From the NCBI GenBank assembly GCA_016183365.1, contig JACPES010000002.1, forward strand, positions 12,779 through 76,778: 64,000 nucleotides of DNA, in the 5' to 3' direction. The notes under the pieces were generated by a model. That model searched no databases, was not told the DNA's origin, and was given only the letters and a program-made list of their open reading frames with translations. Below are positions 1 through 64,000 of the stretch, one piece after another (the first letter of the stretch is position 1; each line of letters opens with the position of its first letter). A program made the position numbers and the translations under genes. The DNA is from Candidatus Collierbacteria bacterium (GTDB lineage: Bacteria; Patescibacteriota; Microgenomatia; UBA1400; JACPES01).

Positions 1-266
1 CTACCCGCGATGGTTGGCTGGATGAAATCGAGATTAATAATGTTGGTTGGGAGTTGAACGACGCTGATCCCGGAGCTGATTTTTTAGGAGTATTGGACAG
101 AGAAATAAGGCCGCAATATTACGCGGTTAATAATTCCGATCCGGCTGATAAATGGTTGCAAAAAATGCGGCAGGGGAGAGAAATTATTGCCTATAGATAT
201 TCTACGTCCAGGATGTTGAAGGAATATGTGGAGAAACTGTACGCCCCGATAATTTCTATGGGCTGA
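1..266 (+). CDS. 3' fragment of an alpha-glucan (glycogen/maltodextrin) phosphorylase family gene; the ORF starts before the window
   Basis: C-terminal motif ...EIIAYRYSTSRMLKEYVEKLY resembles the conserved C-terminus of GT35 glucan phosphorylases. The frame is open from position 1. Confidence 0.45.
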   Translation, partial: TRDGWLDEIEINNVGWELNDADPGADFLGVLDREIRPQYYAVNNSDPADKWLQKMRQGREIIAYRYSTSRMLKEYVEKLYAPIISMG

Positions 267-320
267 TTATGTCATGATACATACAAAGTATTCTTTAAGC
301 AGTATGACTATATCTATGTA

Positions 321-533
321 CTATGAAGGAGTGCTGGGGTTGATGCCAAGAAGCCACAGAACTGATTCTTTTCGATAGCGGCGATCGCCGCGGGAATTGA
401 TCCTGATAGCCGGAAGTTTGCCTCTTTTTCCCCACCGTTTGATAGTTAAAGTTGAGACTCTTAACAGTTGAGCTACTTCTTTAACTGTTAGCAGATCAGG
501 CAAATTTTTAAGGTCTAAATTCTTGTCAGCCAT
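321..533 (-). CDS. excisionase-family helix-turn-helix DNA-binding protein
   Basis: 70 aa; LTVKEVAQLLRVSTLTIKRWGKRGKLPAIRI is a typical HTH_17/excisionase-type HTH. It lies next to an IS200-like transposase. Confidence 0.55.
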   Translation of the reverse strand: MADKNLDLKNLPDLLTVKEVAQLLRVSTLTIKRWGKRGKLPAIRINSRGDRRYRKESVLWLLGINPSTPS

Positions 534-632
534 CAGATATAATATAGCTTACTGATAGTCAAGCTGTCAAGCAGCAAACAAGTATATCAATGAGTTCAAT
601 AAGGAGACTCCTTTTTGGAATAGTTTGATAGC

Positions 633-1355
633 TTAAGTATCTTCGTTGTCGATCGCCAGCGGCGCGGAAATTAAAGTTGTTTCTAGTTCAAAATCGTTGT
701 CTCTCAACTCGACAAAACTCTGATAAGATGAAAATCCGGATTGAGAAAAATTTGACAGGATAATTTCCGTTTTAACCCAATCCTGTTTAATCTTTCCCAA
801 ATAGACAAGGTAAGAAGATGGCTGTGAAGTTATTTGATCATATAAGGATTCTCCCTTAAGGATACTCCCTGAAACCGGGTTTAAATGAATATATCTTGAT
901 ACATGCAATAATTGGGCATCTGATTCAATTAACACCGCCTTATATGATGACTGAAACAAAGTTCCCACGCGTCCATGCCGTTTATTGAAATACATGGTGT
1001 ACCTAGTCATCAACGATCTCATCATTAATTCCATTCCTTGGATATCTTTCTGTTTAATAAGAAAATGAAAATGGTTCGACATCAGACAATAGGCGATTAG
1101 GAAAACCCGGTCAGAGAAATTATTCAGTCTCAACTTCTTTTTGGCTATTTCTTTGTCTTTAGCCGATGAGGAAATGTCAGCCACTATTTTCAAAAGTTTT
1201 TCATGATCGCAAGGCAATAAATATTCTTTAAGATAGGTCAAAAAGACAGAGTAATCCTGTTTATCTTTAAAGATTTTTCTTTTATTCACTCCACGGTTAT
1301 ACACATGATAGTAACAATCCTCGCCGTAGATCTTAAGCGAATTTTTTCCCGGCAT
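633..1355 (-). CDS. IS200-like Y1 tyrosine transposase (REP-associated, RAYT-like)
   Basis: YHVYNRGVNKRKIF ... NHFHFLI ... GTLFQSSYKAVLIESDAQLLHVSRYIHLNPV are hallmark HuH/Y1 motifs. Paralog of the ORF at 4862-5560. Confidence 0.8.
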   Translation of the reverse strand: MPGKNSLKIYGEDCYYHVYNRGVNKRKIFKDKQDYSVFLTYLKEYLLPCDHEKLLKIVADISSSAKDKEIAKKKLRLNNFSDRVFLIAYCLMSNHFHFLIKQKDIQGMELMMRSLMTRYTMYFNKRHGRVGTLFQSSYKAVLIESDAQLLHVSRYIHLNPVSGSILKGESLYDQITSQPSSYLVYLGKIKQDWVKTEIILSNFSQSGFSSYQSFVELRDNDFELETTLISAPLAIDNEDT

Positions 1356-1374
1356 ATTATCACACTATCACAAA

Positions 1375-1432
1375 AAGGAGTCTCCTTCAAGGATCTAAGG
1401 AGTCTCCTTCAAGGATCCTTCAAGGATCTTCC
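1375..1432. repeat. short tandem/palindromic element (ggagtctccttcaaggatc units) between the transposase and rplL
   Basis: aggagtctccttcaaggatctaaggagtctccttcaaggatccttcaaggatcttcc; related copies at 26452-26480 and 39749-39786, and a half copy at 601-616. Confidence 0.6.
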
Positions 1433-1437
1433 GTCAC

Positions 1438-1469
1438 GGTTTTTTTGTTTTAAAATAAAACTTGAAGTT
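1438..1469 (-). terminator. putative rho-independent terminator downstream of rplL
   Basis: Palindrome aaaacttgaagtttt followed by a T-run on the minus-strand reading, immediately 3' of rplL. Confidence 0.4.
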
Positions 1470-1844
1470 TTATTTCAATTCCACAGTAGCTCCTGCAGCT
1501 TCGAGCTTTTTCTTAGCTTCTTCAGCTACGTCCTTTTTAACATTCTCGAGTAACACCGCGTTGCCTTTTTCAGTCAAGTCTTTGGCTTCTTTTAAGCCCA
1601 AATCCGGTTTGATTTCCCGGACTGCCTTAATAACGCCGATTTTGTTGGCTCCCGCAGCCTTCAGAATGACCGTGAATTCGGTCTTCTCTTCAACGGGTGC
1701 AGCGGCAGCCGCCGGAGCAGCAACCATAGCCATAGGAGCGGCGGAAACGCCGAATTTTTCCTCTAAAGCCTTAACCAATTCTGAAACTTCCAGGACTGTT
1801 AATTTTTCAATTTCGTCAACGATTTTTTGCAATTTTTCTGTCAT
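1470..1844 (-). CDS. rplL: 50S ribosomal protein L7/L12
   Basis: 124 aa; [33 protein letters not shown], an Ala/Pro hinge, and a C-terminal ...[40 protein letters not shown]. Confidence 0.9.
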
Positions 1845-1858
1845 CTAAAATCACCCCC

Positions 1859-2440
1859 TTAATTTTTATTTTTTCCAATCACATCCAACGCGTACACTAA
1901 TTTTTGAATATTTCCATTCAGCGTCCTGACCAGTTCATAAGCCGGCCCCTGCATCTGTTGCATAAGTTTTATCAAAAGATCTGTTTTACTCGGAAGTTTG
2001 GCCAATTCCATTACCTGTTCAACCGATAGGGGAGAATTGCCCAATAGTCCGCCTTTAATTACCGGTTTTTCATTGATTTTGGAAAATTCAGCCAAAACTT
2101 TAATCGGCAGAACTTCATCCTGATAGGCGAATAAAACGGCTGTCGGTCCCTGAAGAAATTCTGAATTCTGAATACTGAATACTGAATGTATTGTTGACTG
2201 TTTTTCTGATTCATCATTCGGAATTCGGTATTCAGTATTCGGTATTTTCTCTCCGAACGCCAGCGAGAGCAACGTATTCTTGGCGATTACCAATTCGCCC
2301 CCGGTCGAGATTACCCTTTCCCTCAATTGGGATTGGCCCAAAGCGTTTAATCCGGAATTGTCGGTAAACACGACGGATTTAGCTTTCGCGACCCGATCCT
2401 TTAAATCGGCTAATTGTTGAATATTGCGTTTAGATGGCAT
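1859..2440 (-). CDS. rplJ: 50S ribosomal protein L10, carrying an in-frame palindromic insertion
   Basis: The N-terminal KRNIQQLADLKDRVAKAKSVVFTDNSGLN is L10-like and the gene sits immediately upstream of rplL. The insertion spans 2155-2248. Confidence 0.8.
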   Translation of the reverse strand: MPSKRNIQQLADLKDRVAKAKSVVFTDNSGLNALGQSQLRERVISTGGELVIAKNTLLSLAFGEKIPNTEYRIPNDESEKQSTIHSVFSIQNSEFLQGPTAVLFAYQDEVLPIKVLAEFSKINEKPVIKGGLLGNSPLSVEQVMELAKLPSKTDLLIKLMQQMQGPAYELVRTLNGNIQKLVYALDVIGKNKN

Positions 2441-2697
2441 ACGATAAATAAATGGTTACAATGGTCAAAAAATTATAACCATTTTAGCCATTAGCGAGTG
2501 CTTTCGACGAGCGACAACCATTCAGCCATTTATTTTATTGCTTTTGTATTCCTACCGTCAGTCTTACCCAAGAGGTAGCGCTCACGGTCTTTGGAACTTA
2601 AAGAAAGTATATCACACTTTGATTTCTACTTTCACCCCCGGTTCCCCGCCAAAAACTCGTTTAACTCGCATTTAGGCGGGTAGGCATAGTGGCGCAG
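2441..2697 (-). promoter_or_regulatory. rplJ leader region, a possible L10 autoregulatory leader
   Basis: A 257-nt untranslated spacer between rplA and rplJ that contains hairpins. This position corresponds to the L10 leader in bacteria. Confidence 0.3.
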
Positions 2698-3030
2698 TTA
2701 TTTAATGTCTTCAATGTTTACTTTAATTCCGGGTCCCATAGTGGCACAAACAACCGTTTTGGTGATTTTAACCGAGGCGCCAACGGCGGTGAGAATTTCC
2801 GTCAGTTTCTCCGACAGAATTTCCGGTTTTTCCGATTGTTTGCCTAACACGGCATGCAAAAGCGGGGTTTTGCGTTCGGATTGAAATTTTCCGAATTTAC
2901 CGGGTTTATTTAATACCAAATGCAGCTCAATCTTGCCGTCGAATTTATTTGTGGCGGTTTGTTGAGCCAGCGTAATGGCTTCGAGAGGAGGATAGAGTTT
3001 GGCGCGGTCAACAGTAATTTGTTGGTTCAT
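2698..3030 (-). CDS. rplA: 50S ribosomal protein L1, minimal form that appears to lack domain II
   Basis: 110 aa. The N-terminus (DRAKLYPPLEAITLAQQTATNKFDGKIELHLVLN) matches the L1 N-terminus. The C-terminus (PLLHAVLGK...LTEILTAV...KTVVCATMGPGIKV) matches the L1 C-terminus. The roughly 100 aa middle domain is absent. Confidence 0.6.
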   Translation of the reverse strand: MNQQITVDRAKLYPPLEAITLAQQTATNKFDGKIELHLVLNKPGKFGKFQSERKTPLLHAVLGKQSEKPEILSEKLTEILTAVGASVKITKTVVCATMGPGIKVNIEDIK

Positions 3031-3039
3031 TATAAGATT

Positions 3040-3200
3040 AATCCGGTTATCAGTTTTCGGTTGTCAGTTATCGGTTCTAAGTTTGTCTTGCGAAGCAAGA
3101 TCCTGCTTTGCAGGACCGGTTTTCGGTTTGCCGGCCTTGAAACCGATAAACTGAAAACCGATTAACCTGAAACTGAAAACCAAAAAACAGAAAACTGATA
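3040..3200. repeat. palindromic element in the rplK-rplA spacer
   Basis: atcagttttcggttgtcagttatcggtt ... aaccgataaactgaaaaccgattaacctgaaactgaaaacc are inverted arms around cttgcgaagcaagatcctgctttgcagg. Confidence 0.5.
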
Positions 3201-3204
3201 ACAG

Positions 3205-3627
3205 TTATACTATCTTCACCCCCATACTTCTTGCCGTCCCCATTACCGTCTTCATTGCGGAATCCAAGTTTTTAGTATTCATATCCTGCATCTTAAGCTT
3301 GGTGATTTCTTCCAGTTGAGATTTAGTCAGAGTTCCGACGGTTTCTTTGCCAGCGATTTTAGCTCCGATTTTTATTTTTAAAGCCTGTTTGATCATTTCG
3401 GAAACCGGCGGCAGTTTGGTGACGAAATCAAACGACCGGTCTTCATAGATCGTGATTACCGCCGGAATAATCTGGCCTTTTTTATCTTTGGTTTTTTCAT
3501 TATATGTCTGACAGAATTGCATGATGTTGACTCCGTGCTGGCCCAAAGAGGGGCCGACCGGGGGAGCGGGATTGGCCGCGCCGGCGGGGAGATTTAGTTT
3601 TAGGATTACTTTTATTTTCTTAGCCAT
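3205..3627 (-). CDS. rplK: 50S ribosomal protein L11
   Basis: MAKKIKVILKLNLPAGAANPAPPVGPSLGQHGVNIMQFCQTYN is the canonical L11 N-terminus. Confidence 0.9.
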   Translation of the reverse strand: MAKKIKVILKLNLPAGAANPAPPVGPSLGQHGVNIMQFCQTYNEKTKDKKGQIIPAVITIYEDRSFDFVTKLPPVSEMIKQALKIKIGAKIAGKETVGTLTKSQLEEITKLKMQDMNTKNLDSAMKTVMGTARSMGVKIV

Positions 3628-3631
3628 AGTT

Positions 3632-3778
3632 AGAAATTTTCAATTTTCAATTCTCAATTTTCAATGAATTTTCAATTTCACAATTTACAATTACGTTTGA
3701 AAATTTAGTCATTTATTCAATGTAAATTGATTGAAAATTTAAAATTGTAAATTGTAAATTCTAGATCTTCGCTCGATT
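3632..3778. repeat. AT-rich palindromic repeat, family B (caatttacaat / attgtaaattgtaaatt arms)
   Basis: Shares ttttcaattctcaatttacaat ... ttgaaaatt ... aaattgtaaattgtaaatt with 30655-30812. Confidence 0.6.
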
Positions 3779-3780
3779 TC

Positions 3781-4413
3781 TCATATCTTCGCTACTTGTA
3801 GGAAATCAAGCTCGACCGGTGTTTCCCGGCCAAAAATCGAAACCAAGATTTTGACTTTACCCTTGGTTTCGTCGATGTCGGAAATACTCCCCAAAAATTC
3901 GGCAAACGGACCTTCGATGACTTTAACCGCTTCACCGACGGTAAAGCTGGCCTTAAAGCTCGGGGCGGCTTGGGCGGAATATTTTTTAATCGTGTCAACT
4001 TCGGTTTGGGGGATCGGAGTCGGATTCTTGCCAATGCCGACAAAGCCGGTGATACCCCGGGTATTTCTGACCGCCGCCCAGGATTCGTCGTCCATAATCA
4101 TCCGGATTAAAAGATATCCGGGGAATAATTTTTCCTTGTACTGGATTTTTTTGCCGCGGAAGATTTTAATTTTATCCTGGACCGGAACCATGACTTCGTG
4201 AACTTTGGTTTCTAATTTCAGGCCGTTAATCCTGATTCCCAGCTGTTGGGCGACTTTTTCTTCGTGGCCGGAATAGGTGTGGGCGACGTACCATTTAGCC
4301 GATGGATCGCGCTCCTCCAGAATAACCACGTGGTACAAGGCGTCCTCGGCCTTTTTGGCCTCGGTTTTAATTTGATCTTCGGCGGATGGTTGGGTAATCG
4401 ATTGATCGGACAT
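3781..4413 (-). CDS. nusG: transcription termination/antitermination factor NusG
   Basis: NGN domain (YVAHTYSGHEEKV) and C-terminal KOW (GEAVKVIEGPFAEFLGSISDIDETKGKVKILVSIFGRETPVELDF). The ORF extends to 4494, but that extension lies inside a MITE copy, so the start at Met 4413 is preferred. Confidence 0.8.
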   Translation of the reverse strand: MSDQSITQPSAEDQIKTEAKKAEDALYHVVILEERDPSAKWYVAHTYSGHEEKVAQQLGIRINGLKLETKVHEVMVPVQDKIKIFRGKKIQYKEKLFPGYLLIRMIMDDESWAAVRNTRGITGFVGIGKNPTPIPQTEVDTIKKYSAQAAPSFKASFTVGEAVKVIEGPFAEFLGSISDIDETKGKVKILVSIFGRETPVELDFLQVAKI

Positions 4414-4420
4414 ACTTAAA

Positions 4421-4565
4421 TTAGATTTTTTGAAGATAGATTTTTTTGAAATTTTAGATCTTGATATATTTGATTTCTTGAATTCTTGATTCAAGATATC
4501 AAGTTATCAATAATTCAAAATCAAAGATTTCCACCTTCCATCTTCAAGATATCGATTTTTATTGA
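4421..4565. mobile_element. MITE-like palindromic repeat, family A, copy 1 (cttgaagat ... atcttcaagat termini)
   Basis: Terminal inverted repeats and an internal ttgatttcttgaattcttgattcaagatatcaag. Four more copies at 6703-6852, 12329-12472, 30468-30622 and 36915-37050. Confidence 0.7.
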
Positions 4566-4570
4566 ACCTC

Positions 4571-4756
4571 TTATTTTACCAGAAAAGTCAGCAAATAGGT
4601 AAACAACCAGTCCAAGGCGCCGATATAAATGCCGACAATGGCGGATGCGGCCACCACAATTACCGTTAACCTGACGGTTTTTTCCCGGCTGGGCCAGTCG
4701 ACTTTTTTCAATTCCTCCCGGACTTCGCCAATAAATTTAAGCGGTGTCATATCCAA
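4571..4756 (-). CDS. secE: preprotein translocase subunit SecE
   Basis: 61 aa with a single C-terminal TM helix (VRLTVIVVAASAIVGIYIGALDW), immediately upstream of nusG. Confidence 0.75.
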   Translation of the reverse strand: MDMTPLKFIGEVREELKKVDWPSREKTVRLTVIVVAASAIVGIYIGALDWLFTYLLTFLVK

Positions 4757-4810
4757 CGAAAAGTATAGCAGAAATCTGTTTACTGTTGTTGATTATTTCT
4801 TAATTGATAT

Positions 4811-4858
4811 ATCAATCAATTGAAGGTCTGACCTTCAATGTAGCCATATATCAATCAC
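4811..4858. repeat. REP-like palindromic element (attgaaggtctgaccttcaat + gtagccatatatcaatca)
   Basis: Perfect palindrome ttgaaggtctgaccttcaa. Copies at 5633-5690, 11104-11146 and, in frame inside mrdA, at 34126-34164. Two copies flank the transposase gene at 4862-5560. Confidence 0.75.
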
Positions 4859-4861
4859 TAT

Positions 4862-5560
4862 TTATTCAAGCCGGAGTTTTTTGGTCAATAGTTCGCTTCT
4901 CGGCAGGCAGATCCCAAGCTTGGTATACTCCCAAAATTCATTTTTGTTATTCAGAAGCGACATGACTGGTTCGGTATTTATCCATGGTTCGGGATGGTTT
5001 AAATATGATGACAGGCTACTCCACTGATATTTAGGCAAGTTTTGTTCATTCCATCTAGAAAATTCGCCATTGGCGGGGTTTACGTGAACATAGCGAACGG
5101 CTTGAAGTAATTGTTCATCATGAATAATGGCAACGGATTTGTATTTAGATTCAAATAGTCGTCCTTTGCGTTTTTCGACTTTATTGAAGTACATGGTAAA
5201 GGCTGTTCCCAGTCTTTGCATAAATTTAGCTATGGCAGTTTTCTTATCTTCAGATTCTCCCAAAACTAAATGGAAATGATTATTCATCAATATTAAGGCT
5301 ACAATATCCAAAATCGGAGGCCCGAATTCTTCCTCGGCTTTGCCAATCTTTTCCGGCGTAATTTTATCTCGTTTTAGCCAATCATCAAGTACCGCGATAG
5401 AAGGGGATTTTAACAATCTGGACAGTCTCAAAGTGGTAATAAACCGCCGGCGGTGGTTATCGTTCAGGAAAATCACTCGTTTATCAACTCCGCGATTATA
5501 AACATGAGAAAAGAACCTAACCGGAGTCATCGGAGTCATAATCAATATAACAATATCCAA
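4862..5560 (-). CDS. IS200-like Y1 tyrosine transposase (RAYT-like) flanked by REP copies
   Basis: HVYNRGVDKRVIF ... NNHFHLVL ... GRLFESKYKSVAIIHDEQLLQAVRYVHVNP. Paralog of 633-1355. Confidence 0.8.
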   Translation of the reverse strand: MDIVILIMTPMTPVRFFSHVYNRGVDKRVIFLNDNHRRRFITTLRLSRLLKSPSIAVLDDWLKRDKITPEKIGKAEEEFGPPILDIVALILMNNHFHLVLGESEDKKTAIAKFMQRLGTAFTMYFNKVEKRKGRLFESKYKSVAIIHDEQLLQAVRYVHVNPANGEFSRWNEQNLPKYQWSSLSSYLNHPEPWINTEPVMSLLNNKNEFWEYTKLGICLPRSELLTKKLRLE

Positions 5561-5632
5561 AATATAAACTTTTTACAACCCCATCGAGATATCCATTGTT
5601 GCGACCGTCCCCGCTACTAAAAAGGGTCTATA

Positions 5633-5690
5633 TATCAATTAATTGAAGGTCTGACCTTCAATGTAGCCATGTATCAATGATTATTATTTA
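5633..5690. repeat. REP-like palindromic element, second copy flanking the RAYT gene
   Basis: atcaattaattgaaggtctgaccttcaatgtagccatgtatcaatga. Confidence 0.75.
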
Positions 5691-5749
5691 GATTTAAATT
5701 TAGCCTTGAGCGAGGACTATTAGAGGGTGGCGTATTATTTTTTTACCGC

Positions 5750-6700
5750 TTGCTTGACAATCAGTTGACAGCCAGACTATCATATCCTTTACAAATGCCA
5801 AAACGGTACATCCAAAAAATTCGCAAGGCGGTCATACCGGCGGCCGGCTTTGGGACCCGGTTTCTACCCCAGACCAAGGCCATGCCCAAAGAGATGCTCC
5901 CGATCGTCGACAAGCCGGTAATTCAATACATCGTCGAGGAATTAGTTGACGCCGGCATTCGCGACATCATCATGGTTACCGGCTATCACAAGCGTTCGAT
6001 TGAAGATCATTTTGACACTCCTTCGACTGAATTAGTCAATCTTTTAAAACAAGGCGGGGAAAAGAAGCGGCCGCTTTTAGAGGAAGTGGAGCGGATTTCC
6101 AACCTGGCAAATTTTGTGTTCGTTAGGCAAAAAGGTCCCTATGGCAACGGGACTCCGCTTTTGAATGTTAGGCATTTAATCGGCAAAGAACCGTTCATTT
6201 ATATGTGGAGCGATGACTTTATCGCAGCTTCTCCATCCCGAACTAAACAGCTTTTGAAAGTCTATAAACAATACGGTTGTTCCGTTCTGTCGTCTATCAG
6301 GGCCGAAAAAGACGAAGATTACGATCGCTACGGTTTCGGCGGCGGCAAGTGGCTTCAGGAGGGAGTAATGGACCTGGCTTCTATCATTGAAAAACCGGGC
6401 AAAAAAAATGCCCCCTCGGACTTAGCTAACGTTTCCGGCTTTGTTTTCACTCCTGACATTTTCAATTACCTTGATGAAGTTATGGAAAATCTTGAAGCCG
6501 GACAGGAATTTTATTACAACGATGCCCTCAAACTGATGCTCAAAGACGGCAAAAGAATCCTGGCCGTCGAAATCAAAGGCGGAAAATACTACGATACCGG
6601 CAATAAATTGGAATATATGAAGACGGTGGTGGAGTTTGGATTGAAACACAAGGATATTAATGGACAATTTAAGGAATACCTCAAATCTTTAGCACTATAG
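5750..6700 (+). CDS. galU: UTP--glucose-1-phosphate uridylyltransferase
   Basis: KAVIPAAGFGTRFLPQTKAMPKEMLPIVDKPVIQYIVEE is the GalU signature. An alternative start is at 5795. Confidence 0.85.
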   Translation: MLDNQLTARLSYPLQMPKRYIQKIRKAVIPAAGFGTRFLPQTKAMPKEMLPIVDKPVIQYIVEELVDAGIRDIIMVTGYHKRSIEDHFDTPSTELVNLLKQGGEKKRPLLEEVERISNLANFVFVRQKGPYGNGTPLLNVRHLIGKEPFIYMWSDDFIAASPSRTKQLLKVYKQYGCSVLSSIRAEKDEDYDRYGFGGGKWLQEGVMDLASIIEKPGKKNAPSDLANVSGFVFTPDIFNYLDEVMENLEAGQEFYYNDALKLMLKDGKRILAVEIKGGKYYDTGNKLEYMKTVVEFGLKHKDINGQFKEYLKSLAL

Positions 6701-6702
6701 AA

Positions 6703-6852
6703 TTTATATTAGATATTTTGAGGATAGAAGATAAAAACTCTTGATTTTGAAATCTTGATTTCTTGATAACTTGATCAAATATTCAAAACATCCAGCATAT
6801 CAAGATCAAGAATCTCAAGAATATCTACTTTCAAGACATCTATATTTCTCCC
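6703..6852. mobile_element. MITE-like repeat, family A, copy 2
   Basis: ttgaggatagaag ... cttgatttcttgataacttgatcaaatattcaa ... atctactttcaagacatctat. Confidence 0.65.
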
Positions 6853-6877
6853 TCTTGACACTCGTGTATAATAAAAC

Positions 6878-7150
6878 CCAGCCCTACCAAAAGCGGTCTG
6901 GCAGGAAAGTTTTTTCCTACACAACTCTTTTGTCAAGGGTCCCGACCAAAAATCGGGATTCTCGACCCCGACCTAAAGTCGAGGGTCGGAAAGTCCAAGT
7001 GTTCGATACCCGTGGGTATCGGGCCAGGACACCCACCTATCAACAGCGGGGAAGAGTTTTCTGCATCAAGCGCTTTACTGGTAGGGTTTTTGTTGCTTCA
7101 GGAAGTTTAGATTATAATAGTTTCAACCGTTTCGTTCATCAGAAAAAATT
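6878..7150 (+). ncRNA. possible structured noncoding RNA or long leader upstream of tRNA-Thr; identity unknown
   Basis: An extended -10 (tgtataat at 6865-6872) is followed by about 270 nt that lack a convincing ORF and are rich in GC hairpins (cccgacc...ggtcgg; a GGAAAGTCC motif). Confidence 0.2.
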
Positions 7151-7151
7151 T

Positions 7152-7222
7152 GCCCTTCTAGCTCAACGGCAGAGCAACTGTTTTGTAAACAGTAGATCGG
7201 AGTCCGACTCTCCGGGAGGGCT
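7152..7222 (+). tRNA. tRNA-Thr (anticodon TGT)
   Basis: Hand fold: acceptor GCCCTTC/GGAGGGC; D arm GCTC-AACGGCA-GAGC; anticodon stem ACTGT/ACAGT with loop TTTGTAA; T arm CGGAG-TCCGACT-CTCCG. Confidence 0.75.
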
Positions 7223-7416
7223 CAATAAATATCGATATTTTAAAATATCGACACCGAGACAGTTAAAGGATCAAGAGATGTCAATACTTTTAAGTGATAG
7301 CATCGAAGTATTGATGTTTGAATTCTTAAGTTGAGAAAAGTCCGGGCTGGGATTTTTCTTAATCCTCAAGTTAAAAAAGCTTGATATACTATCAATGGGT
7401 TTTACTTGAAGTTTTT

Positions 7417-7501
7417 GCTGGGGTGGCGGAGCGGACAATCGCACCAGACTGTAAATCTGGCGCCTCACGGCTACCCAGGTTCGAATCCTGGCCCCAGCAC
7501 C
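7417..7501 (+). tRNA. tRNA-Tyr (anticodon GTA), type II with a long variable arm
   Basis: Acceptor GCTGGGG/CCCCAGC; anticodon stem CCAGA/TCTGG with loop CTGTAAA; T arm CCAGG-TTCGAAT-CCTGG; long variable arm. Confidence 0.85.
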
Positions 7502-7823
7502 TAAGAACTAATTTTTCTAACACTAGAGCTCTGGCCGCGGTCAGGGCCAGCGTTTCGATTTCCTCGGCGTCGGCGAAAGATGTCGGAATATGAGTGCGGT
7601 CAAAGATGATGTCTTTTTTATGGCCGGATGCGGGATGGAAAGTTCTGTTGACATGAAGGGTGTTTGGCCCTAAGGCCTCCATTGTAATTTGTCCGGCTCC
7701 AAACCCGAATTCTATGCCGTCATGACCGCCGCCATCGGCGATCCGTTTGGCAACGGCGAATAAATCAGCGTAGGCTTTTTCGATATCCGGTCCGGTTGAC
7801 GCCATTTGACCGATAGTATACAC
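7502..7823 (-). pseudogene. truncated ORF of unknown function running into tRNA-Tyr on the opposite strand
   Basis: The predicted ORF 7392-7823 has a C-terminal third that is simply the reverse complement of tRNA-Tyr. The N-terminal 100 aa (GGGHDGIEFGFGAGQITMEALGP) may be a gene remnant. Confidence 0.25.
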
Positions 7824-7874
7824 CTGCTGGTTCGGGCTTGTCGGATTAATCAGAGAATGGTATCATTTCGCCAA

Positions 7875-8534
7875 ATGAACAGAAGACTTTTTATTTTGGG
7901 ATTGGTGTTTGTGGGATTGCTGGCTTTCCCAAAATTTGCTGTGGCTTCGGAGGGAACAGCTTTATTGACTTCGGTAGATAACGACTCCCGGTGCTTTTTG
8001 GCTTCAGTCTTGGTGGATGAAGGGGATTATCAAGTGGTTATGACTTGCCGGAATTTAACTACTCCCCCCGACGCCAACCGACTGTTTTATCTGGCTTGGG
8101 CGCGGCGTAAGGGCGCGGCAGAAGGACAGCAGGCTAAAACAGGGGGCTTAAAATTAGGCAAAGGAGTCTATTTCTCTTTAGGAGATATATCCGGCGGCAA
8201 ATTGAACGCCAGGGCCAGAGAAGCCTTTGAAGAAATATTGGTGACCGCGGAAGCTGATTCCGGTGTCAGCCAGCCCAGTTTAAGCGCTTTAGTTGTTTCC
8301 GGGCCGATGAGGGAGATTGATTTCGGAGATTCCGGTCAAAGCAATCTAAAATTTTTGCCGACCTCGACTATTGTCAAGGTGACATTAGCTCCAACTCCTG
8401 GTAAAATCGTCCCGTCTGTCGCTCAAAAGAGCGTAGCAGGAACAGCCGCCAGAGTATTTTTTACGATACTGGCGATTATTGTAGTCGGGGCGGTAGTCAT
8501 CTCAATTATTCAACGTCGCAGCGCCAGTAGATAG
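7875..8534 (+). CDS. secreted or membrane-anchored hypothetical protein
   Basis: Signal peptide MNRRLFILGLVFVGLLAFPKFAVA and a C-terminal TM anchor (FFTILAIIVVGAVVISII). The ORF could start as early as 7806. Confidence 0.5.
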   Translation: MNRRLFILGLVFVGLLAFPKFAVASEGTALLTSVDNDSRCFLASVLVDEGDYQVVMTCRNLTTPPDANRLFYLAWARRKGAAEGQQAKTGGLKLGKGVYFSLGDISGGKLNARAREAFEEILVTAEADSGVSQPSLSALVVSGPMREIDFGDSGQSNLKFLPTSTIVKVTLAPTPGKIVPSVAQKSVAGTAARVFFTILAIIVVGAVVISIIQRRSASR

Positions 8535-8597
8535 AATAGGGGAAAAGAGTAAGAAGTATGGAGTAAGCAAAAAGTCAGATTTCTTGACTCCCATCAG

Positions 8598-8670
8598 AGC
8601 CGAGACCGGGAATCGAACCCGGGGCCTCATTCTTACCATGAATGCGCTCTGCCAACTGAGCTATCTCGGC
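8598..8670 (-). tRNA. tRNA-Thr (anticodon GGT)
   Basis: The reverse complement reads GCCGAGATAGCTCAGTTGGCAGAGCGCATTCATGGTAAGAATGAGGCCCCGGGTTCGATTCCCGGTCTCGGCT, giving a cloverleaf with anticodon loop ATGGTAA. Confidence 0.8.
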
Positions 8671-8868
8671 GTCATCGGAAAATTTTATCACACATCTTCT
8701 CCTTTTACTCTTTACTCTATACTTTTTACTCTATACTTTATACTCTAAATAATATATGTTAAGTTTCTTTACACCCTGTCTCATCTTTATTCCAGAGAGG
8801 AAATTTTTGGGTTAAGATCTCAATTATCAAGAGCGGCAACGTCAGTTTTATTAAATTTTGCTGAAGGG

Positions 8869-9060
8869 ATGATGTCTCTTTCTGATAAAGAAAGAAGAAG
8901 ATTCCTGCAAATTTGTATCAATTCAATAGGAGAAATTGTGGCTATCGGGGATTTGTCTTTAGACTTGAATTTTTTTACGGGTATCCAACATCAAGAAATT
9001 TTGGTAAAATCAGAAGATATAATTAAAAGGTTGTATGGTCTAAGGAGAAAGTATGTTTAA
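8869..9060 (+). CDS. small hypothetical protein
   Basis: 63-aa ORF only. Confidence 0.2.
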   Translation: MMSLSDKERRRFLQICINSIGEIVAIGDLSLDLNFFTGIQHQEILVKSEDIIKRLYGLRRKYV

Positions 9061-9096
9061 GTTTCTTACTCTTTACTCTATACTTTTTACCCCTAT

Positions 9097-9270
9097 ATGG
9101 CAAAAAAAGGTCCAAGACAAATTTTAGGATTAAAATGTTCGGTTTGCGGGAAGTTCGGTTATATCTCCGAGAAGAATAAAACCAACACTCCCAAAAAGCT
9201 GGCCATAAAGAAGTTCTGCAAGCGGTGTAGAAAACATATCATCCACAAAGAGACCTCAAGGTTAAAGTAA
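9097..9270 (+). CDS. rpmG: 50S ribosomal protein L33
   Basis: The translation MAKKGPRQILGLKCSVCGKFGYISEKNKTNTPKKLAIKKFCKRCRKHIIHKETSRLK has the four-Cys zinc ribbon typical of L33. It is under 60 aa, so it is absent from the ORF track. Confidence 0.8.
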   Translation: MAKKGPRQILGLKCSVCGKFGYISEKNKTNTPKKLAIKKFCKRCRKHIIHKETSRLK

Positions 9271-9317
9271 ATTTTCACCCCACGAGTTTTTCAGTCATTC
9301 TCGTCCCCGTGTGTCCT

Positions 9318-9378
9318 TCTCGCGCAGACGGGAATCTATTTAAATAGATTCCTGGTCAAGCCAGGAATGACAAAGTAC
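9318..9378. repeat. palindromic repeat, family C (gggaatctatttaaatagattcc ... ggaatgacaaagtacg)
   Basis: Related copies at 40556-40621 and, diverged, at 16543-16655. All three end 10-25 nt before a plus-strand ATG. Confidence 0.55.
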
Positions 9379-9857
9379 GAAACTTGTGATTTCTTGAAAA
9401 ACAACATTCATTAGCCAAACAATCAACAGAATTGAGAAGTTAATGATGACGCTTAGCGTCAAGGCTTCGGAAAGCGAAGAAATTATAATTAATAACGGTG
9501 AATCCGTGGTTAATGCCATATTAACGCCGGAAAAATAAAAACCGATTCCGGTTATAATTCCCAAAATTATAAGAGGTAGGGTGTGTTTGATATCTACCCA
9601 ACTTGGAAATAGAGAATTTGCAACCGTAAAAAATAAATATAGCTTGAATAAATCTGAAATCTGAAAATTCGAGTGTGGATGAAATCCACACGAGCGGTCC
9701 TAACCCGCTGTCTGCCCCCAAACCTGCCGACCAATCTTCCCAGCTCCGCCGTCATTTTCTGCCGTGTCAGGTACAAAAGTCTCAATCCCGCCAAGCTTAA
9801 TCCAATTTCTTTCACCATCAAAGAATACAGCAAAGTTAAGGAAAAGTTTTACCCACT

Positions 9858-9974
9858 TTATTCCAAGATAGCGAAAACCATGACCGTGAGACTATGGATG
9901 AAGCGATACAGATAGCCGCGGAGCGCACAGTGCGGAACAAAAAACCATGTGAATTGGCGCATGGTTTTTTTATA
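9858..9974. repeat. about 118-bp direct repeat, copy 1 (gene 3' end fragment plus terminator-like hairpin)
   Basis: Nearly identical to 11149-11266. It ends in aaaaaaccatgtgaattggcgcatggttttttt. Confidence 0.7.
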
Positions 9975-10229
9975 TTTTCCTACAGGTAAAGAGCAAAATC
10001 AACCACCTTGAACAGAATCGCAGTTTCCTCCATTTTCGCTAAACCATAATATCCGACTAGCAATGGTTCTTCGATTTTGCATACCCGTCTGGCTTTGCCT
10101 GAAGAGTCGACTTCAGTTCTAAACTGAAATAATCCTGTTCTCGTTTCAGCCATATAGTGAATATTTTATCCAGTATCCTGACAAAGTTTTTCTATCTTGA
10201 CGATTCGGTTTTCTATCAGTTATTATAAA

Positions 10230-10261
10230 TTCCAATTAATTAATCAATTAATTAATTGGAA
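10230..10261. promoter_or_regulatory. 32-nt near-perfect palindrome immediately upstream of the TrpR/YerC-like gene; putative operator
   Basis: ttccaattaattaatcaattaattaattggaa, 7 nt before the ATG. A second copy lies at 10748-10779 just after the stop, and a third variant lies inside the CDS at 52004-52034. Confidence 0.45.
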
Positions 10262-10267
10262 TAAATT

Positions 10268-10720
10268 ATGGCCAGGGTGTCTCTGCGTTGGCTTCAGCCG
10301 GAAGTAGAGGATAAAATTTACCAGCTTTTAGTTGAATGTGTGGCTTCGTGCCGTGATCAAAACGCCGCCGGCAATTTCATCGATGTTCTTTTGACTAAAA
10401 CTGAAAAATTGATGATTGGCAAGCGGATTGCAATCGCCCTGATGCTGATTAAAAACCATATTCCGTCGGAAATAGACGAAAAACTTAAAGTTTCGCAGAC
10501 GACTGTTTATACGGTTAAAACTTGGCTTGATGAGAAAGGTAAAGAATATCGGCAGTTGCTTAAAGAAATTGCCGATCGGGATGAAAGCCAACAAAGGAAA
10601 TATCAAGATTTGCGCCAAGAAGCCGCAGGCGGTTTCCTACCTCCGCGGCCGGGGACAAACTGGAAGGAATTCAAACGCAGCCAATGGCAAAAAGCCAAAT
10701 CCGCCAAAGTTCCATTTTAG
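10268..10720 (+). CDS. TrpR/YerC-YecD-like HTH DNA-binding protein
   Basis: FIDVLLTKTEKLMIGKRIAIALMLIKNHIPSEIDEKLKVSQTTVYTVKTW resembles the Trp-repressor-like YerC/YecD family. Confidence 0.5.
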   Translation: MARVSLRWLQPEVEDKIYQLLVECVASCRDQNAAGNFIDVLLTKTEKLMIGKRIAIALMLIKNHIPSEIDEKLKVSQTTVYTVKTWLDEKGKEYRQLLKEIADRDESQQRKYQDLRQEAAGGFLPPRPGTNWKEFKRSQWQKAKSAKVPF

Positions 10721-10747
10721 TTATTCTATTATTTTTTTCTTTATAAA

Positions 10748-10779
10748 TTCCAATTAATTAATCAATTAATTAATTGGAA
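10748..10779. promoter_or_regulatory. second copy of the 32-nt palindrome, downstream of the TrpR-like gene
   Basis: Sequence identical to 10230-10261. Confidence 0.45.
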
Positions 10780-10933
10780 TAAACGAGTGAGAGATTTTTT
10801 AAGATTTCTTAATAGAAACCTGTATAATTCTTAAAAGTGAGAGCAGAGTAAAAATAGGGCTGTAGTGAAATGGCCCGCCCGCAAAAGCTGTCGCTTTAGC
10901 GATTGCAGGCAGGCATCACGAGGTCTAAATTCT

Positions 10934-11007
10934 AGGGCTGTGATGAAATGGTATCATGGGGGTCTCCAAAACCCCTCTTTCAGGTTCGAATCCTGACAGC
11001 CCTGCCC
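10934..11007 (+). tRNA. tRNA-Trp (anticodon CCA)
   Basis: Acceptor AGGGCTG/CAGCCCT; D stem ATGA/TCAT; anticodon stem GGGGT/ACCCC with loop CTCCAAA; T arm TCAGG-TTCGAAT-CCTGA. Confidence 0.8.
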
Positions 11008-11103
11008 AGGTACCATACGATACCTGGTGGCGAGTGCAGAATTGTACCTGCTAAGGCACCATTCGGAGCCTGGCTTCGCCAGAAGCAAAAGCAGAATGTG
11101 CCG

Positions 11104-11146
11104 CCAATTGAAGGTCTGACCTTCAATATAGCTTCATATCAAGTAA
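11104..11146. repeat. REP-like palindromic element, copy 3
   Basis: ccaattgaaggtctgaccttcaatatagcttcatatcaagtaa. Confidence 0.7.
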
Positions 11147-11148
11147 TT

Positions 11149-11266
11149 TTATTCCAAGATAGCGAAAACCATGACCGTGAGGCCATGGATGAAGCGATAC
11201 AGATAGCCGCGGAGCGCACAGTGCGGAGCAAAAAACCATGTGAGTTGGCGCATGGTTTTTTTATAG
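11149..11266. repeat. about 118-bp direct repeat, copy 2
   Basis: See 9858-9974. Confidence 0.7.
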
Positions 11267-11293
11267 AGTAATTTCTACTGGGCTAAAACAATT

Positions 11294-11650
11294 TTGGGAT
11301 ACCCGTGGGATTTGACGACTTGGTGTAGACTAATGAGTAGAATGTCAGCTGAAGATCAGCTTAATGTACCACCGATTGTGCAGGAGATAGCGGGAGATGA
11401 TCCGACTCGTTTAGGGATTGTGGTTCATGCCTATCAATCTCTCTGGGATATGACCGTCTGCGGAAGAAATGGTGAATTGAGAACAGGATTTATTCAATGG
11501 CTAAATAACCCAAACCATTCTTGGTTAGAGGCGGAACCCATGATCGGAGAACGAACACCGCTGGCAAGATTGCGGGTGAGTATTGAGAGAGAAAAACAAA
11601 ATCTTCTGGCCAAAGGCCTAAACCCCTGTCCGGATTTCAGCTTAAATTAA
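11294..11650 (+). CDS. hypothetical protein
   Basis: 118-aa ORF with no recognisable motif. Confidence 0.35.
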   Translation: MGYPWDLTTWCRLMSRMSAEDQLNVPPIVQEIAGDDPTRLGIVVHAYQSLWDMTVCGRNGELRTGFIQWLNNPNHSWLEAEPMIGERTPLARLRVSIEREKQNLLAKGLNPCPDFSLN

Positions 11651-11725
11651 TCTTGTAAAATATCGAATACTTTGTCTGGGTCTTGACAGACGGGACCAGA
11701 ACATGATACAACTTACAAACTTCTT

Positions 11726-12328
11726 ATGAAGCGAAGCGTTTTATTAATTTCCCTGACGGTCTCGTTTCTAACTCTGCTAACTGCTCTGCCGGTTTTGGCC
11801 CAAGAGGCGACTCCGACTTCTGCCGCCCGCCGCGATCGGATTGAAAACCGGGTAGGGGAGCGGCAGTCTAATATGGAAAAGCGTAAAGCCGAAATCCAAG
11901 CCAAGCGGACCGAAAAACAACAACAAATCGTGGCCCTGATGAAAGAGAAGTTGTCCGCCGTCATCGACCGCCTCAATAATGCCGCCGGCCGCCTGCGCGA
12001 GCACGTGGGTAAATTAAGAAACCGGGCCGCGGAAGCAGCTAAAAATCTGGGAGCGGATACGTCTAAAGTTGAAACCGCTTTGAAAGAAACCGAAAGGCAT
12101 ATCGGCTTGGCAGAAACCGCGATTGCCGATCTCAAATCCAAGATATCCGGGCTGGAATCTACCAGTACTCCTAAAGATGTGGCCCAGACTTTTAGAACTG
12201 GTGTTCAGGGAATTAAAGTTCATTTTGAAGACGCCAGAAAAAATTTAGTTAACGCAGTCAAGGCATTGAAAGACGCGGCCAAAGAGGTCCGTCCAATCAG
12301 GCCGGCAGAACCGACAGGAGGAGAATAA
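11726..12328 (+). CDS. secreted coiled-coil hypothetical protein
   Basis: Signal peptide MKRSVLLISLTVSFLTLLTALPVLAQE followed by long charged helical repeats. Locally higher GC. Confidence 0.5.
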   Translation: MKRSVLLISLTVSFLTLLTALPVLAQEATPTSAARRDRIENRVGERQSNMEKRKAEIQAKRTEKQQQIVALMKEKLSAVIDRLNNAAGRLREHVGKLRNRAAEAAKNLGADTSKVETALKETERHIGLAETAIADLKSKISGLESTSTPKDVAQTFRTGVQGIKVHFEDARKNLVNAVKALKDAAKEVRPIRPAEPTGGE

Positions 12329-12472
12329 ATAGATATTTTGAAGATGAAAAATAGAGGTTCTTGATCTCGAATTCTTGACGATTTGATCACTTGATCAAAT
12401 ATTCAAGAAATCAAGAATATCAAGATCAAAAATTTCAAGAACATCTATCTTCAAGAAATCTATGATGAAAGA
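12329..12472. mobile_element. MITE-like repeat, family A, copy 3
   Basis: atagatattttgaagatg ... cttgatcacttgatcaaatattcaag ... catctatcttcaagaaatctat. Confidence 0.65.
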
Positions 12473-12490
12473 CAGGAAACTGGAACTAAA

Positions 12491-12754
12491 ATGAAAAATC
12501 TCAACAGAATCGCAATTTTAGCCGTTGCCGGAGTTTTTCTCTCCGCTTGTTCTTTAACCAATCCCGGAGCTTGGAAATCATCAGGAACGCAGGAGACAAC
12601 CAAGACAGCGGTATCTCCGACAGCAGCTCCGACTCAAACTATGGAAGAATTGGGGAATGAAACCGAGAAAGTTTTGGGGGAAGAATTGGATTCTGATTTC
12701 AAATCGATCGACGCCGACCTCAAACAGCTTGACGAAGAGTTGAAGAGCTACTAG
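12491..12754 (+). CDS. small lipoprotein
   Basis: Signal peptide with lipobox LSAC (MKNLNRIAILAVAGVFLSAC). Confidence 0.5.
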   Translation: MKNLNRIAILAVAGVFLSACSLTNPGAWKSSGTQETTKTAVSPTAAPTQTMEELGNETEKVLGEELDSDFKSIDADLKQLDEELKSY

Positions 12755-13325
12755 ATAAAGATTCGAAATCCAAAAGCACGAAAAACCTCCCGGAGAATTT
12801 TCAAAGATATCTTGCAATTGTTCCCGGACCAAAACCCAGGAGAAATTTATTCGGTTTTTTAGACGAGACAGGGAGTATACATAACCCACAAGACGTTTTT
12901 GGCGTTGGGCTTATTTCCATGATAAGCTTGAGCGCGCTTAGACGATCGTGAAAAACAAATCAAGGAAAAAATAAAAAAAACGACAAGAAGAAATGCGCTC
13001 TTTGGCATTTGCAGAGTTGAATCATATCCAGTTTCAGAAATACAGCTAGTCGATGTCCTCCTTGGTTCGGTCGCTTTTGCTTATAAGATTAAATTAGGCT
13101 TAATAAAACCATCCAGTCTAAACTAAACATCGATCTTTTATCGCAACAAGTAAATTCAAAAATAAGAAACGGAATCGAGTTTACCATAGAAGAGTTTTTT
13201 AAAAAGAAAGATGGCGCAGTGGACTCGATAGTCAACTAGGACCAGTCCACGCTCTCCATCTGTTGGTATGGTAGCAAAATTGTTTTTCAAAGTCAACCGT
13301 CAAATTTCGTGCTTAGAATTAATTT

Positions 13326-13958
13326 CTATATCAGTTTTCCGCCCCCGAGAAGAAGTTGCAGAAGAAATTGAATCACCGGCCCGGTCAGATAGAAAATCGG
13401 GGCGGTTCCTCCCCAAGGCAGAATCATCATAATCAATAGAATAGTTCCGAATTGAGCCTGGATTTGTTCCAATTCACGGGCTAAAGACAGGGGCAGAATT
13501 CCGGCTAAAATCTTGCCTCCGTCCAAAGGATGAATCGGGACGAAGTTGAAAACTGCGAGGACTACTGAAATGATTATAAATGGTTGGATTGTTAAGATGG
13601 TTAGGAGATTGTTGGGCAAAAAGCGCAACAGAATTGCCGCCGCCGCCGCCGTCAATAAATTTGAAGCCGGACCGGCGATGGAGATCAGCATCGTATCCCG
13701 TCTCGGATTTCTTAAATTAAACTGGTCGAATTGGACTGGTTTTCCCCAGCCAAAGCGGAATAGTATCAGCATCAAAGTTCCGATCGGGTCAAGATGGGCG
13801 AGGGGATTAAGCGTTAATCGTCCCTGAAGCCGGGGAGTCGGGTCGCCAAGGCGATCGGCGGCCAGAGCGTGGGCAAATTCATGGATCGAGATAGCCGCCA
13901 CAATCGCCAAAAGCGACGTCAAAAACGATAATGGAGAACTGATAAGATTTTCAATCAT
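13326..13958 (-). CDS. M50-family zinc metalloprotease (site-2-protease-like)
   Basis: HEFAHAL zinc motif, a polytopic membrane protein, and a C-terminal NFVPIHPLDGGKIL motif. Confidence 0.75.
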   Translation of the reverse strand: MIENLISSPLSFLTSLLAIVAAISIHEFAHALAADRLGDPTPRLQGRLTLNPLAHLDPIGTLMLILFRFGWGKPVQFDQFNLRNPRRDTMLISIAGPASNLLTAAAAAILLRFLPNNLLTILTIQPFIIISVVLAVFNFVPIHPLDGGKILAGILPLSLARELEQIQAQFGTILLIMMILPWGGTAPIFYLTGPVIQFLLQLLLGGGKLI

Positions 13959-14049
13959 TTTAGCCTTCTAGCCTTTTAATCCTTTTAACCTTTTTAACCT
14001 TTCTAGCCATTTTAGCCATTTTAACCATTTTTTATGTTATCATATCCCC

Positions 14050-14310
14050 ATGTCTTTAACTTGCGATAATTGCGGCAAAGGCAGGCAACGGGGCCACCGC
14101 GTTTCCCACGCCAAAAACCGCTCAATCCATTTTTTTAAGCCCAACTTGCACCGCCACCGAGTACTAGAGAAGGGGATTGCCGTCATCCGCGTCCTTTGCT
14201 CCCATTGCCTGAAAAAGCTAAAAAGACCAACAAATAGGGAAATCGTAAAGGCTAGACCTTTACGAAGATATCAATATGAGTTCGTCCGAACACTGCAAAA
14301 ACTGCGATAA
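14050..14310 (+). CDS. rpmB: 50S ribosomal protein L28
   Basis: CDNCGKGRQRGHRVSHAKNRSIHFFKPNLHRHRV matches the L28 consensus (C..C...VSHA.N...R.F.PNL). The C-terminus is longer than usual. Confidence 0.7.
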   Translation: MSLTCDNCGKGRQRGHRVSHAKNRSIHFFKPNLHRHRVLEKGIAVIRVLCSHCLKKLKRPTNREIVKARPLRRYQYEFVRTLQKLR

Positions 14311-14575
14311 CGATCATAATTTGTTGACAGCCAAGACTGCAGACGCTTACTTTTTCTGTCTCGCCGGAATCGGCGAGGCATGGTTTAAAGATTTAGGCCC
14401 TAGCTGTTTGGCCTGTGCTTTGTTGGCTGAAACCGGACACTATCGCCCCATTAATTACTTAGAACTGCGGAGGAAATTTCCTCTCCTGGCCGCGACCACC
14501 GCCACCGGCAACAGCAGTGAAACTTCCTCTCCTGCCCTTAACGAAGGCTGCAACGGCTTCATCTGGTCGAAATAA
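14276..14575 (+). CDS. Cys-rich hypothetical ORF (uncertain)
   Basis: 99-aa ORF that overlaps the rpmB 3' end in another frame. Confidence 0.2.
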   Translation: MSSSEHCKNCDNDHNLLTAKTADAYFFCLAGIGEAWFKDLGPSCLACALLAETGHYRPINYLELRRKFPLLAATTATGNSSETSSPALNEGCNGFIWSK

Positions 14576-14622
14576 TCTTACTTGTTAATTTATTGCGATA
14601 TTTGTGATACCATCGTTTCGTC

Positions 14623-15522
14623 ATGCCCGAATCAGTCCCTGATAAAGAATCTACTCCCAGTCCCTACATTTCTCCGGAAGAAGACAAAGACAACGCCGGC
14701 CGGCTAAAGCCTGATGTGGCATATCAAGTTCACCATGACATTCGCCAAGAAGCCAAACGACAAGGTTTAGAAGTTAAGCCCGATGATTCCCCGGAAGAAA
14801 AGGAACGCAAAAACCAAGCGCTCAAACAACTCTTTGAAGAAAGGAGCGACAGCGATTTATCCGACTATCAGGCCACTCAAATCGTCGATCTCGAAGAAAA
14901 AGCTAGCCGAGACTCGTTGACAGGACTGCTGAATAGACGGGAATTTGGGAGGTTATTTAGCGAGCTCCTTCAACAATCAAATGAATCCGATCAGCCGATT
15001 CTTTTTTTGATGATTGACCTGGATCATTTCAAAAAAATGAACGATACTTACGGTCATCGGGTTGGCGACCAAGCTCTCCAATACTTGGCTCGGACATTGA
15101 CGCAGTCCGTCGAGATCGGCGACTTGGTTGCTCGCTGGGGCGGCGAAGAATTTACTATCGCCGTCAAACCTAAAAGCGGTCAGATCCTTGATCTAGACAA
15201 ATTATTCATTATCGCCGAGCGTATTCGGGGAAAAACTATTGATTTACTATCTAGAGATAAATATCAACTTACGCTTGGGGCCCCGGAAGAAACACTTCCC
15301 GACAAGATTACTTTAAGCGTCGGCGCCACTCTTACCAAGTCGGGAGATACCCTGGAGACCGTTTGTCAGCGGGCGGATGAAAATTTGTATATAGCTAAAA
15401 AGTCTGGCCGCAACCAATTATTCGGCGATAACGGCAAAATCATTTTGACTCCGTCCCCGGGCGGCCCGCCAGAAACGCTCCCGCGAAGCGGGATTTCGCC
15501 GACTCAACTTCCTGTGAGCTGA
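14623..15522 (+). CDS. GGDEF-domain protein, putative diguanylate cyclase
   Basis: LTGLLNRREF ... DLDHFKKMNDTYGHRVGD ... RWGGEEF (GGEEF active-site motif). Confidence 0.8.
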   Translation: MPESVPDKESTPSPYISPEEDKDNAGRLKPDVAYQVHHDIRQEAKRQGLEVKPDDSPEEKERKNQALKQLFEERSDSDLSDYQATQIVDLEEKASRDSLTGLLNRREFGRLFSELLQQSNESDQPILFLMIDLDHFKKMNDTYGHRVGDQALQYLARTLTQSVEIGDLVARWGGEEFTIAVKPKSGQILDLDKLFIIAERIRGKTIDLLSRDKYQLTLGAPEETLPDKITLSVGATLTKSGDTLETVCQRADENLYIAKKSGRNQLFGDNGKIILTPSPGGPPETLPRSGISPTQLPVS

Positions 15523-15530
15523 AGAAAGAT

Positions 15531-16484
15531 TTATGCCAGTTTTGTGTTAGGATGTCCGGCTAAGAATTGCTTCCAGGACACTGAATTTTTGCCTGGGAGC
15601 TGGACTTCGTCGATGACAAAAGAATGTTGAATGTTGAATGTTGCCCGCCCTCGGCCGAGCCGAGGCGAGGCCGGGGAATGTTGAATAAAGGAAAGATGGG
15701 TTTTTTTGATTGTAATTTCTGATTGTTTCCATTCGTCATTCTTCATTCGCCATTTAACATTGCTTTTTGCGCCGGGCCACGGCGTTACCGCCCTAATAAA
15801 TCTTTCTATCTCAACCGGTGATTTTTCCCAGTCAATCCGACCGGAGTCTTTGGTAAGTCTATGGGTGTAGGGAGTCGGAGATTTTAGCGGCTGCTTAACT
15901 TTATTTAATTGTCCGTTTTCTATCTTTTTTAGCGTTTCGACAATTAATTTACCACCGAGTATTCCTAGTTTTTTTGTGAGCGTTTCGCGGGTGTCAGATC
16001 TTATAATAGTTTTTGCTTGTCCCAACACCGGCCCCCGGTCTATTGCTTCAGTCATTTTCATAATGCTCACTCCGGTTTCTTTGTCACCTGCAGCTATTGC
16101 TTCAAAAACCGGAGATGCTCCGCGCCAGCGGGGTAAAAGCGAGGCGTGAACGTTAAGACAGCCGTATTTTGGCCACTTCAAAACTTCGGCCGGCAAAAAC
16201 GGCGGGCCGAAAGACGCCAAAACGATGGCGTCGGGTCGCGCAAGGCTGAAAGCGCAAGGCTGAAAGCTGAAGGCGGACGTAAGAGAATTGATGGATATGT
16301 CTTTAGGCTGTTTCGCTGGAATGATCTGAATTTTCTTTCGTCTTTCGTCCTTCATCCTTCGTCCTTTATCAATTGCTGCTTCACCCTTGGTGACAACAAT
16401 TGGTACTTCGTGCCCCGCCTTCAATAACGCCTCCAACACCGGCGGGGAAAACCACGGATCCGAGCCAAAGAAAATAATATTCAT
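15531..16484 (-). CDS. fmt: methionyl-tRNA formyltransferase with two in-frame insertions
   Basis: MNIIFFGSDPWFSPPVLEALLKAGHEVPIVVT ... LNVHASLLPRWRGASP ... IDRGPVL. Upstream codons back to 16571 lie in a repeat and were not used. Confidence 0.8.
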   Translation of the reverse strand: MNIIFFGSDPWFSPPVLEALLKAGHEVPIVVTKGEAAIDKGRRMKDERRKKIQIIPAKQPKDISINSLTSAFSFQPCAFSLARPDAIVLASFGPPFLPAEVLKWPKYGCLNVHASLLPRWRGASPVFEAIAAGDKETGVSIMKMTEAIDRGPVLGQAKTIIRSDTRETLTKKLGILGGKLIVETLKKIENGQLNKVKQPLKSPTPYTHRLTKDSGRIDWEKSPVEIERFIRAVTPWPGAKSNVKWRMKNDEWKQSEITIKKTHLSFIQHSPASPRLGRGRATFNIQHSFVIDEVQLPGKNSVSWKQFLAGHPNTKLA

Positions 16485-16542
16485 AATTTGAATTATAGTA
16501 TAAGATATGGATTTAACAGTTGTCATTGTCCCGGTTCCGCCG

Positions 16543-16655
16543 AGGATCCCGCTTAGCGGGACGAGAAACATTACTTGGCGGGCGACGCGGCAATCTATAT
16601 CAAACAGATTCCCACGCCCCGATCAAATCGGGACTCGGAATGACAAAAAGTACGG
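16543..16655. repeat. diverged copy of the family C palindromic repeat upstream of the PIN-domain gene
   Basis: gtcccgcttagcgggac ... aatctatatcaaacagattcc ... ccccgatcaaatcgggg ... cggaatgacaaaaagtacgg. Confidence 0.4.
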
Positions 16656-16661
16656 ATTATT

Positions 16662-17426
16662 ATGAAAACTCCAGCTGAAAGGAAAGAAACAGCCAGGCAA
16701 TTTCTAAAGGAACATACCGGTTCCGGTCAAAGAATAAAGACGCGGGCATTTTATGACGATGATCAGGATGAAATAATTCCCCAGCACGGCCGTAGGGGTA
16801 AAAAGACGGTTCATATAGAACTAAGGCAGGAAAAGTTAAAACATTCTACAACTTTTACCCGCCATTTGGTTGATGATGCTGAAAAAGAGTTTTCTTTCGG
16901 CAACTGGAGAAATGGTGTCGGCACCAGATCGGTGGGAAATCCTTTGGTACCGTTGGTGGTTGTTGACACCAGCGTTATCGTTCGGGCAATTGGAACAAAT
17001 CAGATGAAAGACTGTCGAAAGATTGTTGATTTAGTCACGGACGAGAAAATCAGGCCATGCGTCATTCACTCTTTGGTTCAAGAATATCGGTGGGTCATCG
17101 ACCGCGAGAGTCTTCCCGGTGGTATCCGATTTGACGAGCAAAGCCATCAACTGTTGGATGAATTCCTCGCCCGCTGTCTTGTTTTGTTTGGCTGGCCGGA
17201 AACCTTCCCGGCTACGATTGAAGCAGATCCATCGGATGATATTTTGTTAATCGCTCAAGCCCTGGCCCAAGAGCAACAGGGGAAGCCTTGCGCCATAGTA
17301 TCTCGCGATAACCACGTTCTTGGCCTCCGCAACGCTTCGGAATTAGATATCATACATCCGATCATATATCTTGCCCGACTGGTCACCGATCTTCCCCAAT
17401 CTCTTTTGTCACCCGATAACGATTAA
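16662..17426 (+). CDS. PIN-domain protein (putative nuclease) with an unknown N-terminal domain
   Basis: LVVVDTSVIV ... CAIVSRDNHVL are PIN-like acidic motifs. Confidence 0.5.
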   Translation: MKTPAERKETARQFLKEHTGSGQRIKTRAFYDDDQDEIIPQHGRRGKKTVHIELRQEKLKHSTTFTRHLVDDAEKEFSFGNWRNGVGTRSVGNPLVPLVVVDTSVIVRAIGTNQMKDCRKIVDLVTDEKIRPCVIHSLVQEYRWVIDRESLPGGIRFDEQSHQLLDEFLARCLVLFGWPETFPATIEADPSDDILLIAQALAQEQQGKPCAIVSRDNHVLGLRNASELDIIHPIIYLARLVTDLPQSLLSPDND

Positions 17427-17532
17427 GGATATTCCGTTGTCGGCCGGCAGATAGTCGTCACCAAATCGCCGAATCCTTCTCTTCTTTAGGCGAATGCCAG
17501 TCCGACGACCATGACAATGCACCTAGCCTTGA

Positions 17533-18405
17533 TCACTCAATATCCAAATTCGGGAGGAGATGGGGGGCGTTATTACATGCCCAATCCTTTTGCGCCGGCG
17601 TCATGTCATTCCACCGATCGCGAACCGCGTATTCCGCGCTTCTTAAGTAATAGCCGGAACTTGTCACTACTGTATTTTTTCCGGCAATGACGTGCTCAAC
17701 AAATCCAGCCGGTTCAGTTGTTTTGTATGAGACTGTATCTGGAGGGAGGGAAGCCGCCTGCGCATGGCAATAATCAACGCTCTGTCTGATTTCGGCGGTG
17801 TAATCACCATGGACCGGAGCTTGCCGCACTGCCCGGTCGACGGTTGTGTCGATAGCCCGGTTGACCACCTGCGTCTCGATCTGTCTAGCCAGGGGAATAT
17901 TCGTTAGCGGTTGTTTATCTGTTATTAACCCCAGCGTTGCCAGAGCCTTCATGAAAAACCAGGGTTGAGGCATTTCAGTCTCGGATTGCGCATAAGCCAA
18001 AGCCGCTTCCTTTGGCAATTGAGCATCAGGTAAAGTATTAATTTCGGTTCTCGCGACAGGTGGTGAATCAGATCGGGGGTGGGTATTTGCCGCAATCGCG
18101 CGGACAGTGGCGGTTGGGAATCCGGCTGGACTGGTGGTTGCTTGAATTTCTACGCGAGCTGTGTCACCGATGGCCAAACCCATTGCTTGCCTCACATCGG
18201 TATAAACACGGTGGCGGGCGAAATGTTCCAAATCAGCCGCTTTATCGAGTAGATGTCTGGCTACATTCCCAGGAGCAGTTGCAGCCGCGGACCGGTAAGC
18301 ATTGGCTCTATCAATGAGGCCGGATATTTGCCTGGCTGCTGTTTGGCTGATGTCTGTCGGGTAGGTTCCAAAAGCGATTTTTTGGTCAACGTTGCCTCTT
18401 GCCAT
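17533..18405 (-). CDS. hypothetical protein (last gene of the GC-rich block)
   Basis: 290 aa with no recognisable domain. About 53% GC against roughly 40% in the flanks. Confidence 0.5.
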   Translation of the reverse strand: MARGNVDQKIAFGTYPTDISQTAARQISGLIDRANAYRSAAATAPGNVARHLLDKAADLEHFARHRVYTDVRQAMGLAIGDTARVEIQATTSPAGFPTATVRAIAANTHPRSDSPPVARTEINTLPDAQLPKEAALAYAQSETEMPQPWFFMKALATLGLITDKQPLTNIPLARQIETQVVNRAIDTTVDRAVRQAPVHGDYTAEIRQSVDYCHAQAASLPPDTVSYKTTEPAGFVEHVIAGKNTVVTSSGYYLRSAEYAVRDRWNDMTPAQKDWACNNAPHLLPNLDIE

Positions 18406-18407
18406 AA

Positions 18408-19277
18408 TTAATCCTCAAAGGTAAACGTTATTCCGCCGGATACGGAAACTTCGCTTGAGACAAAGGTTGATGAGGCGGCAACGACCCCTGGACCTGGCCC
18501 GCCGATAACACCAACGCCGTGTTGATAGATATGAATTGTTGGCGGAGATCCATCAAAGCTAACTCCAGCTCCGAGGTGTTGGACAGCTTGGGCGCGAGCA
18601 GTAATTTTTGGGTGAACGCCGGCGGTAATTTTCTGACCCATTAACTCGGTTTGTATTCGGCCCAGCAGATCGCCGAAAGATTGAGCGAATGTCTCCAGCA
18701 TGCGATCGGCGGCTTGCAGACCGGTTTGCAAATTAACGGCCATTTGTGTTTGAACCGCCGCGTCCAAAACAGACATGTTTGGGGTAATCCTGCTGGTTAT
18801 TGCAGCGAATGCATCTTGAAGTCGCGCTGATTCCGCCGGTTCCTGGACATCCGGGTACGGCTGGTCATGTTTGATAATAGCACCGGGAGTGACAGACGTA
18901 GGCGGAGCCGGGAAAGATCGACGAACAATGGCTTTTAGCGCCAGATCGCCGCCGCCGCTTTGGTAAGCATTGGTTAGCATTAGCATGGTTTCTGGTGTCC
19001 ACCTTTTGGTGTAATCGCCAGTGGTTTTGTCTCCGAATTGCCATAAGTCTGCTTCGGGAGAATGAGCGCCGATGCCGTCTCTAACTAAGAGGGAAACGGC
19101 ATGCAAGCGCTCCAAGACCTCTTTCTGACCTGGAGCTAAATCTCCATAATGAAGCGCGGCGTAAATTTCACGATGAATTTGATCATCGGGATTGAATAGC
19201 CTGTGAGTAATAGCATTGCCACGGCCGACAGCACCATCAGTCATTCCTCTGGTAAACTCACTAATATTAATGGTCAT
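18408..19277 (-). CDS. hypothetical protein (GC-rich block)
   Basis: 289 aa with a Gly-rich C-terminus. A 2-nt spacer separates it from the downstream gene. Confidence 0.5.
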   Translation of the reverse strand: MTINISEFTRGMTDGAVGRGNAITHRLFNPDDQIHREIYAALHYGDLAPGQKEVLERLHAVSLLVRDGIGAHSPEADLWQFGDKTTGDYTKRWTPETMLMLTNAYQSGGGDLALKAIVRRSFPAPPTSVTPGAIIKHDQPYPDVQEPAESARLQDAFAAITSRITPNMSVLDAAVQTQMAVNLQTGLQAADRMLETFAQSFGDLLGRIQTELMGQKITAGVHPKITARAQAVQHLGAGVSFDGSPPTIHIYQHGVGVIGGPGPGVVAASSTFVSSEVSVSGGITFTFED

Positions 19278-19382
19278 AACAGTGCTTTATTGTATCCAAA
19301 TTTAACTTATCAGTCAACCCCCCGCGGTATAATTTTATCGCCTTAACCGACATTAATTGTCAACATAGTTTTGCTGGATGAG

Positions 19383-20414
19383 CTAAGTGGTGGAGCTTAT
19401 TTGCCTTTTGCCCCGTCGAGTAAAGCGACTGAAGATAACCGTGGGAATGGTTCCTGCCAATAAGCCCATAAATCCTCCGGTAAGAGTATTTTGCCAAAAA
19501 GTTTCAGTAGTAATAGGATAACCATGTTGGAGGGAGAAATAGGCGTAAAGCAGTGCTCCGGCAGGAGTGGCGATCGCAACCGGGATAGCTGCATCCGGCA
19601 AAACTTCAGCTCCCCAACCAATGGCAGAATGGGGTAGAGAAATAACTACCCCTATAATTCTGGCCAGAACACTCCCCGAAGTATTAATGGCAGAGCCGAC
19701 GCCCCTATCTACCAATTCAGCCATACTGACCAAAGTCTGTTCTCCTATTGCCTCTGTCAACTTAATAGCTTCAACTAGAGCCACTCGAGGAAACACCATC
19801 GTTCTCCTGCCGGAATTTTCTACCTTGGCAACAAAGAGATTAGTCTCGGCTTGCATAGCAGGCAGTTCGGCGATGGCAATTTCTTTTCTGGCCTGCATGG
19901 CCGTAACGCCAGCGCACACGGTGCGTTTAATTCCGTCAGCCACTAGATCAAAGAGCTGATCTTGAGGCATACCTTCGGGGATTTGGATCACCCCTTGTTT
20001 TTTTAGGCCATCAGCCAATTGAGCGAAGGCGTCAAACCTGGCTAAAGTTACTGTCGTGGCGCGAGCGATTCTAGCGGGAGCGTCCTTGCCTCGAATATCT
20101 TCAAGAATCCGATAGAACAAAGCAGCTGCTATCTGCTCACCGCCTTCGACGCCCCCGAAAGCTCCACCCACAATAGTTGTCAGCGCTGACCCAAGGAGAG
20201 ACTCTGCTTGAAGAAAGATTTGGGAATATGAAGGTCTAATATTATCCGGTTCCAGAGTTTCCGTCAATAATTTTCTGCCTGGACTCATCGCGTCTCCGAC
20301 ACCGATTCCAGTTGTTGGTCCGGTTCGACCTTCTTGTTCGAAGAACATAAGCCTTGTTGATTTAACCCAAAACTCCGCTAAATCTAGCGGAGTTGATGCA
20401 CTAGTTGTTTCCAA
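19383..20414 (-). CDS. hypothetical membrane protein, paralog of 21103-22251
   Basis: It has a TTIVGGAFGGVEGG motif, matching TTAVGGAIGGYKGG in the paralog, and C-terminal TM helices. Confidence 0.55.
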   Translation of the reverse strand: METTSASTPLDLAEFWVKSTRLMFFEQEGRTGPTTGIGVGDAMSPGRKLLTETLEPDNIRPSYSQIFLQAESLLGSALTTIVGGAFGGVEGGEQIAAALFYRILEDIRGKDAPARIARATTVTLARFDAFAQLADGLKKQGVIQIPEGMPQDQLFDLVADGIKRTVCAGVTAMQARKEIAIAELPAMQAETNLFVAKVENSGRRTMVFPRVALVEAIKLTEAIGEQTLVSMAELVDRGVGSAINTSGSVLARIIGVVISLPHSAIGWGAEVLPDAAIPVAIATPAGALLYAYFSLQHGYPITTETFWQNTLTGGFMGLLAGTIPTVIFSRFTRRGKRQISSTT

Positions 20415-20426
20415 ATCTAGTTTGGA

Positions 20427-21083
20427 TTACTCCAGTGTATCATTTAGTAATCTCTCTTTCTCGTTAATGCCGATCATCCAGGCAAAACCGCCAATGGCAT
20501 AAATGGCATCAACCGCCAATCTTGCCGTCCCCAGGCCGATTAAGGCATCACAGACGATTAAACCTGGTCCGCCAAAACCCGCAGCCATCCTCGCGCCCTC
20601 TCTTACTGCCTGAACCCAGGGGTTAACCCTCTCAATGCGATGAGGAGCAAATTGAGCCTCCACATTTGCCTCTACCTGTCTTGCGACTAATTCCTCAATC
20701 GTCTCACCTTCCTCCAATCGAAGTTTGCCAGTTGCTTTCAACCCTGCTATTTTCTTTATGACTTCAGGTTCTACTCCTTGCTGGATCTGTTGACGCAATT
20801 GCGCATTCTTAGCCCTAACGGTTCTGTCATACCACTTGGAGCGTGTTAAACCAAAACTCTGTACAGCACCGCCTCCAAAGGCCAAAAATTCAATCAAAGC
20901 CGCCGGAACCCATTCGGCTAGATCAGTACTTAACGTAATCCCGGAGGCAACACCTGGTGCGGCCTCCGCATTTTTAGCGATCAGTGCCACAGCTAATCCG
21001 AAGAGTACTCCCCAGGCAGGAGTGGGAAGGCGAGACCCTCTCTCTTTGGCAGCGACAAACATTTTTTCTATATTTTCATTCAT
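20427..21083 (-). CDS. hypothetical membrane protein (GC-rich block)
   Basis: N-terminal TM helix (PAWGVLFGLAVALIA), an AFGGGAVQSFG motif and a hydrophobic C-terminus. Confidence 0.5.
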   Translation of the reverse strand: MNENIEKMFVAAKERGSRLPTPAWGVLFGLAVALIAKNAEAAPGVASGITLSTDLAEWVPAALIEFLAFGGGAVQSFGLTRSKWYDRTVRAKNAQLRQQIQQGVEPEVIKKIAGLKATGKLRLEEGETIEELVARQVEANVEAQFAPHRIERVNPWVQAVREGARMAAGFGGPGLIVCDALIGLGTARLAVDAIYAIGGFAWMIGINEKERLLNDTLE

Positions 21084-21102
21084 TTTTTCCTCCTTTGATT
21101 AA

Positions 21103-22251
21103 TTACTTTGTCTCTTCCGCATGATCAACGAGTCTAACTTCGCCTTCAACAATTTCCGGTTCATTTGCTTCAGAATTCTCTGTGAACCGTTTCCCATCGA
21201 AATAGGAAGAATTTCTCCGCCGATCCAACCAGGCAACAGCGGTTCCTATTGGAACGGCTATCATCAGACCAAGTACGCCAGAGAATCCTACAGTGAGTAA
21301 CTTTTCTCCAAGAGTGGCTGCGGGAATCAGACTGCCCGCGGCAATTAAAACGGAGGTGCCTACTGGAAAAAGCGCGAAGGCCGCCATCCCGGCGGCAGCT
21401 CCCGGAGTAATTTCTTCGGTGACTTCTTTAATGCCATCGGCAATTCCTTTGAACGGCCCAACGATTAAAGCGGCGGTTGTCCTTCCGGGAATTTCTGCTC
21501 CTACGGCCAAGGTTTGAGCCAGAGCCTCCATCATTCCCGGACCGATTTCCTTAGCTAATTGAACGGGAAGGCGACCAAAGATTTCAACAGCTGCTCCGAC
21601 AAAGGGTGCTACCGTTAATCTTCCTGCGGCTTCTGCCTGCAAAACCATGGTTTTTAACTCAATATCCAGAGCTTCCTGTTCAACTTTGGCCAGCCTTTTT
21701 TCTCCCCCGGCTTCTTGTTCCCGCAGGGTAGTAACAGCGTTCATGAAGCGGGCGGCCACGACGACGGCTTCTCCGGGAGCAGTTTCTTTTTCAAAAACGC
21801 CGAGCCGTTTTAGCTGTGTAATGAGCTCCATTGCTGATTGGGCGTTAAGTAGGGTATCACCCCATTCATAGACAGTTCGCCAGAGTTCGGCTCGGCCTCG
21901 GGTTTCAGTTAGGCCCATCTCTATTTCCTCCACGGTGCGCATCAGCCCGCCTTTATATCCGCCTATTGCCCCGCCAACTGCAGTTGTGGGCAAACTGGCC
22001 AAACCAGCGGCCACTTGCTGGACAAATTCTAAGGGATTAGTGCCAATTCTTTCGGTTAAGGCGTCAACAGCGGTTTTAACTGGAGTCGGGACAACTTCTC
22101 TTTGATTGACTAGGGAGATGGGGCCGTCTCCGATTAGTGGTGGTAAATCATGACGTTTTAGTTCTTCGAAGTCAACTTGGACAGAACTAACGACTACTGT
22201 CGATTCTGCTGGAACTGGTAATCCTGGTGATTTCTCTGGACTTAGACCCAT
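21103..22251 (-). CDS. hypothetical membrane protein, paralog of 19383-20414 (first gene of the block)
   Basis: 382 aa; soluble N-terminal domain with a Gly-rich motif and C-terminal TM helices. Confidence 0.55.
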   Translation of the reverse strand: MGLSPEKSPGLPVPAESTVVVSSVQVDFEELKRHDLPPLIGDGPISLVNQREVVPTPVKTAVDALTERIGTNPLEFVQQVAAGLASLPTTAVGGAIGGYKGGLMRTVEEIEMGLTETRGRAELWRTVYEWGDTLLNAQSAMELITQLKRLGVFEKETAPGEAVVVAARFMNAVTTLREQEAGGEKRLAKVEQEALDIELKTMVLQAEAAGRLTVAPFVGAAVEIFGRLPVQLAKEIGPGMMEALAQTLAVGAEIPGRTTAALIVGPFKGIADGIKEVTEEITPGAAAGMAAFALFPVGTSVLIAAGSLIPAATLGEKLLTVGFSGVLGLMIAVPIGTAVAWLDRRRNSSYFDGKRFTENSEANEPEIVEGEVRLVDHAEETK

Positions 22252-22472
22252 TTTAATCTTAATCTGGACAGGAAAATATTTGGGAAGAAAAATTTGTTAA
22301 GCTGATAATATCATTTCTCATTGTTATGTCAAGTTTCAGGTTATAATCGCCTTATGCCAGCCGGATTTAATTTAGCAAAGACCACAATTCTTCCAAACCT
22401 TAGCCAAATTCTAGCGGTCAATGGTTCTGATGGGGTGCCGGTTTCTAATCAGGCGGAACCTAATTAAAAACG

Positions 22473-22508
22473 TCAATACTTAAAAGCGATAGCTTTCAAG
22501 TATTGACA
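22473..22508. promoter_or_regulatory. palindromic putative operator gtcaatactt-N16-aagtattgac in the divergent promoter region
   Basis: gtcaatacttaaaagcgatagctttcaagtattgac. Related sites at 23368-23403 and 29292-29327 share the gcgatagc core. Confidence 0.45.
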
Positions 22509-22539
22509 TAATGATAAATTATCTGTACCATTTTTTTAA

Positions 22540-23388
22540 ATGGGAAGAGCTAAAGAAACCGCTCGGGTAATTTCTAAACTAACCGGCGAAATCGCCGTTA
22601 CAGCTCTGGATTTGGTAGTGCTTGCCGCAGCTGCCGCCGGCGGTTTCTTTTTATACGGCCCTAGTGGAAAAGATCTATATGTTGATTATAAAACCAAAAA
22701 AGCCCTGGCCGCAGCCGATCGTTTTTTTACCAAATGGAATCAATCTAATTTTCGTCGCGCGGTCGGTCGGGCAGCCGGGGAGGGGTTGATAAAACGGATT
22801 GCAGGTGGTTACGAGCTAACAGAAACCGGCCAGGAAAAATTAAGAGAATTGCTCCCGAATTACAAAAAACAGCGCCCCTGGGATGGCCGTTTATGGTTGA
22901 TAACTTATGATATTCCCGAAGATACAAAGGAGAAAAGAGAAAAATTTAGAAAATTCTTGAAAGAAATTGGTTGCCGCATGGTTCAGAAATCTGTCTGGCT
23001 GTCGCTGAAGGATCCTCATATCTGGTTAGTCGTCAGAATAAATTCTCTCCGTCTTCAGGGGAGGGTGATTATCTCCTGTTTGGGCAAAGATGGGAGTTTA
23101 GGAGATGAAGGGGTTACCAAAATGGTTTCTCGGATATTTGACCTGAAGAAAATAAATAGAGAGTATCGACGCTGGGTAAAACATGCTTTGGTAACTGATA
23201 AAGCAGGCATTTTCCATCACGGCTTGCGTTTTTTGGCGATTTTAAGAGACGACTCCGTGGTTCCCAAGGAATTGTTGCCTGTCGATTGGATGGGGGAGCA
23301 AGCTCTGAAAATATTTGAAGATAAATTCAAACCTCAAATGGGTCTGATAGGAAACTATTTGGTTAACGTCAATACTTCAAAGCGATAG
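22540..23388 (+). CDS. PaaX-family-like transcriptional regulator with an N-terminal membrane anchor
   Basis: RPWDGRLWLITYDIPEDTKEKREKFRKFLKEIGCRMVQKSVWLS matches the PaaX C-terminal signature (W.G.W....IPE...R......L...G......SVW.S). Preceded by a winged-helix-like region, with a TM helix at residues 20-42. Confidence 0.5.
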   Translation: MGRAKETARVISKLTGEIAVTALDLVVLAAAAAGGFFLYGPSGKDLYVDYKTKKALAAADRFFTKWNQSNFRRAVGRAAGEGLIKRIAGGYELTETGQEKLRELLPNYKKQRPWDGRLWLITYDIPEDTKEKREKFRKFLKEIGCRMVQKSVWLSLKDPHIWLVVRINSLRLQGRVIISCLGKDGSLGDEGVTKMVSRIFDLKKINREYRRWVKHALVTDKAGIFHHGLRFLAILRDDSVVPKELLPVDWMGEQALKIFEDKFKPQMGLIGNYLVNVNTSKR

Positions 23389-23403
23389 CAACAGAGTATT
23401 GAC
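23368..23403. promoter_or_regulatory. second copy of the gtcaatactt ... agtattgac palindrome, just past the regulator's stop codon
   Basis: gtcaatacttcaaagcgatagcaacagagtattgac. Confidence 0.4.
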
Positions 23404-23671
23404 TACTAATGTAAAAAATCAATATAAGTCAATCAAATATAAGTCAATCAAAATTTAGGGATAGAATTTTGTTATCTCTTCGGCCAGTTAGGCGGATGTG
23501 TCTTAACAACAGCTATCGATAAAAAGATTTATGTGAGTTACTCTGTCAAAGAAGTAGTTGACCAAATAGATCGACTCCAACACGAACTGGTTCGTGAAGC
23601 GATGAAGATAATGGGAATAAAGTCGGGAGAGGTGTGGATATTTAGGTTGGTTTGACCGGTCAAGATGACAT

Positions 23672-24961
23672 TTACTGCGGGCACTGGTAATTGGAAGGTT
23701 GACAGGTTGCGTTGCAGCATTTGCTGCTTTGGCATTGGGAGTTGGAACTACAACTTTGTCCATTGGGTTTTCTAGTTGGGGTGGGAGTGGGCGTGGGCAG
23801 CGGGTTTCCGCAACAGTAACCCCCGGAAGGGACACAAGTCCCCGAGGCGGTATATTTTCCCAACTGGTAGCAACTGACTCCGTAATAACACTGCCCTGTA
23901 CAAGTTGAAGCCGGAGTGGGAGTGGAAGTAGGTCTCGGTGTGGGAGTGGAAGTAGGACGAGGAGTAGGTGTGGGAGTAGGCTTTTTGGTCGGTGTGGGAG
24001 TAGGCTTTTTGGTGGGTGTGGGAGTGGAAGTAGGTCTCGGTGTGGGAGTAGGGGTGGGTGTGCCAATGGTAAATCTATTACTTGCTGAAACAGGGACTAA
24101 TTGACTATCTTGCGTGAAAGAATTGGAGGCATAAACACTCCAGTAATATTCGTGACCACGGATGAGATCGAACACATTACACTCGATTGCTTCTTCAGCG
24201 GGGGGGTTGGAGTAAAATCTTTGTTCGCATGTAGTTCTGGTTGTGCCGCTGGTTACGTCATACAACTGATAATAATGGCTAACAGGCCTATAACAATTGT
24301 GCCAGATAATTCGTGAATTAAGATGTACATCTTGCACGTCAGGGGGAAATTTGGTGTAGTTCGGCGGGTAATCAAGGATAATTTCCGGTTTCTGTCCTGG
24401 ACAGGCGTTAACACTGAAATTTCTGGTTTCAGAAAGTAATTCCAGGTAGGTTCTACTACTGGCTTTCACTTGCCACGAGTATTCGTTGCCCCAAGAAACC
24501 GGTACTGAACACTCAAATTCCCAAACTGATTTTCCAAACTCGTATGATTCACAGGATGGGATGGTAGTACCGGTGGTTAAGTTGGAAAAGACGATATAGT
24601 ATCTTGTCTCTTCCGAGCACTCCTTAATATCAAAAGATCCGGTAAGTTTAACCATACTTGTATCATCGGGAAAAGAGAAATTATCTGCCGGGGTAGAGAG
24701 AGTAATTTCAGGGAAGTCTCCAGTACAGAGCGGTATAGCTGGTATTGGCATAATTGATTTGGAGGCCAAGGAATAGATTCTTTGGGTATTTTGAAAAAGA
24801 AATATTCCTATTACCAGACCAATTGCCAGACCAACACCGAGTCGAAACAGGACAGTTAGATTTCGAGAATCGAGATTTTTTTTGAGTTTTTTGAGATTAT
24901 TTTGAAATTGCTTCATTAGCATCAGTATTATTAGTGTTTCACTTGGCGACATGAATGTCAA
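23672..24961 (-). CDS. cell-surface protein: signal anchor, beta-rich domains, Pro/Thr linker and a Cys-rich C-terminal module
   Basis: N-terminal TM helix ([22 protein letters not shown]), a [23 protein letters not shown]... linker, and a C-terminal cluster of about 18 Cys. Confidence 0.55.
23905..24062. repeat. tandem repeats that encode the Pro/Thr-rich linker
   Basis: Repeated ggtgtgggagtggaagtaggtctc units. Confidence 0.6.
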
Positions 24962-25025
24962 GGGGTTGACCCTCGGATGCTTGACGGCGCGATAAGAAGT
25001 TTGGGTGAATTGTATCTAAATTTTC

Positions 25026-25772
25026 CTAGATTCCTTCCAAAGCGATCAGGTCGTGGTTATTTTGTTGGTACAGCTGATGGCCTTCACCCAGCGTGTGGTC
25101 AACAAACAACACGCCGTTGAGATGGTCGATTTCGTGTTGAAAGACGCGGGCCGATAAATCCGTCAAAGTAAAGTTTGACTTTACTTTACTTGAGATATCA
25201 GCTATTGAGGCGGAGTAAATGTCTGGATCGGTAAGGTCTTTTTCGGATAATACAACGGCCCGGGCGGTGATAGTCGGCCAGCGGAGCACCGGGCCGAAGT
25301 AACGGGGAATCGACAGGCAGCCCTCAAGAAACGGTTTCCCATCTTCGGTCAGCTCATCACCCAAGGTCTTTTCTAGGCTATGATCGGTGATTTCGGGGTT
25401 AAGATAGAAGTGGAGCTGGGGCCTGGCAGTTTTCGCTCGCTGGATTTTTCGGTTGGTGGCAGCTCCACTGCTTCGGCCTCGAACTTCACCCAGTGCGGCC
25501 CACTTTGCCGGAGCTCCAGCGAGGCGAGTCTGCCACGCGACCTCGGACGCGCTCGCTTTTAAGTTGAGGTCTTCTGGTAGCAGGGTGGCGAATACCCGCA
25601 GCGGTTTCCCGACTTGAATTGCCGATAATCCCACTCCTTGCGGGTCGTGCTGGCTCTTGAGGGTTTGGCCTAAATCGATCAGAAAATCGATAAATTCCGC
25701 GTCAATTTTTCCTACCGGTTCGCTTTTGCGCCGCAAAATTTCCGTCTCCTCCGGCACAGTCAAAATTCTCAT
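25026..25772 (-). CDS. def: peptide deformylase with a roughly 70-aa GC-rich in-frame insertion
   Basis: GVGLSAIQVG, EGCLSIP and QHEIDHLNG motifs are present. 248 aa against a typical length of about 170. The insertion maps to about 25370-25580. Confidence 0.8.
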   Translation of the reverse strand: MRILTVPEETEILRRKSEPVGKIDAEFIDFLIDLGQTLKSQHDPQGVGLSAIQVGKPLRVFATLLPEDLNLKASASEVAWQTRLAGAPAKWAALGEVRGRSSGAATNRKIQRAKTARPQLHFYLNPEITDHSLEKTLGDELTEDGKPFLEGCLSIPRYFGPVLRWPTITARAVVLSEKDLTDPDIYSASIADISSKVKSNFTLTDLSARVFQHEIDHLNGVLFVDHTLGEGHQLYQQNNHDLIALEGI

Positions 25773-25860
25773 AGACGAATTATATGCTAACAGCCTGTTT
25801 CAAGCCTATTTCTATCCTAGTGCAAAATATCAGATACTTTACACTTGAAGAGTCATAAAT

Positions 25861-28032
25861 TCAATATTCGGAATTCAGTATTTTTATCGCTTCCGCGTAA
25901 TCCGGTTTCAATTCCAAGGCTTGGCGGTAAAGATTTTCGGCCTTGGATTTATCGTTCAATTCTCCATACATCCGGCCTAATAAATAGTATCCCCGGGGGT
26001 CGGTGGGGGATAAATCAACGGCTTTTTGAGCCAGTTTCAAGGCTTCATCAGTCAGATTTGGATCAATCTCCTTCATCAAAAATTCCATCTGGGTTTGAGT
26101 CCTGATAAAAGTCAAATTATATTTTGATTGGGCGGAAACGACTTTAAAATTTTTTACGGCTTCATTTTTTATCTCAACGGCGCGGGTTTCATTGTTGTTG
26201 GCCCAAGCCGAAATTGCGGCTACAGCCAATGATTCTGCCAGTTCGTTACGGAAAACCGGTTCATTGGGGGCTAAATTAACCGCTTGAGAGAGTGGTTCTA
26301 AGGCTTCCGGAATATATCCGGCTGAATAATATTGTCGGCCGAGATTGTATTTAAGATCAGCCTGAAACCGATTAAATATTCCGGAAATTACCCCAAAAGT
26401 AATAATGGCTATGATTGTTAGTAAAAAATACTTCCACCATAGCAATTTTATAAAGGAGTCTCCTTTAAGGATCTTCCCTTCTGTCGTGAAGACAACTGTC
26501 AAGCTCATAAATAAATATCTATAAGTCTCGGTGGTAACTGTGGAGAAACCGAAAAAGTTGACGGTTTCAACCCCGAGCAGGGCCGCCAGAATTGCGACAA
26601 GAACGTCATTGCGAGGAGTCCCGCCTTTGGCGGGACGACGTGGCAATCCCGATGGGATCGCCACGCTTCGCCCGTCAGACTGGCTTGCTCGCGATGACCT
26701 AACTATCCAAACTCCAAACCATCCCAACAACAGTAAATGTGTCCCTAATCCAAACAATCCCGTATTCGCCGCCAAATTCAGCCATTCATTATGAGCCTTG
26801 TTATATAAAAAATTCCATTCCGAGGTTTGGTTTGCTTCTTTGTGCCGGACTTGCCAGTAGGTCAGGCCGAAAGTCTCCGGTCCGGTTCCAAAAATTGGAT
26901 TCCTCTTGGCAATTTCCCAAGCTCCGTTCCAAACTATGCGGCGGATATCTCCGGATTCGGTGCCGCCTAGCTCCGACTTGCGGAGATTAATTGCTAATTG
27001 TTGATTGCTAATTACTGATTGTTCAGATTGATTTTTTACCAGCTGAATTGTTTTGAAAAACCAATCTCTGGCGGGATTATTAGTGATGAAAACCAAAATC
27101 AAGATGATTGAATGAATAAAAACAAAGGATTTGAGATTTTTGCTTTTTGCTTTTTGTTTATTGTTTATTGCGAACACGGTGAGCCAAAACACAACATCCA
27201 TTACTGCAAAACCAAGAAGTCCCGAGCGGGATTTTGTGAAGAGGAGGGCAGTAAAAAAAACAAAAAACAAAAAACAAAAAACAATCATATTTTTATTACC
27301 GTTCTTTGCTTTTTGCTCTTTGCTTTTTGTCATGAGCATCCATGTAAGCGGGATGATCATGACGAGGAACCCCGCTAGCCAGTTCGGCTGTCCCTGGGTA
27401 GAAAAAACTCGGGTTGCGACGTCCTGAATCCAGAAATCGCGGTCAATCCCGAAATGTTGAAAGATGGCGTAAAGGCTGACGATAGTGGCGGAAGAGAGAA
27501 TAGCAAATATCGGAACACTCGGAATACTCCGAAAACCAGAAAAATCAGAGAATCGGAGATTCAGAGAGCCCGAAGCTCCGGTCTTCTGATTATCAGATTT
27601 TCTGACCTTTCGGCTCTCCGAGTTTTCCGAGTTTTCCGAAATATTCGCCACAAATGCGTAATACAGCACCGTATAGCTAATCGTGCTCACAAGCCCTCCG
27701 TTAAATCTTCCGTACCAGCCAAACCACGAAATATGATGATCTATACTATATATAGTACTGACAACCTGTGACAGTAAAAATAGCAGAATGGGAATATCCA
27801 GCGGGGTCCAGCGCAAAATAATCCGGCCCGCCAAAATCATTCTTATTGTCCAGACGGCTATTATCAGTGTAGTCATTAAATACACAAACAGCATTTTGGG
27901 AAATTCAAACACTTCGCTGCTTGGAATCCAAAAGATTAAGGGCAAAAAGAAAAATAAAGTTATAAACAGGGCGCGAATGGTTAGTTGCAGGGTTCTATCA
28001 AGCCGGATAAACATTAAGTTTGATTTTAGCAA
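25861..28032 (-). CDS. O-antigen ligase/Wzy-like polytopic membrane protein with C-terminal TPR repeats
   Basis: Many TM helices, a Wzy_C-like region (NGAWEIAKRNPIFGTGPETFG) and C-terminal TPR repeats (GYYLLGRMYGELNDKSKAENLYRQALELKP). It carries several inserted repeat elements. Confidence 0.55.
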   Translation of the reverse strand: MLKSNLMFIRLDRTLQLTIRALFITLFFFLPLIFWIPSSEVFEFPKMLFVYLMTTLIIAVWTIRMILAGRIILRWTPLDIPILLFLLSQVVSTIYSIDHHISWFGWYGRFNGGLVSTISYTVLYYAFVANISENSENSESRKVRKSDNQKTGASGSLNLRFSDFSGFRSIPSVPIFAILSSATIVSLYAIFQHFGIDRDFWIQDVATRVFSTQGQPNWLAGFLVMIIPLTWMLMTKSKEQKAKNGNKNMIVFCFLFFVFFTALLFTKSRSGLLGFAVMDVVFWLTVFAINNKQKAKSKNLKSFVFIHSIILILVFITNNPARDWFFKTIQLVKNQSEQSVISNQQLAINLRKSELGGTESGDIRRIVWNGAWEIAKRNPIFGTGPETFGLTYWQVRHKEANQTSEWNFLYNKAHNEWLNLAANTGLFGLGTHLLLLGWFGVWIVRSSRASQSDGRSVAIPSGLPRRPAKGGTPRNDVLVAILAALLGVETVNFFGFSTVTTETYRYLFMSLTVVFTTEGKILKGDSFIKLLWWKYFLLTIIAIITFGVISGIFNRFQADLKYNLGRQYYSAGYIPEALEPLSQAVNLAPNEPVFRNELAESLAVAAISAWANNNETRAVEIKNEAVKNFKVVSAQSKYNLTFIRTQTQMEFLMKEIDPNLTDEALKLAQKAVDLSPTDPRGYYLLGRMYGELNDKSKAENLYRQALELKPDYAEAIKILNSEY

Positions 28033-28102
28033 GTCTCCTCGAAGGATTGTAAAGTATCTGATAGTTTACAAGTTTACTAGTTGAAAAGATGGGTTTGAGG
28101 GG

Positions 28103-29173
28103 TTAAATCACTACATCATGGGGAAGGCTTTCTTTCCATCCGGCCGGAGTGACGCGGATAAATTGGGCGTTGGCCTGAAGTTCCCGAAGATTTTTGGCTC
28201 CGCAGTAGCTTAAGCCGGAGCGCAGCCCGCCCAGATAACGTTCTATCACTTTCTCTACCGGCCCGCGACAGGGGATCAGAGCTTCTACGCCTTCGACTCT
28301 TGACCATTGATCGGCTATACTTTTGCCGTTACTTCCGCCTAATTTAAGACGGTGATTGGTAGCTCCCATAGTGGAGGAACCGCGGAAATGCTTGTATTTC
28401 TGCCCATTCCGGATCACGATTCCCCCCGGGGTTTCGTCACAGCCGGCAAAAATATTTCCTCCCATGATAGCGGTGGCCCCCGCTGCCAATGCTTTGACGG
28501 CATCGCCGGGTTGTTTAATACCGCCATCAGCCACCAATCCGATTTTCCGGCGGCGGAATTTTGCAATTGCGGCGGCGGCAGATTGAATGGCAGTAAGCTG
28601 CGGAACTCCGGCTCCGGCAATAATTCTGGTGGTGCAAGCCGACCCGGGCCCAACTCCGACTTTGATGGCGTCAGCCCCGGCCGCAATCAAAAATTCGGCT
28701 CCGGCGGCGGTGGCAATATTACCGGCTAAGATAGGAATTTTAGGAAATCTCTTTTTGACGGTTGTGACGGCTGCGGCGACAAACAGTGAGTGGCCGTGAG
28801 CCGCGTCAACCACTATCAAATCGGCTCCGGCAGCGATCACAGCTTGAACTCGTTCTATTAATCCGTTGGAAATGCCTACGGCGGCGGCTACCGGCAAACG
28901 ACCAGGTTTAGCTGATTTTACCCGGGCGACTTCGGCGGCCTCATTTTCCGGGGACTGAAATTGATGAATGACCCCCATTCCTCCCAATTTGGCCAAGACT
29001 GTGGCCATTTGAAAACCAGTGACAGTATCCATATTAGCGGACAAAAATGGAGCCGGCAGTTGCAGGGCCGGGGTAATCCAGCCGGTGGTATCGGCTTCGG
29101 ATCGGGACCGCAAGGGTGTCAGTTTCGGCACCAGCAAAACATCGTCATATGATAAACCCAGGGGAATATCCAC
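28103..29173 (-). CDS. IMP dehydrogenase / GMP reductase family protein without CBS domains
   Basis: [17 protein letters not shown] ... SANMDTVTG ... [11 protein letters not shown] is TIM-barrel IMPDH-like. Confidence 0.7.
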
Positions 29174-29291
29174 AAACAGAAAATATAGCGACTTATCACC
29201 CGGATGTCAACTAGAAGTTTGGTCAGAATGACTCCGGCCGGTTTCCGCGAATCTCAAACCCACAATATTAATGAAGTTTAATTAATTGAAT

Positions 29292-29327
29292 GTCAATACT
29301 TCATTGCTATAGCATTAAAGTATTGAC
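29292..29327. promoter_or_regulatory. third copy of the gtcaatact ... agtattgac palindrome, upstream of mreB
   Basis: gtcaatacttcattgctatagcattaaagtattgac. Confidence 0.4.
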
Positions 29328-29375
29328 AGTTATTGGTTTGTCCTTCTTGTCAATTTGTGTCAAGATAAATTTTAT

Positions 29376-29403
29376 GAATTCAATTATTTAAATAATTGAA
29401 GTA
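29376..29403. terminator. perfect palindrome ttcaattatttaaataattgaa just 3' of mreB; possible bidirectional terminator or binding site
   Basis: Identical palindromes at 34794-34817 and 53617-53640, each just 3' of a gene end. Confidence 0.4.
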
Positions 29404-29408
29404 TTTAT

Positions 29409-30464
29409 TTACCTCAACCCGCCAACTACCTTTACCCGGTTTAATAATTCCGGATTTTCCAGGACGACGGCGCAGCCGCGGACGACTGTTTCCATGGGAT
29501 TTTCCGCTAGCCACACCGGCATTTTTATCTGATCGGCTAGCAATTTTGTCAGCCCCTTGAGTTGCGATCCGCCCCCGGTCATAATTAAACCATGTTTAAT
29601 CAGGTCGCTAATTAATTCCGGCGGGGTTTCTTCAATGGTTTCGCTAACGGCGTAAACTATCTGATTGACAACTTGCGATAAGGCTTCCCTGACTTCATTG
29701 GAAGAAAATTTAACCGATTTTGGCAATCCGGTTTCCAGGTCGCGGCCGCGAGCGACGAAGACCAAATTCTTTTCTTCTTTGTCAATCGGAGCCGCAGAGC
29801 CTATCTTAATTTTCATTTCTTCAGCGGTATTTTCTCCGATAATGAGGCCATATTTTGATCGTGAAAAACCGACCAGTGAGTCGGTCATTTCTTCTCCGGC
29901 CACCCGTAAAGATTTATTAACGACTATTCCTCCTAAAGAAATAACAGCTATTTCAGTGGTGCCGCCGCCGATATCGACGATAATATGTCCGGAAGCTTCG
30001 GTTACCGGAATTTTGGATCCGATAGCCGAAGCCATAGGTTCTTCCACCAAAAAAGCCTCTCGGGCTCCGGCGCTTAAAGCGGCTTGCTGGACTGCCCGGC
30101 GTTCAACCTCGGTTACTCCGGACGGAATTCCGACCGCGACTCTGGGGCGGGGGATTTTAGGAAACCAAGACGAGCCGGTATGGATAACTTTTATCCAGTG
30201 TTTCAGCATGGCGGCGGTAGCGTCAAAATCAGCGATTACTCCGCCCCGGAGGGGTTTGATGGCTTCGATCGTCGCCGGAGTTTTTCCCAGCATTTTTTTG
30301 GCCTCTTCGCCGACAGCTAGGACAGCTTTGCCTTTTTTGGCCCGGGCGACCACCGAGGGCTGGCGAATGACGATCCCTTTGCCGCGGACATGGATCAAGG
30401 TGTTGGCGGTTCCCAAATCGATGCCGACGTCGTGGGTGATGAGACCTAATAACTTACTAATCAT
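29409..30464 (-). CDS. mreB: rod-shape-determining protein MreB
   Basis: IGIDLGTANTLIHVRGKGIV ... actin-like ATPase motifs. Confidence 0.9.
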   Translation of the reverse strand: MISKLLGLITHDVGIDLGTANTLIHVRGKGIVIRQPSVVARAKKGKAVLAVGEEAKKMLGKTPATIEAIKPLRGGVIADFDATAAMLKHWIKVIHTGSSWFPKIPRPRVAVGIPSGVTEVERRAVQQAALSAGAREAFLVEEPMASAIGSKIPVTEASGHIIVDIGGGTTEIAVISLGGIVVNKSLRVAGEEMTDSLVGFSRSKYGLIIGENTAEEMKIKIGSAAPIDKEEKNLVFVARGRDLETGLPKSVKFSSNEVREALSQVVNQIVYAVSETIEETPPELISDLIKHGLIMTGGGSQLKGLTKLLADQIKMPVWLAENPMETVVRGCAVVLENPELLNRVKVVGGLR

Positions 30465-30467
30465 AGT

Positions 30468-30622
30468 TACATTTAGATTTCTTGAAGATGGATGTCCTCG
30501 AGGTTCTTGAATTTGACGCCTTGATTTTTTGATTACTTGATCAATTAGTCAAATTATCAAGAATTCAAGATCAAGAATATCCACTTTCCATCTTCAAGAT
30601 ATCTAGTTTGAATTCTATCAAA
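30468..30622. mobile_element. MITE-like repeat, family A, copy 4
   Basis: tagatttcttgaagatgg ... cttgattttttgattacttgatcaat ... ccatcttcaagatatctag. Confidence 0.65.
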
Positions 30623-30654
30623 GATGATAGATTTATCCTACTAGCATTTTTGTC

Positions 30655-30812
30655 CTATTTATGTAATATTGTGAGATAGAGAATAATTTTCAATTCTCAA
30701 TTTACAATAAATTTACAATGAATCAATACTTAAATTTTCAAACGTTTGAAAATTAAAATATTGAAAATTCAATGAAAATTGTAAATTGTAAATTAATTCC
30801 AAACTGATATTA
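30655..30812. repeat. AT-rich palindromic repeat, family B, copy 2
   Basis: ttttcaattctcaatttacaat ... ttgaaaatt ... aaattgtaaattgtaaatt. Confidence 0.6.
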
Positions 30813-30818
30813 ATAAAG

Positions 30819-31469
30819 GTGAAAATCAAACCGACCCGGAACCAGATATGCATTGCCAAACTCATTTCCCGTGTATTTGATCCGGTATGGTTAATTCCAG
30901 GGATGTTGGCTACGGCCGCCGGTTGGAGTTTAATTAACGATTTAAGGTGGCGATTTATAGTTATATTACTTTTAATTGATGGGTTAATCCCTTTTATATA
31001 TTTTGTTCACCTTCTGTCAACGAAGGAGATTTCGGATTGGGATACTACTAAGCGAGAGCAAAGAGTCAAGCTATATGGGTTTACTTTGGTGGCTCACTCA
31101 ATCGGGGCCATTTTGGCGTTGTTATTGGGAAAGATCGTTCTGGCCAAAATTTTATTTTTATTTTTGATATTGGCAGCGGTTTTTACTTTGATAACTTTCA
31201 GGTGGAAGATTTCGATTCACACCGGAGTCTCGGCCGCGACGGTGATTTTTTTGACATTGATTTCTAGTTCACAATGGCTATGGTCATTTTTGATAGTGGC
31301 CTTAATAGCCTGGGCAAGAATTGTGATGAAAAAACATACTTTTTGGCAAGTTATAATCGGGGCCGGATTAGCCGCAGGAATTGTGGCGTTGGGATTTTAT
31401 TTATTGGAAATTAACTCTGAATCAGCTATAAATTCCAGCCGGATTTGCATATTGGGAAAATGGTGCTAA
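30819..31469 (+). CDS. hypothetical polytopic membrane protein
   Basis: 216 aa with about five TM helices. Confidence 0.4.
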   Translation: MKIKPTRNQICIAKLISRVFDPVWLIPGMLATAAGWSLINDLRWRFIVILLLIDGLIPFIYFVHLLSTKEISDWDTTKREQRVKLYGFTLVAHSIGAILALLLGKIVLAKILFLFLILAAVFTLITFRWKISIHTGVSAATVIFLTLISSSQWLWSFLIVALIAWARIVMKKHTFWQVIIGAGLAAGIVALGFYLLEINSESAINSSRICILGKWC

Positions 31470-31473
31470 TTCT

Positions 31474-32262
31474 ATGCAGTTATCAAAAATATTGTTTGTT
31501 TTCACCGTCGGCTTATTTGTTAGTTTAAGCCTAATGCTTTTTGATTCTTTTGGAAAACTATCCTGGTTAAGGGGGGGAATAGAAACTTTAGCCGGGCCGG
31601 AATTGAAAACAGCCCTCTTGATTTCCGGAAAGTACAATTCGTTGAGACAGGCTGTCCGGAGCGCCTTGGGAAAAAACCAAGAGTCTAAAAATATTCTGAA
31701 TAAATTGGCGGGATTAGAGGAGAACTCGCTTGAGATCGAAAAATTGCGCCAGGAAAATGAAAGTTTGCGGAAAATTTTGGGAGCGGAAAAAATATCCGGG
31801 CTAAAATTAGAGCCGGCGGAAATTTTATCTTTCAGCAGCCAATCTTTAATAGTTAAAAAAAGCTTGGTAATTCCGGGTCAGGCTGCGGTCAGCCCTGAAA
31901 TGGCCATTTTAGGAATTGCGGGAAATTCGGGGAAATGGAATTCCAGCGTTAAATTATTAACCGATCAATCGGTTAAAATTTCAGTTAAAATTTTATTGCC
32001 TGATCAGACTCCGGCAGTCGGAGAGGCCATCGGGGAATTCGGTGGCCGGATTGTTTTGGAAAAAGTATTGACTTCGGTGGAATTACAAGGGGGCCGGCCG
32101 GTGTTCACCAGCGGAACCGACGGATTGCCGCCCGACCTTTTAGTCGGTTGGGTCGGCGACGAGATTCGCAAGGCGGAATCGGCGGTTTATCAAAAAGCCT
32201 ATATTCAACCTGCTGTCGATTTTGCCGGCCTTAACACTATTTTTTTCATATCAAATGAATAA
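31474..32262 (+). CDS. mreC: rod-shape-determining protein MreC
   Basis: N-terminal TM helix, a coiled coil (LRQENESLRKIL) and a beta-rich C-terminus. Lies upstream of mreD and mrdA. Confidence 0.65.
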   Translation: MQLSKILFVFTVGLFVSLSLMLFDSFGKLSWLRGGIETLAGPELKTALLISGKYNSLRQAVRSALGKNQESKNILNKLAGLEENSLEIEKLRQENESLRKILGAEKISGLKLEPAEILSFSSQSLIVKKSLVIPGQAAVSPEMAILGIAGNSGKWNSSVKLLTDQSVKISVKILLPDQTPAVGEAIGEFGGRIVLEKVLTSVELQGGRPVFTSGTDGLPPDLLVGWVGDEIRKAESAVYQKAYIQPAVDFAGLNTIFFISNE

Positions 32263-32686
32263 TATTTTTTTGTTGGCGCTGACTTTTATAATCTCCGGGG
32301 CAGAACCATTTTTGGGATCATTTAGTCTGGCTGCCATTTGGGCGGCGGCGCTGGGAGTAAAAAAACAGGATATTCTCGGGGCATTGTTGACATTTATATT
32401 AGGTTTGGTTCGGGATATACTATTGATTAATAGATTGGGACAATCGTCAATTATTTTATTGGCAGTTTGGACTTTAGCCGGAATAATATCTTCCAAATTG
32501 TCAAAAAATTTATTTTCAGTTGCAGTCTCGGCCTTTGGTGGATATTTAATCTTAAGTTTAGTAGAAATAGGGACGATCAATATTTGGGGGACGTTAATTA
32601 CGGTTATAATATCAATATTAATTGTTGAAATTTGGACGCTGAAAGATTCCCGCGAATCGGGAATTAAAGTCAGATTGTCTTCATGA
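32222..32686 (+). CDS. mreD: rod-shape-determining protein MreD (putative)
   Basis: Small polytopic membrane protein between mreC and mrdA. Confidence 0.5.
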   Translation: MPALTLFFSYQMNNIFLLALTFIISGAEPFLGSFSLAAIWAAALGVKKQDILGALLTFILGLVRDILLINRLGQSSIILLAVWTLAGIISSKLSKNLFSVAVSAFGGYLILSLVEIGTINIWGTLITVIISILIVEIWTLKDSRESGIKVRLSS

Positions 32687-34446
32687 AGTTTGGACCGTTG
32701 GAATTATCAATCGCTGATAGAAAACAAAATTTTTTGCCGCTGGGAATAATGGTCGTAATTATGATGTCCGCAGTGGGTATAATTTTGGCCAGACTGACGG
32801 AATTGACGGTTTTTCGCGGAGGAGAATTAAGGCGCCGGGCGGACGAAAACAGGATTTTGGTTAGGGTGGTCCCGGCTCCCCGGGGAATAATTTTTGATAA
32901 AAATGGAAAGGCATTGACTCGGAATACTCCGGATGGCAGAGCCTATCCATTTGACCGGAATTTTTCTCACTTGACCGGATATATCGGCGAAGCTTCAGAG
33001 GAAGAAATTAAAAGCGATTCATCTCTAAACCCTGGTAATATTTTAGGAAAAACCGGATTGGAAAAGCAATACGATAAGGAGTTGCGCGGAATCGATGGAG
33101 CTGAATTGATTGAAGTGGATGCAAATGGCAATTTACTTGAGGTTTTAGAGGATCAATTACCACAGGCGGGAAAAGATATTTATACTTATTTAGATGTGGA
33201 TTTACAAGTTGCCATGACTGAAAATTTAGGGGGAAGAAAAGGGGCGGCTGTGGCAATTGATCCGGTGGATGGCTCAGTTTTGGGATTGGTTTCCAGTCCG
33301 TCGTATGACCCGAATATATTTCAGAAAACTCTGAATACAATCATTCCGGAAAACTCAGAAAACTCGGATGGCCGGAAAGTCGGAATGTCAGAAAATCAGA
33401 AAGTCGGACCCTCTGGTTCTCCGAGTTCTCCGAGTGTTCTGGACTTATTGAATGACACCGTCAATATGCCATTATTTAACCGCGCCATTTCCGGCGAATA
33501 TCCGCCGGGATCTATTTTTAAATTGGTGACGGCGGCAGCGGGATTGTCAGAAAATAAAATTAACCGCCAAACTTTAGTTAGGGATACCGGTGAGATCAGA
33601 GTCGGAGACTTTAGATTCGGCAATTGGTATTTTGATCAGTATGGAAAAACCGAAGGCGAAATCGGAGTGGTCAGGGCTTTAACCAGAAGCAACGATATTT
33701 TTTTCTATAAAGTCGGGGAATGGTTGGGGCCGGATCTATTAGCAGGATGGGCTAAAAAAATGAAACTGGGTAAAAAAACAGGTATTGATTTATCCGGAGA
33801 AGCCGATGGTTTGGTTCCTGACCCTAAATGGAGGGAAAAGGCTACAGGTGAAAGATGGTTCTTGGGAAATACTTATCATATGGCCATCGGTCAGGGTGAT
33901 GTTCAATTGACTCCATTGCAGGCGGCGGTGATGACCAGTACGGTGATTACCGGCAAACGCTGTACGCCGCGGATTAAACAATTAACAATCAGCAATCAGC
34001 AATCAGCAATTTCTTGTGAAGATACAGGAGTTTCTAAAAGTAACCGCAATTTAATTCTTGAAGGAATGGTGGGATCCTGCAGTCCGGGCGGGGTGACCTT
34101 TCCGTTTTTCCCTTGGAATCAATCCATTGAAGGTCAGACCTTCAATGAAGCCATACATCAATCAAACGGTATGAGCGGTTATCCGGCTGTGGCGTGTAAA
34201 ACTGGCACGGCCCAGCATGGTGGAAAACAGACTAAACCGCACGCGTGGATTGTAGTCGCTGCCCCAATTATTGAAAGCCAACCATCAGTAAAATCAGCAA
34301 TTAGCAATTCTTCTTATCAACTCGATTTAGACTCTCCCAAACGAATAATTTTAGTCGTTCTTGTCGAAGATGCCGGCGAGGGCTCCTACGAAGCCGCTCC
34401 TGTGGCCAAAAAGATTTTGGAAAAATGGTTTGAAACCAATAAATAA
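32683..34446 (+). CDS. mrdA: penicillin-binding protein 2 (peptidoglycan transpeptidase) with three in-frame repeat insertions
   Basis: AAVAIDPVDGSVLGLVSSPSYDPN ... SIFKLVTAAAGL (SxxK) ... KTGTAQ. Insertions at 33347-33440, 33978-34012 and 34126-34164. Confidence 0.85.
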   Translation: MKFGPLELSIADRKQNFLPLGIMVVIMMSAVGIILARLTELTVFRGGELRRRADENRILVRVVPAPRGIIFDKNGKALTRNTPDGRAYPFDRNFSHLTGYIGEASEEEIKSDSSLNPGNILGKTGLEKQYDKELRGIDGAELIEVDANGNLLEVLEDQLPQAGKDIYTYLDVDLQVAMTENLGGRKGAAVAIDPVDGSVLGLVSSPSYDPNIFQKTLNTIIPENSENSDGRKVGMSENQKVGPSGSPSSPSVLDLLNDTVNMPLFNRAISGEYPPGSIFKLVTAAAGLSENKINRQTLVRDTGEIRVGDFRFGNWYFDQYGKTEGEIGVVRALTRSNDIFFYKVGEWLGPDLLAGWAKKMKLGKKTGIDLSGEADGLVPDPKWREKATGERWFLGNTYHMAIGQGDVQLTPLQAAVMTSTVITGKRCTPRIKQLTISNQQSAISCEDTGVSKSNRNLILEGMVGSCSPGGVTFPFFPWNQSIEGQTFNEAIHQSNGMSGYPAVACKTGTAQHGGKQTKPHAWIVVAAPIIESQPSVKSAISNSSYQLDLDSPKRIILVVLVEDAGEGSYEAAPVAKKILEKWFETNK

Positions 34447-34484
34447 TCGTGTTAAACTATCATAATTAATATTACAACAGCAGT

Positions 34485-34682
34485 ATGTCAGAAGCCGAAA
34501 ATTTTAATGTCGAAGCCAATAGGTTAAACTTTCTGAAAGAGTTAAGAGAGAGAGTTGATAGCGCTCTTGCTAATCGAAAGAAGACAAAATTTGTTTCTGG
34601 TGGAAGAACAGATATCGGTTCAGCATCCAAATCCGGTCAGCTCAGGTTCCACAAAAATAATTATCCCCTTCGCGACCACTAA
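34485..34682 (+). CDS. small hypothetical protein
   Basis: 65-aa ORF. Confidence 0.2.
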   Translation: MSEAENFNVEANRLNFLKELRERVDSALANRKKTKFVSGGRTDIGSASKSGQLRFHKNNYPLRDH

Positions 34683-34922
34683 CCAGAATAGCGAAATCCG
34701 CGTTTCCACCGAGAACTATATAGATTCCGAGTAATCGCTGTAAATCTTAGAAGAAAATAGGGGAAGCCATTGCCTTCTGGCGGAAAAGCTTTACTTCAAT
34801 TATTTAAATAATTGAAGTGTTTTTCTGGAAGTGCCAACGTCCCGACTTCTCCAATTAACTCTGATCTTAAGATGACTCTCTTGGTGATGCCTTCCTAGGC
34901 GAAGCGATATGATCTGGTAATT

Positions 34923-35363
34923 TTAGAATTTTTGAATAATTCCCCTTGAAAAAACTGATTCAAAATCATCATCAAAACTGGCAAAATACTTGATATGGTT
35001 GACTTTCATGGTCAGTAAATGAAAGGCGTCGCGGCATTTTAATTTGAATTTTTTCATATAAGCCGGAATCCTCAACAAAGAAACCGGCTTGATTGGGGAA
35101 TTTACAATTTCCATCAACGGAATCCGAAAGACCCTTTTCAATATCCGGGAAATTTTTGCCTCCGGAGCAACGACGTGATTTAAATTTAAATCTCTCAAGA
35201 TAATATGAACCATTTCATTCAACACTAGAGGGGAAACGCAAATCGTCATTTTTTGCGTCATCGCCTTAACAACTATTTCAACAGCTGACTGGTGAAATTG
35301 ATGAAGTTCTTCAAAAAAAGCAATCAAGACATTGGAATCGAGGTAGCACTTATTATTCCCCAT
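34923..35363 (-). CDS. vapC: PIN-domain toxin (VapC-like)
   Basis: YLDSNVLIAF and downstream acidic residues. It overlaps the antitoxin ORF by a few codons. Confidence 0.65.
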   Translation of the reverse strand: MGNNKCYLDSNVLIAFFEELHQFHQSAVEIVVKAMTQKMTICVSPLVLNEMVHIILRDLNLNHVVAPEAKISRILKRVFRIPLMEIVNSPIKPVSLLRIPAYMKKFKLKCRDAFHLLTMKVNHIKYFASFDDDFESVFSRGIIQKF

Positions 35364-35628
35364 AAATGTCCCGATCGTAAATTTTATTCATTTGAGCAGG
35401 TGACAAATTTGAGCTGATTTTTATTCCGCCGGCTAACTTTTTAACTAAGCTCAAATTCCTGGCAGTCATTTTGGCTCCGGCATCGGCAGTTCTATCAATG
35501 GTAATTAAAATTCCATTTTTCACTTTCTTAACTTTAGTTCTAATCCCGCTGGCCACATTAAGTCTTGCCGGCAGGGTTATTACCGTACTGGTTCCCAGAG
35601 TAAAAGTCGAAGCCCGATAAATTTCCAT
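35353..35628 (-). CDS. vapB: AbrB/SpoVT-fold antitoxin (VapB-like)
   Basis: MEIYRASTFTLGTSTVITLPARL swapped-hairpin motif. The ORF could extend to 35649. Confidence 0.55.
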   Translation of the reverse strand: MEIYRASTFTLGTSTVITLPARLNVASGIRTKVKKVKNGILITIDRTADAGAKMTARNLSLVKKLAGGIKISSNLSPAQMNKIYDRDIYGE

Positions 35629-35720
35629 ATATACGATTATACTTGACAATATATATTTGTCAACGGTGGGAATGCTAAAGAGATTCCTGATAGAATTGTT
35701 AGGAGTTTCATCTATACATT

Positions 35721-36917
35721 ATGACTATCGATGATCTGAAGAAAAAAATCAAGAAGTTAGGGTTAGAGATTGACGGGGATAACGGCCGGGTGCTGATTGA
35801 GTGGAAGAAGGTTCCGTTTGTCGAGGCCGATCGGCCTTATTGGGCGGGGTTATCCTCAATAGACGGAGTCGGCCCGAATACTTTGCCGCTTCTGGTTTCG
35901 TGTTTTGGATCGGCTGAAAAGGTGTTGTCGGCGGATAAGCAATTATTGCAACAGGCGGGGTTGCCCGAGAGGGTTGCCGGAAGTATTATCGGATTTTCCG
36001 GCCGCAGAAATATTAGCCTTTGGTTTGATAAAGCTTTGCGCCCCGAACCCGATATTAATTTATCTTTTATGGTGCCTAAAGATGAGGAATTTCCGGAGAG
36101 GTTAATGACGATGACCGGAGCCCCAAGCCATTTGTGGGTTTGGGGTGATAAAAAAATACTAAATCAGAAGCGGATAGTGGCGGTGGTGGGCACCAGAAAA
36201 ATTACCCCATATGGCCGGAGGGTGACTGAAGATTTAGCCGAGGCGCTGGCGATCCGTGAAATGACGGTGGTTTCCGGCTTAATGTACGGAGTGGATGAAA
36301 CAGCTCAAAGAGCGGCGCTGAAAAATAGAGGGAAAGTAATCGGGGTTTGGGCCGGAGGGTTAACCCGGAAATCTTTTGGCAGCCGGTCCCGGTTGGCTTA
36401 CGAAATAGTTTCAAATAAAGGCGCGGTAGTCTCGGAATTTTCATTCGATAGATATCCGTTTAAAGGCACATTTCCTGCTCGGAATCGGATCGTTTCCGGG
36501 TTGGCCGCCGGAGTGGTGATTACTGAAGCGGCGGTAAAATCCGGCAGTTTAATTACCGCAGATTGCGCTTTGGATCAGGGAAAGCCGGTGGGAGCGGTTC
36601 CCGGGCCGATAACCAGCCGATTGTCGGAAGGCACCAACGAATTATTGAAAAACGGAGCCGCGCCTATCACCAATGTTGTCGATATTCTTGAGATGTGCGG
36701 TTTTACCTCTAAGGATCTTGGCGCGCCGATCAGTTATCTGTCCAAAAATGAAACAGAAAAACGGATTCTCGAGTTTCTGTCAGATCAAAATATGACGATT
36801 GATGATTTAGTCAGGATGTCATCAACGCCTATTTCTGAAGTTTCCGAAACTTTAACCTCATTGGAGTTGTCCGGAGCGGTCGGACAAGTAGGAGAAGAGT
36901 GGAGGAAAATATTCTAG
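35721..36917 (+). CDS. dprA: DNA-processing protein DprA (Smf)
   Basis: VVGTRKITPYGRRVTEDLAEALA ... VVSGLMYGVDETAQRAAL Rossmann-like DprA core. Confidence 0.85.
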   Translation: MTIDDLKKKIKKLGLEIDGDNGRVLIEWKKVPFVEADRPYWAGLSSIDGVGPNTLPLLVSCFGSAEKVLSADKQLLQQAGLPERVAGSIIGFSGRRNISLWFDKALRPEPDINLSFMVPKDEEFPERLMTMTGAPSHLWVWGDKKILNQKRIVAVVGTRKITPYGRRVTEDLAEALAIREMTVVSGLMYGVDETAQRAALKNRGKVIGVWAGGLTRKSFGSRSRLAYEIVSNKGAVVSEFSFDRYPFKGTFPARNRIVSGLAAGVVITEAAVKSGSLITADCALDQGKPVGAVPGPITSRLSEGTNELLKNGAAPITNVVDILEMCGFTSKDLGAPISYLSKNETEKRILEFLSDQNMTIDDLVRMSSTPISEVSETLTSLELSGAVGQVGEEWRKIF

Positions 36918-37050
36918 AGATCTTGAAGATGGAAAATGGACATTCTCGAGATTGAATTTTTGATGTTTTGAAATTTTGATCAAGATATCTAAGGCATCAA
37001 GATATCAAATTCAAGGGTATCAAGGATGTCTATCCTCAAGAAATCTATTA
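36915..37050. mobile_element. MITE-like repeat, family A, copy 5
   Basis: tagagatcttgaagatgg ... ttgatcaagatatc ... ctatcctcaagaaatctat. Confidence 0.65.
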
Positions 37051-37066
37051 TGTTATTCTTCACATT

Positions 37067-39139
37067 ATGAAACTCGTTCTCGTTGAGTCTCCCACCAAAG
37101 CCCGGACGCTAACTAAATTTTTAGGCGTAGATTTTAGAGTTGAAGCCACGATGGGCCATTTGCGGGATTTGCCTAAAAATAAAATCGGTTTTTCGGTTGA
37201 ATCCGAAGATGGCAAAACTAAATTTTTGCCCGAGTATGAGGTGGCGGCGGAGAAAAAATCCAAAGTTGGGGATTTAATAACGGCCGCCCGCGGGGTAGAA
37301 GGGATTATTTTGGCGACTGATCCTGATCGGGAGGGAGAGGCGATTGCCTGGCATGTTGCCGCCCTCTTGGACGGCGAAAAGACGAAGGAATTTTCCCGGG
37401 TGGTTTTTCATCAAATTACTAAGGACGCGATTCTGAAAGCAATGAAGCATCCGCGGAAATTGGATATGCATTTAGTTGACGCCCAACAGGCCAGAAGGGT
37501 TTTGGACAGGATGGTGGGCTATCAATTGTCGCCGTTATTGTGGAGAAAAATCCGTCGCGGACTATCGGCCGGCCGGGTCCAAAGCGTGGCAGTTAGGATG
37601 GTGGTAGAGCGGGAAAGAGAAATTGAAGTTTTTGTGCCGGTTGAATTTTGGGAAGTATTCGTAAAAGTACAAGAAAGTACAAGAAGGTACAAAAATGTAC
37701 AAGAAGGCGAATTTGTTGTGAAGTTGATTGAGGTTGATGGAAACAAGGGAGATTTATCGAAGAAAGAACAAGTTGATCCGATTGTTGATGATTTGGAAAA
37801 AGCTGAATACCAAGTTGAAAAAGTTGACAAAACCGAAGTCAAAAAACGTTCTCTGGCACCGTTTACCACCAGTACTTTACAGCAGGCGGCATCTAGGTTA
37901 TTCCGCTGGAGCGGCAAAAAAACCATGAATATCGCTCAAAGATTATATGAGCATGGTTTTATCACATATCACCGTACCGATTCGACTAATTTGGCTAAAG
38001 AAGCGGTGGAGATCGTCCGTCAATTAATTATTGCCAAATTCGGCCTGGAATATTTGCCGCCCGAATCAAGAATTTTTAAAACCAAAAACACTTTGGCCCA
38101 AGAAGCCCATGAGGCCATCAGGCCGACCAATCCTGACGATTTTTATACTCCTCATAAATTGGAACAGGAAGTCGGGTTTATCGCCAAAGACGCCTTTCGC
38201 CTTTATCAATTGATATGGAAAAAATTTGTCGCCAGTCAAATGGCCGATCAGGTTTATGACCAAACTACTATTAAAGTTATAGCTCAAGGAGTCAAAAAAT
38301 ATGGCCTGAAGGCGGTGGGAATGGTGGAAAAGTTTGAGGGATGGAAGAAGTTATACCAGTCGTCAGTTTTCGGTAATCGGTTGTCGGTTATGGGCCAGTC
38401 GGTCAATCGGTTAACCGGTCAACTGACAACCGATCAACAATTACCCCAAGTCTCCGTCGGCGATTCACTCCAACTTATTAAAATAGACCCGCAACAAAAT
38501 TTTACCCAACCCCCTGGCCGGTTTACCGAGGCGATGTTAATTAAATTATTGGAAGAAAAGGGAATCGGCCGGCCATCAACTTACGCTCCGATTGTCAGTA
38601 CGATTCAAGACAGGGGGTATGTGGAAAAAATGGAAGGAAGATTTCATCCTCTGCCGGTGGGGTTGGTGGTAAATGATTTTTTGGTGGAACATTTTCCGGC
38701 GATTGTGGATTATGATTTTACTAAAAATTTGGAGGAGGATTTCGATAAAATAGCCGAAAATAAAAGAGGCTGGAATGATGTTTTGGGAGAGTTTTATTAT
38801 CCGTTTACGGAAAGATTGAAAAAGGTTGAAACAGACGCGGAACGCAAAAAAATTCCGGCAGTGGAAACCGGAGAAGCTTGTCTGAAATGCGGCGAAGGTC
38901 GGCAGGTAATCAGAACCGGAAAATTCGGAAAGTTTTTATCCTGCTCGCGGTTTCCGAAATGTGATTGGAAAAATAAATACGTGGAAAAATCCGGAGTTAA
39001 ATGCCCGTTATGCCATAACGGCGACGTAATAGTCAAGAAAACAAAAAAGGGCCGCCATTTTTTCGGCTGCTCCAATTATCCCGATTGTAAATTCGCCAGC
39101 TGGCGAAAGCCGGATGGAAAGGCCGGAAGTGAGAAATGA
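37067..39139 (+). CDS. topA: DNA topoisomerase I
   Basis: MKLVLVESPTKARTL ... TOPRIM ... YHRTDS active-site region ... C-terminal CxxC zinc ribbons. Confidence 0.9.
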   Translation: MKLVLVESPTKARTLTKFLGVDFRVEATMGHLRDLPKNKIGFSVESEDGKTKFLPEYEVAAEKKSKVGDLITAARGVEGIILATDPDREGEAIAWHVAALLDGEKTKEFSRVVFHQITKDAILKAMKHPRKLDMHLVDAQQARRVLDRMVGYQLSPLLWRKIRRGLSAGRVQSVAVRMVVEREREIEVFVPVEFWEVFVKVQESTRRYKNVQEGEFVVKLIEVDGNKGDLSKKEQVDPIVDDLEKAEYQVEKVDKTEVKKRSLAPFTTSTLQQAASRLFRWSGKKTMNIAQRLYEHGFITYHRTDSTNLAKEAVEIVRQLIIAKFGLEYLPPESRIFKTKNTLAQEAHEAIRPTNPDDFYTPHKLEQEVGFIAKDAFRLYQLIWKKFVASQMADQVYDQTTIKVIAQGVKKYGLKAVGMVEKFEGWKKLYQSSVFGNRLSVMGQSVNRLTGQLTTDQQLPQVSVGDSLQLIKIDPQQNFTQPPGRFTEAMLIKLLEEKGIGRPSTYAPIVSTIQDRGYVEKMEGRFHPLPVGLVVNDFLVEHFPAIVDYDFTKNLEEDFDKIAENKRGWNDVLGEFYYPFTERLKKVETDAERKKIPAVETGEACLKCGEGRQVIRTGKFGKFLSCSRFPKCDWKNKYVEKSGVKCPLCHNGDVIVKKTKKGRHFFGCSNYPDCKFASWRKPDGKAGSEK

Positions 39140-39232
39140 GAAATGTGAAGCTGGATAATGAAACGGAATATTTTGAAGTGAGATTTAGATAATCAAACCT
39201 CACATTTCGCACTTCGCATTTCTTATTTTTAG
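39112..39232 (+). terminator. rho-independent terminator after topA
   Basis: gaaatgagaaatgtgaagc ... cctcacatttcgcacttcgcatttcttattttt is a long hairpin followed by a T tract. Confidence 0.5.
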
Positions 39233-39235
39233 TAT

Positions 39236-39961
39236 ATGTTTAAGCGTTTATTTGGAGGACACCGGAACAAAGTTTACAAAACTAACGGATTTGTGAAGGT
39301 CATATGGAAAGATGGTTTTAGAAGACAAAACCAAATCCGCGAGGGGGTTAGCTTAGAAAATTTTGTGGCGACTCATATAGATATTAAAGCCCGGATGTTA
39401 GTTGACAAGTCTAAGCCGGTTGAAGAAGAAGACGGGGGATTGGTAACCTATTTTCATTACGCCGAAGGCGAGATCCGCTATCCATGGAATTTGGATGAAA
39501 TTGCTTCGGCGGCGAAATTGCTTACTAGGTTTCATCAGCATTTAAAGGCCTGGCCTTCGCCGCGGGGGCCAGGCCTTATCAGACAACTCCATCTGGATTT
39601 TGCCCGCGGCAACGTACTATTTCAGCCCGGATCCTCGAACGCTATCGGCGTCATCGACTTCGAAACCACAGCCATTGGTCCGGTTGAACAAGATCTCGGC
39701 CGCACCCTAAGCTTTATTTTAGTTGATTCGCCCATTAATTTAAATAGGGAAGATCCTTTAAGGAGTATCCTTCAAGGATCTTCCTTTTTTGAGAGATGGA
39801 ACACCTTATTGACAAATTACTCTCTGACATTTAGAAAAGACAAGGTGATAAACTGGACCTTGCGGTACTTGACCGACGAAGACTACGGGAGTTTAAACTA
39901 CATAAGAGATAAAGCAATTTCATGGCTGCATGACAGTGTTGTTAACAATTTAACAATTTAG
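39236..39961 (+). CDS. phosphotransferase (APH/choline-kinase-like) family protein
   Basis: HLDFARGNVLF ... GVIDFETTAIGPVEQDL is the Brenner kinase motif. Contains the ggagtatccttcaaggatc repeat in frame. Confidence 0.45.
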   Translation: MFKRLFGGHRNKVYKTNGFVKVIWKDGFRRQNQIREGVSLENFVATHIDIKARMLVDKSKPVEEEDGGLVTYFHYAEGEIRYPWNLDEIASAAKLLTRFHQHLKAWPSPRGPGLIRQLHLDFARGNVLFQPGSSNAIGVIDFETTAIGPVEQDLGRTLSFILVDSPINLNREDPLRSILQGSSFFERWNTLLTNYSLTFRKDKVINWTLRYLTDEDYGSLNYIRDKAISWLHDSVVNNLTI

Positions 39962-39979
39962 CAATTTAACAATTGATTT

Positions 39980-40546
39980 ATGCCAAACCATTTTCAAGAA
40001 AAAATCGCCGATAAAATCGTTAAATTTGACGATCTTTCCGCTCTAGCCAAAAAACTTCGCCCCAAGAGAGTCGTTTTTACCGCCGGCGGGTTTGATTTGA
40101 TTCACGTCGGCCACACCCGGTATTTGGCTGAATCTAAGGCCAAGGGCGATATTTTGGTAGTCGGCGTTTCCAGCAACGCCGAGATTAAATTACTCAAAGG
40201 CCACGACCGGCCAATTGTGGATGAATCCGCCCGGGTGGAAATGATCGCCTCGCTGATGGTAGTTGATTTTGTGTTTATCATGCCGCCGCTAAACGCCGTA
40301 GTTTCATCAATTGTCACGCTGTGCCCCAAGGTGTTGGTCGTCCCCGACGACGACTGGAATACCGGGTACAAAGATAGTCCCGAGGCTTTAGCTATGGACA
40401 AATGCGGCGGAGAAGTGGTGATGATTCCTCGTCAAGGGCCGTACATCAGTTCTTCCGGGATGATCGAAAAAGCCGCGGCGGTGATGATCAGGACTAATTT
40501 CCAGAGATTTTTTACTCCGGAGATGATGAAGGAGCTTAAAGGGTAA
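39980..40546 (+). CDS. cytidylyltransferase-like nucleotidyltransferase (RfaE domain II / TagD-like)
   Basis: VVFTAGGFDLIHVGHTRYLAESKAKGDILVVGVSSN carries an HxGH-type motif. Confidence 0.65.
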   Translation: MPNHFQEKIADKIVKFDDLSALAKKLRPKRVVFTAGGFDLIHVGHTRYLAESKAKGDILVVGVSSNAEIKLLKGHDRPIVDESARVEMIASLMVVDFVFIMPPLNAVVSSIVTLCPKVLVVPDDDWNTGYKDSPEALAMDKCGGEVVMIPRQGPYISSSGMIEKAAAVMIRTNFQRFFTPEMMKELKG

Positions 40547-40555
40547 TAAAAATCC

Positions 40556-40621
40556 ATGTCATTCCCGCGAAAGCGGGAATCTATTTAAATAGATTCTGGA
40601 TCAAGTCCGGAATGACAGTGA
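40556..40621. repeat. palindromic repeat, family C, best-preserved copy
   Basis: atgtcattcccgcgaaagcgggaatctatttaaatagattctggatcaagtccggaatgacagtg. Confidence 0.6.
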
Positions 40622-40625
40622 AATT

Positions 40626-41087
40626 ATGAAATCTGAAATTGTTAAAGATCCTCGCACCGCTCGTACAAGCACCGACTACTGGTATGAAGAAGCGTGGAAA
40701 AATGCAGGTAAATGCGTCTTTTGCGACCTGAAGGATAAATATATTATTGCTGAAAAAGATAATGTTGTTCTCACGGTTAATCTATACCAATATCTTGACG
40801 GTCATCTGATGGTTATTCCCCGCCGTCATATCGAAAGTCTGGCGGAAACTAATCAAACAGAATGGCAAGCAATATTTTATTTATTGAATTTAGGAGTGAA
40901 AAGGCTTCATGACCAATTAAAGATTAATGATATATATATTTTAGACAGGCCGTTGTCAGGTTTTAAAACGGGTAAAACTGTGGCTCATAGCCATTTTCAT
41001 ATCATTCCTTATAAACCGGAATTGGTGAGTTGGCACTATCAGGAAGTGACTATCCATCCGGAAGATTTGGCGAGAAAATTACGATAA
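40626..41087 (+). CDS. HIT-family (histidine triad) protein
   Basis: VAHSHFHIIP is an HxHxHxx motif. Confidence 0.7.
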   Translation: MKSEIVKDPRTARTSTDYWYEEAWKNAGKCVFCDLKDKYIIAEKDNVVLTVNLYQYLDGHLMVIPRRHIESLAETNQTEWQAIFYLLNLGVKRLHDQLKINDIYILDRPLSGFKTGKTVAHSHFHIIPYKPELVSWHYQEVTIHPEDLARKLR

Positions 41088-41158
41088 ACAATGTTAATAA
41101 AAGTCTACGATCGTAAGAAAGTATTAACATTTGTTTTGTTGTGAAGTTAGTTTAGAAT

Positions 41159-41668
41159 ATGACAGATATTGAATTAATGCGCCGGGCGGCCGAAATTGCC
41201 GGAAATACCAAATGCTGGATCGGAATCGGATGCGTGATTGCTAAAGACGGACAGATTATTTCAGAGGCTTGGAATGAAACGTTGAAAGGGGAGGAATACT
41301 GTCTGAAATTTCGAAATCGTGAAGTCAAAAAAGGCCCGCTCCCGCTCGGCGAGGCCGGGCCTTATCAAAACAGAGGCTGCGTTCGCCATGATCTAGGACT
41401 TTCACAAGGAAAAGAAATCGAAAAAGCTTGTTCCGTCCATGCCGAAGTTAACGTTATCTCCAAAGCCGCTCGGCAGGGTATTAAAGTCGAAGGCGCCACA
41501 ATGTTTGTAACTAGTTTTCCCTGTTTAATTTGCATGCGTTCCATTATCCCCGCCGGGATAAAAAAAGTAATATATATGAATGATTTTTATAAGCCGCACC
41601 ATTTAGAATTATTTAAAAAAAACAGAGTTGAAGTTAAACAAATTCCTGAAAATATAGTTTGGAAATAG
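41159..41668 (+). CDS. dCMP / deoxycytidylate deaminase
   Basis: CSVHAEVNVI ... SFPCLICMRSI are the zinc-binding HAE and PCxxC motifs. Confidence 0.8.
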   Translation: MTDIELMRRAAEIAGNTKCWIGIGCVIAKDGQIISEAWNETLKGEEYCLKFRNREVKKGPLPLGEAGPYQNRGCVRHDLGLSQGKEIEKACSVHAEVNVISKAARQGIKVEGATMFVTSFPCLICMRSIIPAGIKKVIYMNDFYKPHHLELFKKNRVEVKQIPENIVWK

Positions 41669-41671
41669 ATT

Positions 41672-41750
41672 TTGTTATTTTGTTATCTTGTTATCTTGTT
41701 ACGAATCAAGATAGCAAGCTAGCAAGATAGCAAGCTAGCGATTATTCTTG
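41672..41750. repeat. long palindromic hairpin between the dCMP deaminase and thyA-like genes
   Basis: ttgttatcttgttatcttgttacgaatcaagatagcaagctagcaagatagcaa. Confidence 0.5.
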
Positions 41751-43325
41751 AACTGGCCAAAGTATTTTAAAGATCGCCTCATCGTCGGCAACCCCGACTC
41801 CGACTCTGCCATTGCCACTCTGTGGACGCCAATGAACGTGGTGGCGAAAATGGCGGATGCTTCAAAAATATCGATCATCGGCCAACTGTATACTAAAAGG
41901 GGAATAAATTATTTGTTAAGGAATATTTTTCTAAACCCGAGGATCAAACGAATTCTTTTGACAGGAGCAGACTTGATGGGAAGCGGCGAGACATTGTTAA
42001 ATATGGCCTCAAAAGGTGTAACCTTGCATGGCAAAGTTACACCTTATCAGATGGATTGGCTGGATGAAAATATTTCTATTGATGGGATGAAAACCTTTAT
42101 TAATAATGTCGAAATCGTAGATCAAATCGGGACAGTTTCGCCGGAGAAAGTATCCGTTTTCGTCGATGAAAGTAGCATTGGGAAAAAATGGTCAAAACCG
42201 ATTGAATTTCCCGAACCGGAAGCGAGCGGGAGCGGGGGATTGCCGAGCGAGGAAACTGTCTTTACGGTCCGGGGCCAAAAAGTTTGGCAAACTTGGATCA
42301 GATTGTTGCGGGAAGTAACGCGGTTTGGGCGGCCCAGCCCAATGATCCATCATTACGGAGCCGAGAGAATTTCTGAAATATTTAATCTGACGGCTGTAGT
42401 TTATAACGAGAATTCTGACATTCCTGATTTGCCGATGTGGCTGCCTTATACTAATGACGACATTAAAAAATATGCGGCCGGATTTTTATCGGCTTCACGA
42501 GGCGATGAAGCTTATACTTACGGTGAACGGATTAAGGCGTATCCGTTAGAACTTTATCAAAAGGAATGGTTAAATGATTCGAATCATTTAACCACCTCTG
42601 ACAGTAAAGGGTTTGTCCGATCGTTAACAAAAACGATAACGGATAAGGGGCTAAATCAACAGGAATTGCTTGCTAAAAAACTCAAGAGCTTTCCGGAAAA
42701 TAAGGGCGCGATTGCAATTCTATGGGAGCCGATTATAGATAATTTTGGATTGAGGGAGATTTGGCGGACGCCGTGCTTGGTTTTAGTCCAGGCCGTAATC
42801 CGCGACAAGAAATTATTTTTAACGGCCTATTTCCGCAGCAACGATATGTACGGAGGCTGGTTTCTGAACGCCTTTGGATTGTTGGCATTTCAAAAAGAAC
42901 TGGCCGGAATGATAGGTCCTGATATTAAGTCAGGGCCGTTAACAACTATTTCTCATTCAGCCCATATTTACGAATCCAGTTGGCAGTTGGCGGAGAAATT
43001 AATCCACGATCATTGGATTGACGTGTCTTGCGAATGGGATCCGAGAGGAAACCTTAATGTCGAAACCGACGGCAAGTTTATTGTCGTCAAACATCTATCT
43101 CCGGACGGGATCTTTCTGGATGAATGCCGCCAAAACGGGATGGATGAAAAGGCCGCCAAAAGATTATGTTTTACGCTGGAATCGGCCGGATTATTTTCTA
43201 CCATCGGAAACGCCATGTATGCCGCCCGTCAAATCGAACGGGCCGAAACGGCGATAAAGTTGGGAATAAAATTTACTTCAGACGAATCCTTGGAACTTGG
43301 TAAATCCAAAAAGGTTACACCTTAA
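41748..43325 (+). CDS. thymidylate synthase-like protein (ThyA-family C-terminal domain) with a long N-terminal extension
   Basis: WRTPCLVLVQAVIRDKKLFLTAYFRSNDMYGGWFLNAFGLLAFQKELAGMIG resembles the ThyA catalytic Cys / RSxD region. 525 aa. Confidence 0.5.
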   Translation: MNWPKYFKDRLIVGNPDSDSAIATLWTPMNVVAKMADASKISIIGQLYTKRGINYLLRNIFLNPRIKRILLTGADLMGSGETLLNMASKGVTLHGKVTPYQMDWLDENISIDGMKTFINNVEIVDQIGTVSPEKVSVFVDESSIGKKWSKPIEFPEPEASGSGGLPSEETVFTVRGQKVWQTWIRLLREVTRFGRPSPMIHHYGAERISEIFNLTAVVYNENSDIPDLPMWLPYTNDDIKKYAAGFLSASRGDEAYTYGERIKAYPLELYQKEWLNDSNHLTTSDSKGFVRSLTKTITDKGLNQQELLAKKLKSFPENKGAIAILWEPIIDNFGLREIWRTPCLVLVQAVIRDKKLFLTAYFRSNDMYGGWFLNAFGLLAFQKELAGMIGPDIKSGPLTTISHSAHIYESSWQLAEKLIHDHWIDVSCEWDPRGNLNVETDGKFIVVKHLSPDGIFLDECRQNGMDEKAAKRLCFTLESAGLFSTIGNAMYAARQIERAETAIKLGIKFTSDESLELGKSKKVTP

Positions 43326-43341
43326 AAGATGTAACCTTTTT

Positions 43342-44004
43342 ATGACAATGAAAATTCCGGATTGGATATCAACAATCAAATTTTTGTGTTTTGACCTTGA
43401 TGGAACGCTGTTTCAAAACGTCGAAACAGCTTGGAATGCGATTCAGGAGCAAATTTATAAAACCGTAATGAGGCAGAGGAATTTATCTTTAACCGAATCT
43501 GAAAATTACGTCCGCCAAAGGTATGAAGCCTTGGGGAGTTCCACCAAAGTTTTGAATGAGTTAGGGGTAGACGGTGAAGAGTTTTTTGTCAAGGCTTTCA
43601 AAAAGATAGAACTAAATAAGTTAGTTTCTAAAGATGAGAAAATCGCGCGTTTGATATCAAATCTTAAGAAAAAATATAAAATCGGAATGATCAGTAATAC
43701 CCATCGGTCTATCGCCAAGAAAAAACTAAAGGCGATAGGATTGTCGTTGAAAACATTCAATCCGCTAATTACGACTTATGAATTAAATACTTATAAGCCG
43801 GATCCAGGGCCATTTTTAAAAGCATTGGAAATGGTCGGAATGTCTCCCGAAAAATCCGTGTATATTGGCGACAGCGTTGAAAATGATATTCTTGGGGCTA
43901 AGGGGGTGGGGATGAGGACGATTTTGGTGTGGAGCAAAAGTCCGGAAGCTGACTTGTCATTGCCAACAATCTATGACCTAAAAAAGATATTCTTAAGTCA
44001 ATAA
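43342..44004 (+). CDS. HAD-superfamily hydrolase (subfamily IA)
   Basis: LCFDLDGTLF (motif I) ... ISNT ... YIGDSVENDILGAKGVGM. The ORF could start at 43297, which would overlap the upstream gene. Confidence 0.7.
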   Translation: MTMKIPDWISTIKFLCFDLDGTLFQNVETAWNAIQEQIYKTVMRQRNLSLTESENYVRQRYEALGSSTKVLNELGVDGEEFFVKAFKKIELNKLVSKDEKIARLISNLKKKYKIGMISNTHRSIAKKKLKAIGLSLKTFNPLITTYELNTYKPDPGPFLKALEMVGMSPEKSVYIGDSVENDILGAKGVGMRTILVWSKSPEADLSLPTIYDLKKIFLSQ

Positions 44005-44024
44005 AGGCCTGGCCTTATAACAAC

Positions 44025-44234
44025 ATGACAATCACGATTTGCGGTTCCATCAAATTCATGAATGAAATGATTTCTGCTCAAAAGATGCTGAAAAAGGCTG
44101 GCCATAAAATATTTATGTCGGTCAAGGCCCCCGGGGTTGACTATTTTGTTTTGCCCACTACCGTCGCAAAAAAATTTATTTCCTCAAACTGCAATAGACC
44201 TTTGGATTATTTGACTGAGGACTTTTTAAGGTAG
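44025..44234 (+). CDS. small hypothetical protein
   Basis: 69-aa ORF. Confidence 0.2.
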   Translation: MTITICGSIKFMNEMISAQKMLKKAGHKIFMSVKAPGVDYFVLPTTVAKKFISSNCNRPLDYLTEDFLR

Positions 44235-44314
44235 AAAACATAACATCGCCAAACGCCACAAACATCGTCAGTTTGCCGCCTACAAATCTTATCTTGACGA
44301 AGTCCGTCTCAACA

Positions 44315-44578
44315 TTACCCCAACATCGCGGTGGAAATTCTCTCGATAAAAGTTGCCACCGCCTCTTTGCTGTAAGCGATTTCCAGTGCGGTTAAATGTG
44401 AAGTTAACCAGTCGTGTTGGGCTTTCAGGTCTTGAGGGTCAAATAATCTTAAATGCCCCCCCAGTTTTTTCGCCGCCAGATAAGAGTCTTCAACTCTAGC
44501 CGCAGGAATTTCGGCGTATGATTCAAGGTATCCCGCGCCGATCGTACTTTCACCGGCGGCAGAGTCGTTGAGTCCCAT
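44315..44578 (-). CDS. hypothetical protein
   Basis: 87-aa ORF starting 2 nt after the ndk-like stop. Confidence 0.3.
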   Translation of the reverse strand: MGLNDSAAGESTIGAGYLESYAEIPAARVEDSYLAAKKLGGHLRLFDPQDLKAQHDWLTSHLTALEIAYSKEAVATFIERISTAMLG

Positions 44579-44580
44579 AA

Positions 44581-45285
44581 CTATCGATCTCCCCCCAACA
44601 CCAAAAGCTCTCCAACAATTGATCTAAACGCCTCGATTTCCCTCATGGCGTCAATTGGAGTATCGCTTCTATGTATCAAATTATTTGGCAGCATGGAATC
44701 TCTAGCATGCCGGCCTCGGATTGAATCCGGTCTAGCTTGGCTGGGGCGCGTCGCTCCCACGATTTCTTTCAGCCACTCGACCGCGCCGCCCGCCGACCGC
44801 GAAGCCAACATCATTGTTACCGGATCGGAGGTAATAAAACGCAGATAGCCTTCGGCCACCGATTCGCCGGCAACCTCGCTTGGGATTTGCGATAAGCGGG
44901 CAATGGTTTCTTCGCCGTAGAATCTTTTGGTTTGGCTTTCATCTAATAACGTGTGAAATTGAAGCGGAACTTTTTCCAATCCAATAGCATCAATGATCGC
45001 CAGCGCCGCTTCATCGTCAGTGTCCGGCAAACCGATTCCTTCATTAGTTCTGGGCTTAATCATTCCCAGAGTCATTTCGTTATCATTTACAAGTTGGCCT
45101 AAAACAGCCGCCGCCAACAGCCCGTCTAAACTTTCCAGCCGTTCAATATCTTCCGGAACAAAAACTTTTTCGTCCCCTCGTAATTTCTCAACCGTAAGTT
45201 TTGCCGCCGCCCTGCTGGAAAAGCCGGTTGGAGGTTCATAACCTCTTAAAGCGTCCAGAAATTTTTCTTTTTCCGATTTATCCAT
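44581..45285 (-). CDS. ndk: nucleoside-diphosphate-kinase-like protein with N- and C-terminal extensions
   Basis: TLGMIKPRT ... NLIHRSDTPIDAMREIEAF resembles the NDK catalytic region (NIIHGSDS...EIALWF). Confidence 0.5.
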   Translation of the reverse strand: MDKSEKEKFLDALRGYEPPTGFSSRAAAKLTVEKLRGDEKVFVPEDIERLESLDGLLAAAVLGQLVNDNEMTLGMIKPRTNEGIGLPDTDDEAALAIIDAIGLEKVPLQFHTLLDESQTKRFYGEETIARLSQIPSEVAGESVAEGYLRFITSDPVTMMLASRSAGGAVEWLKEIVGATRPSQARPDSIRGRHARDSMLPNNLIHRSDTPIDAMREIEAFRSIVGELLVLGGDR

Positions 45286-45450
45286 AAATAATCGGGCAGA
45301 TTTCGTTTCGCATGTTGATTATACCCGATTAACAAAATGAACATCAGTGTATATTTGTTCTGTCTGTCTCGGGAATCGAATTTAAGAGTCGCATTACTTT
45401 TGAAAAAGTATTACTTGACAAAAAAATCATTCATATGATAAAGTAAGAAT

Positions 45451-45699
45451 ATGTTTTATCCGACTACAATTACCTCAAAGTGGCAAATGACTATTCCCAA
45501 GCAGGTGCGAAAAACTCTTGGACTCAAAAGGCAGGGAAGAGTGGTTATTGGCGTGGAGCCAATCAAAAAAACATTTACCATTCATCAGCCGCCGTCAATC
45601 TTTGATCTTGCGGGGACATTCACGCCAAAGGACAAAAGAAAGATTATCAACGCGGTGAAAATTCGAGACTACATGGAGACGCACTATGAGCGTACCTAA
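45451..45699 (+). CDS. vapB: AbrB/MazE-fold antitoxin (VapB-like)
   Basis: ITSKWQMTIPKQVRKTLGL. Overlaps the downstream PIN gene by 14 nt. Confidence 0.6.
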   Translation: MFYPTTITSKWQMTIPKQVRKTLGLKRQGRVVIGVEPIKKTFTIHQPPSIFDLAGTFTPKDKRKIINAVKIRDYMETHYERT

Positions 45700-46126
45700 C
45701 CGAAGATGGATGGTTTTAATTGATACCAATATATTTCTTCGGATTTTCGTTAAGGAAAATGAACGCATGTTTCGAGAGTGCGGAGAAATTCTCAAATTGG
45801 CTACTCGTGGAGCAATTGCGGCGTACACAAATACGATTGTCCTTACGGAAATTCAGTTCGTTCTCACGACAATCTATCACTACCCGCGAGATAGAATTAA
45901 AGAAGCATTGGAATCCGTTCTTTCCGTCCCTGGCTTAAAGATCACTGATGATACCGATGCCCGTTTGGCAACAGACGCGTATGGGAAAACAAATATTAAA
46001 TTCGCCGATTGCCTGCTTGCTTCATCGAAACTGATTCAAGAGAAAAAAGCAGCGATTGTCTCTTACGACCGCGACTTTGATAAGTTGGGCGTTCGCCGCC
46101 TTGAACCCAAAGATGTAGTAAAATAA
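45686..46126 (+). CDS. vapC: PIN-domain toxin (VapC-like)
   Basis: VLIDTNIFL ... TNTIVLTEI ... DCLLA. Confidence 0.65.
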   Translation: MSVPNRRWMVLIDTNIFLRIFVKENERMFRECGEILKLATRGAIAAYTNTIVLTEIQFVLTTIYHYPRDRIKEALESVLSVPGLKITDDTDARLATDAYGKTNIKFADCLLASSKLIQEKKAAIVSYDRDFDKLGVRRLEPKDVVK

Positions 46127-46134
46127 CCTCTTAT

Positions 46135-47367
46135 ATGACGATTCCTCAACTTATCGCATTGGAGAAAAAGCGCCAGCGGGAGACGCTGATGATGATCCCG
46201 TCGGAGAATTACACGTATTCGGAAGTTAGACGGGCAATTGGATCGGTGCTGATGCATAAATATTCGGAAGGATATGCCCACCGCAGATATTATCAGGGTA
46301 ACGAAATCATTGATAAGATCGAAGATCTAGCGGTTGAGAACGCTAAAAAATTGTTTAGAGTTCCATACGCCAATGTTCAGCCGTACTCCGGATCTCCGGC
46401 TAACGCCGCGGTGTATTTTGCCCTGCTTAATTCCGGGGATAAAATCATGGGGTTAAAACTTTCCGGTGGCGGGCATTTGACTCATGGACATCCCAACATC
46501 ACTTTTTCCGGAAAATATTTTCAGTCTGTTCAATATGACGTCGAGCCGGATGGACGGATTGATTATGATAAATTAGAACGTTTGGTTAAAATTGAAAACC
46601 CCAAATTGATAGTGGCCGGAACCACCGCCTATCCGCGAATTTTAGACTGGAAAAAATTTGCCAAAATAGCCGATAGCGTAGGTGCGATTTTAATGGCGGA
46701 TATTGCTCACATTGCAGGTTTGGTGGCAGGCGGAGTCCATCCATCTCCGGTTCCCTATGTTCACGTTGCGACTACAACCACTCATAAGACTTTAAGAGGC
46801 CCGCGCGGAGCAATGATATTGGTTACTAAAAAAGGTTTGAAGTTGGATGAAAAAATGGGAGAGAAAATTGATAAGGCGGTTTTCCCCGGATTGCAGGGCG
46901 GGCCGCACAACAATACCACCGCCGGAATCGCCATTGCTTTGGAGAAAGCCTCTCAAAAATCATTTGTTCAATACGGAAAAGCGATTGTTTCCAATGCGAA
47001 AGTGTTAGCCGAAGAGTTAATCAAGCGCGGATTTAAACTCGCCACCGGGGGCACCGATAATCATCTTATGGTTGCCGATGCCCGACCGTTTGGCATCGAT
47101 GGCAAAACGTTGGCTATCGCTCTTGAAAAAGCGGGAATTATCGTCAACGCTAATACCATCCCTCATGATCCCAATCCTCCATACCGCCCCAGCGGTATCC
47201 GTCTTGGAACTCCGGCGGTAACGACTAGAGGAATGAAGGAAAGGGAAATGAAACAAATCGCGGTTTTGATTTCTACTGTGGCAGAAAAGGTTGGCGACCC
47301 TAAAATTATTTCTCAGGTTAATAAAAAAGTTAAAGATTTGTGCAAAAAATTTCCTGTTGAGGAATAA
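46135..47367 (+). CDS. glyA: serine hydroxymethyltransferase
   Basis: SENYTYSEVRRAIGSVLMHKYSEGY ... VATTTTHKTLRGPRG, including the PLP-binding lysine region. Confidence 0.9.
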   Translation: MTIPQLIALEKKRQRETLMMIPSENYTYSEVRRAIGSVLMHKYSEGYAHRRYYQGNEIIDKIEDLAVENAKKLFRVPYANVQPYSGSPANAAVYFALLNSGDKIMGLKLSGGGHLTHGHPNITFSGKYFQSVQYDVEPDGRIDYDKLERLVKIENPKLIVAGTTAYPRILDWKKFAKIADSVGAILMADIAHIAGLVAGGVHPSPVPYVHVATTTTHKTLRGPRGAMILVTKKGLKLDEKMGEKIDKAVFPGLQGGPHNNTTAGIAIALEKASQKSFVQYGKAIVSNAKVLAEELIKRGFKLATGGTDNHLMVADARPFGIDGKTLAIALEKAGIIVNANTIPHDPNPPYRPSGIRLGTPAVTTRGMKEREMKQIAVLISTVAEKVGDPKIISQVNKKVKDLCKKFPVEE

Positions 47368-47371
47368 TTTT

Positions 47372-47599
47372 ATGGACAATGTGGAGCGCAAGGAAAGCGC
47401 GTTTATTTCTTCGGATCAACCGTTAATGTCTGCAGCAAGCTTGGAAGCTTCAGAAGACCCAGTTGGTTTAATTGCGATTAATGTCTATAAAAGAATGACT
47501 GATGATCAATTAAGGAAATTAGCGCGAATTGTTGGGAATCAAAATAGACAAATCCCGCCAGATCTCCAGATCATTTTACTTGGGAGGGGAATATCATAA
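47372..47599 (+). CDS. small hypothetical protein
   Basis: 75-aa ORF between glyA and folD. A longer in-frame extension would overlap glyA. Confidence 0.25.
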   Translation: MDNVERKESAFISSDQPLMSAASLEASEDPVGLIAINVYKRMTDDQLRKLARIVGNQNRQIPPDLQIILLGRGIS

Positions 47600-48496
47600 A
47601 TGATTATCGATGGGAAAAAATTAGCGGCCGAAAGAGAAAAGAAACTAGCGGGAGAAGTTAGCTTGCTTACGAAAAAAATCGGCCGTCGGCCAAAACTTCT
47701 GGCGGTGGAATTAGCCGATGATGAGGGGAGCAGGTTGTATCTTAAATTAAAGCGAAAAGCGGCAGAAAGGTTGGGAATAGAATTTGAAGTTATAAAAAGG
47801 CCAGGCCTTTCCGGGAAAGGCCTGGCCTTTTTGACTGGTTTTGATATAGATGGGGTGTTTGTTCAGCATCCCAGGGGTTATGACAAACAAAAATGGCAGG
47901 AATTGGTCGATCAAATCCCGCCGGAAAAAGATGTTGATTGTTTGACCAGTGAAAATCTTCAATTGATTAAAGACGGCAAGCCAAGATTTTTGCCGGCTAC
48001 CGTTAAGGCTGTTGGCTACGTCATTCTGAGCGTAGTGAAGGATCCCGTCGGGCCTAATCCTAAATGGGATTCTTCAGTCGTTTCACTCCTTCAGAATGAC
48101 GGGTTATTAAGGCATTTCCTTCTCAACAAGCACGTCGTCATTCTCGGTCGCAGTCCGATTCTTGGTTTACCCCTCTTCTGGTGGTTCAATAGTTTTGGCG
48201 GGAAAGTGACTCTGTTGCATTCGCAAACAAAAAACAAAAAACAAAAAACAAAAAACTCCGATATTCTTATTTCTTCCGTCGGCAAACCCGGAATTATCAT
48301 CGGCAAAATGGTGAAAGAGGGAGCGATTGTCGTTGATTGCGGTTCGCCTTCGGGCGACGTAGCCTTCGGCGAAGTCGCCCCCAAAGCTTCTGCCATCACC
48401 CCGGTCCCCGGCGGCGTCGGCCCCTTAACCGTGGTAAGTTTGATGGAAAATGTGGTAAAATCGGCAAAAGACACATATGCCAAAAAAAGACGATAA
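47600..48496 (+). CDS. folD: bifunctional methylene-THF dehydrogenase/cyclohydrolase FolD with three in-frame repeat insertions
   Basis: MIIDGKKLAAEREKKLAGEV ... LLAVELADDEGSRLYLKLKRKAAERLGIEFEV ... C-terminal GGVGPLTVVSLMENV. Confidence 0.8.
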   Translation: MIIDGKKLAAEREKKLAGEVSLLTKKIGRRPKLLAVELADDEGSRLYLKLKRKAAERLGIEFEVIKRPGLSGKGLAFLTGFDIDGVFVQHPRGYDKQKWQELVDQIPPEKDVDCLTSENLQLIKDGKPRFLPATVKAVGYVILSVVKDPVGPNPKWDSSVVSLLQNDGLLRHFLLNKHVVILGRSPILGLPLFWWFNSFGGKVTLLHSQTKNKKQKTKNSDILISSVGKPGIIIGKMVKEGAIVVDCGSPSGDVAFGEVAPKASAITPVPGGVGPLTVVSLMENVVKSAKDTYAKKRR

Positions 48497-49235
48497 ACCC
48501 TTGATTGGTGTTTCTTTAGAAGAATTGCTGGAAGCCGGATGCCATTTTGGCCATCAGGCTCGCCGCTGGCATCCTAAAATGGCTCCGTATATTTGGGGCA
48601 AAAAAGACGGAATCCATATTTTCGATCTGGATAAAACCAGACAAGCCATATTCGAAGCAATAGATATGGTCAAAAAAATAGCCGCGGAAGGGAAATTAAT
48701 TATTTTTGTCGGAACTAAAAAACAAGCCTCGCAGATTATTACAGAAGAAGCAATTAGAGCCGGAATGCCGTTTGTGGCCAAACGTTGGTTGGGCGGAACT
48801 TTAACCAACTGGAAGCAGCTTAAATTGAGCGTTAATAAATTAATAGATCTTAAGATAAAACGCGAAGCGAAAGAATTGGATAAATACACCAAGAAGGAAA
48901 GAGTTTTAATCGACAAACAGATTGAAAGGCTGGAAAAATTTGTCGGCGGTCTGCAGCAATTGACAATTTTGCCGGCTGCCATATTTGTAGTTGATATCAG
49001 AAGAGAAGACGCGGCGGTTAGAGAAGCCCATATATTGAAAATTCCGGTGATAGCTATTGTCGACTCCAATTGCGACCCGGAAATGATAACTAAAGTAATT
49101 CCCGGAAATGATGATGCCATTGGGACGATTAGATTAATCACTTCCAAAATTACCGATGCGGTGTTGGAGGGGAAAAAACAAAGAGCAAAAAACAATGAAC
49201 AAGAAACAAGAAACAATGAACATAAAACAAATTAA
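48477..49235 (+). CDS. rpsB: 30S ribosomal protein S2
   Basis: LEAGCHFGHQARRWHPKMAPYIWGKKDGIHIFDLDKT. Confidence 0.9.
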   Translation: MPKKDDKPLIGVSLEELLEAGCHFGHQARRWHPKMAPYIWGKKDGIHIFDLDKTRQAIFEAIDMVKKIAAEGKLIIFVGTKKQASQIITEEAIRAGMPFVAKRWLGGTLTNWKQLKLSVNKLIDLKIKREAKELDKYTKKERVLIDKQIERLEKFVGGLQQLTILPAAIFVVDIRREDAAVREAHILKIPVIAIVDSNCDPEMITKVIPGNDDAIGTIRLITSKITDAVLEGKKQRAKNNEQETRNNEHKTN

Positions 49236-49662
49236 AACTCTTCGTGAGCAAACCGGTGTAGGCGTGATGGACGCCAGAAAAGCTTTGGAGGAAAGTCATG
49301 GGGATATAAAAAGAGCCGGAGAGTGGCTTAAAAAAAATGCCGTCGCCAAAGCGCTTAAAAAAGCAGATAGGGTTACCGGCGACGGAGCGATTTTTTCCTA
49401 TATCCACCAAACCGGGAAAATTGCCTCATTGATAAAGTTGGCCTGCGAAACTGATTTTGTGGCCAAAACAGACGATTTTCAGAAGTTAGGCAAAGAACTG
49501 GCGATGCAGGTAGCCTCGATGAATCCGAAAGATATTGCTGGTCTTTATTGTCAAGATTGGATCAGGGATAATAAAAAAAATATTAAGCAATTAATTGATG
49601 AAGTGATTACTAGGTTGGGAGAGAATATTAAAATACTAGAGATTGCGAGAATGAAAATTTAA
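49216..49662 (+). CDS. tsf: elongation factor Ts (short form)
   Basis: MNIKQIKTLREQTGVGVMDARKALEESHGDIKRAGEWL. The start is ambiguous, lying at 49156, 49195 or 49216, within an A5C-type repeat shared with the rpsB 3' end. Confidence 0.75.
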   Translation: MNIKQIKTLREQTGVGVMDARKALEESHGDIKRAGEWLKKNAVAKALKKADRVTGDGAIFSYIHQTGKIASLIKLACETDFVAKTDDFQKLGKELAMQVASMNPKDIAGLYCQDWIRDNKKNIKQLIDEVITRLGENIKILEIARMKI

Positions 49663-49744
49663 AAGGTTACAGGCTGAAAGGTTAAGAGGCTGAACAAATT
49701 CGTTTTTTAACCTGTTAACCTTCTAACCTTTTGACCTATCTTTT

Positions 49745-50305
49745 ATGTTATCAACCTTTCAACAGATAGACTCTTCTTTCTCCGGCGTTCTTGAAGTGGT
49801 GCGCGATGATTTATCTACCGTCAAGACCGGCCGGGCCAAACCGGACTTGGTCGCTAATATTTTGATTCCGGTCCAAAGCTATGGGTCGATTCTTAAATTA
49901 CTAGAATTAGCCAATATATTAGCCCCGGATTCGCAAACATTATTAATTTCTCCATGGGACAAAAACGTTATAGAAGATATTTCCCGCGGAATTTCCAAAA
50001 GTGAACTTAATTTAAATCCGGTGATTGATGGCGAGACAGTTAGGATTTCGATTCCGACATTAACCCAAGAACGGCGGATTGAATTAACTAAAATGGTGGA
50101 TAAAAAAGTTGAAGCCGGAAAAATTTTATTGAGGGAAGAAAGGCAGAAAATAAAAAAGGAAATAGATTCTGAAAAGGGCGGAGCCGGAGTTTCGGAAGAT
50201 GATATTTTTAAAGCAATTGAGGAATTGGATAAGAAAACAAAAGAGTGGGAATTAAAAATTGACGATCTGGGCAAAGCCAAAAAAGCCGAGTTGCTGGCGG
50301 TTTAA
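49745..50305 (+). CDS. frr: ribosome recycling factor
   Basis: 186 aa; VKTGRAKPDLVANILI ... LNLNPVIDGETVRISIP. Confidence 0.85.
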   Translation: MLSTFQQIDSSFSGVLEVVRDDLSTVKTGRAKPDLVANILIPVQSYGSILKLLELANILAPDSQTLLISPWDKNVIEDISRGISKSELNLNPVIDGETVRISIPTLTQERRIELTKMVDKKVEAGKILLREERQKIKKEIDSEKGGAGVSEDDIFKAIEELDKKTKEWELKIDDLGKAKKAELLAV

Positions 50306-50311
50306 ATTTTT

Positions 50312-51364
50312 TTAAAGAGACCTTGATAATTTTCTGATATTTTCAATTCCCCAGTTTATCCAGTATTTCCAAGACAATGGCAAATCGTGAGCCGGAAAAT
50401 AAGAAAATTGTCCGCCTCCGAAGCCGCGTTTAAAAAGCGATGGTCCGGCAAAACGGTGTGCCGGCTGGTACATCGCGAAGCGGTGAGTCCGCCAGCAGGC
50501 GGATAATTTATCGTCCTCAACATCTCCCCACAAATTATAAGTTTTCATCCCTAGTTTTTTGGCTTCCTGAATTATCGCCCATTGGATCGCGTAGGCCGCC
50601 GGAGTTTTTCTGGCTTCATCACCGGAGGCAGCGTAATGATAAACTGCCTCTTTGCGGCAGAAGATTGCAATTGCCATCGATAAAATTCTTGATAAGGCCT
50701 GGCCTTCCCGGGGAAGGCCAGGCCTTTTAACATAAAAAAATTTCACCGCGTTCTCGTTTTTAAACGCTTTGAACTGTTCCGAGAGAAACTTTCTTGAAAA
50801 CGGCACAAAACCTTCTCGTTTTGCCGTCTTTGTCTGAAGCCTAATGAAATCATCTATTAAACTTTCGTCTTGCGATTTTTCGACTATTATTCCCATCTTC
50901 CCTGCTTTCTTAATCTCATATCTGGTTGATTTCCGCATTTGTCTTAAAAGTTCATCATCGGATAGAGATAAATCCAGAATTCTGGTTAATTGGGCGTGAA
51001 GATGCATCGGGGCGGGACGGAATCCGTTTTGTTTGATAACAGAGGCCAGGGCGTCGGAGTTCCCGGCTTGGGGGCGGATTCTGACGAAAGAACATTTTTC
51101 TTTTAAGGCTATTTCTTTCATCAGCGAAACCGCTTGTTTCCATTGAGAAGAAGAAAAATAATCTTTTAATAATGGTCCGCCCGGAACTGTTAAATACCGG
51201 CCTCTTTTAGCCGGTTCAACGATGATCTGAAACATGCCTTGATCAAAACTGATTCTATAAACAGGGTGATTTAATTTTAAGTGAAATTCTCCCCAGGCCC
51301 AAGATTGCAGAAAGTTGGCTTCCGGGAATTTATCGAGATTATTCTCCCAATCTTGTTTAGTCAT
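50312..51364 (-). CDS. FemAB-family (FemX-like aminoacyltransferase) protein
   Basis: Two GNAT-like halves with a FemAB-like YHYAASGDEARKTPAAYAIQWAIIQEAKKLGMKTYNLWG region. Lies next to cell-wall genes. Confidence 0.55.
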   Translation of the reverse strand: MTKQDWENNLDKFPEANFLQSWAWGEFHLKLNHPVYRISFDQGMFQIIVEPAKRGRYLTVPGGPLLKDYFSSSQWKQAVSLMKEIALKEKCSFVRIRPQAGNSDALASVIKQNGFRPAPMHLHAQLTRILDLSLSDDELLRQMRKSTRYEIKKAGKMGIIVEKSQDESLIDDFIRLQTKTAKREGFVPFSRKFLSEQFKAFKNENAVKFFYVKRPGLPREGQALSRILSMAIAIFCRKEAVYHYAASGDEARKTPAAYAIQWAIIQEAKKLGMKTYNLWGDVEDDKLSACWRTHRFAMYQPAHRFAGPSLFKRGFGGGQFSYFPAHDLPLSWKYWINWGIENIRKLSRSL

Positions 51365-51376
51365 ATATATATCAAA

Positions 51377-52732
51377 CTATTGTAAAAAGGCCAGGCCTTT
51401 ATGATACTTTATGATATAGTTTGTTCTTTTTGAGTACTTGTTAATCAATTCAGCCAAAATTTTTGCTTTATTCTGATCGATATTTATATGTGTCGGCAGA
51501 TTTAAAATATGCAGGCTTAAATTTTCGGCGTTGCGACAAGAGCCAAGTCGGTATTTGACTCGAGAATTATCAACCCACTTGGGAGATACAGGCGCGTCAT
51601 ACCAGTGATCCATAAGATAAAAACCGTGTTTGGTCAATTTTTTTTCCAATTCATCGCGGTTGCCTACCCAAACCGGGTAGCGTAAATTAGAACCATTTTT
51701 AATATCAAGAGCAATTATCAACTTGAGCCTTTTATAAATAACATGATCATAAATTAAGGCAATATTCCGGCGGTGGACAATAATTTTCTCTAACTTGCTT
51801 AGTTGGTTTAGGATCAATGCGGCCAGAGCGTTTGGCAGGGAAGTGAGTTTGTCAGGCGCGTCTAGAGAAGAGGGGAGAAGGTCTAATTCTTTGCCGACAA
51901 AATGGATTATTTTTCCCAATCCAATATTGTAAGTTTGCCGTATCGTCGAAGTCAGCAGGGGATAGAAAAGACTTTTTGTAATATTAATTTTACTCCAATT
52001 AATTAATTGATTAATTGATTGGAATGATTGGCGATGAGATTTGAGTGATGAAATTAATGCCCCTCCGGAGACGCCGTCGATAACTTTGTCTTGGGAGAAG
52101 GAAAGAATGATGGCGTCGGGACAAATGGGATGATTAAGAGTGTTAAGAGTGTTAGGATGGTGAAGTAGATTATTGTCATCATAACCATCGTAATCATCTA
52201 ACCATCTAGCTTCAGCGCCGAGCGCGTGGGCGAGGTCTTGGATGACAATAATCTTGTGATTCCGGCACCAGTTTACGATTTGATCGTTTTCCCGGTTGAG
52301 ATATCCCAAGGTATGTTGGAGAATAAGGGCTTTAGTTTTGGGAGAAACTGATTTTTTTATTTGCGCCAAGGATGGATTGAGATTTTTGGGACCGACATCA
52401 ACGTAAATTGGAATAGCCCCTAAATCCAAAATCGGTTGAACCACGGCCACACAGGTAAAAGCTTGGACAATGACTTCGTCACCCTGTCCGATTTTAAGAA
52501 TTTTCAGGGCTTCATAAATTGCCTGCCTGCCTTTTAGAAACAACCGTATGCTGACATCATTGTTTCGCCCCGCCTCGGCGGGACGAAACTTCACAAACTT
52601 CGCAAGCAGTGTTTGCTCAAGCAAACTTGTTTCTTTACCCTTTAGCCATTTCCACGGTTGGAAAAGAAGTTTGATGGCTAAAGTTAGATCCGCGGACGAG
52701 TAGTTTGATCCCAGAGAGTTGGTGATAATCAC
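51377..52732 (-). CDS. DegT/DnrJ/EryC1/StrS-family PLP-dependent aminotransferase with in-frame palindromic insertions
   Basis: GDEVIVQAFTCVAVVQPILDLGAIPIYVDV resembles the DegT family (fold type I). Insertions near 52004-52034 and 52540-52620. Confidence 0.7.
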   Translation of the reverse strand: MIITNSLGSNYSSADLTLAIKLLFQPWKWLKGKETSLLEQTLLAKFVKFRPAEAGRNNDVSIRLFLKGRQAIYEALKILKIGQGDEVIVQAFTCVAVVQPILDLGAIPIYVDVGPKNLNPSLAQIKKSVSPKTKALILQHTLGYLNRENDQIVNWCRNHKIIVIQDLAHALGAEARWLDDYDGYDDNNLLHHPNTLNTLNHPICPDAIILSFSQDKVIDGVSGGALISSLKSHRQSFQSINQLINWSKINITKSLFYPLLTSTIRQTYNIGLGKIIHFVGKELDLLPSSLDAPDKLTSLPNALAALILNQLSKLEKIIVHRRNIALIYDHVIYKRLKLIIALDIKNGSNLRYPVWVGNRDELEKKLTKHGFYLMDHWYDAPVSPKWVDNSRVKYRLGSCRNAENLSLHILNLPTHINIDQNKAKILAELINKYSKRTNYIIKYHKGLAFLQ

Positions 52733-52766
52733 CCTGATATCATAACCAATTGGTACAATTGATTCT

Positions 52767-53597
52767 ATGAAACTGCTTAGGATGAATCTGGAGTTATCCG
52801 ATCTGGGGACTAAAACCCATGTTTGGTTCCCATTGCCTCAACGGACGAGTGGGGAACCGCAGGAATGGTTGAGCTCGACAGATTTTAAGATCATAACCGA
52901 CAAAAAATTTAATAATCGATCGGCGTATTTTCTAACTTCTTTTTCCGAATTAAAAGTATCGGCGGCATTTCCACTGATATCGTTTCAAAACTCATTTTCG
53001 TCATTGCGAGGCGCTAGTCGTCGTGGCAATCTATCTTCAAATTCCATGGTTCAGTCAGATCATCCCGCAATAAAAAATATAGCCCATTCTTTAGTTTTAG
53101 GTCAGACAAGTACGGATGACAAGGCTAAAAAATGTTTTGATTGGGTGGTGAGATATTTGGAATACGCCAATCCCATCAGGGGGCTTTACTCGTCGGTTCA
53201 GGCTTTAACCGATAGGAAGGTGGATTGCGGCGGATTTTCCACTCTATTAACGGCTTTACTCCGGGCCGCAAAGATTCCGTCAAGATGCGTTTTCGGAGGG
53301 GCTGTAAAATCAAAATTTGGATACCACGCTTGGGTGGAATTCTTTGATCAACAGAAACATTCCTGGATTCCATGCGATCCGTCGGTTGCCAATTTAGGGA
53401 AACGGACAAAACTTGACGCCGGTTTTGGATTTATAAACGATGAAAGAACGGTGTTTTCCGTAGGAGAGGATCTGAATTTGGTAGGGGACGATATTGAGTG
53501 GAATGTTCCGTTACTTCAATTACCGGTGATAGTATCACTCGACAAAAACGGCCCCCCCCAAAAGTTTATTGAGAAGTTAGCCTGGAATTTTAGCTAA
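52767..53597 (+). CDS. transglutaminase-like cysteine-protease-fold protein
   Basis: Cys-His-Asp triad context: VDCGGFSTLLTALLRAAKIPSR ... HAWVEFF ... WIPCDPS. Confidence 0.55.
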   Translation: MKLLRMNLELSDLGTKTHVWFPLPQRTSGEPQEWLSSTDFKIITDKKFNNRSAYFLTSFSELKVSAAFPLISFQNSFSSLRGASRRGNLSSNSMVQSDHPAIKNIAHSLVLGQTSTDDKAKKCFDWVVRYLEYANPIRGLYSSVQALTDRKVDCGGFSTLLTALLRAAKIPSRCVFGGAVKSKFGYHAWVEFFDQQKHSWIPCDPSVANLGKRTKLDAGFGFINDERTVFSVGEDLNLVGDDIEWNVPLLQLPVIVSLDKNGPPQKFIEKLAWNFS

Positions 53598-53622
53598 TCT
53601 ATTAACCCGAGAAAAACTTCAA

Positions 53623-55062
53623 TTATTTAAATAATTGAAGTTTTTGAAATGCTAGGCGTTTTTTATCCCAGAATTTTCCGCGGCGGCAGAGATTAGAGAT
53701 ATCCGATTTGTTTTCTAGCAGCGTCTCGACCACGATCTCTAAAAAAATCGTGTTTTGAGATCCCTTGACTAAGATTATTTCTCCGCCGGAGATAAATTCG
53801 TGCTTCTCAATTATGGAGATTTGTCTGGCAGAGCCGGATCTCGCTCCGCGAGACGATCCTGCCAATAAAAACTTGGCCGCTTCTCCGGCAGTCAAAAACC
53901 ATTCGACCGGCAGTTTCGACTGTTTGATTATCGGTAGAGCGTATTGTTTCATCAATGGTCCGACGAGGACTATTTTATCCGCGGTTTTCACCGCTACCTC
54001 AGCTATTTTTTCGTGTTCTATTTTAGCCTGCGAACCCAGTTCGCGCATGTCCCCCAAAACCGCGATTTTGGTTTTATTTCCTCCAATATTTTGAAGCATT
54101 TTCAGACTGCCGATTACCGTTTCCCGCGAGGCGTTATAAGAAGAATCAATGATGGCGGTATTTTTAATTCCCGGAAAAATCCAACCGCGCCCCGATGGTA
54201 GTTTGAATCCTGCCGAGATTTTTTCGGCTATGGCTTGAGGATCTTGACCCAAACAAATTCCGGTGGCGAAAGCCGCCGATAAAGTGAATCCGTAAAATTC
54301 CGGCAAAATCATATTTTTTAATGAAATTTGATATTCCCGTTGTTTAAATGAAAGTAATACCTCTGTTTGAGAAAGCGAAGGAATAACGTTTAAAATTTTA
54401 ACATCGGCTGCCGGCGATTTTCCAAAGGTTAAAGTTCTTGCTCCAGCTGATTTCGGTTTCAGTGAATTTATTTCCGGTTGATCGGCGTTTAAAATAGCCC
54501 ATTGCAAATTTTGATTTTCGGTTATAAGTTTTCCCTTCTCTGCGGCGATGGACTCTATTAAGGTCAGACATTTCCGTACGACCAGGTCTGACCTTTCAAA
54601 CTGTTCTGTATGTACCGGCAAAACGTTTAAAATTACAGCTATATCCGGTTTTAAGATTGTCAGCAAATAGCCCATGTTTTTGGGCGAAGTCGGTTCGTCG
54701 ATGCCCATTTCGACGAGATAACAATCGAAAGAATTGCTAATTGCTGATTGCTGATTGTTAATTGTTTTAATAGCTTGAATTGGCGCCAATGCGAGGATGC
54801 GTAGCCAGTCAAAAATAGGATGAACCGACTCGCCGAAATGAAGGCCGAGAATGTCGGCCGGAATGCCGGATTCGGAATTGGCTTTTTCGGCAACTTTAAG
54901 ATTTTTAAATTTTAGTTTTAATACCGGCGCGATTGCGTCTATGGCGCTGGATTTTCCGGCCGAACCGGTGATTCCGACAATAAAAGGATTGCTTTTCTTA
55001 AGCGCAAACAAGGCCCAAAATCTAAGCCACCATAAAATCGGCCAACGAAAAATGCGTTTCAT
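53623..55062 (-). CDS. murF: Mur ligase family protein (MurF-like UDP-MurNAc-peptide D-Ala-D-Ala ligase)
   Basis: IVGITGSAGKSS P-loop ... NSESGIPADILGL. Carries an in-frame NQQSAIS repeat insertion. Confidence 0.65.
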   Translation of the reverse strand: MKRIFRWPILWWLRFWALFALKKSNPFIVGITGSAGKSSAIDAIAPVLKLKFKNLKVAEKANSESGIPADILGLHFGESVHPIFDWLRILALAPIQAIKTINNQQSAISNSFDCYLVEMGIDEPTSPKNMGYLLTILKPDIAVILNVLPVHTEQFERSDLVVRKCLTLIESIAAEKGKLITENQNLQWAILNADQPEINSLKPKSAGARTLTFGKSPAADVKILNVIPSLSQTEVLLSFKQREYQISLKNMILPEFYGFTLSAAFATGICLGQDPQAIAEKISAGFKLPSGRGWIFPGIKNTAIIDSSYNASRETVIGSLKMLQNIGGNKTKIAVLGDMRELGSQAKIEHEKIAEVAVKTADKIVLVGPLMKQYALPIIKQSKLPVEWFLTAGEAAKFLLAGSSRGARSGSARQISIIEKHEFISGGEIILVKGSQNTIFLEIVVETLLENKSDISNLCRRGKFWDKKRLAFQKLQLFK

Positions 55063-55152
55063 TGAATTTTATTATAGCTTGTTTAAAGGCCCGGCCTCGC
55101 TGCGGCAAGACCGGGCCTTATTAAGATCGCTTCGAATGTTACAATCAACAAA

Positions 55153-56274
55153 GTGTTGACTGTTTTGTTTTTTTTAATTCTGCTTTCGGTTCTGGTTTTA
55201 GTCCATGAACTGGGGCATTTTATCGCCGCCAAGAAATTGGGAGTAGTGGCGGAAGAGTTTGGTTTGGGTTTGCCGCCCAAAGTCAGGCGGCTTTTTGTCT
55301 GGCAGGGGACGGAATTTACCCTCAACTGGCTGCCGCTGGGTGGGTTTGTGAAGATGAGAGGGGAAGATCGGGAAATAAAAGACAATGAGCAAAAAACAAT
55401 GAGCAAAGAACAAAAAGCAAAAAACAAAGAGCAAGGATTTTTCTTTGCGCAACCGCCATGGAAGCGGGCGGTGATTTTGGTGGCCGGGGTATTTATGAAC
55501 TTGGTTTTGGGAGTGGCGGCATTTACCTCGGTTTATACCGTCTTGGGAATTCCGGAAGAAAGAGACGTGGTGGTTATCGACGGAGTGGCGCCAAATAGCC
55601 CGGCGGAGCGGGCACAACTAAATCAAAACGATGTTGTGAACGAGTTCAAAGTTCAAAGTTCAAAGTTCAAAGTTAACGACACCAAGCAATTCATAGAATT
55701 AATTAATCAGCATCGAGGGGAGGAAGTCACGCTCATTATTAAGCGTGGACAAGAGGAAAAAGAAATTGTTGTTACTCCGCGACTTGAATCCGAAACTCCA
55801 GAAGGCGAGGGAGCGCTGGGGGTGGCGATTTCCAATATCCAGTTTATCCACTATCCCCGGTGGCAGATGCCGTTTAGGGCGTCCGTGACTGGGTTTAAGG
55901 AAGCTTTGGCATGGGGACGGAATATTATCGGGGGTTTGGGGAAAATGGTTTTCGATCTGGCGACTCACGGCAAAGTCCCGAATGATTTGGCCGGGCCGGT
56001 GGGAATCGCCAAAATTACCGGCGAAGTGGCCAAGAGAGGTTGGATTCCGCTTTTCCAATTGGCCGGAATTTTATCAATCAATTTAGCGGTGGTTAATATC
56101 CTGCCGATTCCGGCTCTGGACGGCGGCAGGTTGCTGTTTTTAGGGATCGAAAAACTGAGAGGAAAGCCGATGGATCCGAAGAAAGAACGTTTGGCCCATC
56201 TGATCGGCTATACATTGCTAATCTCTCTTTTAATTTTGATTACCATCAAAGATTTAATCGGCGGAGTCGGATAA
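55153..56274 (+). CDS. rseP: RIP metalloprotease RseP (site-2 protease with PDZ domain)
   Basis: HELGHFIAAKKLGV ... PDZ region ... NLAVVNILPIPALDGGRLLF. Confidence 0.8.
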   Translation: MLTVLFFLILLSVLVLVHELGHFIAAKKLGVVAEEFGLGLPPKVRRLFVWQGTEFTLNWLPLGGFVKMRGEDREIKDNEQKTMSKEQKAKNKEQGFFFAQPPWKRAVILVAGVFMNLVLGVAAFTSVYTVLGIPEERDVVVIDGVAPNSPAERAQLNQNDVVNEFKVQSSKFKVNDTKQFIELINQHRGEEVTLIIKRGQEEKEIVVTPRLESETPEGEGALGVAISNIQFIHYPRWQMPFRASVTGFKEALAWGRNIIGGLGKMVFDLATHGKVPNDLAGPVGIAKITGEVAKRGWIPLFQLAGILSINLAVVNILPIPALDGGRLLFLGIEKLRGKPMDPKKERLAHLIGYTLLISLLILITIKDLIGGVG

Positions 56275-56488
56275 AAAAGGAATACCCATCTTTTCGATCG
56301 AAATCTTTTGCAGTCAGCATCATGGTGTTTATTATTCAACCATTGACGATGATGTTTATCAATGTCCGGTTTGCTCCCGAATACCGCTCGAAGAGCGGCT
56401 GGTCGGCGGGCAGGCGGGGGTCGGAAAAGACGGATTAAGCGAAACGATGATGAATAAATCCGGTAGGGGATTTATCTGTAGTTTGAAT

Positions 56489-56785
56489 TTATGGTTGAAG
56501 AGTCAGATGTTTGCCGCCGGGATGAATTTCTTCCAAAGGCATAATCCGTTTTTCCAGATCGGCTAAATCGGAATGAGACGGTGTCAAAGTTAATTCCTGT
56601 TCAATCTTTTCCATTTTCCCCATGAGTTTATCCATACTGACATAGAATTCGTCTTTGGTCGGCAGGAACTTGATTTTTTCATCCAGTCTTTCTTCCAGTT
56701 CGTCTAGTCTGAAATTGAATTCAGACTTAGTCACAAAATGTTCTGAAAGAAGGTCAATATCTTTTTTGGTCAACGCCATAAGCAT
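56489..56785 (-). CDS. small coiled-coil hypothetical protein
   Basis: 98-aa ORF flanked by 21-nt direct repeats (56452-56473 and 56925-56945). Confidence 0.3.
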   Translation of the reverse strand: MLMALTKKDIDLLSEHFVTKSEFNFRLDELEERLDEKIKFLPTKDEFYVSMDKLMGKMEKIEQELTLTPSHSDLADLEKRIMPLEEIHPGGKHLTLQP

Positions 56786-56844
56786 ATCTAATCACTTTAA
56801 ATCTTCAATTGTCAAGGTGCGAAATATTTGTCACTCGGATCGAT

Positions 56845-56913
56845 ACATCTCCCTGACACATCGCCTTAGACGGGAGAAGTGATATGATTTGAGGTAGTTT
56901 TCCGCTTAAGGCG
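56845..56913 (+). promoter_or_regulatory. conserved roughly 68-nt upstream element, copy 1 (hairpin tctccc ... gggaga plus gtgatatgatttgaggtag)
   Basis: Aligns with 62319-62384 upstream of the radical SAM gene. The stem shows a compensatory change (tctccc/gggaga in one copy, ctccc/gggag in the other). Confidence 0.4.
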
Positions 56914-56962
56914 GAGACTATGGGGAATAAATCCGGCAGGGGATTAGAATGGAAGGAAGAAA

Positions 56963-57682
56963 TTGAATATTCACGAGGTTATCAATGAATCCAAGCCCGA
57001 AGAATTATCAACTCCGGAACTGCGGTGGAAATCTCTCCAACGGGCATTTATCGCCCTACGCGATATTCCGTACAGTTGCCGTAAATCTTCAGGTCGGGTA
57101 CGGAAACTCGATGAATATCTTGAGAATTTTCTCGCCCAAGAAAGATGTACCTGCGCTCAAAAACACCTTCTGCTAGGATTGGTGGCTGAATCTCTCGGCT
57201 TGCGTGTCCAATATTTATCGTATCAATTCTACTGGCAAAATCTTCAGGTCGAATACCCGACTGAACTTCGCGCGCTCCTGAAAGAAATGCCCGCCCAAAT
57301 ACATACCGCGCTATCTGTATCGTTGGACAACGATGATCAGGGTAAATATTATGTAGCCGATTGCACTTGGGATCAACCGTTAGAATCAACCGGTTTTCCC
57401 GTAAACAGCCCTGGTGACGCGCCGCATGATTGCGACTTAGGAGTTATTCCTCATACGTTGCCGGTTTTACATCATTCAGCGATAGACCAATGGACATATC
57501 TTCGGGAATTAAAATCAGCTATGCCGCCAAATAAATCCGTTCCTTTGTTTTACGACAAGTTTGACGAGTGGTTAGTTTCATTAAGATCGGAATTCACCTC
57601 TTGCGACCGACAAAATAATAATAATTCTCCCAAGATTGATTGCCCTTCATTGACTGCAGTTGCTCAATTTGGAAATTACTAA
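56963..57682 (+). CDS. hypothetical protein, possibly a transglutaminase-like Cys/His/Asp fold
   Basis: RCTCAQKHLLLGLVAESLGL ... HTALSV ... YYVADCTWDQ. Confidence 0.3.
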   Translation: MNIHEVINESKPEELSTPELRWKSLQRAFIALRDIPYSCRKSSGRVRKLDEYLENFLAQERCTCAQKHLLLGLVAESLGLRVQYLSYQFYWQNLQVEYPTELRALLKEMPAQIHTALSVSLDNDDQGKYYVADCTWDQPLESTGFPVNSPGDAPHDCDLGVIPHTLPVLHHSAIDQWTYLRELKSAMPPNKSVPLFYDKFDEWLVSLRSEFTSCDRQNNNNSPKIDCPSLTAVAQFGNY

Positions 57683-58253
57683 AAAATCTTATCAGCCGCT
57701 GTTTTGTAAAAGAGTAATGTATCACTCCTTTTTCTTTACCTTCTCTTGGAATATAGGTGTAAGGCGCAATAATTTCGACCGGTAATGTGTTATAGGTAGC
57801 CATACCGATTCTCACTTTCCGGCCGAATATTTTCTGGACAGAAATGACAACGTATCCATTCGGTTTAAGAACTCGATAAATTTCATTGATAACCGAACAA
57901 ATTTCGCTATCTGTCCCATGATTTAACACTCGTAGACAAACAACACCGTCAAAAAAAGAGCTTTTAAACGGCAGTTTCCGCTTCATTGAGCCAACTGTAA
58001 AATTTATATTTACATTCGCATCTTTGGCATTTTTGGACGCTAATTTGATCGCCTTCGGCGAAATATCCAAACCCGATACGCGGTATCCGCATTTGGCTAA
58101 ATCAATAGCATGTAATCCAACTCCGCATCCCAAATCTAATACTTTCACTCCGGCGGCTCTTTTTAACTTTTTCTTTAGCAATGTCAGCGGAGCAATCGGA
58201 CTGACGAAAGCGTTTTTTTCTTGGCTATAAAGCTGGTTCCATTGATGTTTCAT
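57594..58253 (-). CDS. class I SAM-dependent methyltransferase
   Basis: VLDLGCGVGLHAIDLAKCGYRVSGLDIS is motif I. Confidence 0.75.
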   Translation of the reverse strand: MKHQWNQLYSQEKNAFVSPIAPLTLLKKKLKRAAGVKVLDLGCGVGLHAIDLAKCGYRVSGLDISPKAIKLASKNAKDANVNINFTVGSMKRKLPFKSSFFDGVVCLRVLNHGTDSEICSVINEIYRVLKPNGYVVISVQKIFGRKVRIGMATYNTLPVEIIAPYTYIPREGKEKGVIHYSFTKQRLIRFFSNFQIEQLQSMKGNQSWENYYYFVGRKR

Positions 58254-58456
58254 TTTTTTACTGCCAACATATCAATTCTTCTCTCGAATGGCGAATTTAT
58301 GGTGTTGACAAAAAATCCTGCTTCTCGTAAAGAACTCTGAAGCTCATATGTTGTCGGGAAGTACCAATGGCGGCCATCCATGAACGCATATCCGCGAGCG
58401 AAATCTAATTTATATTTCAAAAAATGTTTGAACAGGTTTTTGTGGCTCAAGTCCAA
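58250..58456 (-). CDS. small hypothetical protein
   Basis: 68-aa ORF. Confidence 0.2.
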   Translation of the reverse strand: MDLSHKNLFKHFLKYKLDFARGYAFMDGRHWYFPTTYELQSSLREAGFFVNTINSPFERRIDMLAVKK

Positions 58457-59921
58457 CTTCTTCTATAATTTCTGTATTTATCGGTAATCTCTCAAGTGAT
58501 CGTGGTTCAACTTTTACTGCTCCCGATCCATAAGATTTTCCAACTAATTGGAGATTCGAGATAGTTTCAGGGAGTTGTAAAATTGTCCATAACTTTTCTA
58601 TATCATCTTTTTCAGTAGATATTGGATAAATACAAAGAAATCCAGTAAGCGGAACAACATTTGCTTCATTTTTTATAAACCGTGCATTACGTCTTCCAAG
58701 ATAAGCAAATAGAAAACATGGCACTTCCCGCACTTCCATTTTATACCAAGGTTGTCTAGTTGAAATTAACGCCCGTTTAGATAGGCCAAGCTTTTCACCT
58801 TTTTTAATGTATTTTCTGACCGATTCAGGCATATCTTCCCACCTAACTCCATTTGGAAAAAAAAGTAGAGTCGGACGACCTTTTTCCCTGAGTTTTTTTA
58901 ATGTTTCTTGAGTAATAACTGCTTCATCAGCGTCTCTCGTTCTTCCAATTGCCGGTAAAAAGAAATGATCGGGAATTTTTAATTCTCTCGCTTGATCTCC
59001 AGTCAGGAAGAAGAATTCATTAGCTCCCGTAGCAATCCCGCGCATTACACGAGCAAAATCTGATAGAGTATATTTAAAATCATGGTCTTCTCTTGGCACT
59101 CTGGAAAGCCCGGACGATAAAGCTTCCGATAAACCTCGATCATAAATATCTAGGTCTTCATAATTTTCTCCAGTGAGATTATTTTTAACAAAATTAAACA
59201 ACCCTTTGCTTTGTGGTATTAGACATTTAACCCATTTTAATTTATCTTTCGGCGGTTTGTTTTCTAACAAAAAAATTACAGCGTTTGTATCAACACCAGG
59301 AAAGGGTGTAGCCTTGGGGTCAAAAGTAATTACCCCATCAATGCAAAATTTACTTGCAATCCAATTCCAAAGTTTTTTCGAAAAAACTCCTTCGCAAGTA
59401 TCGGCAGGCATGATAAAAGCAAGACGCCCGCCCCTATCAAGTAAACTCAACGCTTGTATTAAAAAGTAAATATGCAATCCTGCACGACCGTCAAGTGTAT
59501 CGCCAAGATTGAGTAAACTTATTTTACGAAAATGATTTTTCTGTTCTTGTGAAAGACGATGATGTCGAATATATGGCGGATTTGCCACAATAGCCCTAAA
59601 TAACTTTTTGGGAGGGTTTAGAATAAAGTCTCGCACCTCTAATTCAGCGTTATCATCGAAAATACCTTCCTGCCTCGCTACCGAGATAATTTCGGGATCA
59701 ATATCTGTACCCCAAAATTTTTTATTGGGTGCAATTTTTTTTAAAGCAACATAAAATGCTCCTTTGCCAACCCCAGGATCAAAAACAACATCAGCAATTT
59801 CTGATACATAAGCAACCATTGCTTCTGCTACCCAATTAGGAGTCCAAAATTGACCTTTATTGCGCAACTTTTCGCGTTCGCTCCATTGCTTCGGCAATTT
59901 TTGATGAGTTATTGTTTTCAT
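58410..59921 (-). CDS. DNA N6-adenine methyltransferase (gamma-class, TaqI/Eco57I-like)
   Basis: FWTPNWVAEAMVAY ... VFDPGVGKGAF (SAM-binding motif) ... IVANPPY (motif IV). Confidence 0.7.
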   Translation of the reverse strand: MKTITHQKLPKQWSEREKLRNKGQFWTPNWVAEAMVAYVSEIADVVFDPGVGKGAFYVALKKIAPNKKFWGTDIDPEIISVARQEGIFDDNAELEVRDFILNPPKKLFRAIVANPPYIRHHRLSQEQKNHFRKISLLNLGDTLDGRAGLHIYFLIQALSLLDRGGRLAFIMPADTCEGVFSKKLWNWIASKFCIDGVITFDPKATPFPGVDTNAVIFLLENKPPKDKLKWVKCLIPQSKGLFNFVKNNLTGENYEDLDIYDRGLSEALSSGLSRVPREDHDFKYTLSDFARVMRGIATGANEFFFLTGDQARELKIPDHFFLPAIGRTRDADEAVITQETLKKLREKGRPTLLFFPNGVRWEDMPESVRKYIKKGEKLGLSKRALISTRQPWYKMEVREVPCFLFAYLGRRNARFIKNEANVVPLTGFLCIYPISTEKDDIEKLWTILQLPETISNLQLVGKSYGSGAVKVEPRSLERLPINTEIIEEVGLEPQKPVQTFFEI

Positions 59922-60861
59922 AGGGAGTCTAACACCTCAATTGCTTCTTTTCGGAGTTCTAACTTTCCACCATCAAATTTTACATATGGCAAAATATGTC
60001 CGTTTTTATCTTCAATATATGCCGATACAAGCGACGGTTCTTCCGTCGCATCGCCAAGCGGGTATGCGTATCGGTAGTATATTTTATAAATTGCCTTTTT
60101 GGTTGTGGCTCCACCCGGTGCTTGAAATGTTTGAATTGTAGGCCCAATTAAACCCCTAGAGAAAAGGCTCTCAGCTTCATCTAACGAAATTCCAAAAGCT
60201 TGATCATAAAAAACATGCCAAATATGGATTTTGATACCGCTTTGTTTTTGCCATTGTTTTAGTGGTTCACGATCTTCTTCTTTTATTATGATGGTTGGTA
60301 AGACGGCCGCTTTTTTAAGACCCAATTTCCCACTAAGCCGCTTTTGTGGGGATAATTCAGTGTTGTAATCTGGCATTTTTTGGATTTCCATAAACTATTT
60401 TCTGATTCAACCGCAACCACAGCTTTTTCGAGAAGTAGTTTTAATTTTTCTTCGACTAAAAAGGGGAGTTCTTGAACACCACCTATAGTTTCCAAAAATT
60501 TATTTATTATAGCTTCATCTGATTTTTTGAAAACAAGTATATCTGGTCTTTTAATATTGCCTAAGCCTGCTTCTTCTAGTCTCTCAAAATATAATTCAAA
60601 AGCCCGTACATCATCCGTGGGAGCAGTACTACTTGGTCCATAAGGAATCGCATAATATTTTCCGCTCTTGTTCACGGCTTCAATTAAACGATTTTCACTC
60701 CAAACTCCTTGAGACCAACGCATTAAAAAGTCGCTTCCACGAAGACGGCGAGGGTTCAATAAGAAATCAGCCCAAGGCAAAAGCGGAAAGTCTCGTAATT
60801 CGAGGGCAATGTTTTCTTTTGAGACGCTTAAAACTTTTTCAAATGGATGCATCTCGTTCAT
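59918..60861 (-). pseudogene. two overlapping ORFs (60286-60861 and 59918-60391) next to the methyltransferase; possibly a frameshifted restriction endonuclease
   Basis: The two frames overlap by 106 nt and lie directly upstream of, and co-directional with, the methyltransferase. No nuclease motif was identified. Confidence 0.25.
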
Positions 60862-60918
60862 AAAGATTATTTACATTATAAATCATAAGTTCATTTTTTT
60901 AAGCCATTTTCTGAAGCA

Positions 60919-61638
60919 TTGTCGGAGAAGATACTTTATATTCCCGCCTATAATATAAATAAAAAGATGTATGTCGGACAACCGCTCTCTGTTCGTGATC
61001 GTACCATTTTTCCATGCGCAATACAGTATAATGTCTTAGTGATTAAAGCAATCATTTTTGATATTGGCGGAGTGGTAACTTACAACATCGGCGGTTATAT
61101 CAGGAACGATATTATTAAAGCCCTCGGTGTTACGAAGGATCAGTATGAAGGAACCTGCCATATTTTGGTACCGCTTTTAAGTACCGGCAAAATTACCGAA
61201 GAAGAATTTTGGCAAAGATTTAGAACTATAACCAAAACCACCAAAGTACCTCCGGAAAACTTGTGGTCAAGAGAGTTTTCAAAAAGACGAAAATTAAGAA
61301 AAGATGTTGTTCAAATAATTAAAGAGTTGAAAAAGAACGGTATTAAGTTAGCGGCTTTATCGAATGTTATTCGTTCTCATTCGCAAGTTAATGATGAAAA
61401 AGGTATCTATAGACTTTTTGATGTACGAATTCTTTCTTACGAAGTTGGCCTTAAGAAACCGGACCCGCAAATTTACATGCTTACTCTTAAGAAGCTTGGC
61501 GCAAATCCGGAAGAAACAGTCTTTATCGATAATAAGCTGCAAAACGTAAAAGTCGCCGGAAACCTAGGGTTTAACGGAATTTACTATAAAAGTCCAGGGC
61601 AATTGAGAAAAAGCCTCGAAAGACATAAACTTATTTGA
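60919..61638 (+). CDS. HAD-superfamily hydrolase
   Basis: IKAIIFDIGGVVT (motif I) ... LSNV ... FIDNKLQNVKVAGNLGF. Confidence 0.7.
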   Translation: MSEKILYIPAYNINKKMYVGQPLSVRDRTIFPCAIQYNVLVIKAIIFDIGGVVTYNIGGYIRNDIIKALGVTKDQYEGTCHILVPLLSTGKITEEEFWQRFRTITKTTKVPPENLWSREFSKRRKLRKDVVQIIKELKKNGIKLAALSNVIRSHSQVNDEKGIYRLFDVRILSYEVGLKKPDPQIYMLTLKKLGANPEETVFIDNKLQNVKVAGNLGFNGIYYKSPGQLRKSLERHKLI

Positions 61639-61661
61639 TATGGAAAAAAGGACGGCGAATT

Positions 61662-62285
61662 TCAAGGCAAGAAATGGTTGGTTTGGCTTAAGTGGTCGGT
61701 AAACGCAAGCGCTGATAACTTTAATTTTCCTATTTCGTCTTTTTCTAAAATCGTGATTGAGCAGTCTTTAATATTCTCGTCTAAAGAAGATGAAAACCCA
61801 GGCATGTGAAGGTTTAAATAAGAGTCATCGAAAACATTCCGTAAAAAGTCGGCGATTATTCCTCCGTGGCTAACCAGGACAATATGTTCCGACGGATGTA
61901 AATCCAATGATCCAATAAATGATTCCAGACGCCGACCGGCTTGGAAAGAAGAGTCTCCAATCGGCGGCTGCCAATTTCGTTTCATTGAAGACTTTTTCAA
62001 CATCTCCAAAAATTCTGCGAAAGATTGCTTTGGATCATCTCCCCAGTTAACGCGTTCCCTCAACAATGGGGTTGGTGAAACCGGAATTTTAAAAAACTTC
62101 CCAATTTCCGCCGCGGTTTGTTTTGTCCGTTCTAGGGGACTGGAAAACACGGCTTTGACCGGGAATTGTGATAGGTATTTTGCCGTTAGCTTGGCCTGTT
62201 TTACCTCTTTAAGACTAAGAGGGGGGTCGCCCGGCATTTTCTGCTTTTCTCCGTGGCGGACTAAATAAAAGTATTTCATAAACAA
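61662..62285 (-). CDS. histidine phosphatase family protein (phosphoglycerate-mutase-like)
   Basis: LVRHGEK catalytic RHG motif ... VLVSHGG. Confidence 0.75.
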   Translation of the reverse strand: MFMKYFYLVRHGEKQKMPGDPPLSLKEVKQAKLTAKYLSQFPVKAVFSSPLERTKQTAAEIGKFFKIPVSPTPLLRERVNWGDDPKQSFAEFLEMLKKSSMKRNWQPPIGDSSFQAGRRLESFIGSLDLHPSEHIVLVSHGGIIADFLRNVFDDSYLNLHMPGFSSSLDENIKDCSITILEKDEIGKLKLSALAFTDHLSQTNHFLP

Positions 62286-62318
62286 ATTGTAGCAAACTCA
62301 TTCGTCCGGAAGTTCCCC

Positions 62319-62384
62319 TACACCTCCCTGACATTGCTTTCGAGAGGGGGAGTGATATAATGTGAGGTAGATTTACGGCTTGGA
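62319..62384 (+). promoter_or_regulatory. conserved upstream element, copy 2, immediately 5' of the radical SAM/SPASM gene
   Basis: tacacctccctgacattgctttcgagagggggagtgatataatgtgaggtagatttacggcttgg. Confidence 0.4.
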
Positions 62385-62395
62385 AATATTATAGT

Positions 62396-63544
62396 ATGCC
62401 TTCAAAATCTGAAAGACAACAGGAAACACCTTTTCCTATAACAACTAACAGAGCAGATGCCTCGTGGATTGAACGACCGGCAGTTGGCCCCGGCGGAAAA
62501 CTCTTTTATCACCTGAAAGACGGGAAACGGCATTGGGCCGATAATCTTCCGCAAATAACGGAACCGGTATTTTCTTCTGACTCCTTTCAAATTACTGCTC
62601 CACTGAAAGTTTATTTTGACTTTACATATCGATGTAATTTAGAGTGCCGTCATTGTATTACCGAGTCTTCGCCGTTAGTTGATATATCCACGGAACTTTC
62701 CACTCCGCGGATTCTTGAACTTACTTCTGAACTCGCAAATATTGGGGTATTAGAAATCGCTGCTGCCGGAGGTGAGCCATTCATGCATCCAGATTGGAAA
62801 GACATCTTTAAACAAGTCAAGTCGGTGGGAATGAACCTGATAATAACTACTAATGGCACATTGTTGACACCCCTGAAAGCAAAAGAACTTAAACAGATTG
62901 ATCCAATGGAAGCACGAGTAAGCCTTGAAGGAGGACCATCATTTCACGATAAAGTTAGAGGAAACGGCGCATACTCTCGAGCGATGAGGGGATTAGGGAA
63001 TCTGGTGGAAACTGGAATTAAATCTACCGCTAGACTTACACTCTGTCGCGGTGCCAATGAAGAGCTTCCGGTTTTATTTGCAGATTTGACTAAAATCGGT
63101 GTTCAAACTGTTAAAGTTGCGGTGGTTAAAAAAGCGGGAAGAGCAGCGGTGGAGTCATTCGGTGAGTTATGGGATTACGTTCCCGACGCAGAGGCGGCAA
63201 TGTGGTTGCTGTCGCTTGGGAAGAAGCACGACCTTGAAGTGCAACTTTCCGCTGATGATTTTCCGGTGTCGGATCAAGACGCCAATGACCCGAAGTTACG
63301 ATGTCCGGAACGCAGCAATTGCGGCGCCGGATTTGAAAGCTGTTATATCTCGCCCAACGGCGAAGTTCTTGGTTGCGTCACCATGCCGGATTTAGCATTT
63401 GGCCTTTTGCATTCGGAGTCTTTTTTGTCGGTTTGGCAGGGAAAACTGGCCGAAAGTTATCGCCGGCTGGCCGAAGCCGCGAGCGGGCGCAGGTTATGCG
63501 ATTCTTTGTGTAATCCAAATGATAAACTACGCGGGGAAAAATAA
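62396..63544 (+). CDS. radical SAM enzyme with a C-terminal SPASM-like Cys-rich domain
   Basis: FDFTYRCNLECRHC (CxxxCxxC) ... C-terminal CPERSNCGAGFESCYISPNGEVLGC ... CDSLC. Confidence 0.8.
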   Translation: MPSKSERQQETPFPITTNRADASWIERPAVGPGGKLFYHLKDGKRHWADNLPQITEPVFSSDSFQITAPLKVYFDFTYRCNLECRHCITESSPLVDISTELSTPRILELTSELANIGVLEIAAAGGEPFMHPDWKDIFKQVKSVGMNLIITTNGTLLTPLKAKELKQIDPMEARVSLEGGPSFHDKVRGNGAYSRAMRGLGNLVETGIKSTARLTLCRGANEELPVLFADLTKIGVQTVKVAVVKKAGRAAVESFGELWDYVPDAEAAMWLLSLGKKHDLEVQLSADDFPVSDQDANDPKLRCPERSNCGAGFESCYISPNGEVLGCVTMPDLAFGLLHSESFLSVWQGKLAESYRRLAEAASGRRLCDSLCNPNDKLRGEK

Positions 63545-63570
63545 AAGCTCGAGACTTTACTAAAACTAAT

Positions 63571-64000
63571 ATGACAGAAAAATGGCAACGAAAAGCAAGA
63601 AAAACAGTTTTAGAATCACCTTGGATACGGGTGCACGAAGACGAGTACGTTCTCCCGGATGGACAAAAAATACCACACTACTACATTTGGGAAAACAGCG
63701 ACTCAGCATTATGTGTTTGTAAAGTCGGGGAAGATAATGTCTTATTAACTCGTCAATACCGTCCGGGTATCGAGAAATTTACTGTCTGTCACCCCGGCGG
63801 ACGCTTGGAGTCGTCAGATGCTTCTCCGGTTTCGGGAGCATTAAGAGAATTACTTGAAGAGACTGGGTACACTCCGCAGAAAATTACTCCTCTAGGGAGG
63901 TTTGGTCAGATTCCGGCAATCACTCCCAACAGGGTTCATATTTTTCTCGTCCAATGCGAACCTTCGTCGAACCAGTCAGCCCCGGAACCGTCGGAGAAAA
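63571..64000 (+). CDS. NUDIX hydrolase; the 3' end lies beyond the window
   Basis: Manual translation gives MTEKWQRKARKTVLESPWIRVHEDEYVLPDGQK ... GGRLESSDASPVSGALRELLEETGY (Nudix box). No stop codon is reached before 64000. Confidence 0.65.
   Translation, partial: MTEKWQRKARKTVLESPWIRVHEDEYVLPDGQKIPHYYIWENSDSALCVCKVGEDNVLLTRQYRPGIEKFTVCHPGGRLESSDASPVSGALRELLEETGYTPQKITPLGRFGQIPAITPNRVHIFLVQCEPSSNQSAPEPSEK

Follow-up and report, generated by a model that had tools for sequence, protein, structure and literature searches.

Proteins of the PaaX family act as repressors of neighbouring divergent operons, and E. coli PaaX binds the inverted repeat TGATTC-N27-GAATCA and blocks RNA polymerase at Px, resulting in autorepression (PMC9493321). 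Among membrane-acting Abi/defence modules, RexAB, Zorya ZorAB and the transmembrane effectors of CBASS/Pycsar are accessory cassettes of a few genes whose membrane proteins have large cytoplasmic parts; such modules have a patchy distribution and varied locations. The tripartite alpha-pore-forming toxins (Hbl/Nhe, AhlABC, SmhABC; ClyA superfamily) are encoded by operons of three genes, and two of the components are paralogous, all-helical and 300–400 aa long, with hydrophobic helix pairs. REP/RAYT systems combine short intergenic palindromic repeats, often in doublets and without preference for promoters or terminators, with a protein-coding gene that is itself framed by the repeats. Likenesses to each of these are found in a Collierbacteria locus situated between fmt and def, within a window of 64 kb (the whole stretch of DNA that was analysed), with the following features:

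15531–16571, fmt
16572–25025, the fmt–def interval, 8.4 kb
16662–17426, plus strand, PIN_3-like gene
17533–18405, minus strand, gene E, 290 aa, soluble ORFan
18408–19277, minus strand, gene D, 289 aa, soluble ORFan restricted to the lineage of the source strain
19289–19317, promoter-like site of D (TTGACT-17-TACAAT), within the 105-nt C–D spacer
19383–20414, minus strand, gene C, 343 aa from a TTG, C-type paralogue of A
20427–21083, minus strand, gene B, 218 aa, encoding a membrane protein not related to A or C
21103–22251, minus strand, gene A, 382 aa, belonging to the A type of the orphan A/C family
22305–22332, minus strand, promoter-like site of the cassette (TTGACA-16-TG-n-TATTAT, 11/12 matches; consensus match only)
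22503–22531, promoter-like site of R (TTGACA-17-TACCAT), 33 nt ahead of the start codon of R
22540–23388, plus strand, gene R, 282 aa, PaaX-like, divergent from A and outside the conserved cassette
23672–24961, minus strand, gene S, Cys-rich PT-linker surface protein
25026–25772, def

The five minus-strand ORFs are co-directional and separated by 2, 105, 12 and 19 nt (in the order E-D-C-B-A), which bears out the arrangement given in the preliminary description. In three relatives (L010–L012), all distant (fmt identity 30–56%), the gene order mreB-wzy-def-fmt-M50 is kept and def and fmt are neighbours, whereas they are 8.4 kb apart here, so that synteny favours insertion; in a further genome (L025) the def–fmt interval is filled by another insert of 4.7 kb. 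An insertion relative to related genomes, as implied by the earlier proposal, is supported by this gene order, and the cassette occupies varied sites elsewhere. We put a probability of roughly 0.55 on the region being a composite of three things in a variable def–fmt spot, not one five-gene regulated island, with genes A, B and C, under the same joint estimate, representing accessory cargo at varied chromosomal sites in related CPR bacteria.

Base composition had also been cited for an island, at about 53% GC against about 40% in the flanks. The measured contrast is 0.499 against 0.429, with per-gene z-scores of 1.1–1.9 for the five genes, and GC is as high or higher in def (0.527), an IMPDH-like gene (0.543) and mreB (0.506). 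The GC3 of the five genes (0.415–0.481) equals the window mean of 0.438; the extra GC lies at codon positions 1 and 2 and is due to the encoded proteins, which are rich in Ala and Gly and poor in Lys, Asn and Ile. The contrast vanishes at synonymous sites, and a foreign origin is not supported by GC content; the native-like GC3 indicates that the block is no recent import from a compositionally different donor.

The order A-B-C is kept in five other CPR-like contigs (L004, L005, L006, L008 and L009), at differing sites, and counterparts of D, E, R, S and the PIN gene were not found in these five. Judged by gene order, conservation covers A-B-C and not all five genes; the module outlined earlier survives in this three-gene core and loses D and E. 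None of the genes A–E matched Pfam, NCBIfam, PHROGs or PADLOC, in agreement with the earlier remark that they belong to no known family, and the A/C family had no match in the PDB. When 1.84 billion representative proteins were searched exhaustively by profile, only 11 proved to be of the A/C type, and word-based searches of 5.8 billion proteins returned 1–2 relatives. By these searches, A-B-C is a previously undescribed, extremely rare family.

Genes A and C, previously recognised as paralogous, gave no significant match to each other in BLASTP, and reached a probability of 85% in a profile–profile comparison with 2+3 sequences and 97.7% in hhalign with 7+7 sequences (E 2.5e-12, 251 columns); on these profiles they are ancient paralogues. 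Gene A has a disordered N-terminus, the Gly-rich motif TTAVGGAIGGYKGG, long helices and two C-terminal hydrophobic helices (~285–343), followed by RRRN and a tail ending in a conserved I-E-G-x-[FVY]-x-V. Gene C, for which the ATG at 20348 is the likely true start (321 aa, in agreement with the NCBI call), has TTIVGGAFGGVEGG as its Gly-rich motif and a hydrophobic bundle at the C-terminus; both motifs had been noticed before, with the two genes interchanged. Gene B, which proved unrelated to A in the comparison run, was rightly described as a membrane protein, since it has hydrophobic segments at both ends: a signal-anchor-like segment (AEA|AP) at the N-terminus is followed by a second hydrophobic segment and a central part that is charged and helical, and the hydrophobic region at the C-terminus contains an invariant Asp (D179). 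Its homologues sit between A and C in the five other loci, and in three of these the B start and the A stop overlap by 4 nt. Membrane topology is throughout based on hydropathy only. AlphaFold2 models were poor (pLDDT 32.6 and 54.8), and fold searches with them, as suggested in the preliminary description, gave generic helix matches only and no known fold.

A consensus scan found promoter-like sites for A, D and R. Of the sigma-70-like sites in the region, that at 22305–22332 is the best; it precedes the start codon of A by ~55 nt and probably serves as the promoter of the cassette. A-B-C would be self-promoted and co-transcribed, with A and B translationally coupled in three loci. The large all-helical N-terminal parts of A and C, with their Gly-rich motifs, would probably be cytoplasmic and anchored by the C-terminal hydrophobic helix pair, and we infer that A, B and C assemble into a single heteromeric complex of the cytoplasmic membrane. 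Tentatively, this complex would act in conflict or defence as an effector at the membrane, through abortive infection or through exclusion by perturbing the membrane, and would not have a housekeeping role. In the L009 contig the cassette is located among PIN-RHH, AbiEii and PDC-S01 defence-candidate ATPase genes, a context akin to that of membrane-acting Abi/defence modules; such a defence-island context is clear in one of the six loci, and with most cassette contigs being 4–7 kb, neighbourhood statistics are weak. The cassette differs from these modules in that A, B and C match no PADLOC model and lack MotA/ExbB or other known domains, as well as an evident sensor or enzyme partner. The likeness to tripartite alpha-pore-forming toxins is also partial: no sequence match to the cassette was found, Foldseek matches to AhlB, SmhB, MakA and YaxA had E above 3 and a TM-score of ~0.15, A and C have no signal peptides, and their hydrophobic segments form anchors at the C-terminus, with basic residues after them, and not a central head domain. 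An envelope role would also agree with the L006 contig, where a wzy-like envelope gene follows the cassette as in an ordinary operon.

Genes D and E are probably a separate transcription unit. The sole relative of E is a strain variant, 94% identical, from which it differs by 9 synonymous and 16 non-synonymous codon changes; judged by such comparisons, both D and E are weakly constrained ORFans at the strain level. This weak constraint would suit D and E as decaying cargo, with the window holding a decayed fragment of a mobile element that had integrated, such as a prophage, an ICE or a plasmid remnant, and A-B-C serving it in entry exclusion, DNA transfer or lysis. The varying cassette site fits such an origin, as do the L007 contig (which ends before B and C), where a large serine recombinase directly adjoins tRNA-Thr at ~0.6 kb from gene A, and the run of small unknown genes that follows the cassette in L004. 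We nevertheless regard it as unlikely, since IMG/VR, GenBank phages, PLSDB plasmids and PHROGs contained no relatives, a recombinase is missing from the window, no direct repeats flank the block, and the L006 cassette is a bare triad with spacers of 77 and 7 nt and no other element genes.

Somewhat less likely still is a vertically inherited, often lost envelope or cell-shape complex, a lineage-specific accessory to the mreB/wzy-like area without a part in conflict. Its best case is again L006, where mreB (62% identity) and a wzy/TPR gene (36%) flank the cassette, which is co-oriented with the latter and 7 nt upstream of it; here, too, it lies within a conserved mreB-wzy-def-fmt neighbourhood, with native GC3 and a strong promoter-like site that looks constitutive. 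The distribution is very patchy for such a complex (11 matches among the 1.84 billion representatives), the cassette is missing from the matching neighbourhood in L010–L012 and L025, and other copies adjoin the serine recombinase or toxin–antitoxin/Abi genes.

The palindrome next to gene R is a tripartite element of 36 bp, GTCAATACTT-N4-GCGATAGC-N4-AAGTATTGAC, with 26 distinct instances overall and four in the 64-kb window, one more than described before:

7280–7315, copy 1, between tRNA-Thr(tgt) and tRNA-Tyr
22472–22507, copy 2, in the A–R intergenic region, upstream of R
23368–23403, copy 3, overlapping the last codons and stop codon of R, with an orthologous copy in L015
29292–29327, copy 4, following mreB by 82 nt and preceding the IMPDH-like gene by 119 nt

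Copy 3 is exactly where it had been placed, copy 2 is one base off, and copy 4, reported as upstream of mreB, exists on its other side; its site is kept at the orthologous position in L016. The sites are intergenic and dispersed through genomes of the lineage, beside unrelated housekeeping genes, and 89 kb of sequence from other cassette loci and relatives did not contain the palindrome. The bracketing of R is far beyond chance (0 expected). In contrast to REP/RAYT systems, R has no HUH/Y1 transposase domain, the repeats are sparse (4 per 64 kb), hairpin covariation is missing from the spacer, and repeat mobility is only putative here.

It is improbable that the palindromes act as intrinsic terminators in both directions or as general elements of promoters, with no specific link to R. 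The scan marked copy 2 as terminator-like on the minus strand, many copies are flanked by A-tracts and T-tracts, the arms end in TTGAC[A/G], and several copies directly follow stop codons; however, T-tracts were not enriched where a gene reads into the hairpin (10/25, versus 16/33 where none does), inner stem complementarity did not exceed that of shuffles (45/104 versus 48.7), and a -10 hexamer at 16–18 nt was unenriched (6/59). About a quarter of the sites are in divergent and about a quarter in convergent intergenic regions, corresponding to random placement, and R is framed on both sides in two genomes with differing neighbours.

Gene R would be an independent neighbour of A-B-C, encoding a membrane-anchored PaaX-family wHTH/Cas2-like protein. 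As described earlier, it is a divergent PaaX-like gene with an N-terminal transmembrane helix: it has a wHTH region, a Cas2-like PaaX_M domain (112–158; E 1.2e-11, above the Pfam threshold), a weak PaaX_C match and a strong hydrophobic helix at residues 13–41, for which the positive-inside rule gives no clear cytoplasmic placing of the DNA-binding part. The helix, which PaaX of E. coli and Pseudomonas lacks, is kept in the L015 homologue (76% identical), where the neighbours differ and palindromes again bracket R. R aligns to TIGR02277 over residues 67–263, but with 42 bits against a cutoff of 264 it is not an equivalog; moreover, the N-terminal PaaX Pfam model has no match and paa genes are absent nearby.

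Position and family analogy suggest that R most likely binds the 36-bp palindrome, a widely spaced inverted repeat comparable to the 39-bp PaaX operator, from which it differs by a conserved 8–10-bp centre, by sometimes occurring in doublets spaced by 54 nt and by its dispersal beside unrelated genes. The -35 of the R promoter-like site (TTGACA, 22503–22508) is supplied by the right arm of copy 2, an arrangement kept in L015 (-10 TACCAT here, TAATAT in L015), and because of this overlap, as with E. coli PaaX at Px, R probably represses its own promoter; it would also sit on the other dispersed copies. One horizontally acquired five-gene module under the control of R through flanking palindromic operators, as originally proposed, is the least probable reading, as the divergence of R from A, a palindrome between them, the habit of PaaX proteins of repressing adjacent divergent operons (PMC9493321) and the inserted state of the region are outweighed by the lack of R and palindrome in the five other cassette loci, the other neighbours of R in L015, the failure of D and E to be conserved with A-B-C, the missing GC3 signal, the many unrelated genes beside palindromes, and the ~140 nt between copy 2 and the best A promoter-like site, with the R -35 overlapped instead. 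R adjoins the cassette only in the Collierbacteria window and is probably not a dedicated cassette regulator; a plausible use of the palindrome as its binding site is in autoregulation or genome-wide binding, not in control of the block.

Five ORFs lie tightly packed on the minus strand (genes A to E), divergently from a PaaX-like gene (R), which is followed by the gene of a Cys-rich surface protein (S):

17533–18405, minus, gene E
18408–19277, minus, gene D
19383–20414, minus, gene C
20427–21083, minus, gene B
21103–22251, minus, gene A
22540–23388, plus, gene R, PaaX-like
23672–24961, minus, gene S, Cys-rich surface protein

The five minus-strand ORFs were present as given in the preliminary description, with spacers of 2, 105, 12 and 19 nt. 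The window is also found in the Logan assemblies of SRR12113419/20, and NCBI protein HYU89_00365, from a Candidatus Collierbacteria bacterium (CPR, Microgenomates), has the same sequence as the product of gene C. The mechanical TTG start gives C a length of 343 aa, versus 321 aa in the NCBI call (P0002), and its homologues align from about residue 45 onward only; the true start is more likely the ATG at 20348, which would give a B–C spacer of 78 nt, close to the 79 nt seen in L004, another locus carrying these genes.

Gene order in other contigs reduced the proposed five-gene module to a triad. The order A-B-C is kept in five further loci identified by contig look-ups (L004, L005, L006, L008 and L009), with a B homologue between A and C in 5/5 and a 4 nt overlap of the A stop with the B start in three, whereas D, E, R, S and a nearby PIN gene have no counterpart in these five loci. 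A-type proteins measure 394–434 aa, with an N-terminus that is Pro-rich and variable and I-E-G-x-[FYV]-x-V at the end of the C-terminal tail, and C-type proteins 294–333 aa. Comparison of the profiles of the two types (seven sequences each) gave a probability of 97.7% (E 2.5e-12) over 251 colinear columns; B was considered as a third paralogue and rejected, as it is unrelated to A. Hydropathy analysis placed two hydrophobic helices at the C-terminal end of A (about residues 285–343), followed by RRRN, and a comparable pair in C. Neither protein has a signal peptide, and therefore their helical N-terminal parts of ~270 residues are probably cytoplasmic. The most conserved features of A and C are a Gly-rich motif, an invariant Glu and an invariant Pro. 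In B, a signal-anchor-like N-terminus is followed by a charged, helical middle and by a hydrophobic C-terminal region in which an Asp is invariant. The cassette has a promoter-like site of its own (TTGACA-16-TGnTATTAT, 22305–22332). Based on the hydropathy, the conserved motifs and the features of B, we propose that A-B-C form a heteromeric membrane complex expressed from a self-promoted cassette, and commit only to this.

The C–D spacer holds a promoter-like site (TTGACT-17-TACAAT), and the single relative of E among 5.8 billion proteins is a 94% identical strain variant, from which E differs by 9 synonymous and 16 non-synonymous changes, distributed evenly among the codon positions. As the tail of D likewise shows 4 synonymous versus 16 non-synonymous changes, these counts indicate weak or no purifying selection on D and E.

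None of A–E matched Pfam, NCBIfam, PHROGs or PADLOC (PADLOC-DB 2.0), even at E ≤ 1, which bears out the early impression that they belong to no recognised family, and a Pfam search with all 13 members of the A/C family returned nothing. Searches of PDB sequences with single proteins and with profiles A4, A5, A6 and A3 produced no meaningful match; the matches of D to Fab heavy chains (E 0.005–0.4) were considered noise from a heavily over-represented family. Relatives were equally scarce, as word-indexed searching among 5.8 billion proteins turned up one for A and two for C (one being C itself), and an exhaustive search of 1.84 billion cluster representatives with a joint A/C profile gave 11 matches only. 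Scanning JGI metagenome contigs for A/C peptide patterns yielded no relatives, with patterns that were too narrow, since L007, itself a JGI contig carrying gene A, went unmatched. The A-B-C protein family has been seen about a dozen times in >15 billion predicted proteins, and no link to a described domain or fold could be detected. It belongs to no known family, and this family-level novelty is real, but by exclusion, and is important only if a function is found.

Comparison of gene order with related genomes also showed where the block has been inserted. The order mreB (minus strand), wzy/TPR, def, fmt, M50 peptidase is found in three related genomes (L010–L012: Collierbacteria GW2011_GWB2_45_17, a Beckwithbacteria MAG and one more MAG), in which def and fmt are adjacent, <1 kb apart. 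In the window this interval measures 8.4 kb and holds S, R, A–E and a PIN_3-like gene. A closer relative (contig L025, fmt 56% identical) has a different insert of 4.7 kb at this position, consisting of a PIN/RHH pair, unknown genes and a palindrome doublet; because the two inserts differ, the def|fmt junction is a variable hotspot, which makes it useful for comparative work. The PIN-like and RHH-like proteins of L025 (1568–2288) resemble a toxin-antitoxin pair. In another relative (contig L022, 3058–3513) a 64% identical homologue of the PIN_3-like gene adjoins fmt, and for this reason the PIN gene probably predates the insertion of A–E. Variability extends over the whole mreB–fmt neighbourhood, since a GGDEF diguanylate cyclase gene (14623–15522, between fmt and the M50 peptidase gene) and an IMPDH/GMP-reductase-like gene (28103–29173, between the wzy/TPR gene and mreB) are absent from these positions in L010–L012. 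Both def (25026–25772, 248 aa versus 178 aa in L010) and fmt (15531–16571, 346 aa versus 297 aa in a related genome) contain internal low-complexity insertions. The S protein has an N-terminal TM helix and a Cys-rich C-terminus, matches no family, and contains a linker of the type (P-T-P-T-P-[RK]-[PK]-T-S-T), encoded by 12/24-nt periodic repeats (23892–24082).

The location of the cassette varies. In L006 the bare triad, with spacers of 77 and 7 nt, lies between mreB (62% identical to that of the window) and the wzy/TPR homologue, and in L009 it is flanked by a PIN-RHH pair on one side and by an AAA_14/DUF4143 ATPase, followed by AbiEii, on the other. In L007, a large serine recombinase (Resolvase, Recombinase and Zn ribbon domains) is found ~0.6 kb from gene A, and its 3′ end abuts tRNA-Thr(tgt). 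The same cluster of tRNA-Thr(ggt), tRNA-Tyr and tRNA-Thr(tgt) is present in L007 (725–1141) and in the window (7152–8670); in the former, tRNA-Thr(tgt) is the insertion site of the serine-recombinase element that carries gene A, and in the latter this tRNA is instead followed by palindrome copy 1. Around the block in the window we found no integrase, tRNA target or flanking att-like direct repeats, and neither IMG/VR scans for A/C, D and E nor tblastn of A, D, E and R against GenBank phages and PLSDB gave any relatives.

The block had been described as higher in GC than its flanks and as looking horizontally acquired, but its composition is no foreign signature. Its GC content is 0.499 versus 0.429 in the rest of the window, but the per-gene z-scores of A–E are 1.1–1.9 only, def, mreB and the IMPDH-like gene have an equal or higher GC content, and the GC3 of A–E (0.415–0.481, z −0.3 to 0.6) is close to the window mean of 0.438. 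Only codon positions 1 and 2 carry the excess, because the proteins are rich in Ala and Gly and poor in Lys, Asn and Ile. Composition thus makes no case for foreign origin. Of the proposed horizontally acquired island, the insertion relative to related genomes and the variable location stand, and the accessory and mobile status of the cassette is supported by synteny and patchiness, not by base composition. Overall, the preliminary observation was confirmed in part, and its interpretation was likewise supported in part.

With respect to function, the accessory, mobile distribution and the toxin-antitoxin, Abi and PDC-S01 neighbours in one locus lead us to favour, tentatively, a role in conflict or defence. 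Within PADLOC-DB 2.0 the only match was to a neighbour, the AAA_14/DUF4143 ATPase of L009 (candidate PDC-S01, E 1e-77). An envelope-related role is possible in view of the mreB and wzy-like neighbours, as is a function in mobile elements. The triad resembles small membrane-acting defence cassettes, and the tripartite alpha-pore-forming toxins (ClyA/Hbl), in gross layout only. The latter consist of secreted soluble protomers, whereas A and C lack a signal peptide, and the 13 A/C members have no Pfam match. In the structural comparison suggested at the outset, the AF2 models of A (4 sequences, pLDDT 32.6) and C (13 sequences, pLDDT 54.8) are of low confidence, and Foldseek matches to ClyA/Hbl had E >3 only. 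Every testable membership feature of known systems failed for A-B-C. As CPR bacteria have tiny genomes, an accessory cassette which is kept and moved in them is likely relevant to the epibiotic lifestyle or to conflict with phages and hosts.

The divergent gene R encodes the PaaX-like protein with an N-terminal TM helix recognised initially, with a match to PaaX_M, the central Cas2-like domain (PF20803, E 1.2e-11, 45 bits versus a gathering cutoff of 24), and a strong hydrophobic helix at residues 13–41. The PaaX family is tied to phenylacetate (paa) catabolic genes and responds to phenylacetyl-CoA. R differs from PaaX in its score against TIGR02277 (42.1 bits, cutoff 264.55), the absence of paa genes from its flanks and its extra TM helix; its PaaX_C score (21.5 bits) is just under the cutoff of 22, PF07848 was not reported in the Pfam search, and the only winged-helix match was a weak one (HVO_A0261_N, E 0.029). 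We thus classify R as PaaX-like at domain level, and not as a PaaX equivalog. Its Cas2 matches cover residues 118–155 only, short of a complete Cas2 fold, no Cas1 domain was found in the adjoining genes, and a repeat scan of the window revealed no CRISPR-like array. Literature searches on PaaX with Cas2, and on REP elements in Patescibacteria, found nothing relevant.

The palindromes bracketing R are real, and a profile search (nhmmer) found exactly four copies in the 64-kb window, 0.9–15 kb apart, where zero matches to GTCAATACTT-N16-AAGTATTGAC are expected by chance:

7280–7315, copy 1, between tRNA-Thr and tRNA-Tyr
22472–22507, copy 2, 33 nt upstream of the ATG of R
23368–23403, copy 3, overlapping the stop codon of R
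29292–29327, copy 4, 82 nt downstream of mreB (and not upstream, as first reported) and 119 nt upstream of the IMPDH-like gene

Scanning JGI metagenome contigs with a degenerate 36-mer yielded 22 stretches, and a total of 26 distinct instances including those of the window, with the consensus GTCAATACTT-N3-TGCTATAGCA-N3-AAGTATTGAC. Doublets are common, in which one palindrome has the centre GCTATAGC and the other GCTGTCGC, always 54 nt apart from start to start, with an A/T-rich linker:

L015, 159–248 and 1168–1257, doublets
L017, 665–754, doublet
L018, 1578–1667, doublet
L020, 9533–9622, doublet
L025, 3527–3616, doublet

The window has single copies only, with a hybrid centre GCGATAGC next to R. 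Neighbouring genes are miscellaneous (GT2 glycosyltransferase, carbamoyltransferase, AAA ATPase, ABC-2 permeases, LepA, MurJ, HepT, NYN, NUDIX and fmt/HAD), and placement at about 19 loci (about 5 divergent, 4 convergent and 10 tandem intergenic regions) follows random expectation.

Tests of placement, −10 hexamers, T-tracts and complementarity were all null, and therefore the palindrome does not behave as a general promoter, a terminator or a selected continuous hairpin. A −10 hexamer at the right distance from an arm, as required for a general −35 element, was not enriched (6/59). An intrinsic terminator does not fit the low G/C content of the arms (3 in 10 positions), T-tracts unrelated to incoming genes (10/25 with an incoming gene versus 16/33) and the presence of 5 of the ~19 loci in divergent promoter regions. 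Complementarity of spacer and inner stem was 45/104 versus 48.7 in shuffled sequences, without excess or covariation, and a DNA-uptake-like sequence was dismissed, since lone arms outside the palindromes (6 with ≤1 mismatch) are near the chance level of 3.5. It has the look of a tripartite site for protein binding, or of a REP-like repeat.

The link between R and the palindrome is the most testable lead. Contig L015 encodes an R homologue which is 76% identical and has the same N-terminal hydrophobic helix, with palindrome doublets on both sides and neighbours entirely different from those in the window. In both genomes the 36-bp palindrome overlaps the predicted −35 of R, with TTGACA inside the arm and the −10 (TACCAT in the window, TAATAT in L015) 17 nt downstream. 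Within 22526–22542, the predicted −10 of the window (22526–22531) ends 8 nt before the ATG, which would leave the R mRNA without a leader; in L015 the leader of the homologue measures about 55 nt and includes GGAGG. The PaaX protein of E. coli binds at TGATTC-N27-GAATCA and is autorepressing, occluding RNA polymerase from its promoter (PMC9493321), and the R-flanking palindrome is similar as a wide-spaced inverted repeat. From the promoter arrangement and this PaaX-like geometry, we estimate a probability of about 0.5 that R binds the palindrome and autoregulates, and it may act genome-wide at dispersed copies. R, whose own gene is framed by this lineage-wide dispersed repeat, is a concrete and testable candidate for a DNA-binding protein of global reach or a protein associated with repeats. 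To our knowledge, almost no regulation is understood in this uncultivated phylum. The A–R intergenic region (22343–22468) also contains a perfect TATAAT (22343–22348) six bases before an ATG that opens a 37-codon ORF. This ORF (22355–22468, plus strand) stops just short of palindrome copy 2, and may be a small leaderless gene or due to chance.

Control of the block by R had been proposed. No copy of the palindrome occurs in 89 kb of sequence from the other cassette loci and from related genomes, nor in viral contigs (IMG/VR scan), which separates R and the palindrome from A-B-C.

Genes of the RAYT type are bracketed by REPs and encode an HUH/Y1 (IS200/IS605-like) transposase, and REPs occur in hundreds of copies per genome with a conserved hairpin. 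R is similarly bracketed by dispersed palindromes in the window and in L015, in the latter as doublets, but has PaaX_M, Cas2-like and PaaX_C matches only and no HUH transposase. The palindrome is found at four copies per 64 kb in the window and in 22 metagenome stretches, with an inner stem lacking covariation. As the cognate protein, R, with its membrane anchor, wHTH and Cas2-like domain, might propagate the repeats, or alternatively might tether dozens of sites on the chromosome to the membrane of the cell. It is unlikely that the palindromes are a REP-like family with R as cognate protein and that, separately, A-B-C is a new CPR-specific membrane conflict system; if true, the former would amount to a repeat/protein partnership of a new, non-HUH kind in CPR bacteria.

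At least five further intergenic palindromic repeat families, with 2–4 copies each, are present in the window:

4807–4862, 5630–5685, 11095–11150, 34114–34169, repeat copies
10223–10265, 10741–10783, 51986–52028, repeat copies
29377–29406, 34793–34822, 53616–53645, repeat copies
39545–39586, 41331–41372, 50694–50735, repeat copies
9312–9372, 40557–40617, repeat copies

Examples are TTGAAGGTCTGACCTTCAA, ATTCCAATTAATTAAT...ATTAATTGGAAT, ACTTCAATTATTTAAATAATTGAAGT and GC-rich AAGGCCTGGCC hairpins, and a piece of the 40557–40617 repeat is also present in L009. Conserved intergenic palindromes are unusually numerous in this Collierbacteria genome. The convergent R/S intergenic region additionally contains a perfect tandem direct repeat, AATATAAGTCAATCA ×2 (23421–23450), directly downstream of palindrome copy 3.

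Follow-up and report, generated by a model that had tools for sequence, protein, structure and literature searches.

Predicted operators on either side of a PaaX-like/Cas2-like regulator gene in Candidatus Collierbacteria

Why should a regulator gene of a Collierbacteria genome lie between two copies of one 36-nt palindrome, when further copies occur elsewhere on the same contig? To our knowledge, how CPR/Patescibacteria regulate transcription is almost entirely uncharacterized. In the 64-kb stretch of DNA analysed here (the window), the palindrome is present in five copies (Table 1). We consider these copies, with a probability of roughly 0.7 on the comparative sequence evidence, to be operators of the PaaX-like/Cas2-like protein encoded at 22540-23388.

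Copies of the palindrome in the window

The initial annotation had reported three 36-nt sites with perfect outer arms, two of them bracketing a PaaX-like gene. All three are present and belong to a larger set of five. The positions given for two of them (23368-23403 and 29292-29327) are exact, whereas the remaining one (given as 22473-22508) had been placed 1 nt too far to the right. The central core, given as gc(g/t)atagc, reads G[CT][GT]ATAGC, its second position being either C or T. The outer arms, GTCAATACT and AGTATTGAC, are perfect in sites 1, 2 and 3, which align as GTCAATACTT-N4-G[CT][GT]ATAGC-N4-[AG]AGTATTGAC, and an extended form of the palindrome can be written AAnTGTCAATACTT-N4-RCnnnnGY-N4-AAGTATTGACAnTT. 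The bracketing of the PaaX-like gene also holds: 32 nt separate site 1 from the ATG of this gene, whose TAG stop codon lies inside site 2. Allowing up to 3 mismatches, the arm pattern matches the window 4 times, compared with 0.01 matches expected from 100 dinucleotide shuffles. Furthermore, a position matrix trained on 14 same-type sites from other genomes, with the window sites excluded, ranked sites 0, 1, 2 and 3 at the top (27.9-54.9 bits) and added site 5 as the fifth copy, at 18.3 bits versus a maximum of -6.4 in 10 shuffles. Since four sites were found against 0.01 expected, and since a matrix built from other genomes recovers them, the motif is clearly non-random. The fifth copy begins 5 nt past the stop codon of the HIT-domain gene, and its right arm (TTAACA) is located 30 nt ahead of the ATG of the deaminase gene.

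Table 1. Palindromic sites, genes and predicted promoter discussed in the text (window coordinates)
Feature	Position	Strand	Sequence or domain features	Location and proposed role
Site 0	7280-7315		one arm mismatch; core GTGATAGC	spacer between tRNA-Thr (7152-7223) and tRNA-Tyr (7417-7501)
Site 1	22472-22507		GTCAATACTT-AAAA-GCGATAGC-TTTC-AAGTATTGAC	putative operator for autoregulation; right arm doubles as the -35 hexamer in the predicted promoter of the PaaX-like gene
Predicted sigma-70-type promoter of the PaaX-like gene	22503-22531	+	TTGACA-17-TACCAT; 10/12 consensus matches	prediction from consensus match only
PaaX-like/Cas2-like regulator gene	22540-23388	+	282 aa; N-terminal winged helix, Cas2-like middle domain, PaaX_C-like C-terminal domain	
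Site 2	23368-23403			spans the last 7 codons and stop of the PaaX-like gene; convergent junction; proposed second operator
IMPDH/GMP-reductase-family gene	28103-29173	-	assigned by Pfam; GTG start	possible target or insulated neighbour of site 3
Site 3	29292-29327		core GCTATAGC	between the mreB stop (29409) and the IMPDH-like start (29173)
mreB	29409-30464	-	Pfam MreB_Mbl, 422 bits	
Site 5	41093-41128		variant arms GTTAATA../..TATTAAC; core ACGATCGT	between the HIT-domain gene and the cytidine/dCMP deaminase gene
Cytidine/dCMP deaminase-family gene	41159-41668	+		candidate target, suggested by position only: site 5 overlaps the putative -35

A palindrome of this length could be recognized as double-stranded DNA or could act once transcribed. 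In the latter case the sites would form hairpins serving as bidirectional terminators or as stabilisers of 3' ends, insulating the gene, and their similarity would be incidental or the product of gene conversion. Indeed, they fold stably as RNA (-13.8 to -18.9 kcal/mol, z-scores of -4 to -10), as is expected of any palindrome, several are located at 3' ends or convergent junctions, and an A-tract, stem, T-tract shape is seen in some lineages. However, among 18 aligned sites the arm sequence is invariant while the inner positions are unpaired in 13-14 of the 18, indicating that interior pairing is not maintained, and covariation does not rise above that of shuffled alignments. The 4-nt spacers differ between copies, leaving only the arms and core in common. 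Where an intrinsic terminator has a GC-rich stem followed by a U-tract, these stems are AT-rich, their interior is unpaired and no U-tract recurs consistently. The terminator scan of the window remained at background level, with 11 found versus 11.2 expected, and its single overlap with the motif was the minus strand of site 1, flagged as terminator-like. In addition, Rfam 15 gave no match in the window at the gathering threshold and only chance-level matches around the sites at E<=1. An RNA role also fits poorly with the upstream copies, placed at the -35 or between the -35 and -10 and hence mostly untranscribed, and generic terminators give no cause for lineage-specific sequences matched across one gene family. 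We regard such a role as very unlikely. The invariant arms, the unpaired interior, the background number of terminators and the lack of an Rfam match together favour recognition of a double-stranded DNA sequence over a conserved hairpin.

A PaaX-family protein that keeps a Cas2 motif

The PaaX-like gene is present as a single copy in the window. Its product matches Pfam PF20803 (PaaX_M, the Cas2-like central domain) with 45 bits for a cut-off of 24, a match also recorded for 56 of 56 homologues, while PF08223 (PaaX_C) reaches 21.5 bits in the window protein, for a cut-off of 22, and is found among the recorded matches of most homologues. When compared with PDB, the family profile retrieved Rv0674 (3kfw, 1.6e-8) and E. 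coli PaaX (8a39, 4.2e-8) over positions 66-265, an alignment spanning the winged helix as well as the middle and C-terminal domains, and Cas2 (SSO1404) at 7e-4. An AlphaFold2 model (pLDDT 72.6) gave the same order in Foldseek, with 8a39 (3e-6) and 3kfw (9e-6) as best matches followed by many Cas2 structures. By profile and predicted fold, the regulator is thus a distant member of the PaaX family, in which a winged helix, a Cas2-like middle domain and a helical C-terminal domain follow one another as in E. coli PaaX. The relation to E. coli PaaX is nevertheless remote. The model for PaaX proper (TIGR02277, equivalog) scores 42 bits, far below its cut-off of 264.55, and paa catabolic genes are absent from the vicinity of the CPR-family gene, the neighbours examined being def, Wzy_C, IMPDH-like, mreB and genes of unknown function. 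The family itself is large, with at least 187 clusters at 50% identity (E<=1e-30).

A second difference from E. coli PaaX concerns the middle domain. The CPR proteins keep the N-terminal signature of Cas2, YDI..R..R..Q.SVW, with Y123, D124, R133, R137, Q149 and S151 invariant in the family, whereas alignments show that the YDI..R..R motif is lost in both E. coli PaaX and Rv0674. Residues 118-154 score 35 bits with TIGR01573 (cas2), above its cut-off of 24.5. In NCBI, the orthologues (including P0019 and P0039) carry the name 'CRISPR-associated endonuclease Cas2', because the first ~38 residues of the middle domain pass the cut-off of the cas2 model. This label looks like a misannotation of a PaaX-family regulator, since neither a CRISPR array nor cas1 lies alongside. 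The likeness to CRISPR/Cas2 lies in the partly palindromic repeats of ~36 nt and in the Cas2-type beta-alpha-beta motif of the protein, but the sites form no regular array with unique spacers, adjacent ones being separated by only 6-18 nt and grouped in twos or threes at most, and the protein carries wHTH and PaaX_C-like domains in addition. A CRISPR origin of the sites was accordingly rejected: no repeat array is present, and the Pfam labels given to the called genes of L023 and L024 include no cas1 family. The database label 'Cas2' would thereby be corrected for these proteins. The retained catalytic-type residues (Y123, D124, R133 and R137) could also mean that the protein nicks, cleaves or processes the palindromes, an activity that we consider highly doubtful. 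By the same reading, and with just as little likelihood, the flanking pair and the dispersed copies would constitute a domesticated REP/RAYT-like or homing-like system of CPR bacteria, previously unrecognised, and the protein could stand as an evolutionary intermediate between Cas2 and PaaX-type regulators.

Palindromes around homologous genes in CPR bacteria

Thirty family members were aligned and used to scan metagenomes, which yielded 80 loci with homologues 28-79% identical, 60 of them distinct after dereplication. In their flanks the usual layout is a palindrome of ~36-46 nt just upstream of the gene and a second copy at or just past the stop codon. When the two flanks were counted as sharing a long palindrome if their best local alignment scored at least 36, this was the case in 37 of the 60 dereplicated loci, compared with 4 of 256 control genes taken from these loci. 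The arms of the palindrome vary by lineage, while its centre is usually CGRYCG and often GCGGCCGC. Of 63 upstream flanks, 37 contain a palindrome centred on CGRYCG (at least 13 paired positions out of 22), as do 38 of the 66 downstream flanks, and 27 of the 60 loci have one on both sides; elsewhere, only 20 of 668 CGRYCG occurrences are such palindromes. Position and conservation thus support a functional attachment of the palindromes to the PaaX-like gene family. The core does not speak for the operator model throughout: in Collierbacteria-type sites it has decayed to GCGATAGC, GCTATAGC or CCTCCAGT, although site 5 keeps the family-typical CGATCG.

The arms also appear to follow the recognition helix of the protein. 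Loci with a common helix have common arms and loci with different helices have different ones: FRRAVGR occurs with GTCAATA, FRRALANS with GACTATAAC, NFDEEKIKRAFY with AACGTCTG, and GIDKE.VKRAFWK with CTTCC..GGAAG. Such co-variation is what a protein/site pair would be predicted to show, with the limit that the correlation is confounded by phylogeny, related genomes sharing both helix and arms. The family would in this way yield dozens of predicted regulator/operator pairs with differing specificities, that is, a natural 'specificity table' of recognition-helix variants against arm sequences.

Closer relatives show how the bracket is inherited. An exact-arm scan used one genome per species, a set that lacks the window's own genome, so its copy number is an estimate; it found 6 perfect sites over four contigs of one Candidatus Collierbacteria MAG (JACRNH01) and one further site in another Patescibacteria MAG, and about 10 of its 16 matches are scattered singles in unrelated phyla that look like chance. 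A relaxed scan of Collierbacteria loci gave 11 sites having the same arms and differing 8-nt centres, among them ACTGGAGT, GCAGGAGC, CCTCCAGT, GCGACAGC, GCTATAGC and ACGATCGT. Contig JACRNH010000002 is syntenic with the window, sharing the order paaX-like, def, Wzy_C, mreB, with Wzy_C 59% identical. Its PaaX-like orthologue (locus L023), 47% identical to the window protein, is preceded by two sites, of which the nearer lies 33 nt from the ATG, and followed by one 17 nt past the stop, all with the same arms, and a 76%-identical orthologue has two sites on each side. Since the bracket recurs around a 47%-identical orthologue in a syntenic contig, it is inherited and not a local accident. A mobile cassette is disfavoured on the same ground, the gene having stayed in conserved synteny at this level of protein identity. 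The variant form of site 5 is also found in this Collierbacteria MAG, at L007 5578-5613. In another contig of the MAG (JACRNH010000009, L011 6088-7899), three copies of the motif delimit a vapB-vapC pair (MazE-like antitoxin and PIN toxin) and an adjacent 212-aa gene, so genes besides the regulator can also sit between two sites.

The same layout brings to mind the REP/RAYT systems, in which one gene is flanked by a lineage-specific palindrome that is also found intergenically, sometimes as doublets. By analogy, the product of the flanked gene would spread or maintain the palindromes as dispersed repeats, the flanking copies would be the 'ends' of an element, and the Cas2-like domain would act as a nuclease on hairpin or cruciform DNA. 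A single-copy gene between cognate palindromes, with extra intergenic copies, is what such a system would present, and the palindrome sequences are indeed lineage-specific. Some copies form doublets, in L021, L026 and L007, and the doublet upstream of the L026 gene can be aligned with the downstream one over 104 nt, spacer included, a hint of copying or gene conversion. The six invariant residues matching the N-terminal motif of Cas2 are likewise compatible with a nuclease. However, REP sequences are many near-identical dispersed copies, whereas the 64 kb of the window contain 5 copies, in which spacers and cores vary. Copy numbers are as low in other lineages, with 2-4 per 8-20 kb and few cognate copies beyond the flanking pair (0-2 per 8-20 kb); L023 has only its 3 gene-flanking copies in 20.8 kb. 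That the arms and core are kept while the spacers differ fits selection on binding positions better than recent replication, and vertical inheritance in conserved synteny at 47% identity, as well as the promoter hexamers built into the upstream copies, do not point to a spreading repeat either. Moreover, Pfam and NCBIfam give only PaaX and Cas2 for the protein, and no transposase-type or HUH/Y1 (IS200/IS605-like) domain. Altogether, we consider a REP/RAYT-like origin unlikely, though slightly less so than an RNA-level role.

Promoter overlap, operator model and neighbouring genes

In the window, the ATG of the PaaX-like gene begins 8 nt beyond the TACCAT hexamer of its predicted promoter, whose -35 box is formed by the right arm of site 1. 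Across the family loci, the centres of the upstream palindromes fall at two preferred distances from the start codon (~24-26 and ~40-49 nt). Where the upstream palindrome is centred 23-26 nt from the start, 7 of 8 upstream copies have TTGAC abutting the core on its left, with a -10-like hexamer in the right arm, and TTGAC is found there in 0 of 8 downstream copies. Where it is centred 40-50 nt from the start, the class of the window gene, TTGAY is present in the right arm of 8 of 13 upstream and 2 of 13 downstream copies. Since promoter hexamers are almost confined to the upstream copies, these would be operators laid over the core promoter, and we take the arms and core, common to upstream and downstream copies, to be the binding determinants. 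One point counts against the operator model here: the arms of the Collierbacteria lineage contain TTGACA, and their conservation could partly reflect promoter function. The sequence of a -10 hexamer, a short gap and a start codon is also seen for the L023 orthologue, the IMPDH-like gene and the deaminase gene. In these predicted promoters the -10 hexamers lie 5-8 nt from the starts (22526-22540; 29182-29173 on the minus strand; 41148-41161; L023 9986-10003), leaving no room for an RBS, which suggests that leaderless or nearly leaderless mRNAs are common in this organism.

The presence of TTGACA raises a further possibility, namely that the palindrome is a back-to-back promoter module with outward TTGACA boxes, or the site of some other global DNA-binding protein, its adjacency to the PaaX-like gene being coincidental. 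Both arms do read outward TTGACA in most Collierbacteria-type sites, and in the window a suitably spaced, plausible -10 accompanies two of the sites. Most arm-proximal flanks, on the other hand, have no -10, as read directly at sites 0, 2 and 3, and in other lineages the bracket is still there with arms unrelated to TTGACA. A coincidental neighbourhood is also difficult to reconcile with the association to one gene family (37/60 loci against 4/256 controls), and we judge this explanation the least probable of those considered. A pure promoter element in particular was rejected, most arms lacking a -10 partner and arms elsewhere being other than TTGACA.

The closest known behaviour with which to compare the operator model is that of E. 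coli PaaX, which recognizes TGATTC-N27-GAATCA and acts by occlusion as the repressor of its own promoter, Px (PMC9493321). The likeness to the present sites, GTCAAT-N24-ATTGAC, is one of architecture only, with two short inverted arms ~25-27 bp apart, and repression of its own promoter by occlusion is proposed here from the overlap of site 1. Two features set the CPR family apart: its sites have a conserved centre of CGRYCG type, and its genes have a second predicted operator conserved at the 3' end. We know of no PaaX report describing such a 3'-end operator. In the literature on PaaX in connection with CPR, Cas2 or Rv0674, we did not find the arrangement described; the searchable literature is incomplete, and its novelty is accordingly unproven.

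In the proposed model, a protein dimer would read the two outer arms, ~26 bp apart, with its wHTH domains, while contacts to the centre of the palindrome would come from a conserved region of the protein. At site 1, which covers the -35 box of its own gene, the bound protein would block RNA polymerase and repress its own transcription, as the position of the site and its family-wide conservation suggest. Simple promoter occlusion cannot cover all copies, since about half of the known same-type sites are located away from promoters, those at window site 2, L011 6874 and L007 5578/5629 lying at convergent junctions and site 3 some 135 nt ahead of the predicted IMPDH transcription start. Site 2, at the 3' end, would be a further operator retained solely as a binding site. 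It may cooperate with site 1 and loop out the ~0.9-kb gene, or the protein bound to it may act as a roadblock, shielding the gene from transcription that arrives convergently or by read-through. Repressors that loop DNA between two operators are established in the lac, gal and deo systems. There, as predicted here, two cognate operators lie hundreds of base pairs apart with one of them over a promoter, but the pair discussed here encloses the whole gene of the regulator itself (~0.9 kb) and looping is hypothetical. A gene-bracketing operator pair kept across a family, the CGRYCG centre and the retained Cas2 motif would be the unusual features of this system. The conserved layout, with a regulator gene enclosed by two of its own predicted operators, points to looping or roadblock insulation as a possible means of control in compact genomes.

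Immediately past site 2, the convergent spacer contains AATATAAGTCAATCAA twice as a tandem direct repeat (23424-23455). The convergent gene beyond it (23672-24961, minus strand) encodes a 429-aa protein with no Pfam match and with internal tandem repeats of 12/24 nt (23766-24082). Five of the six listed public contigs with the PaaX-like gene break ~440 nt into the 3' end of this convergent gene, near window position 23943, within or beside these repeats.

The other three copies of the palindrome may mark additional targets or boundaries: one at the deaminase promoter (41.1 kb), one at the junction of mreB and the IMPDH-like gene, and one in the spacer that separates tRNA-Thr from tRNA-Tyr. The initial annotation had proposed that the palindromes are operators of the PaaX-like protein, and comparatively this proposal is well supported by the conserved bracket, the arms that track the helix and the promoter overlap. 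It had also placed site 3 about 80 nt upstream of the mreB start and suggested that the regulator might link a GC-rich module to mreB expression; neither part of this link is supported. With mreB on the minus strand, site 3 falls 81 nt downstream of the mreB stop codon, and the matrix scan of the mreB upstream region (30465-30818) detected only a lone half-site with a score of -21; mreB was therefore rejected as a target. Regulation of the GC-rich module is not supported: the module has its own strong predicted promoter (11/12 matches, 22332-22305) ~140 nt from site 1, and its first gene, whose product has 382 aa, is without a counterpart beside the orthologous regulator gene of the syntenic Collierbacteria contig. 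As for the IMPDH-like gene, site 3 is located ~118 nt upstream of its GTG start, ~80 nt upstream of its predicted promoter (29210-29182, minus strand) and ~135 nt upstream of its predicted transcription start. By its position, this gene is possibly regulated via site 3, or it may be simply an insulated neighbour. Judged likewise by position, the deaminase promoter is the most convincing target among the three additional window sites. Genes adjacent to the sites include IMPDH-like, deaminase, HIT, NUDIX, SDR and AMP-binding enzyme genes, vapBC and tRNAs; among them, a common function shows a weak flavour of nucleotide metabolism that is not convincing.

Several other elements surround these genes. 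The GC-rich module (17533-22251) comprises five minus-strand ORFs with a G+C content of 0.47-0.53 versus ~0.42. None of the five has a Pfam match recorded in the matching public contig L001, nor did the 382-aa ORF in the Pfam scan, and the block may be an acquired island. A repeat family of ~90-135 nt with short periodic motifs of TTGAT/TCAAG type is found at 4422-4559, 6710-6843, 12327-12463, 30474-30608 and 36914-37048; one copy lies directly upstream of the mreB start and is distinct from the palindrome. An AT-rich palindrome, ACTTCAATTATTTAAATAATTGAAGT, occurs three times (29377-29406, 34793-34822 and 53616-53645). Its first copy, immediately past the mreB stop, forms a weak hairpin (-5.6 kcal/mol) and may be the mreB terminator. 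Other short palindrome families (D6, D12, D13 and D20) are also dispersed in the window. Finally, the stretch 6860-7100, between a repeat element and tRNA-Thr, is GC-rich and hairpin-rich. The TTG ORF overlying it (6771-7334, 187 aa) has no Pfam match and Rfam gave only chance-level hits, and the stretch itself may be an unannotated structured RNA.

Follow-up and report, generated by a model that had tools for sequence, protein, structure and literature searches.

In-frame copies of a dispersed palindromic repeat family, ENSENS, in PBP2 and a Wzy_C-like membrane protein of a Microgenomates-type patescibacterium

The window, by which we mean the whole stretch of 64,000 nucleotides of Candidatus Collierbacteria DNA analysed here, raises the question whether one mobile palindromic element, called ENSENS below, has entered two unrelated envelope genes with their reading frames preserved, as proposed in a preliminary description, and to what kind of repeat such an element would belong. 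The first host gene (32683..34446, plus strand) lies downstream of mreC and mreD and encodes a class B PBP2/MrdA with a PBP_dimer and a Transpeptidase domain (PF03717 and PF00905, precomputed Pfam) and an SxxK motif, S277-x-x-K280, of which S277 and K280 are invariant in the orthologue alignment. It matches solved MrdA structures at E = 3e-67, and domains, SxxK motif and mreBCD context, with MreC upstream, all agree with this assignment. The second host gene (25861..28032, minus strand) encodes an O-antigen-ligase-like membrane protein with C-terminal TPR repeats (PF04932 and TPR families), which the source annotation calls an O-antigen ligase family protein and which, as a polytopic membrane protein with a PF04932 domain, belongs to the O-antigen ligase/Wzy_C family.

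Copy 1 of ENSENS occupies positions 33342..33447 (plus strand; nhmmer E = 2e-22 to 4e-25) and is in frame in PBP2, its core (33349-33441) corresponding to residues 223-253, which read ENSENSDGRKVGMSENQKVGPSGSPSSPSVL. Copy 2 occupies positions 27506..27643 (minus strand; E = 1e-25), in frame in the Wzy_C/TPR protein, where its coding part of 43 codons, from 27639 down to 27511, reads SENSENSESRKVRKSDNQKTGASGSLNLRFSDFSGFRSIPSVP. The boundaries given in the preliminary description were right to within a few bases, and the inverted arms reported there are present in both copies: with up to 3 mismatches, the arm motif GGAAAACTCGGAAAACTCGGA occurs four times in the window, as both arms of each copy, compared to 0.00 expected from shuffles. 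Aligned without gaps, the copies share 77% identity across 82 nt, and their local alignment score of 81 compares with a mean of 17.3 and a maximum of 36 in dinucleotide shuffles (z = 21.8) and with a top score of 30 against 105-nt stretches elsewhere in the window. We built an nhmmer profile from external copies (102, none of them from the window); it matched both copies on both strands (E = 1e-25 to 2e-22) and gave no further match in the window below E = 0.2. Together these results establish that the same element is present in both genes, and similarity of low-complexity composition alone, which the preliminary description had named among the observations that would overturn its claim, is ruled out by the alignment score and the profile. 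As the two copies are merely 77% alike they are not recent, and in the genome of the window they may be old and inactive.

Both copies are long imperfect palindromes, with predicted single-stranded DNA folds of -35.5 kcal/mol (z = -6.1) for copy 2 and -18.9 kcal/mol (z = -2.8) for copy 1. Across the family, the element measures about 90-135 bp and forms an imperfect hairpin along its whole length, bounded by the termini TTCRGAA...TTCYGAA. In its arms a 9-nt unit is repeated in tandem two to eight times (eight in locus L155), as GAAAACTCG in one arm and as CGAGTTTTC in the other, each unit equalling three codons, and its interior is composed of 7-9-nt units, xCAGAxxx on the left and xxxTCTGx on the right. 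The arms are 70-88% complementary. The halves of a copy pair with each other at -11.45 kcal/mol, compared to -12.64 kcal/mol for halves swapped between copies; own pairing being no better than swapped pairing, copy-specific compensatory evolution finds no support and palindromy is a property of the family. Rfam contains no family matching either element site; its sole matches, below the gathering threshold, concern a different palindrome at 27117-27295.

That copy 1 is an in-frame insertion in PBP2 is borne out by the orthologue alignment. The closest orthologue, P0002, and the group P0006/9/10/11 have a short loop without the element, which is also absent from the loop DNA of P0002 and P0010; P0016 and P0019 have nearly no loop, and in P0004/5/7/8 an unrelated repeat occupies the site. 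The solved MrdA structure 7KIS aligns to residues 86-214 and 256-422 of the query, and the insert falls in the gap between them, where 41 query residues stand opposite about 10 in the chain. In an AlphaFold2 model (mean pLDDT 76.8), residues 218-247, which lie between two helices, score under 50, and the insert is thus predicted to be a disordered loop. Most orthologues of the Wzy-like protein likewise lack the element, in line with the second proposed in-frame insertion: only P0128, P0130 and L003 share it, and in P0122-P0127, P0129 and P0131-P0133 either no insert or a different one is present. The loops at both sites are hypervariable, with nothing or a different repeat in relatives. In one orthologue pair at the Wzy site the element is 84% identical at the nucleotide level, with substitutions distributed 5/6/10 over the three codon positions, compared to 72-75% identity in the flanks, with 17/4/30 and 13/7/25 substitutions, which suggests that conservation of the element acts at the DNA level rather than at the peptide level.

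To see how far the family extends, we turn to external sequences. A metagenome scan with a two-arm pattern yielded 118 loci in 104 distinct clusters; the pattern fixes parts of both arms and therefore samples well-preserved copies, with 79-109 nt between the anchors. With stop-to-stop ORFs as a proxy for genes, 40 of the 104 copies lie inside long ORFs, 48 are intergenic or non-coding and 16, at gene or contig ends, are ambiguous, giving an in-frame genic share of 38-54%. The profile search found 147 sites, with at least two sites in 21 loci. A one-arm DNA pattern run against species-representative genomes gave 47 matches, mostly chance and in unrelated phyla; by eye, L003, L017 and L021 contain full elements and L010 and L011 do not. 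The copy in L003 is in frame and occupies the same loop in a distantly related Wzy orthologue, that in L017 is in frame in LeuRS and that in L021, of 116 nt, is intergenic. The profile brought to light one further full member, L039 (E~5e-23), whose contig is labelled Gammaproteobacteria, as well as weak partial matches in L033 and L041 (E~1e-7). Viral contigs gave a single chance match, in a GC-rich phage gene. At the protein level, a word-index peptide search for in-frame copies returned no candidate and an exhaustive phmmer search with the 43-aa segment returned 0 matches, probably owing to low-complexity/bias filtering.

The coding copies span more than 20 different Pfam architectures, among them RsmB/F, HhH-GPD, UvrC, LepA, ArgRS, DUF2298, RadA, GT1, Mur ligase, CarB, Wzy_C, LeuRS, UvrA, RNR, RNase_T, PBP1A and MreB. 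As these hosts range from DNA repair and translation to nucleotide metabolism and cell shape, the envelope function shared by the two genes of the window, on which the preliminary description had remarked, is coincidental. The mobility it claimed is supported indirectly, by some 104 copies in unrelated genes and in intergenic DNA on many contigs. ENSENS is one dispersed family in Microgenomates-type Patescibacteria, probably non-coding by origin.

The family does not encode one conserved peptide in a single preferred frame. Among the coding copies, the leading arm is read as ENS in 21, as QKT in 16 and as KLG in 3, and the encoded peptides are hydrophilic in all three frames (mean Kyte-Doolittle hydropathy -1.32, 22% Ser). 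In four RadA genes the element sits in the same loop, which follows the Walker-A helix; the junctions vary slightly from gene to gene, and at least two reading frames are used. In the hosts examined, PBP2 and RadA, the insertion loops are compatible with the fold. Out of six frames, 1.04 are open on average in non-coding copies, 0.70 in shuffles and 2.08 in coding copies, and in the non-coding copies TAA and TAG are depleted and TGA is enriched 2.1-fold. The idea that the element is pre-adapted to translation finds little support in these figures; the coding copies are better explained by a selection filter. We infer that the inserts are translated and tolerated. Junction peptides predicted from the element-bearing proteins include IIPENSENSDGR and VGMSENQK.

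By description, the closest known kind is that of the Rickettsia palindromic elements (RPEs). As related in PMC10969869 and PMC6649704 (from Ogata et al. 2000, 2002), RPEs are palindromic over their whole length of ~100-150 bp, occur in many dispersed copies, nearly half of which lie in frame in unrelated and often essential genes, leave the host proteins apparently functional and decay, and in these accounts their transposase is not known; protein-coding palindromic repeats are presented there as essentially unique to Rickettsia. ENSENS resembles RPEs in being a dispersed palindrome (90-135 bp, 104 copies) of which 38-54% (40/104 in long ORFs) lie in frame in unrelated and often essential genes, whose proteins apparently stay functional, in organisms with small genomes that depend on other cells. 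As in RPEs, the copies decay and a transposase is not known. It differs from them in its hosts (Patescibacteria/CPR rather than Alphaproteobacteria), in arms made of a varying number of 9-nt, three-codon tandem units, in the use of three frames rather than one conserved peptide per family and in its somewhat shorter length. We found no literature report of coding palindromic repeats of this kind in CPR bacteria.

Other known systems are less similar. REPs are 20-40 nt long, carry a GTAG or CGTC tag and are extragenic by definition (PMC3733652), whereas ENSENS measures 90-135 nt, has termini TTCRGAAAAC without such a tag (by inspection) and is at least 38% intragenic. What recalls REP/BIME-RAYT systems is the hairpin, the BIME-like arrays on one side with inverted units on the other, and two RAYT-like genes in the window, with a separate hairpin family flanking each. 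With bacterial MITEs (Correia, ERIC, BOX, Nezha; PMC10969869, PMC2229807), ENSENS shares small size, terminal inverted repeats, many copies, the absence of a transposase ORF and occasional in-frame ORF fusions; unlike MITEs, it is palindromic over its whole length and lies in frame in genes far more often than is usual for them. Neither a target-site duplication nor a parent IS was identified in the loci examined. Coding palindromes in Nematomorpha mitochondria (PMC6649704) are also long inverted repeats in coding sequence with both arms translated, as predicted for ENSENS, but they are perfect, their arms evolve in concert and they form no dispersed family, whereas the ENSENS arms are imperfect (70-88%).

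We consider it probable, at roughly 0.8, that ENSENS is a dispersed, selfish-like palindromic family that expands protein loops as RPEs do. It would multiply non-autonomously and insert alike in genic and intergenic DNA; genic copies would survive only in permissive surface or inter-helix loops, with the frame kept and no in-frame TGA, and would be translated as disordered loops rich in Ser, Glu, Asn, Gln, Lys and Arg, in host proteins that still function. ENSENS would thus be selfish-like DNA that enlarges protein loops. Alternatively, the element could be a domesticated module, whose hydrophilic loop, or whose mRNA or DNA hairpin acting in pausing, mRNA stability or protein binding, benefits the cell. 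Retention in the same Wzy loop of 54%-identical orthologues (P0130/L061) and of the more distant L003 could be read as functional, the element there is better conserved than its flanking coding DNA (84% against 72-75%), and coding copies have kept the hairpin potential of non-coding ones (-0.179 and -0.175 kcal/mol per nt, respectively). Domestication nevertheless seems unlikely to us: the element is patchy among close orthologues, the same loops hold unrelated repeats elsewhere, three frames yield different peptides, substitutions do not cluster at third codon positions, the insert is predicted from pLDDT to be disordered and about half of the copies are intergenic.

Still less probable is that slippage during replication, with template switching, produced similar low-complexity sequence separately in each loop. 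The varying number of 9-nt tandem arm units, up to the eight of L155, would fit such a process, the native PBP2 loop already starts with TTCAGAAAA, and the P0010-type loop MSNEQKVES resembles MSENQKVGP in the insert. Against this, the alignment of the two copies extends through their non-tandem interiors, more than 100 unrelated contexts show the same architecture, the window copies score 81 against each other and 30 against the rest of the window, and the external profile match (E~1e-25 over 100-135 nt) largely refutes local origin. That repeats produced chimeric joins resembling in-frame insertions during assembly or binning is hardly credible. The source is indeed a metagenome-assembled genome, and L039 on a contig labelled Gammaproteobacteria suggests that binning errors occur, but for each copy one conserved gene runs on in frame through both flanks, orthologues bearing the element stem from several unrelated projects and the identical 587-aa PBP2 was assembled on independent contigs from four samples, where the profile detects the element too.

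As to the mode of mobilisation, our best guess, a tentative one, is that single-stranded hairpins serve as substrate for a RAYT-like Y1 transposase. The window contains two such genes, both with HUH and Tyr motifs; direct Pfam scans of its ORFs covered positions up to 29 kb. Gene 1 (633..1355, minus strand) encodes a RAYT-like Y1 (HUH) transposase (PF01797, E = 8e-10) that matches NF047646 REP_Tyr_transpos at E = 4e-11, below the curated cut-off, and is surrounded by palindromes AAGGAG(A/T)CTCCTT at 601-613, 1375-1387 and 1397-1409. Gene 2 (4862..5560, minus strand), 35% identical to gene 1, is bracketed by D6 units at 4807-4862 and 5630-5685, which contain the hairpin TTGAAGGTCTGACCTTCAA. Each gene is thus flanked by its own repeats, as in a REPtron: gene 1 by AAGGAGWCTCCTT, gene 2 by D6. 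Moreover, an exact copy of each of these hairpin families lies within one or other of the ENSENS host genes. A D6-family unit, unrelated to ENSENS, lies at 34114..34169 (plus strand) in PBP2, in frame as IEGQTFNEAIHQSNG (fold z = -3.6; pLDDT <50 at residues 484-497), and is missing from the orthologues P0007-P0010; the exact 19-nt D6 hairpin occurs in 4 copies, compared to 0.01 expected. The Wzy-like ORF contains, at 26444..26480 (minus strand; families D10 and D13), a hairpin unit AAGGAGTCTCCTT of the family flanking gene 1, in a region that encodes EGKILKGDSFIK.

We only infer a link between the RAYT-like genes and the ENSENS family. A search for a RAYT with ENSENS arms on its flanks found none, and the other loci, element-bearing contigs among them and about 1 Mb in all, yielded no RAYT homologue; a transposase between paired arms, as expected of an autonomous parent or composite, is absent from 0.78 Mb of loci with the element, and candidate composites such as RadA in L157 are adjacent independent copies. 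No target-site duplication is readable in the flanks of 104 copies or in orthologue DNA because the palindromic TTCRGAA ends sit in A/T runs, and the PBP2 and Wzy relatives, with loops hypervariable throughout, offer no clean empty site. Doubtful as yet is a broader proposal, by which the RAYT-like Y1 transposases of Microgenomates-type CPR bacteria would move several hairpin families, including ENSENS, into coding and intergenic DNA alike, with "extragenic" palindromes as a main source of lineage-specific loop expansion in essential proteins.

A second, independent and apparently widespread case of coding palindromes would show that they arise repeatedly where insertions are only weakly selected against, and CPR bacteria resemble Rickettsia in their small genomes and host dependence. 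If the RAYT reading were true, proteins of CPR bacteria would be evolving by a general mechanism that is still at work, beyond Rickettsia, and that shapes loops in PBP2, RadA, LeuRS and MreB. In practice, ENSENS inserts inflate and fragment CPR protein alignments, give low-confidence loops in structure models and can mislead homology searches and gene calling, and inserts of this type may account for many CPR "lineage-specific insertions". RAYT-like genes with their own hairpin families and exact intragenic copies offer a handle on how hairpins enter genes. Just 5' of copy 1, finally, lies a mini-palindrome TTCAGAAAACTCTGAAT (33320..33338, plus strand; weak profile matches, E = 0.5-1.6), possibly, though uncertainly, a relic of element termini, which has an additional arm-like match at 33324-33334 and overlaps the conserved FQKT codons.

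In the window, part of a metagenome-assembled genome of Candidatus Collierbacteria (Patescibacteria/CPR), the PBP2/MrdA gene (32683-34446, + strand), whose product is identical to HYU89_00425 (175,921-bp contig) and was recovered from four independently assembled samples, encodes ENSENSDGRKVGMSENQKVGPSGSPSSPSVL at residues 223-253, and the ORF of an O-antigen-ligase-like Wzy_C/TPR membrane protein (25861-28032, - strand) encodes SENSENSESRKVRKSDNQKTGASGSLNLRFSDFSGFRSIPSVP. The DNA of these two segments is 77% identical over 82 ungapped nt, with a local alignment score of 81, compared to a maximum of 36 in 2000 dinucleotide shuffles and a best score of 30 against all remaining 105-nt stretches of the window. 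The arm motif of this palindromic element, ENSENS, occurs four times in the window (two arms per copy) versus 0.00 expected, and a profile trained on 102 copies, all external to the window, matches only 27506-27643 and 33342-33447, each on both strands (E~1e-25). Both copies are predicted to fold into a long imperfect hairpin (z = -6.1 and z = -2.8). The shuffle and profile statistics bear out the claim of the preliminary description that PBP2 and the Wzy-like gene carry one common element, and argue against a mere low-complexity likeness at the nucleotide level, which had been named beforehand as the finding that would overturn it.

Comparison with orthologues shows both segments to be insertions. 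At the PBP2 site, the loop is short in P0006, P0009, P0010 and P0011 (FQKI-MSNEQKVES-NDKEIENLL) and nearly missing in P0016 and P0019, the closest relative (P0002) has other sequence, and an unrelated repeat occupies the position in P0004, P0005, P0007 and P0008; ENSENS-like peptides are found elsewhere in the PBP2 of P0015 and P0019. Solved MrdA structures can be aligned on either side of the segment, where 41 query residues face about 10 of 7KIS, and in the AlphaFold2 model (mean pLDDT 76.8) pLDDT is below 50 at residues 218-247. The insert is thereby predicted to be a disordered loop joining helices 212-218 and 250-256, some 25 residues upstream of the catalytic S277-x-x-K280. Directly upstream of the element, a mini-palindrome TTCAGAAAACTCTGAAT (33320-33338) overlaps the conserved FQKT codons, and the native loop of P0010 also begins with TTCAGAAAA, the terminal bases of ENSENS, which could reflect target preference, a relic or coincidence. 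PBP2 also contains an (AATCAGC)3 array (33973-34015). It is read as ISNQQSAIS, and at residues 438-441 the model drops below pLDDT 50. Because a 36-nt, 97% complementary partner (54732-54767) lies inside a Mur ligase ORF (53623-55062), this repeat type looks like a further family common to two coding genes.

The Wzy-like segment is located between two hydrophobic helices and is shared only by P0128, P0130 and a distant orthologue in another Patescibacteria genome (L003), where it occupies the same loop; the other aligned orthologues have other repeats or none. Between orthologues sharing this site, the nucleotide identity of the element is 84%, compared to 72-75% for the flanks, with substitutions by codon position of 5/6/10 in the element and 17/4/30 and 13/7/25 in the flanks. 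Since the element substitutions, unlike those in the flanks, are spread over codon positions, this small sample points to conservation at the DNA level, or to element copies younger than the genes, and not to conservation of the peptide. By inspection, a different repeat family (with peptides such as SVVGSQSQVNQSSVSRSETD..KTDKLITENREPKTDN or SVIGFPFSVF..KPINHEPITDNR) seems, in other lineages, to fill the very loops that hold ENSENS here, namely the PBP2 loop of P0004, P0005, P0007 and P0008 and the Wzy loop of P0123-P0126, and to turn up again in the LeuRS of locus L017. Both loops give the impression of sites where several repeat families have landed time and again. The Wzy-like ORF also harbors a second long palindrome (27137-27330, fold z = -3.0) built from heptamer arrays, T-rich (TTGCTTTT) and A-rich (AAAAAAC), which gives spurious sub-threshold Rfam matches (Phe leader, plant miRNAs) and has related A-rich arrays at 48229, 49159-49244 and 55363-55448. 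A GC-rich multi-stem repeat at about 26575-26665 (outer stem GTCATCGCGAG...CTCGCAATGAC, two inner hairpins, z = -3.1) encodes GRSVAIPSGLPRRPAKGGTPRND and is missing from every aligned Wzy-like orthologue.

A genome scan yielded three additional full copies, namely the one in L003, one in frame in a leucyl-tRNA synthetase of Levyibacteriota (L017) and an intergenic one of 116 nt overlapping a stop codon (L021). A two-arm scan of metagenomes returned 118 loci, clustered at 93% into 104 distinct copies, of which 40 lie well within long ORFs (200 codons or more, no fewer than 25 of them on either side of the copy), 48 are non-coding and 16 sit at the end of a gene or contig; on these loci the family profile finds 147 sites, with at least two in 21 loci. 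Pfam identified hosts in DNA repair and replication (RadA (5), UvrA, UvrC, HhH-GPD glycosylase, RecF/SMC-like, RNase_T exonuclease (2), ribonucleotide reductase), translation and RNA (LeuRS (2 genes, one with two copies), ArgRS, LepA, RsmB/F), cell wall and shape (Wzy_C proteins, PBP1A, MreB, Mur ligase, GT1 glycosyltransferases) and other functions (CarB, DUF2298, amine-oxidase-like). ENSENS is thus widespread in relatives, within many essential genes. The common envelope theme of the two host genes in the window is incidental, because hosts elsewhere also act in repair, translation and other processes. Orthologue comparison and dispersed family together uphold the reading that one mobile palindromic element entered two genes with the frame kept, its mode of spread left aside. 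One full-length member (L039, 2446-2571; E = 5e-23) lies in frame in a 1151-aa protein on a contig labelled uncultured Gammaproteobacteria; probably this contig is mis-binned, or the family ranges beyond Patescibacteria. The same protein has further stretches of repeat-derived appearance.

ENSENS copies have TTCRGAA...TTCYGAA termini, and their arms string together between two and eight 9-nt units in tandem (GAAAACTCG and its complement). Short units fill the interior, of the CAGA type to the left and of the TCTG type to the right. Between fixed anchors, the first three in-frame copies measure 129, 111 and 96 nt, each divisible by 3; family-wide some of these lengths are not divisible by 3, as true junctions differ between copies. 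The leading arm of coding copies is read as ENS (21), QKT (16) or KLG (3), the encoded peptides are highly hydrophilic (mean Kyte-Doolittle hydropathy -1.32, 22% Ser), and coding copies have 2.08 open frames of six versus 1.04 in non-coding copies and 0.70 in shuffles. The loop that follows the Walker-A helix contains the element in four RadA genes, with differing junctions and at least two frames; in the fifth it is at another position. The three frames, hydrophilic peptides, open-frame counts and RadA junctions fit a mechanism in which insertion would come first and selection would then retain copies that lie in a permissive loop, keep the frame and bring no TGA into it. They do not fit an element made to be translated. 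Non-coding copies are not notably stop-free and are 2.1-fold enriched in TGA, via the TCTGA motif.

The closest analogue is the Rickettsia palindromic element (RPE), about 150 bp long, of which nearly half of the copies lie in frame in unrelated genes, with inserts that the fold of the host protein can accommodate (PMC10969869, PMC6649704). ENSENS behaves in the same way, and is unlike RPEs in its phylum, its modular 9-nt arms and its use of three frames. It also departs from REPs in size, tag and 'extragenic' location. As to the marks of a MITE, no target-site duplication is readable in the flanks of ENSENS copies and 0.78 Mb of loci carrying the element yielded no composite or parent element (parent IS); a clean empty site was likewise absent among the available PBP2 and Wzy-like orthologues. 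ENSENS thus adds a new RPE-like family of coding palindromes, this one from CPR bacteria; in the literature, incompletely covered, no paper came up that connects such elements with CPR, Patescibacteria or Microgenomates.

Two paralogous RAYT-like Y1 transposase genes (35% identical) are present in the window, at 633-1355 and 4862-5560 (both - strand). Both proteins have HVYNRG, NHFH (HUH) and RY(I/V)H(L/V)NP motifs and match NF047646 'REP-associated tyrosine transposase' at a level below its curated cut-off (E~4e-11), and the first matches PF01797 (E = 8e-10). The first gene is flanked by the hairpin AAGGAG(A/T)CTCCTT, with five copies in the window versus 0.06 by chance and an exact copy in the Wzy-like ORF (26453-26465); the second is flanked by D6 repeat units with hairpin TTGAAGGTCTGACCTTCAA, with four copies versus 0.01 by chance and an exact copy in PBP2 (34127-34145, read IEGQTFNEA). 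This D6 unit of PBP2 (34114-34169, in-frame IEGQTFNEAIHQSNG) is missing in P0007-P0010, and it falls where the model has pLDDT below 50 (residues 484-497). As each family has an exact copy inside one host gene, repeats of hairpin families linked with Y1 transposases do get into genes of this Collierbacteria genome. ENSENS may have been moved likewise by a RAYT-like Y1 transposase, a lead that makes its mode of spread testable; no RAYT gene flanked by ENSENS arms was found in the window and loci searched.

The layout of both RAYT-like genes is REPtron-like, with repeat flanks at 592-619 and 1366-1424 (first gene) and 4807-4862 and 5630-5685 (second gene), and the first gene contains an in-frame repeat-like stretch (844-871, read SGSILKGESLY). 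Another D6 unit (11095-11150) lies in or beside a 107-aa ORF, and AAGGAGTCTCCTT-type units (repeat families D10 and D13) lie inside the Wzy-like ORF (26444-26480, encoding EGKILKGDSFIK) and at 39737-39787, within the span of ORF 39236-39961. A 282-aa protein (22540-23388, + strand) has a PaaX_M/Cas2-like domain (E = 1e-11 and 6e-7), and no CRISPR array was noticed among the repeat listings of the window. A tandem 12/24-nt array (GTGGGAGTGGAAGTAGG...) at 23892-24082 is located in a 429-aa ORF (23672-24961, - strand) without Pfam match.
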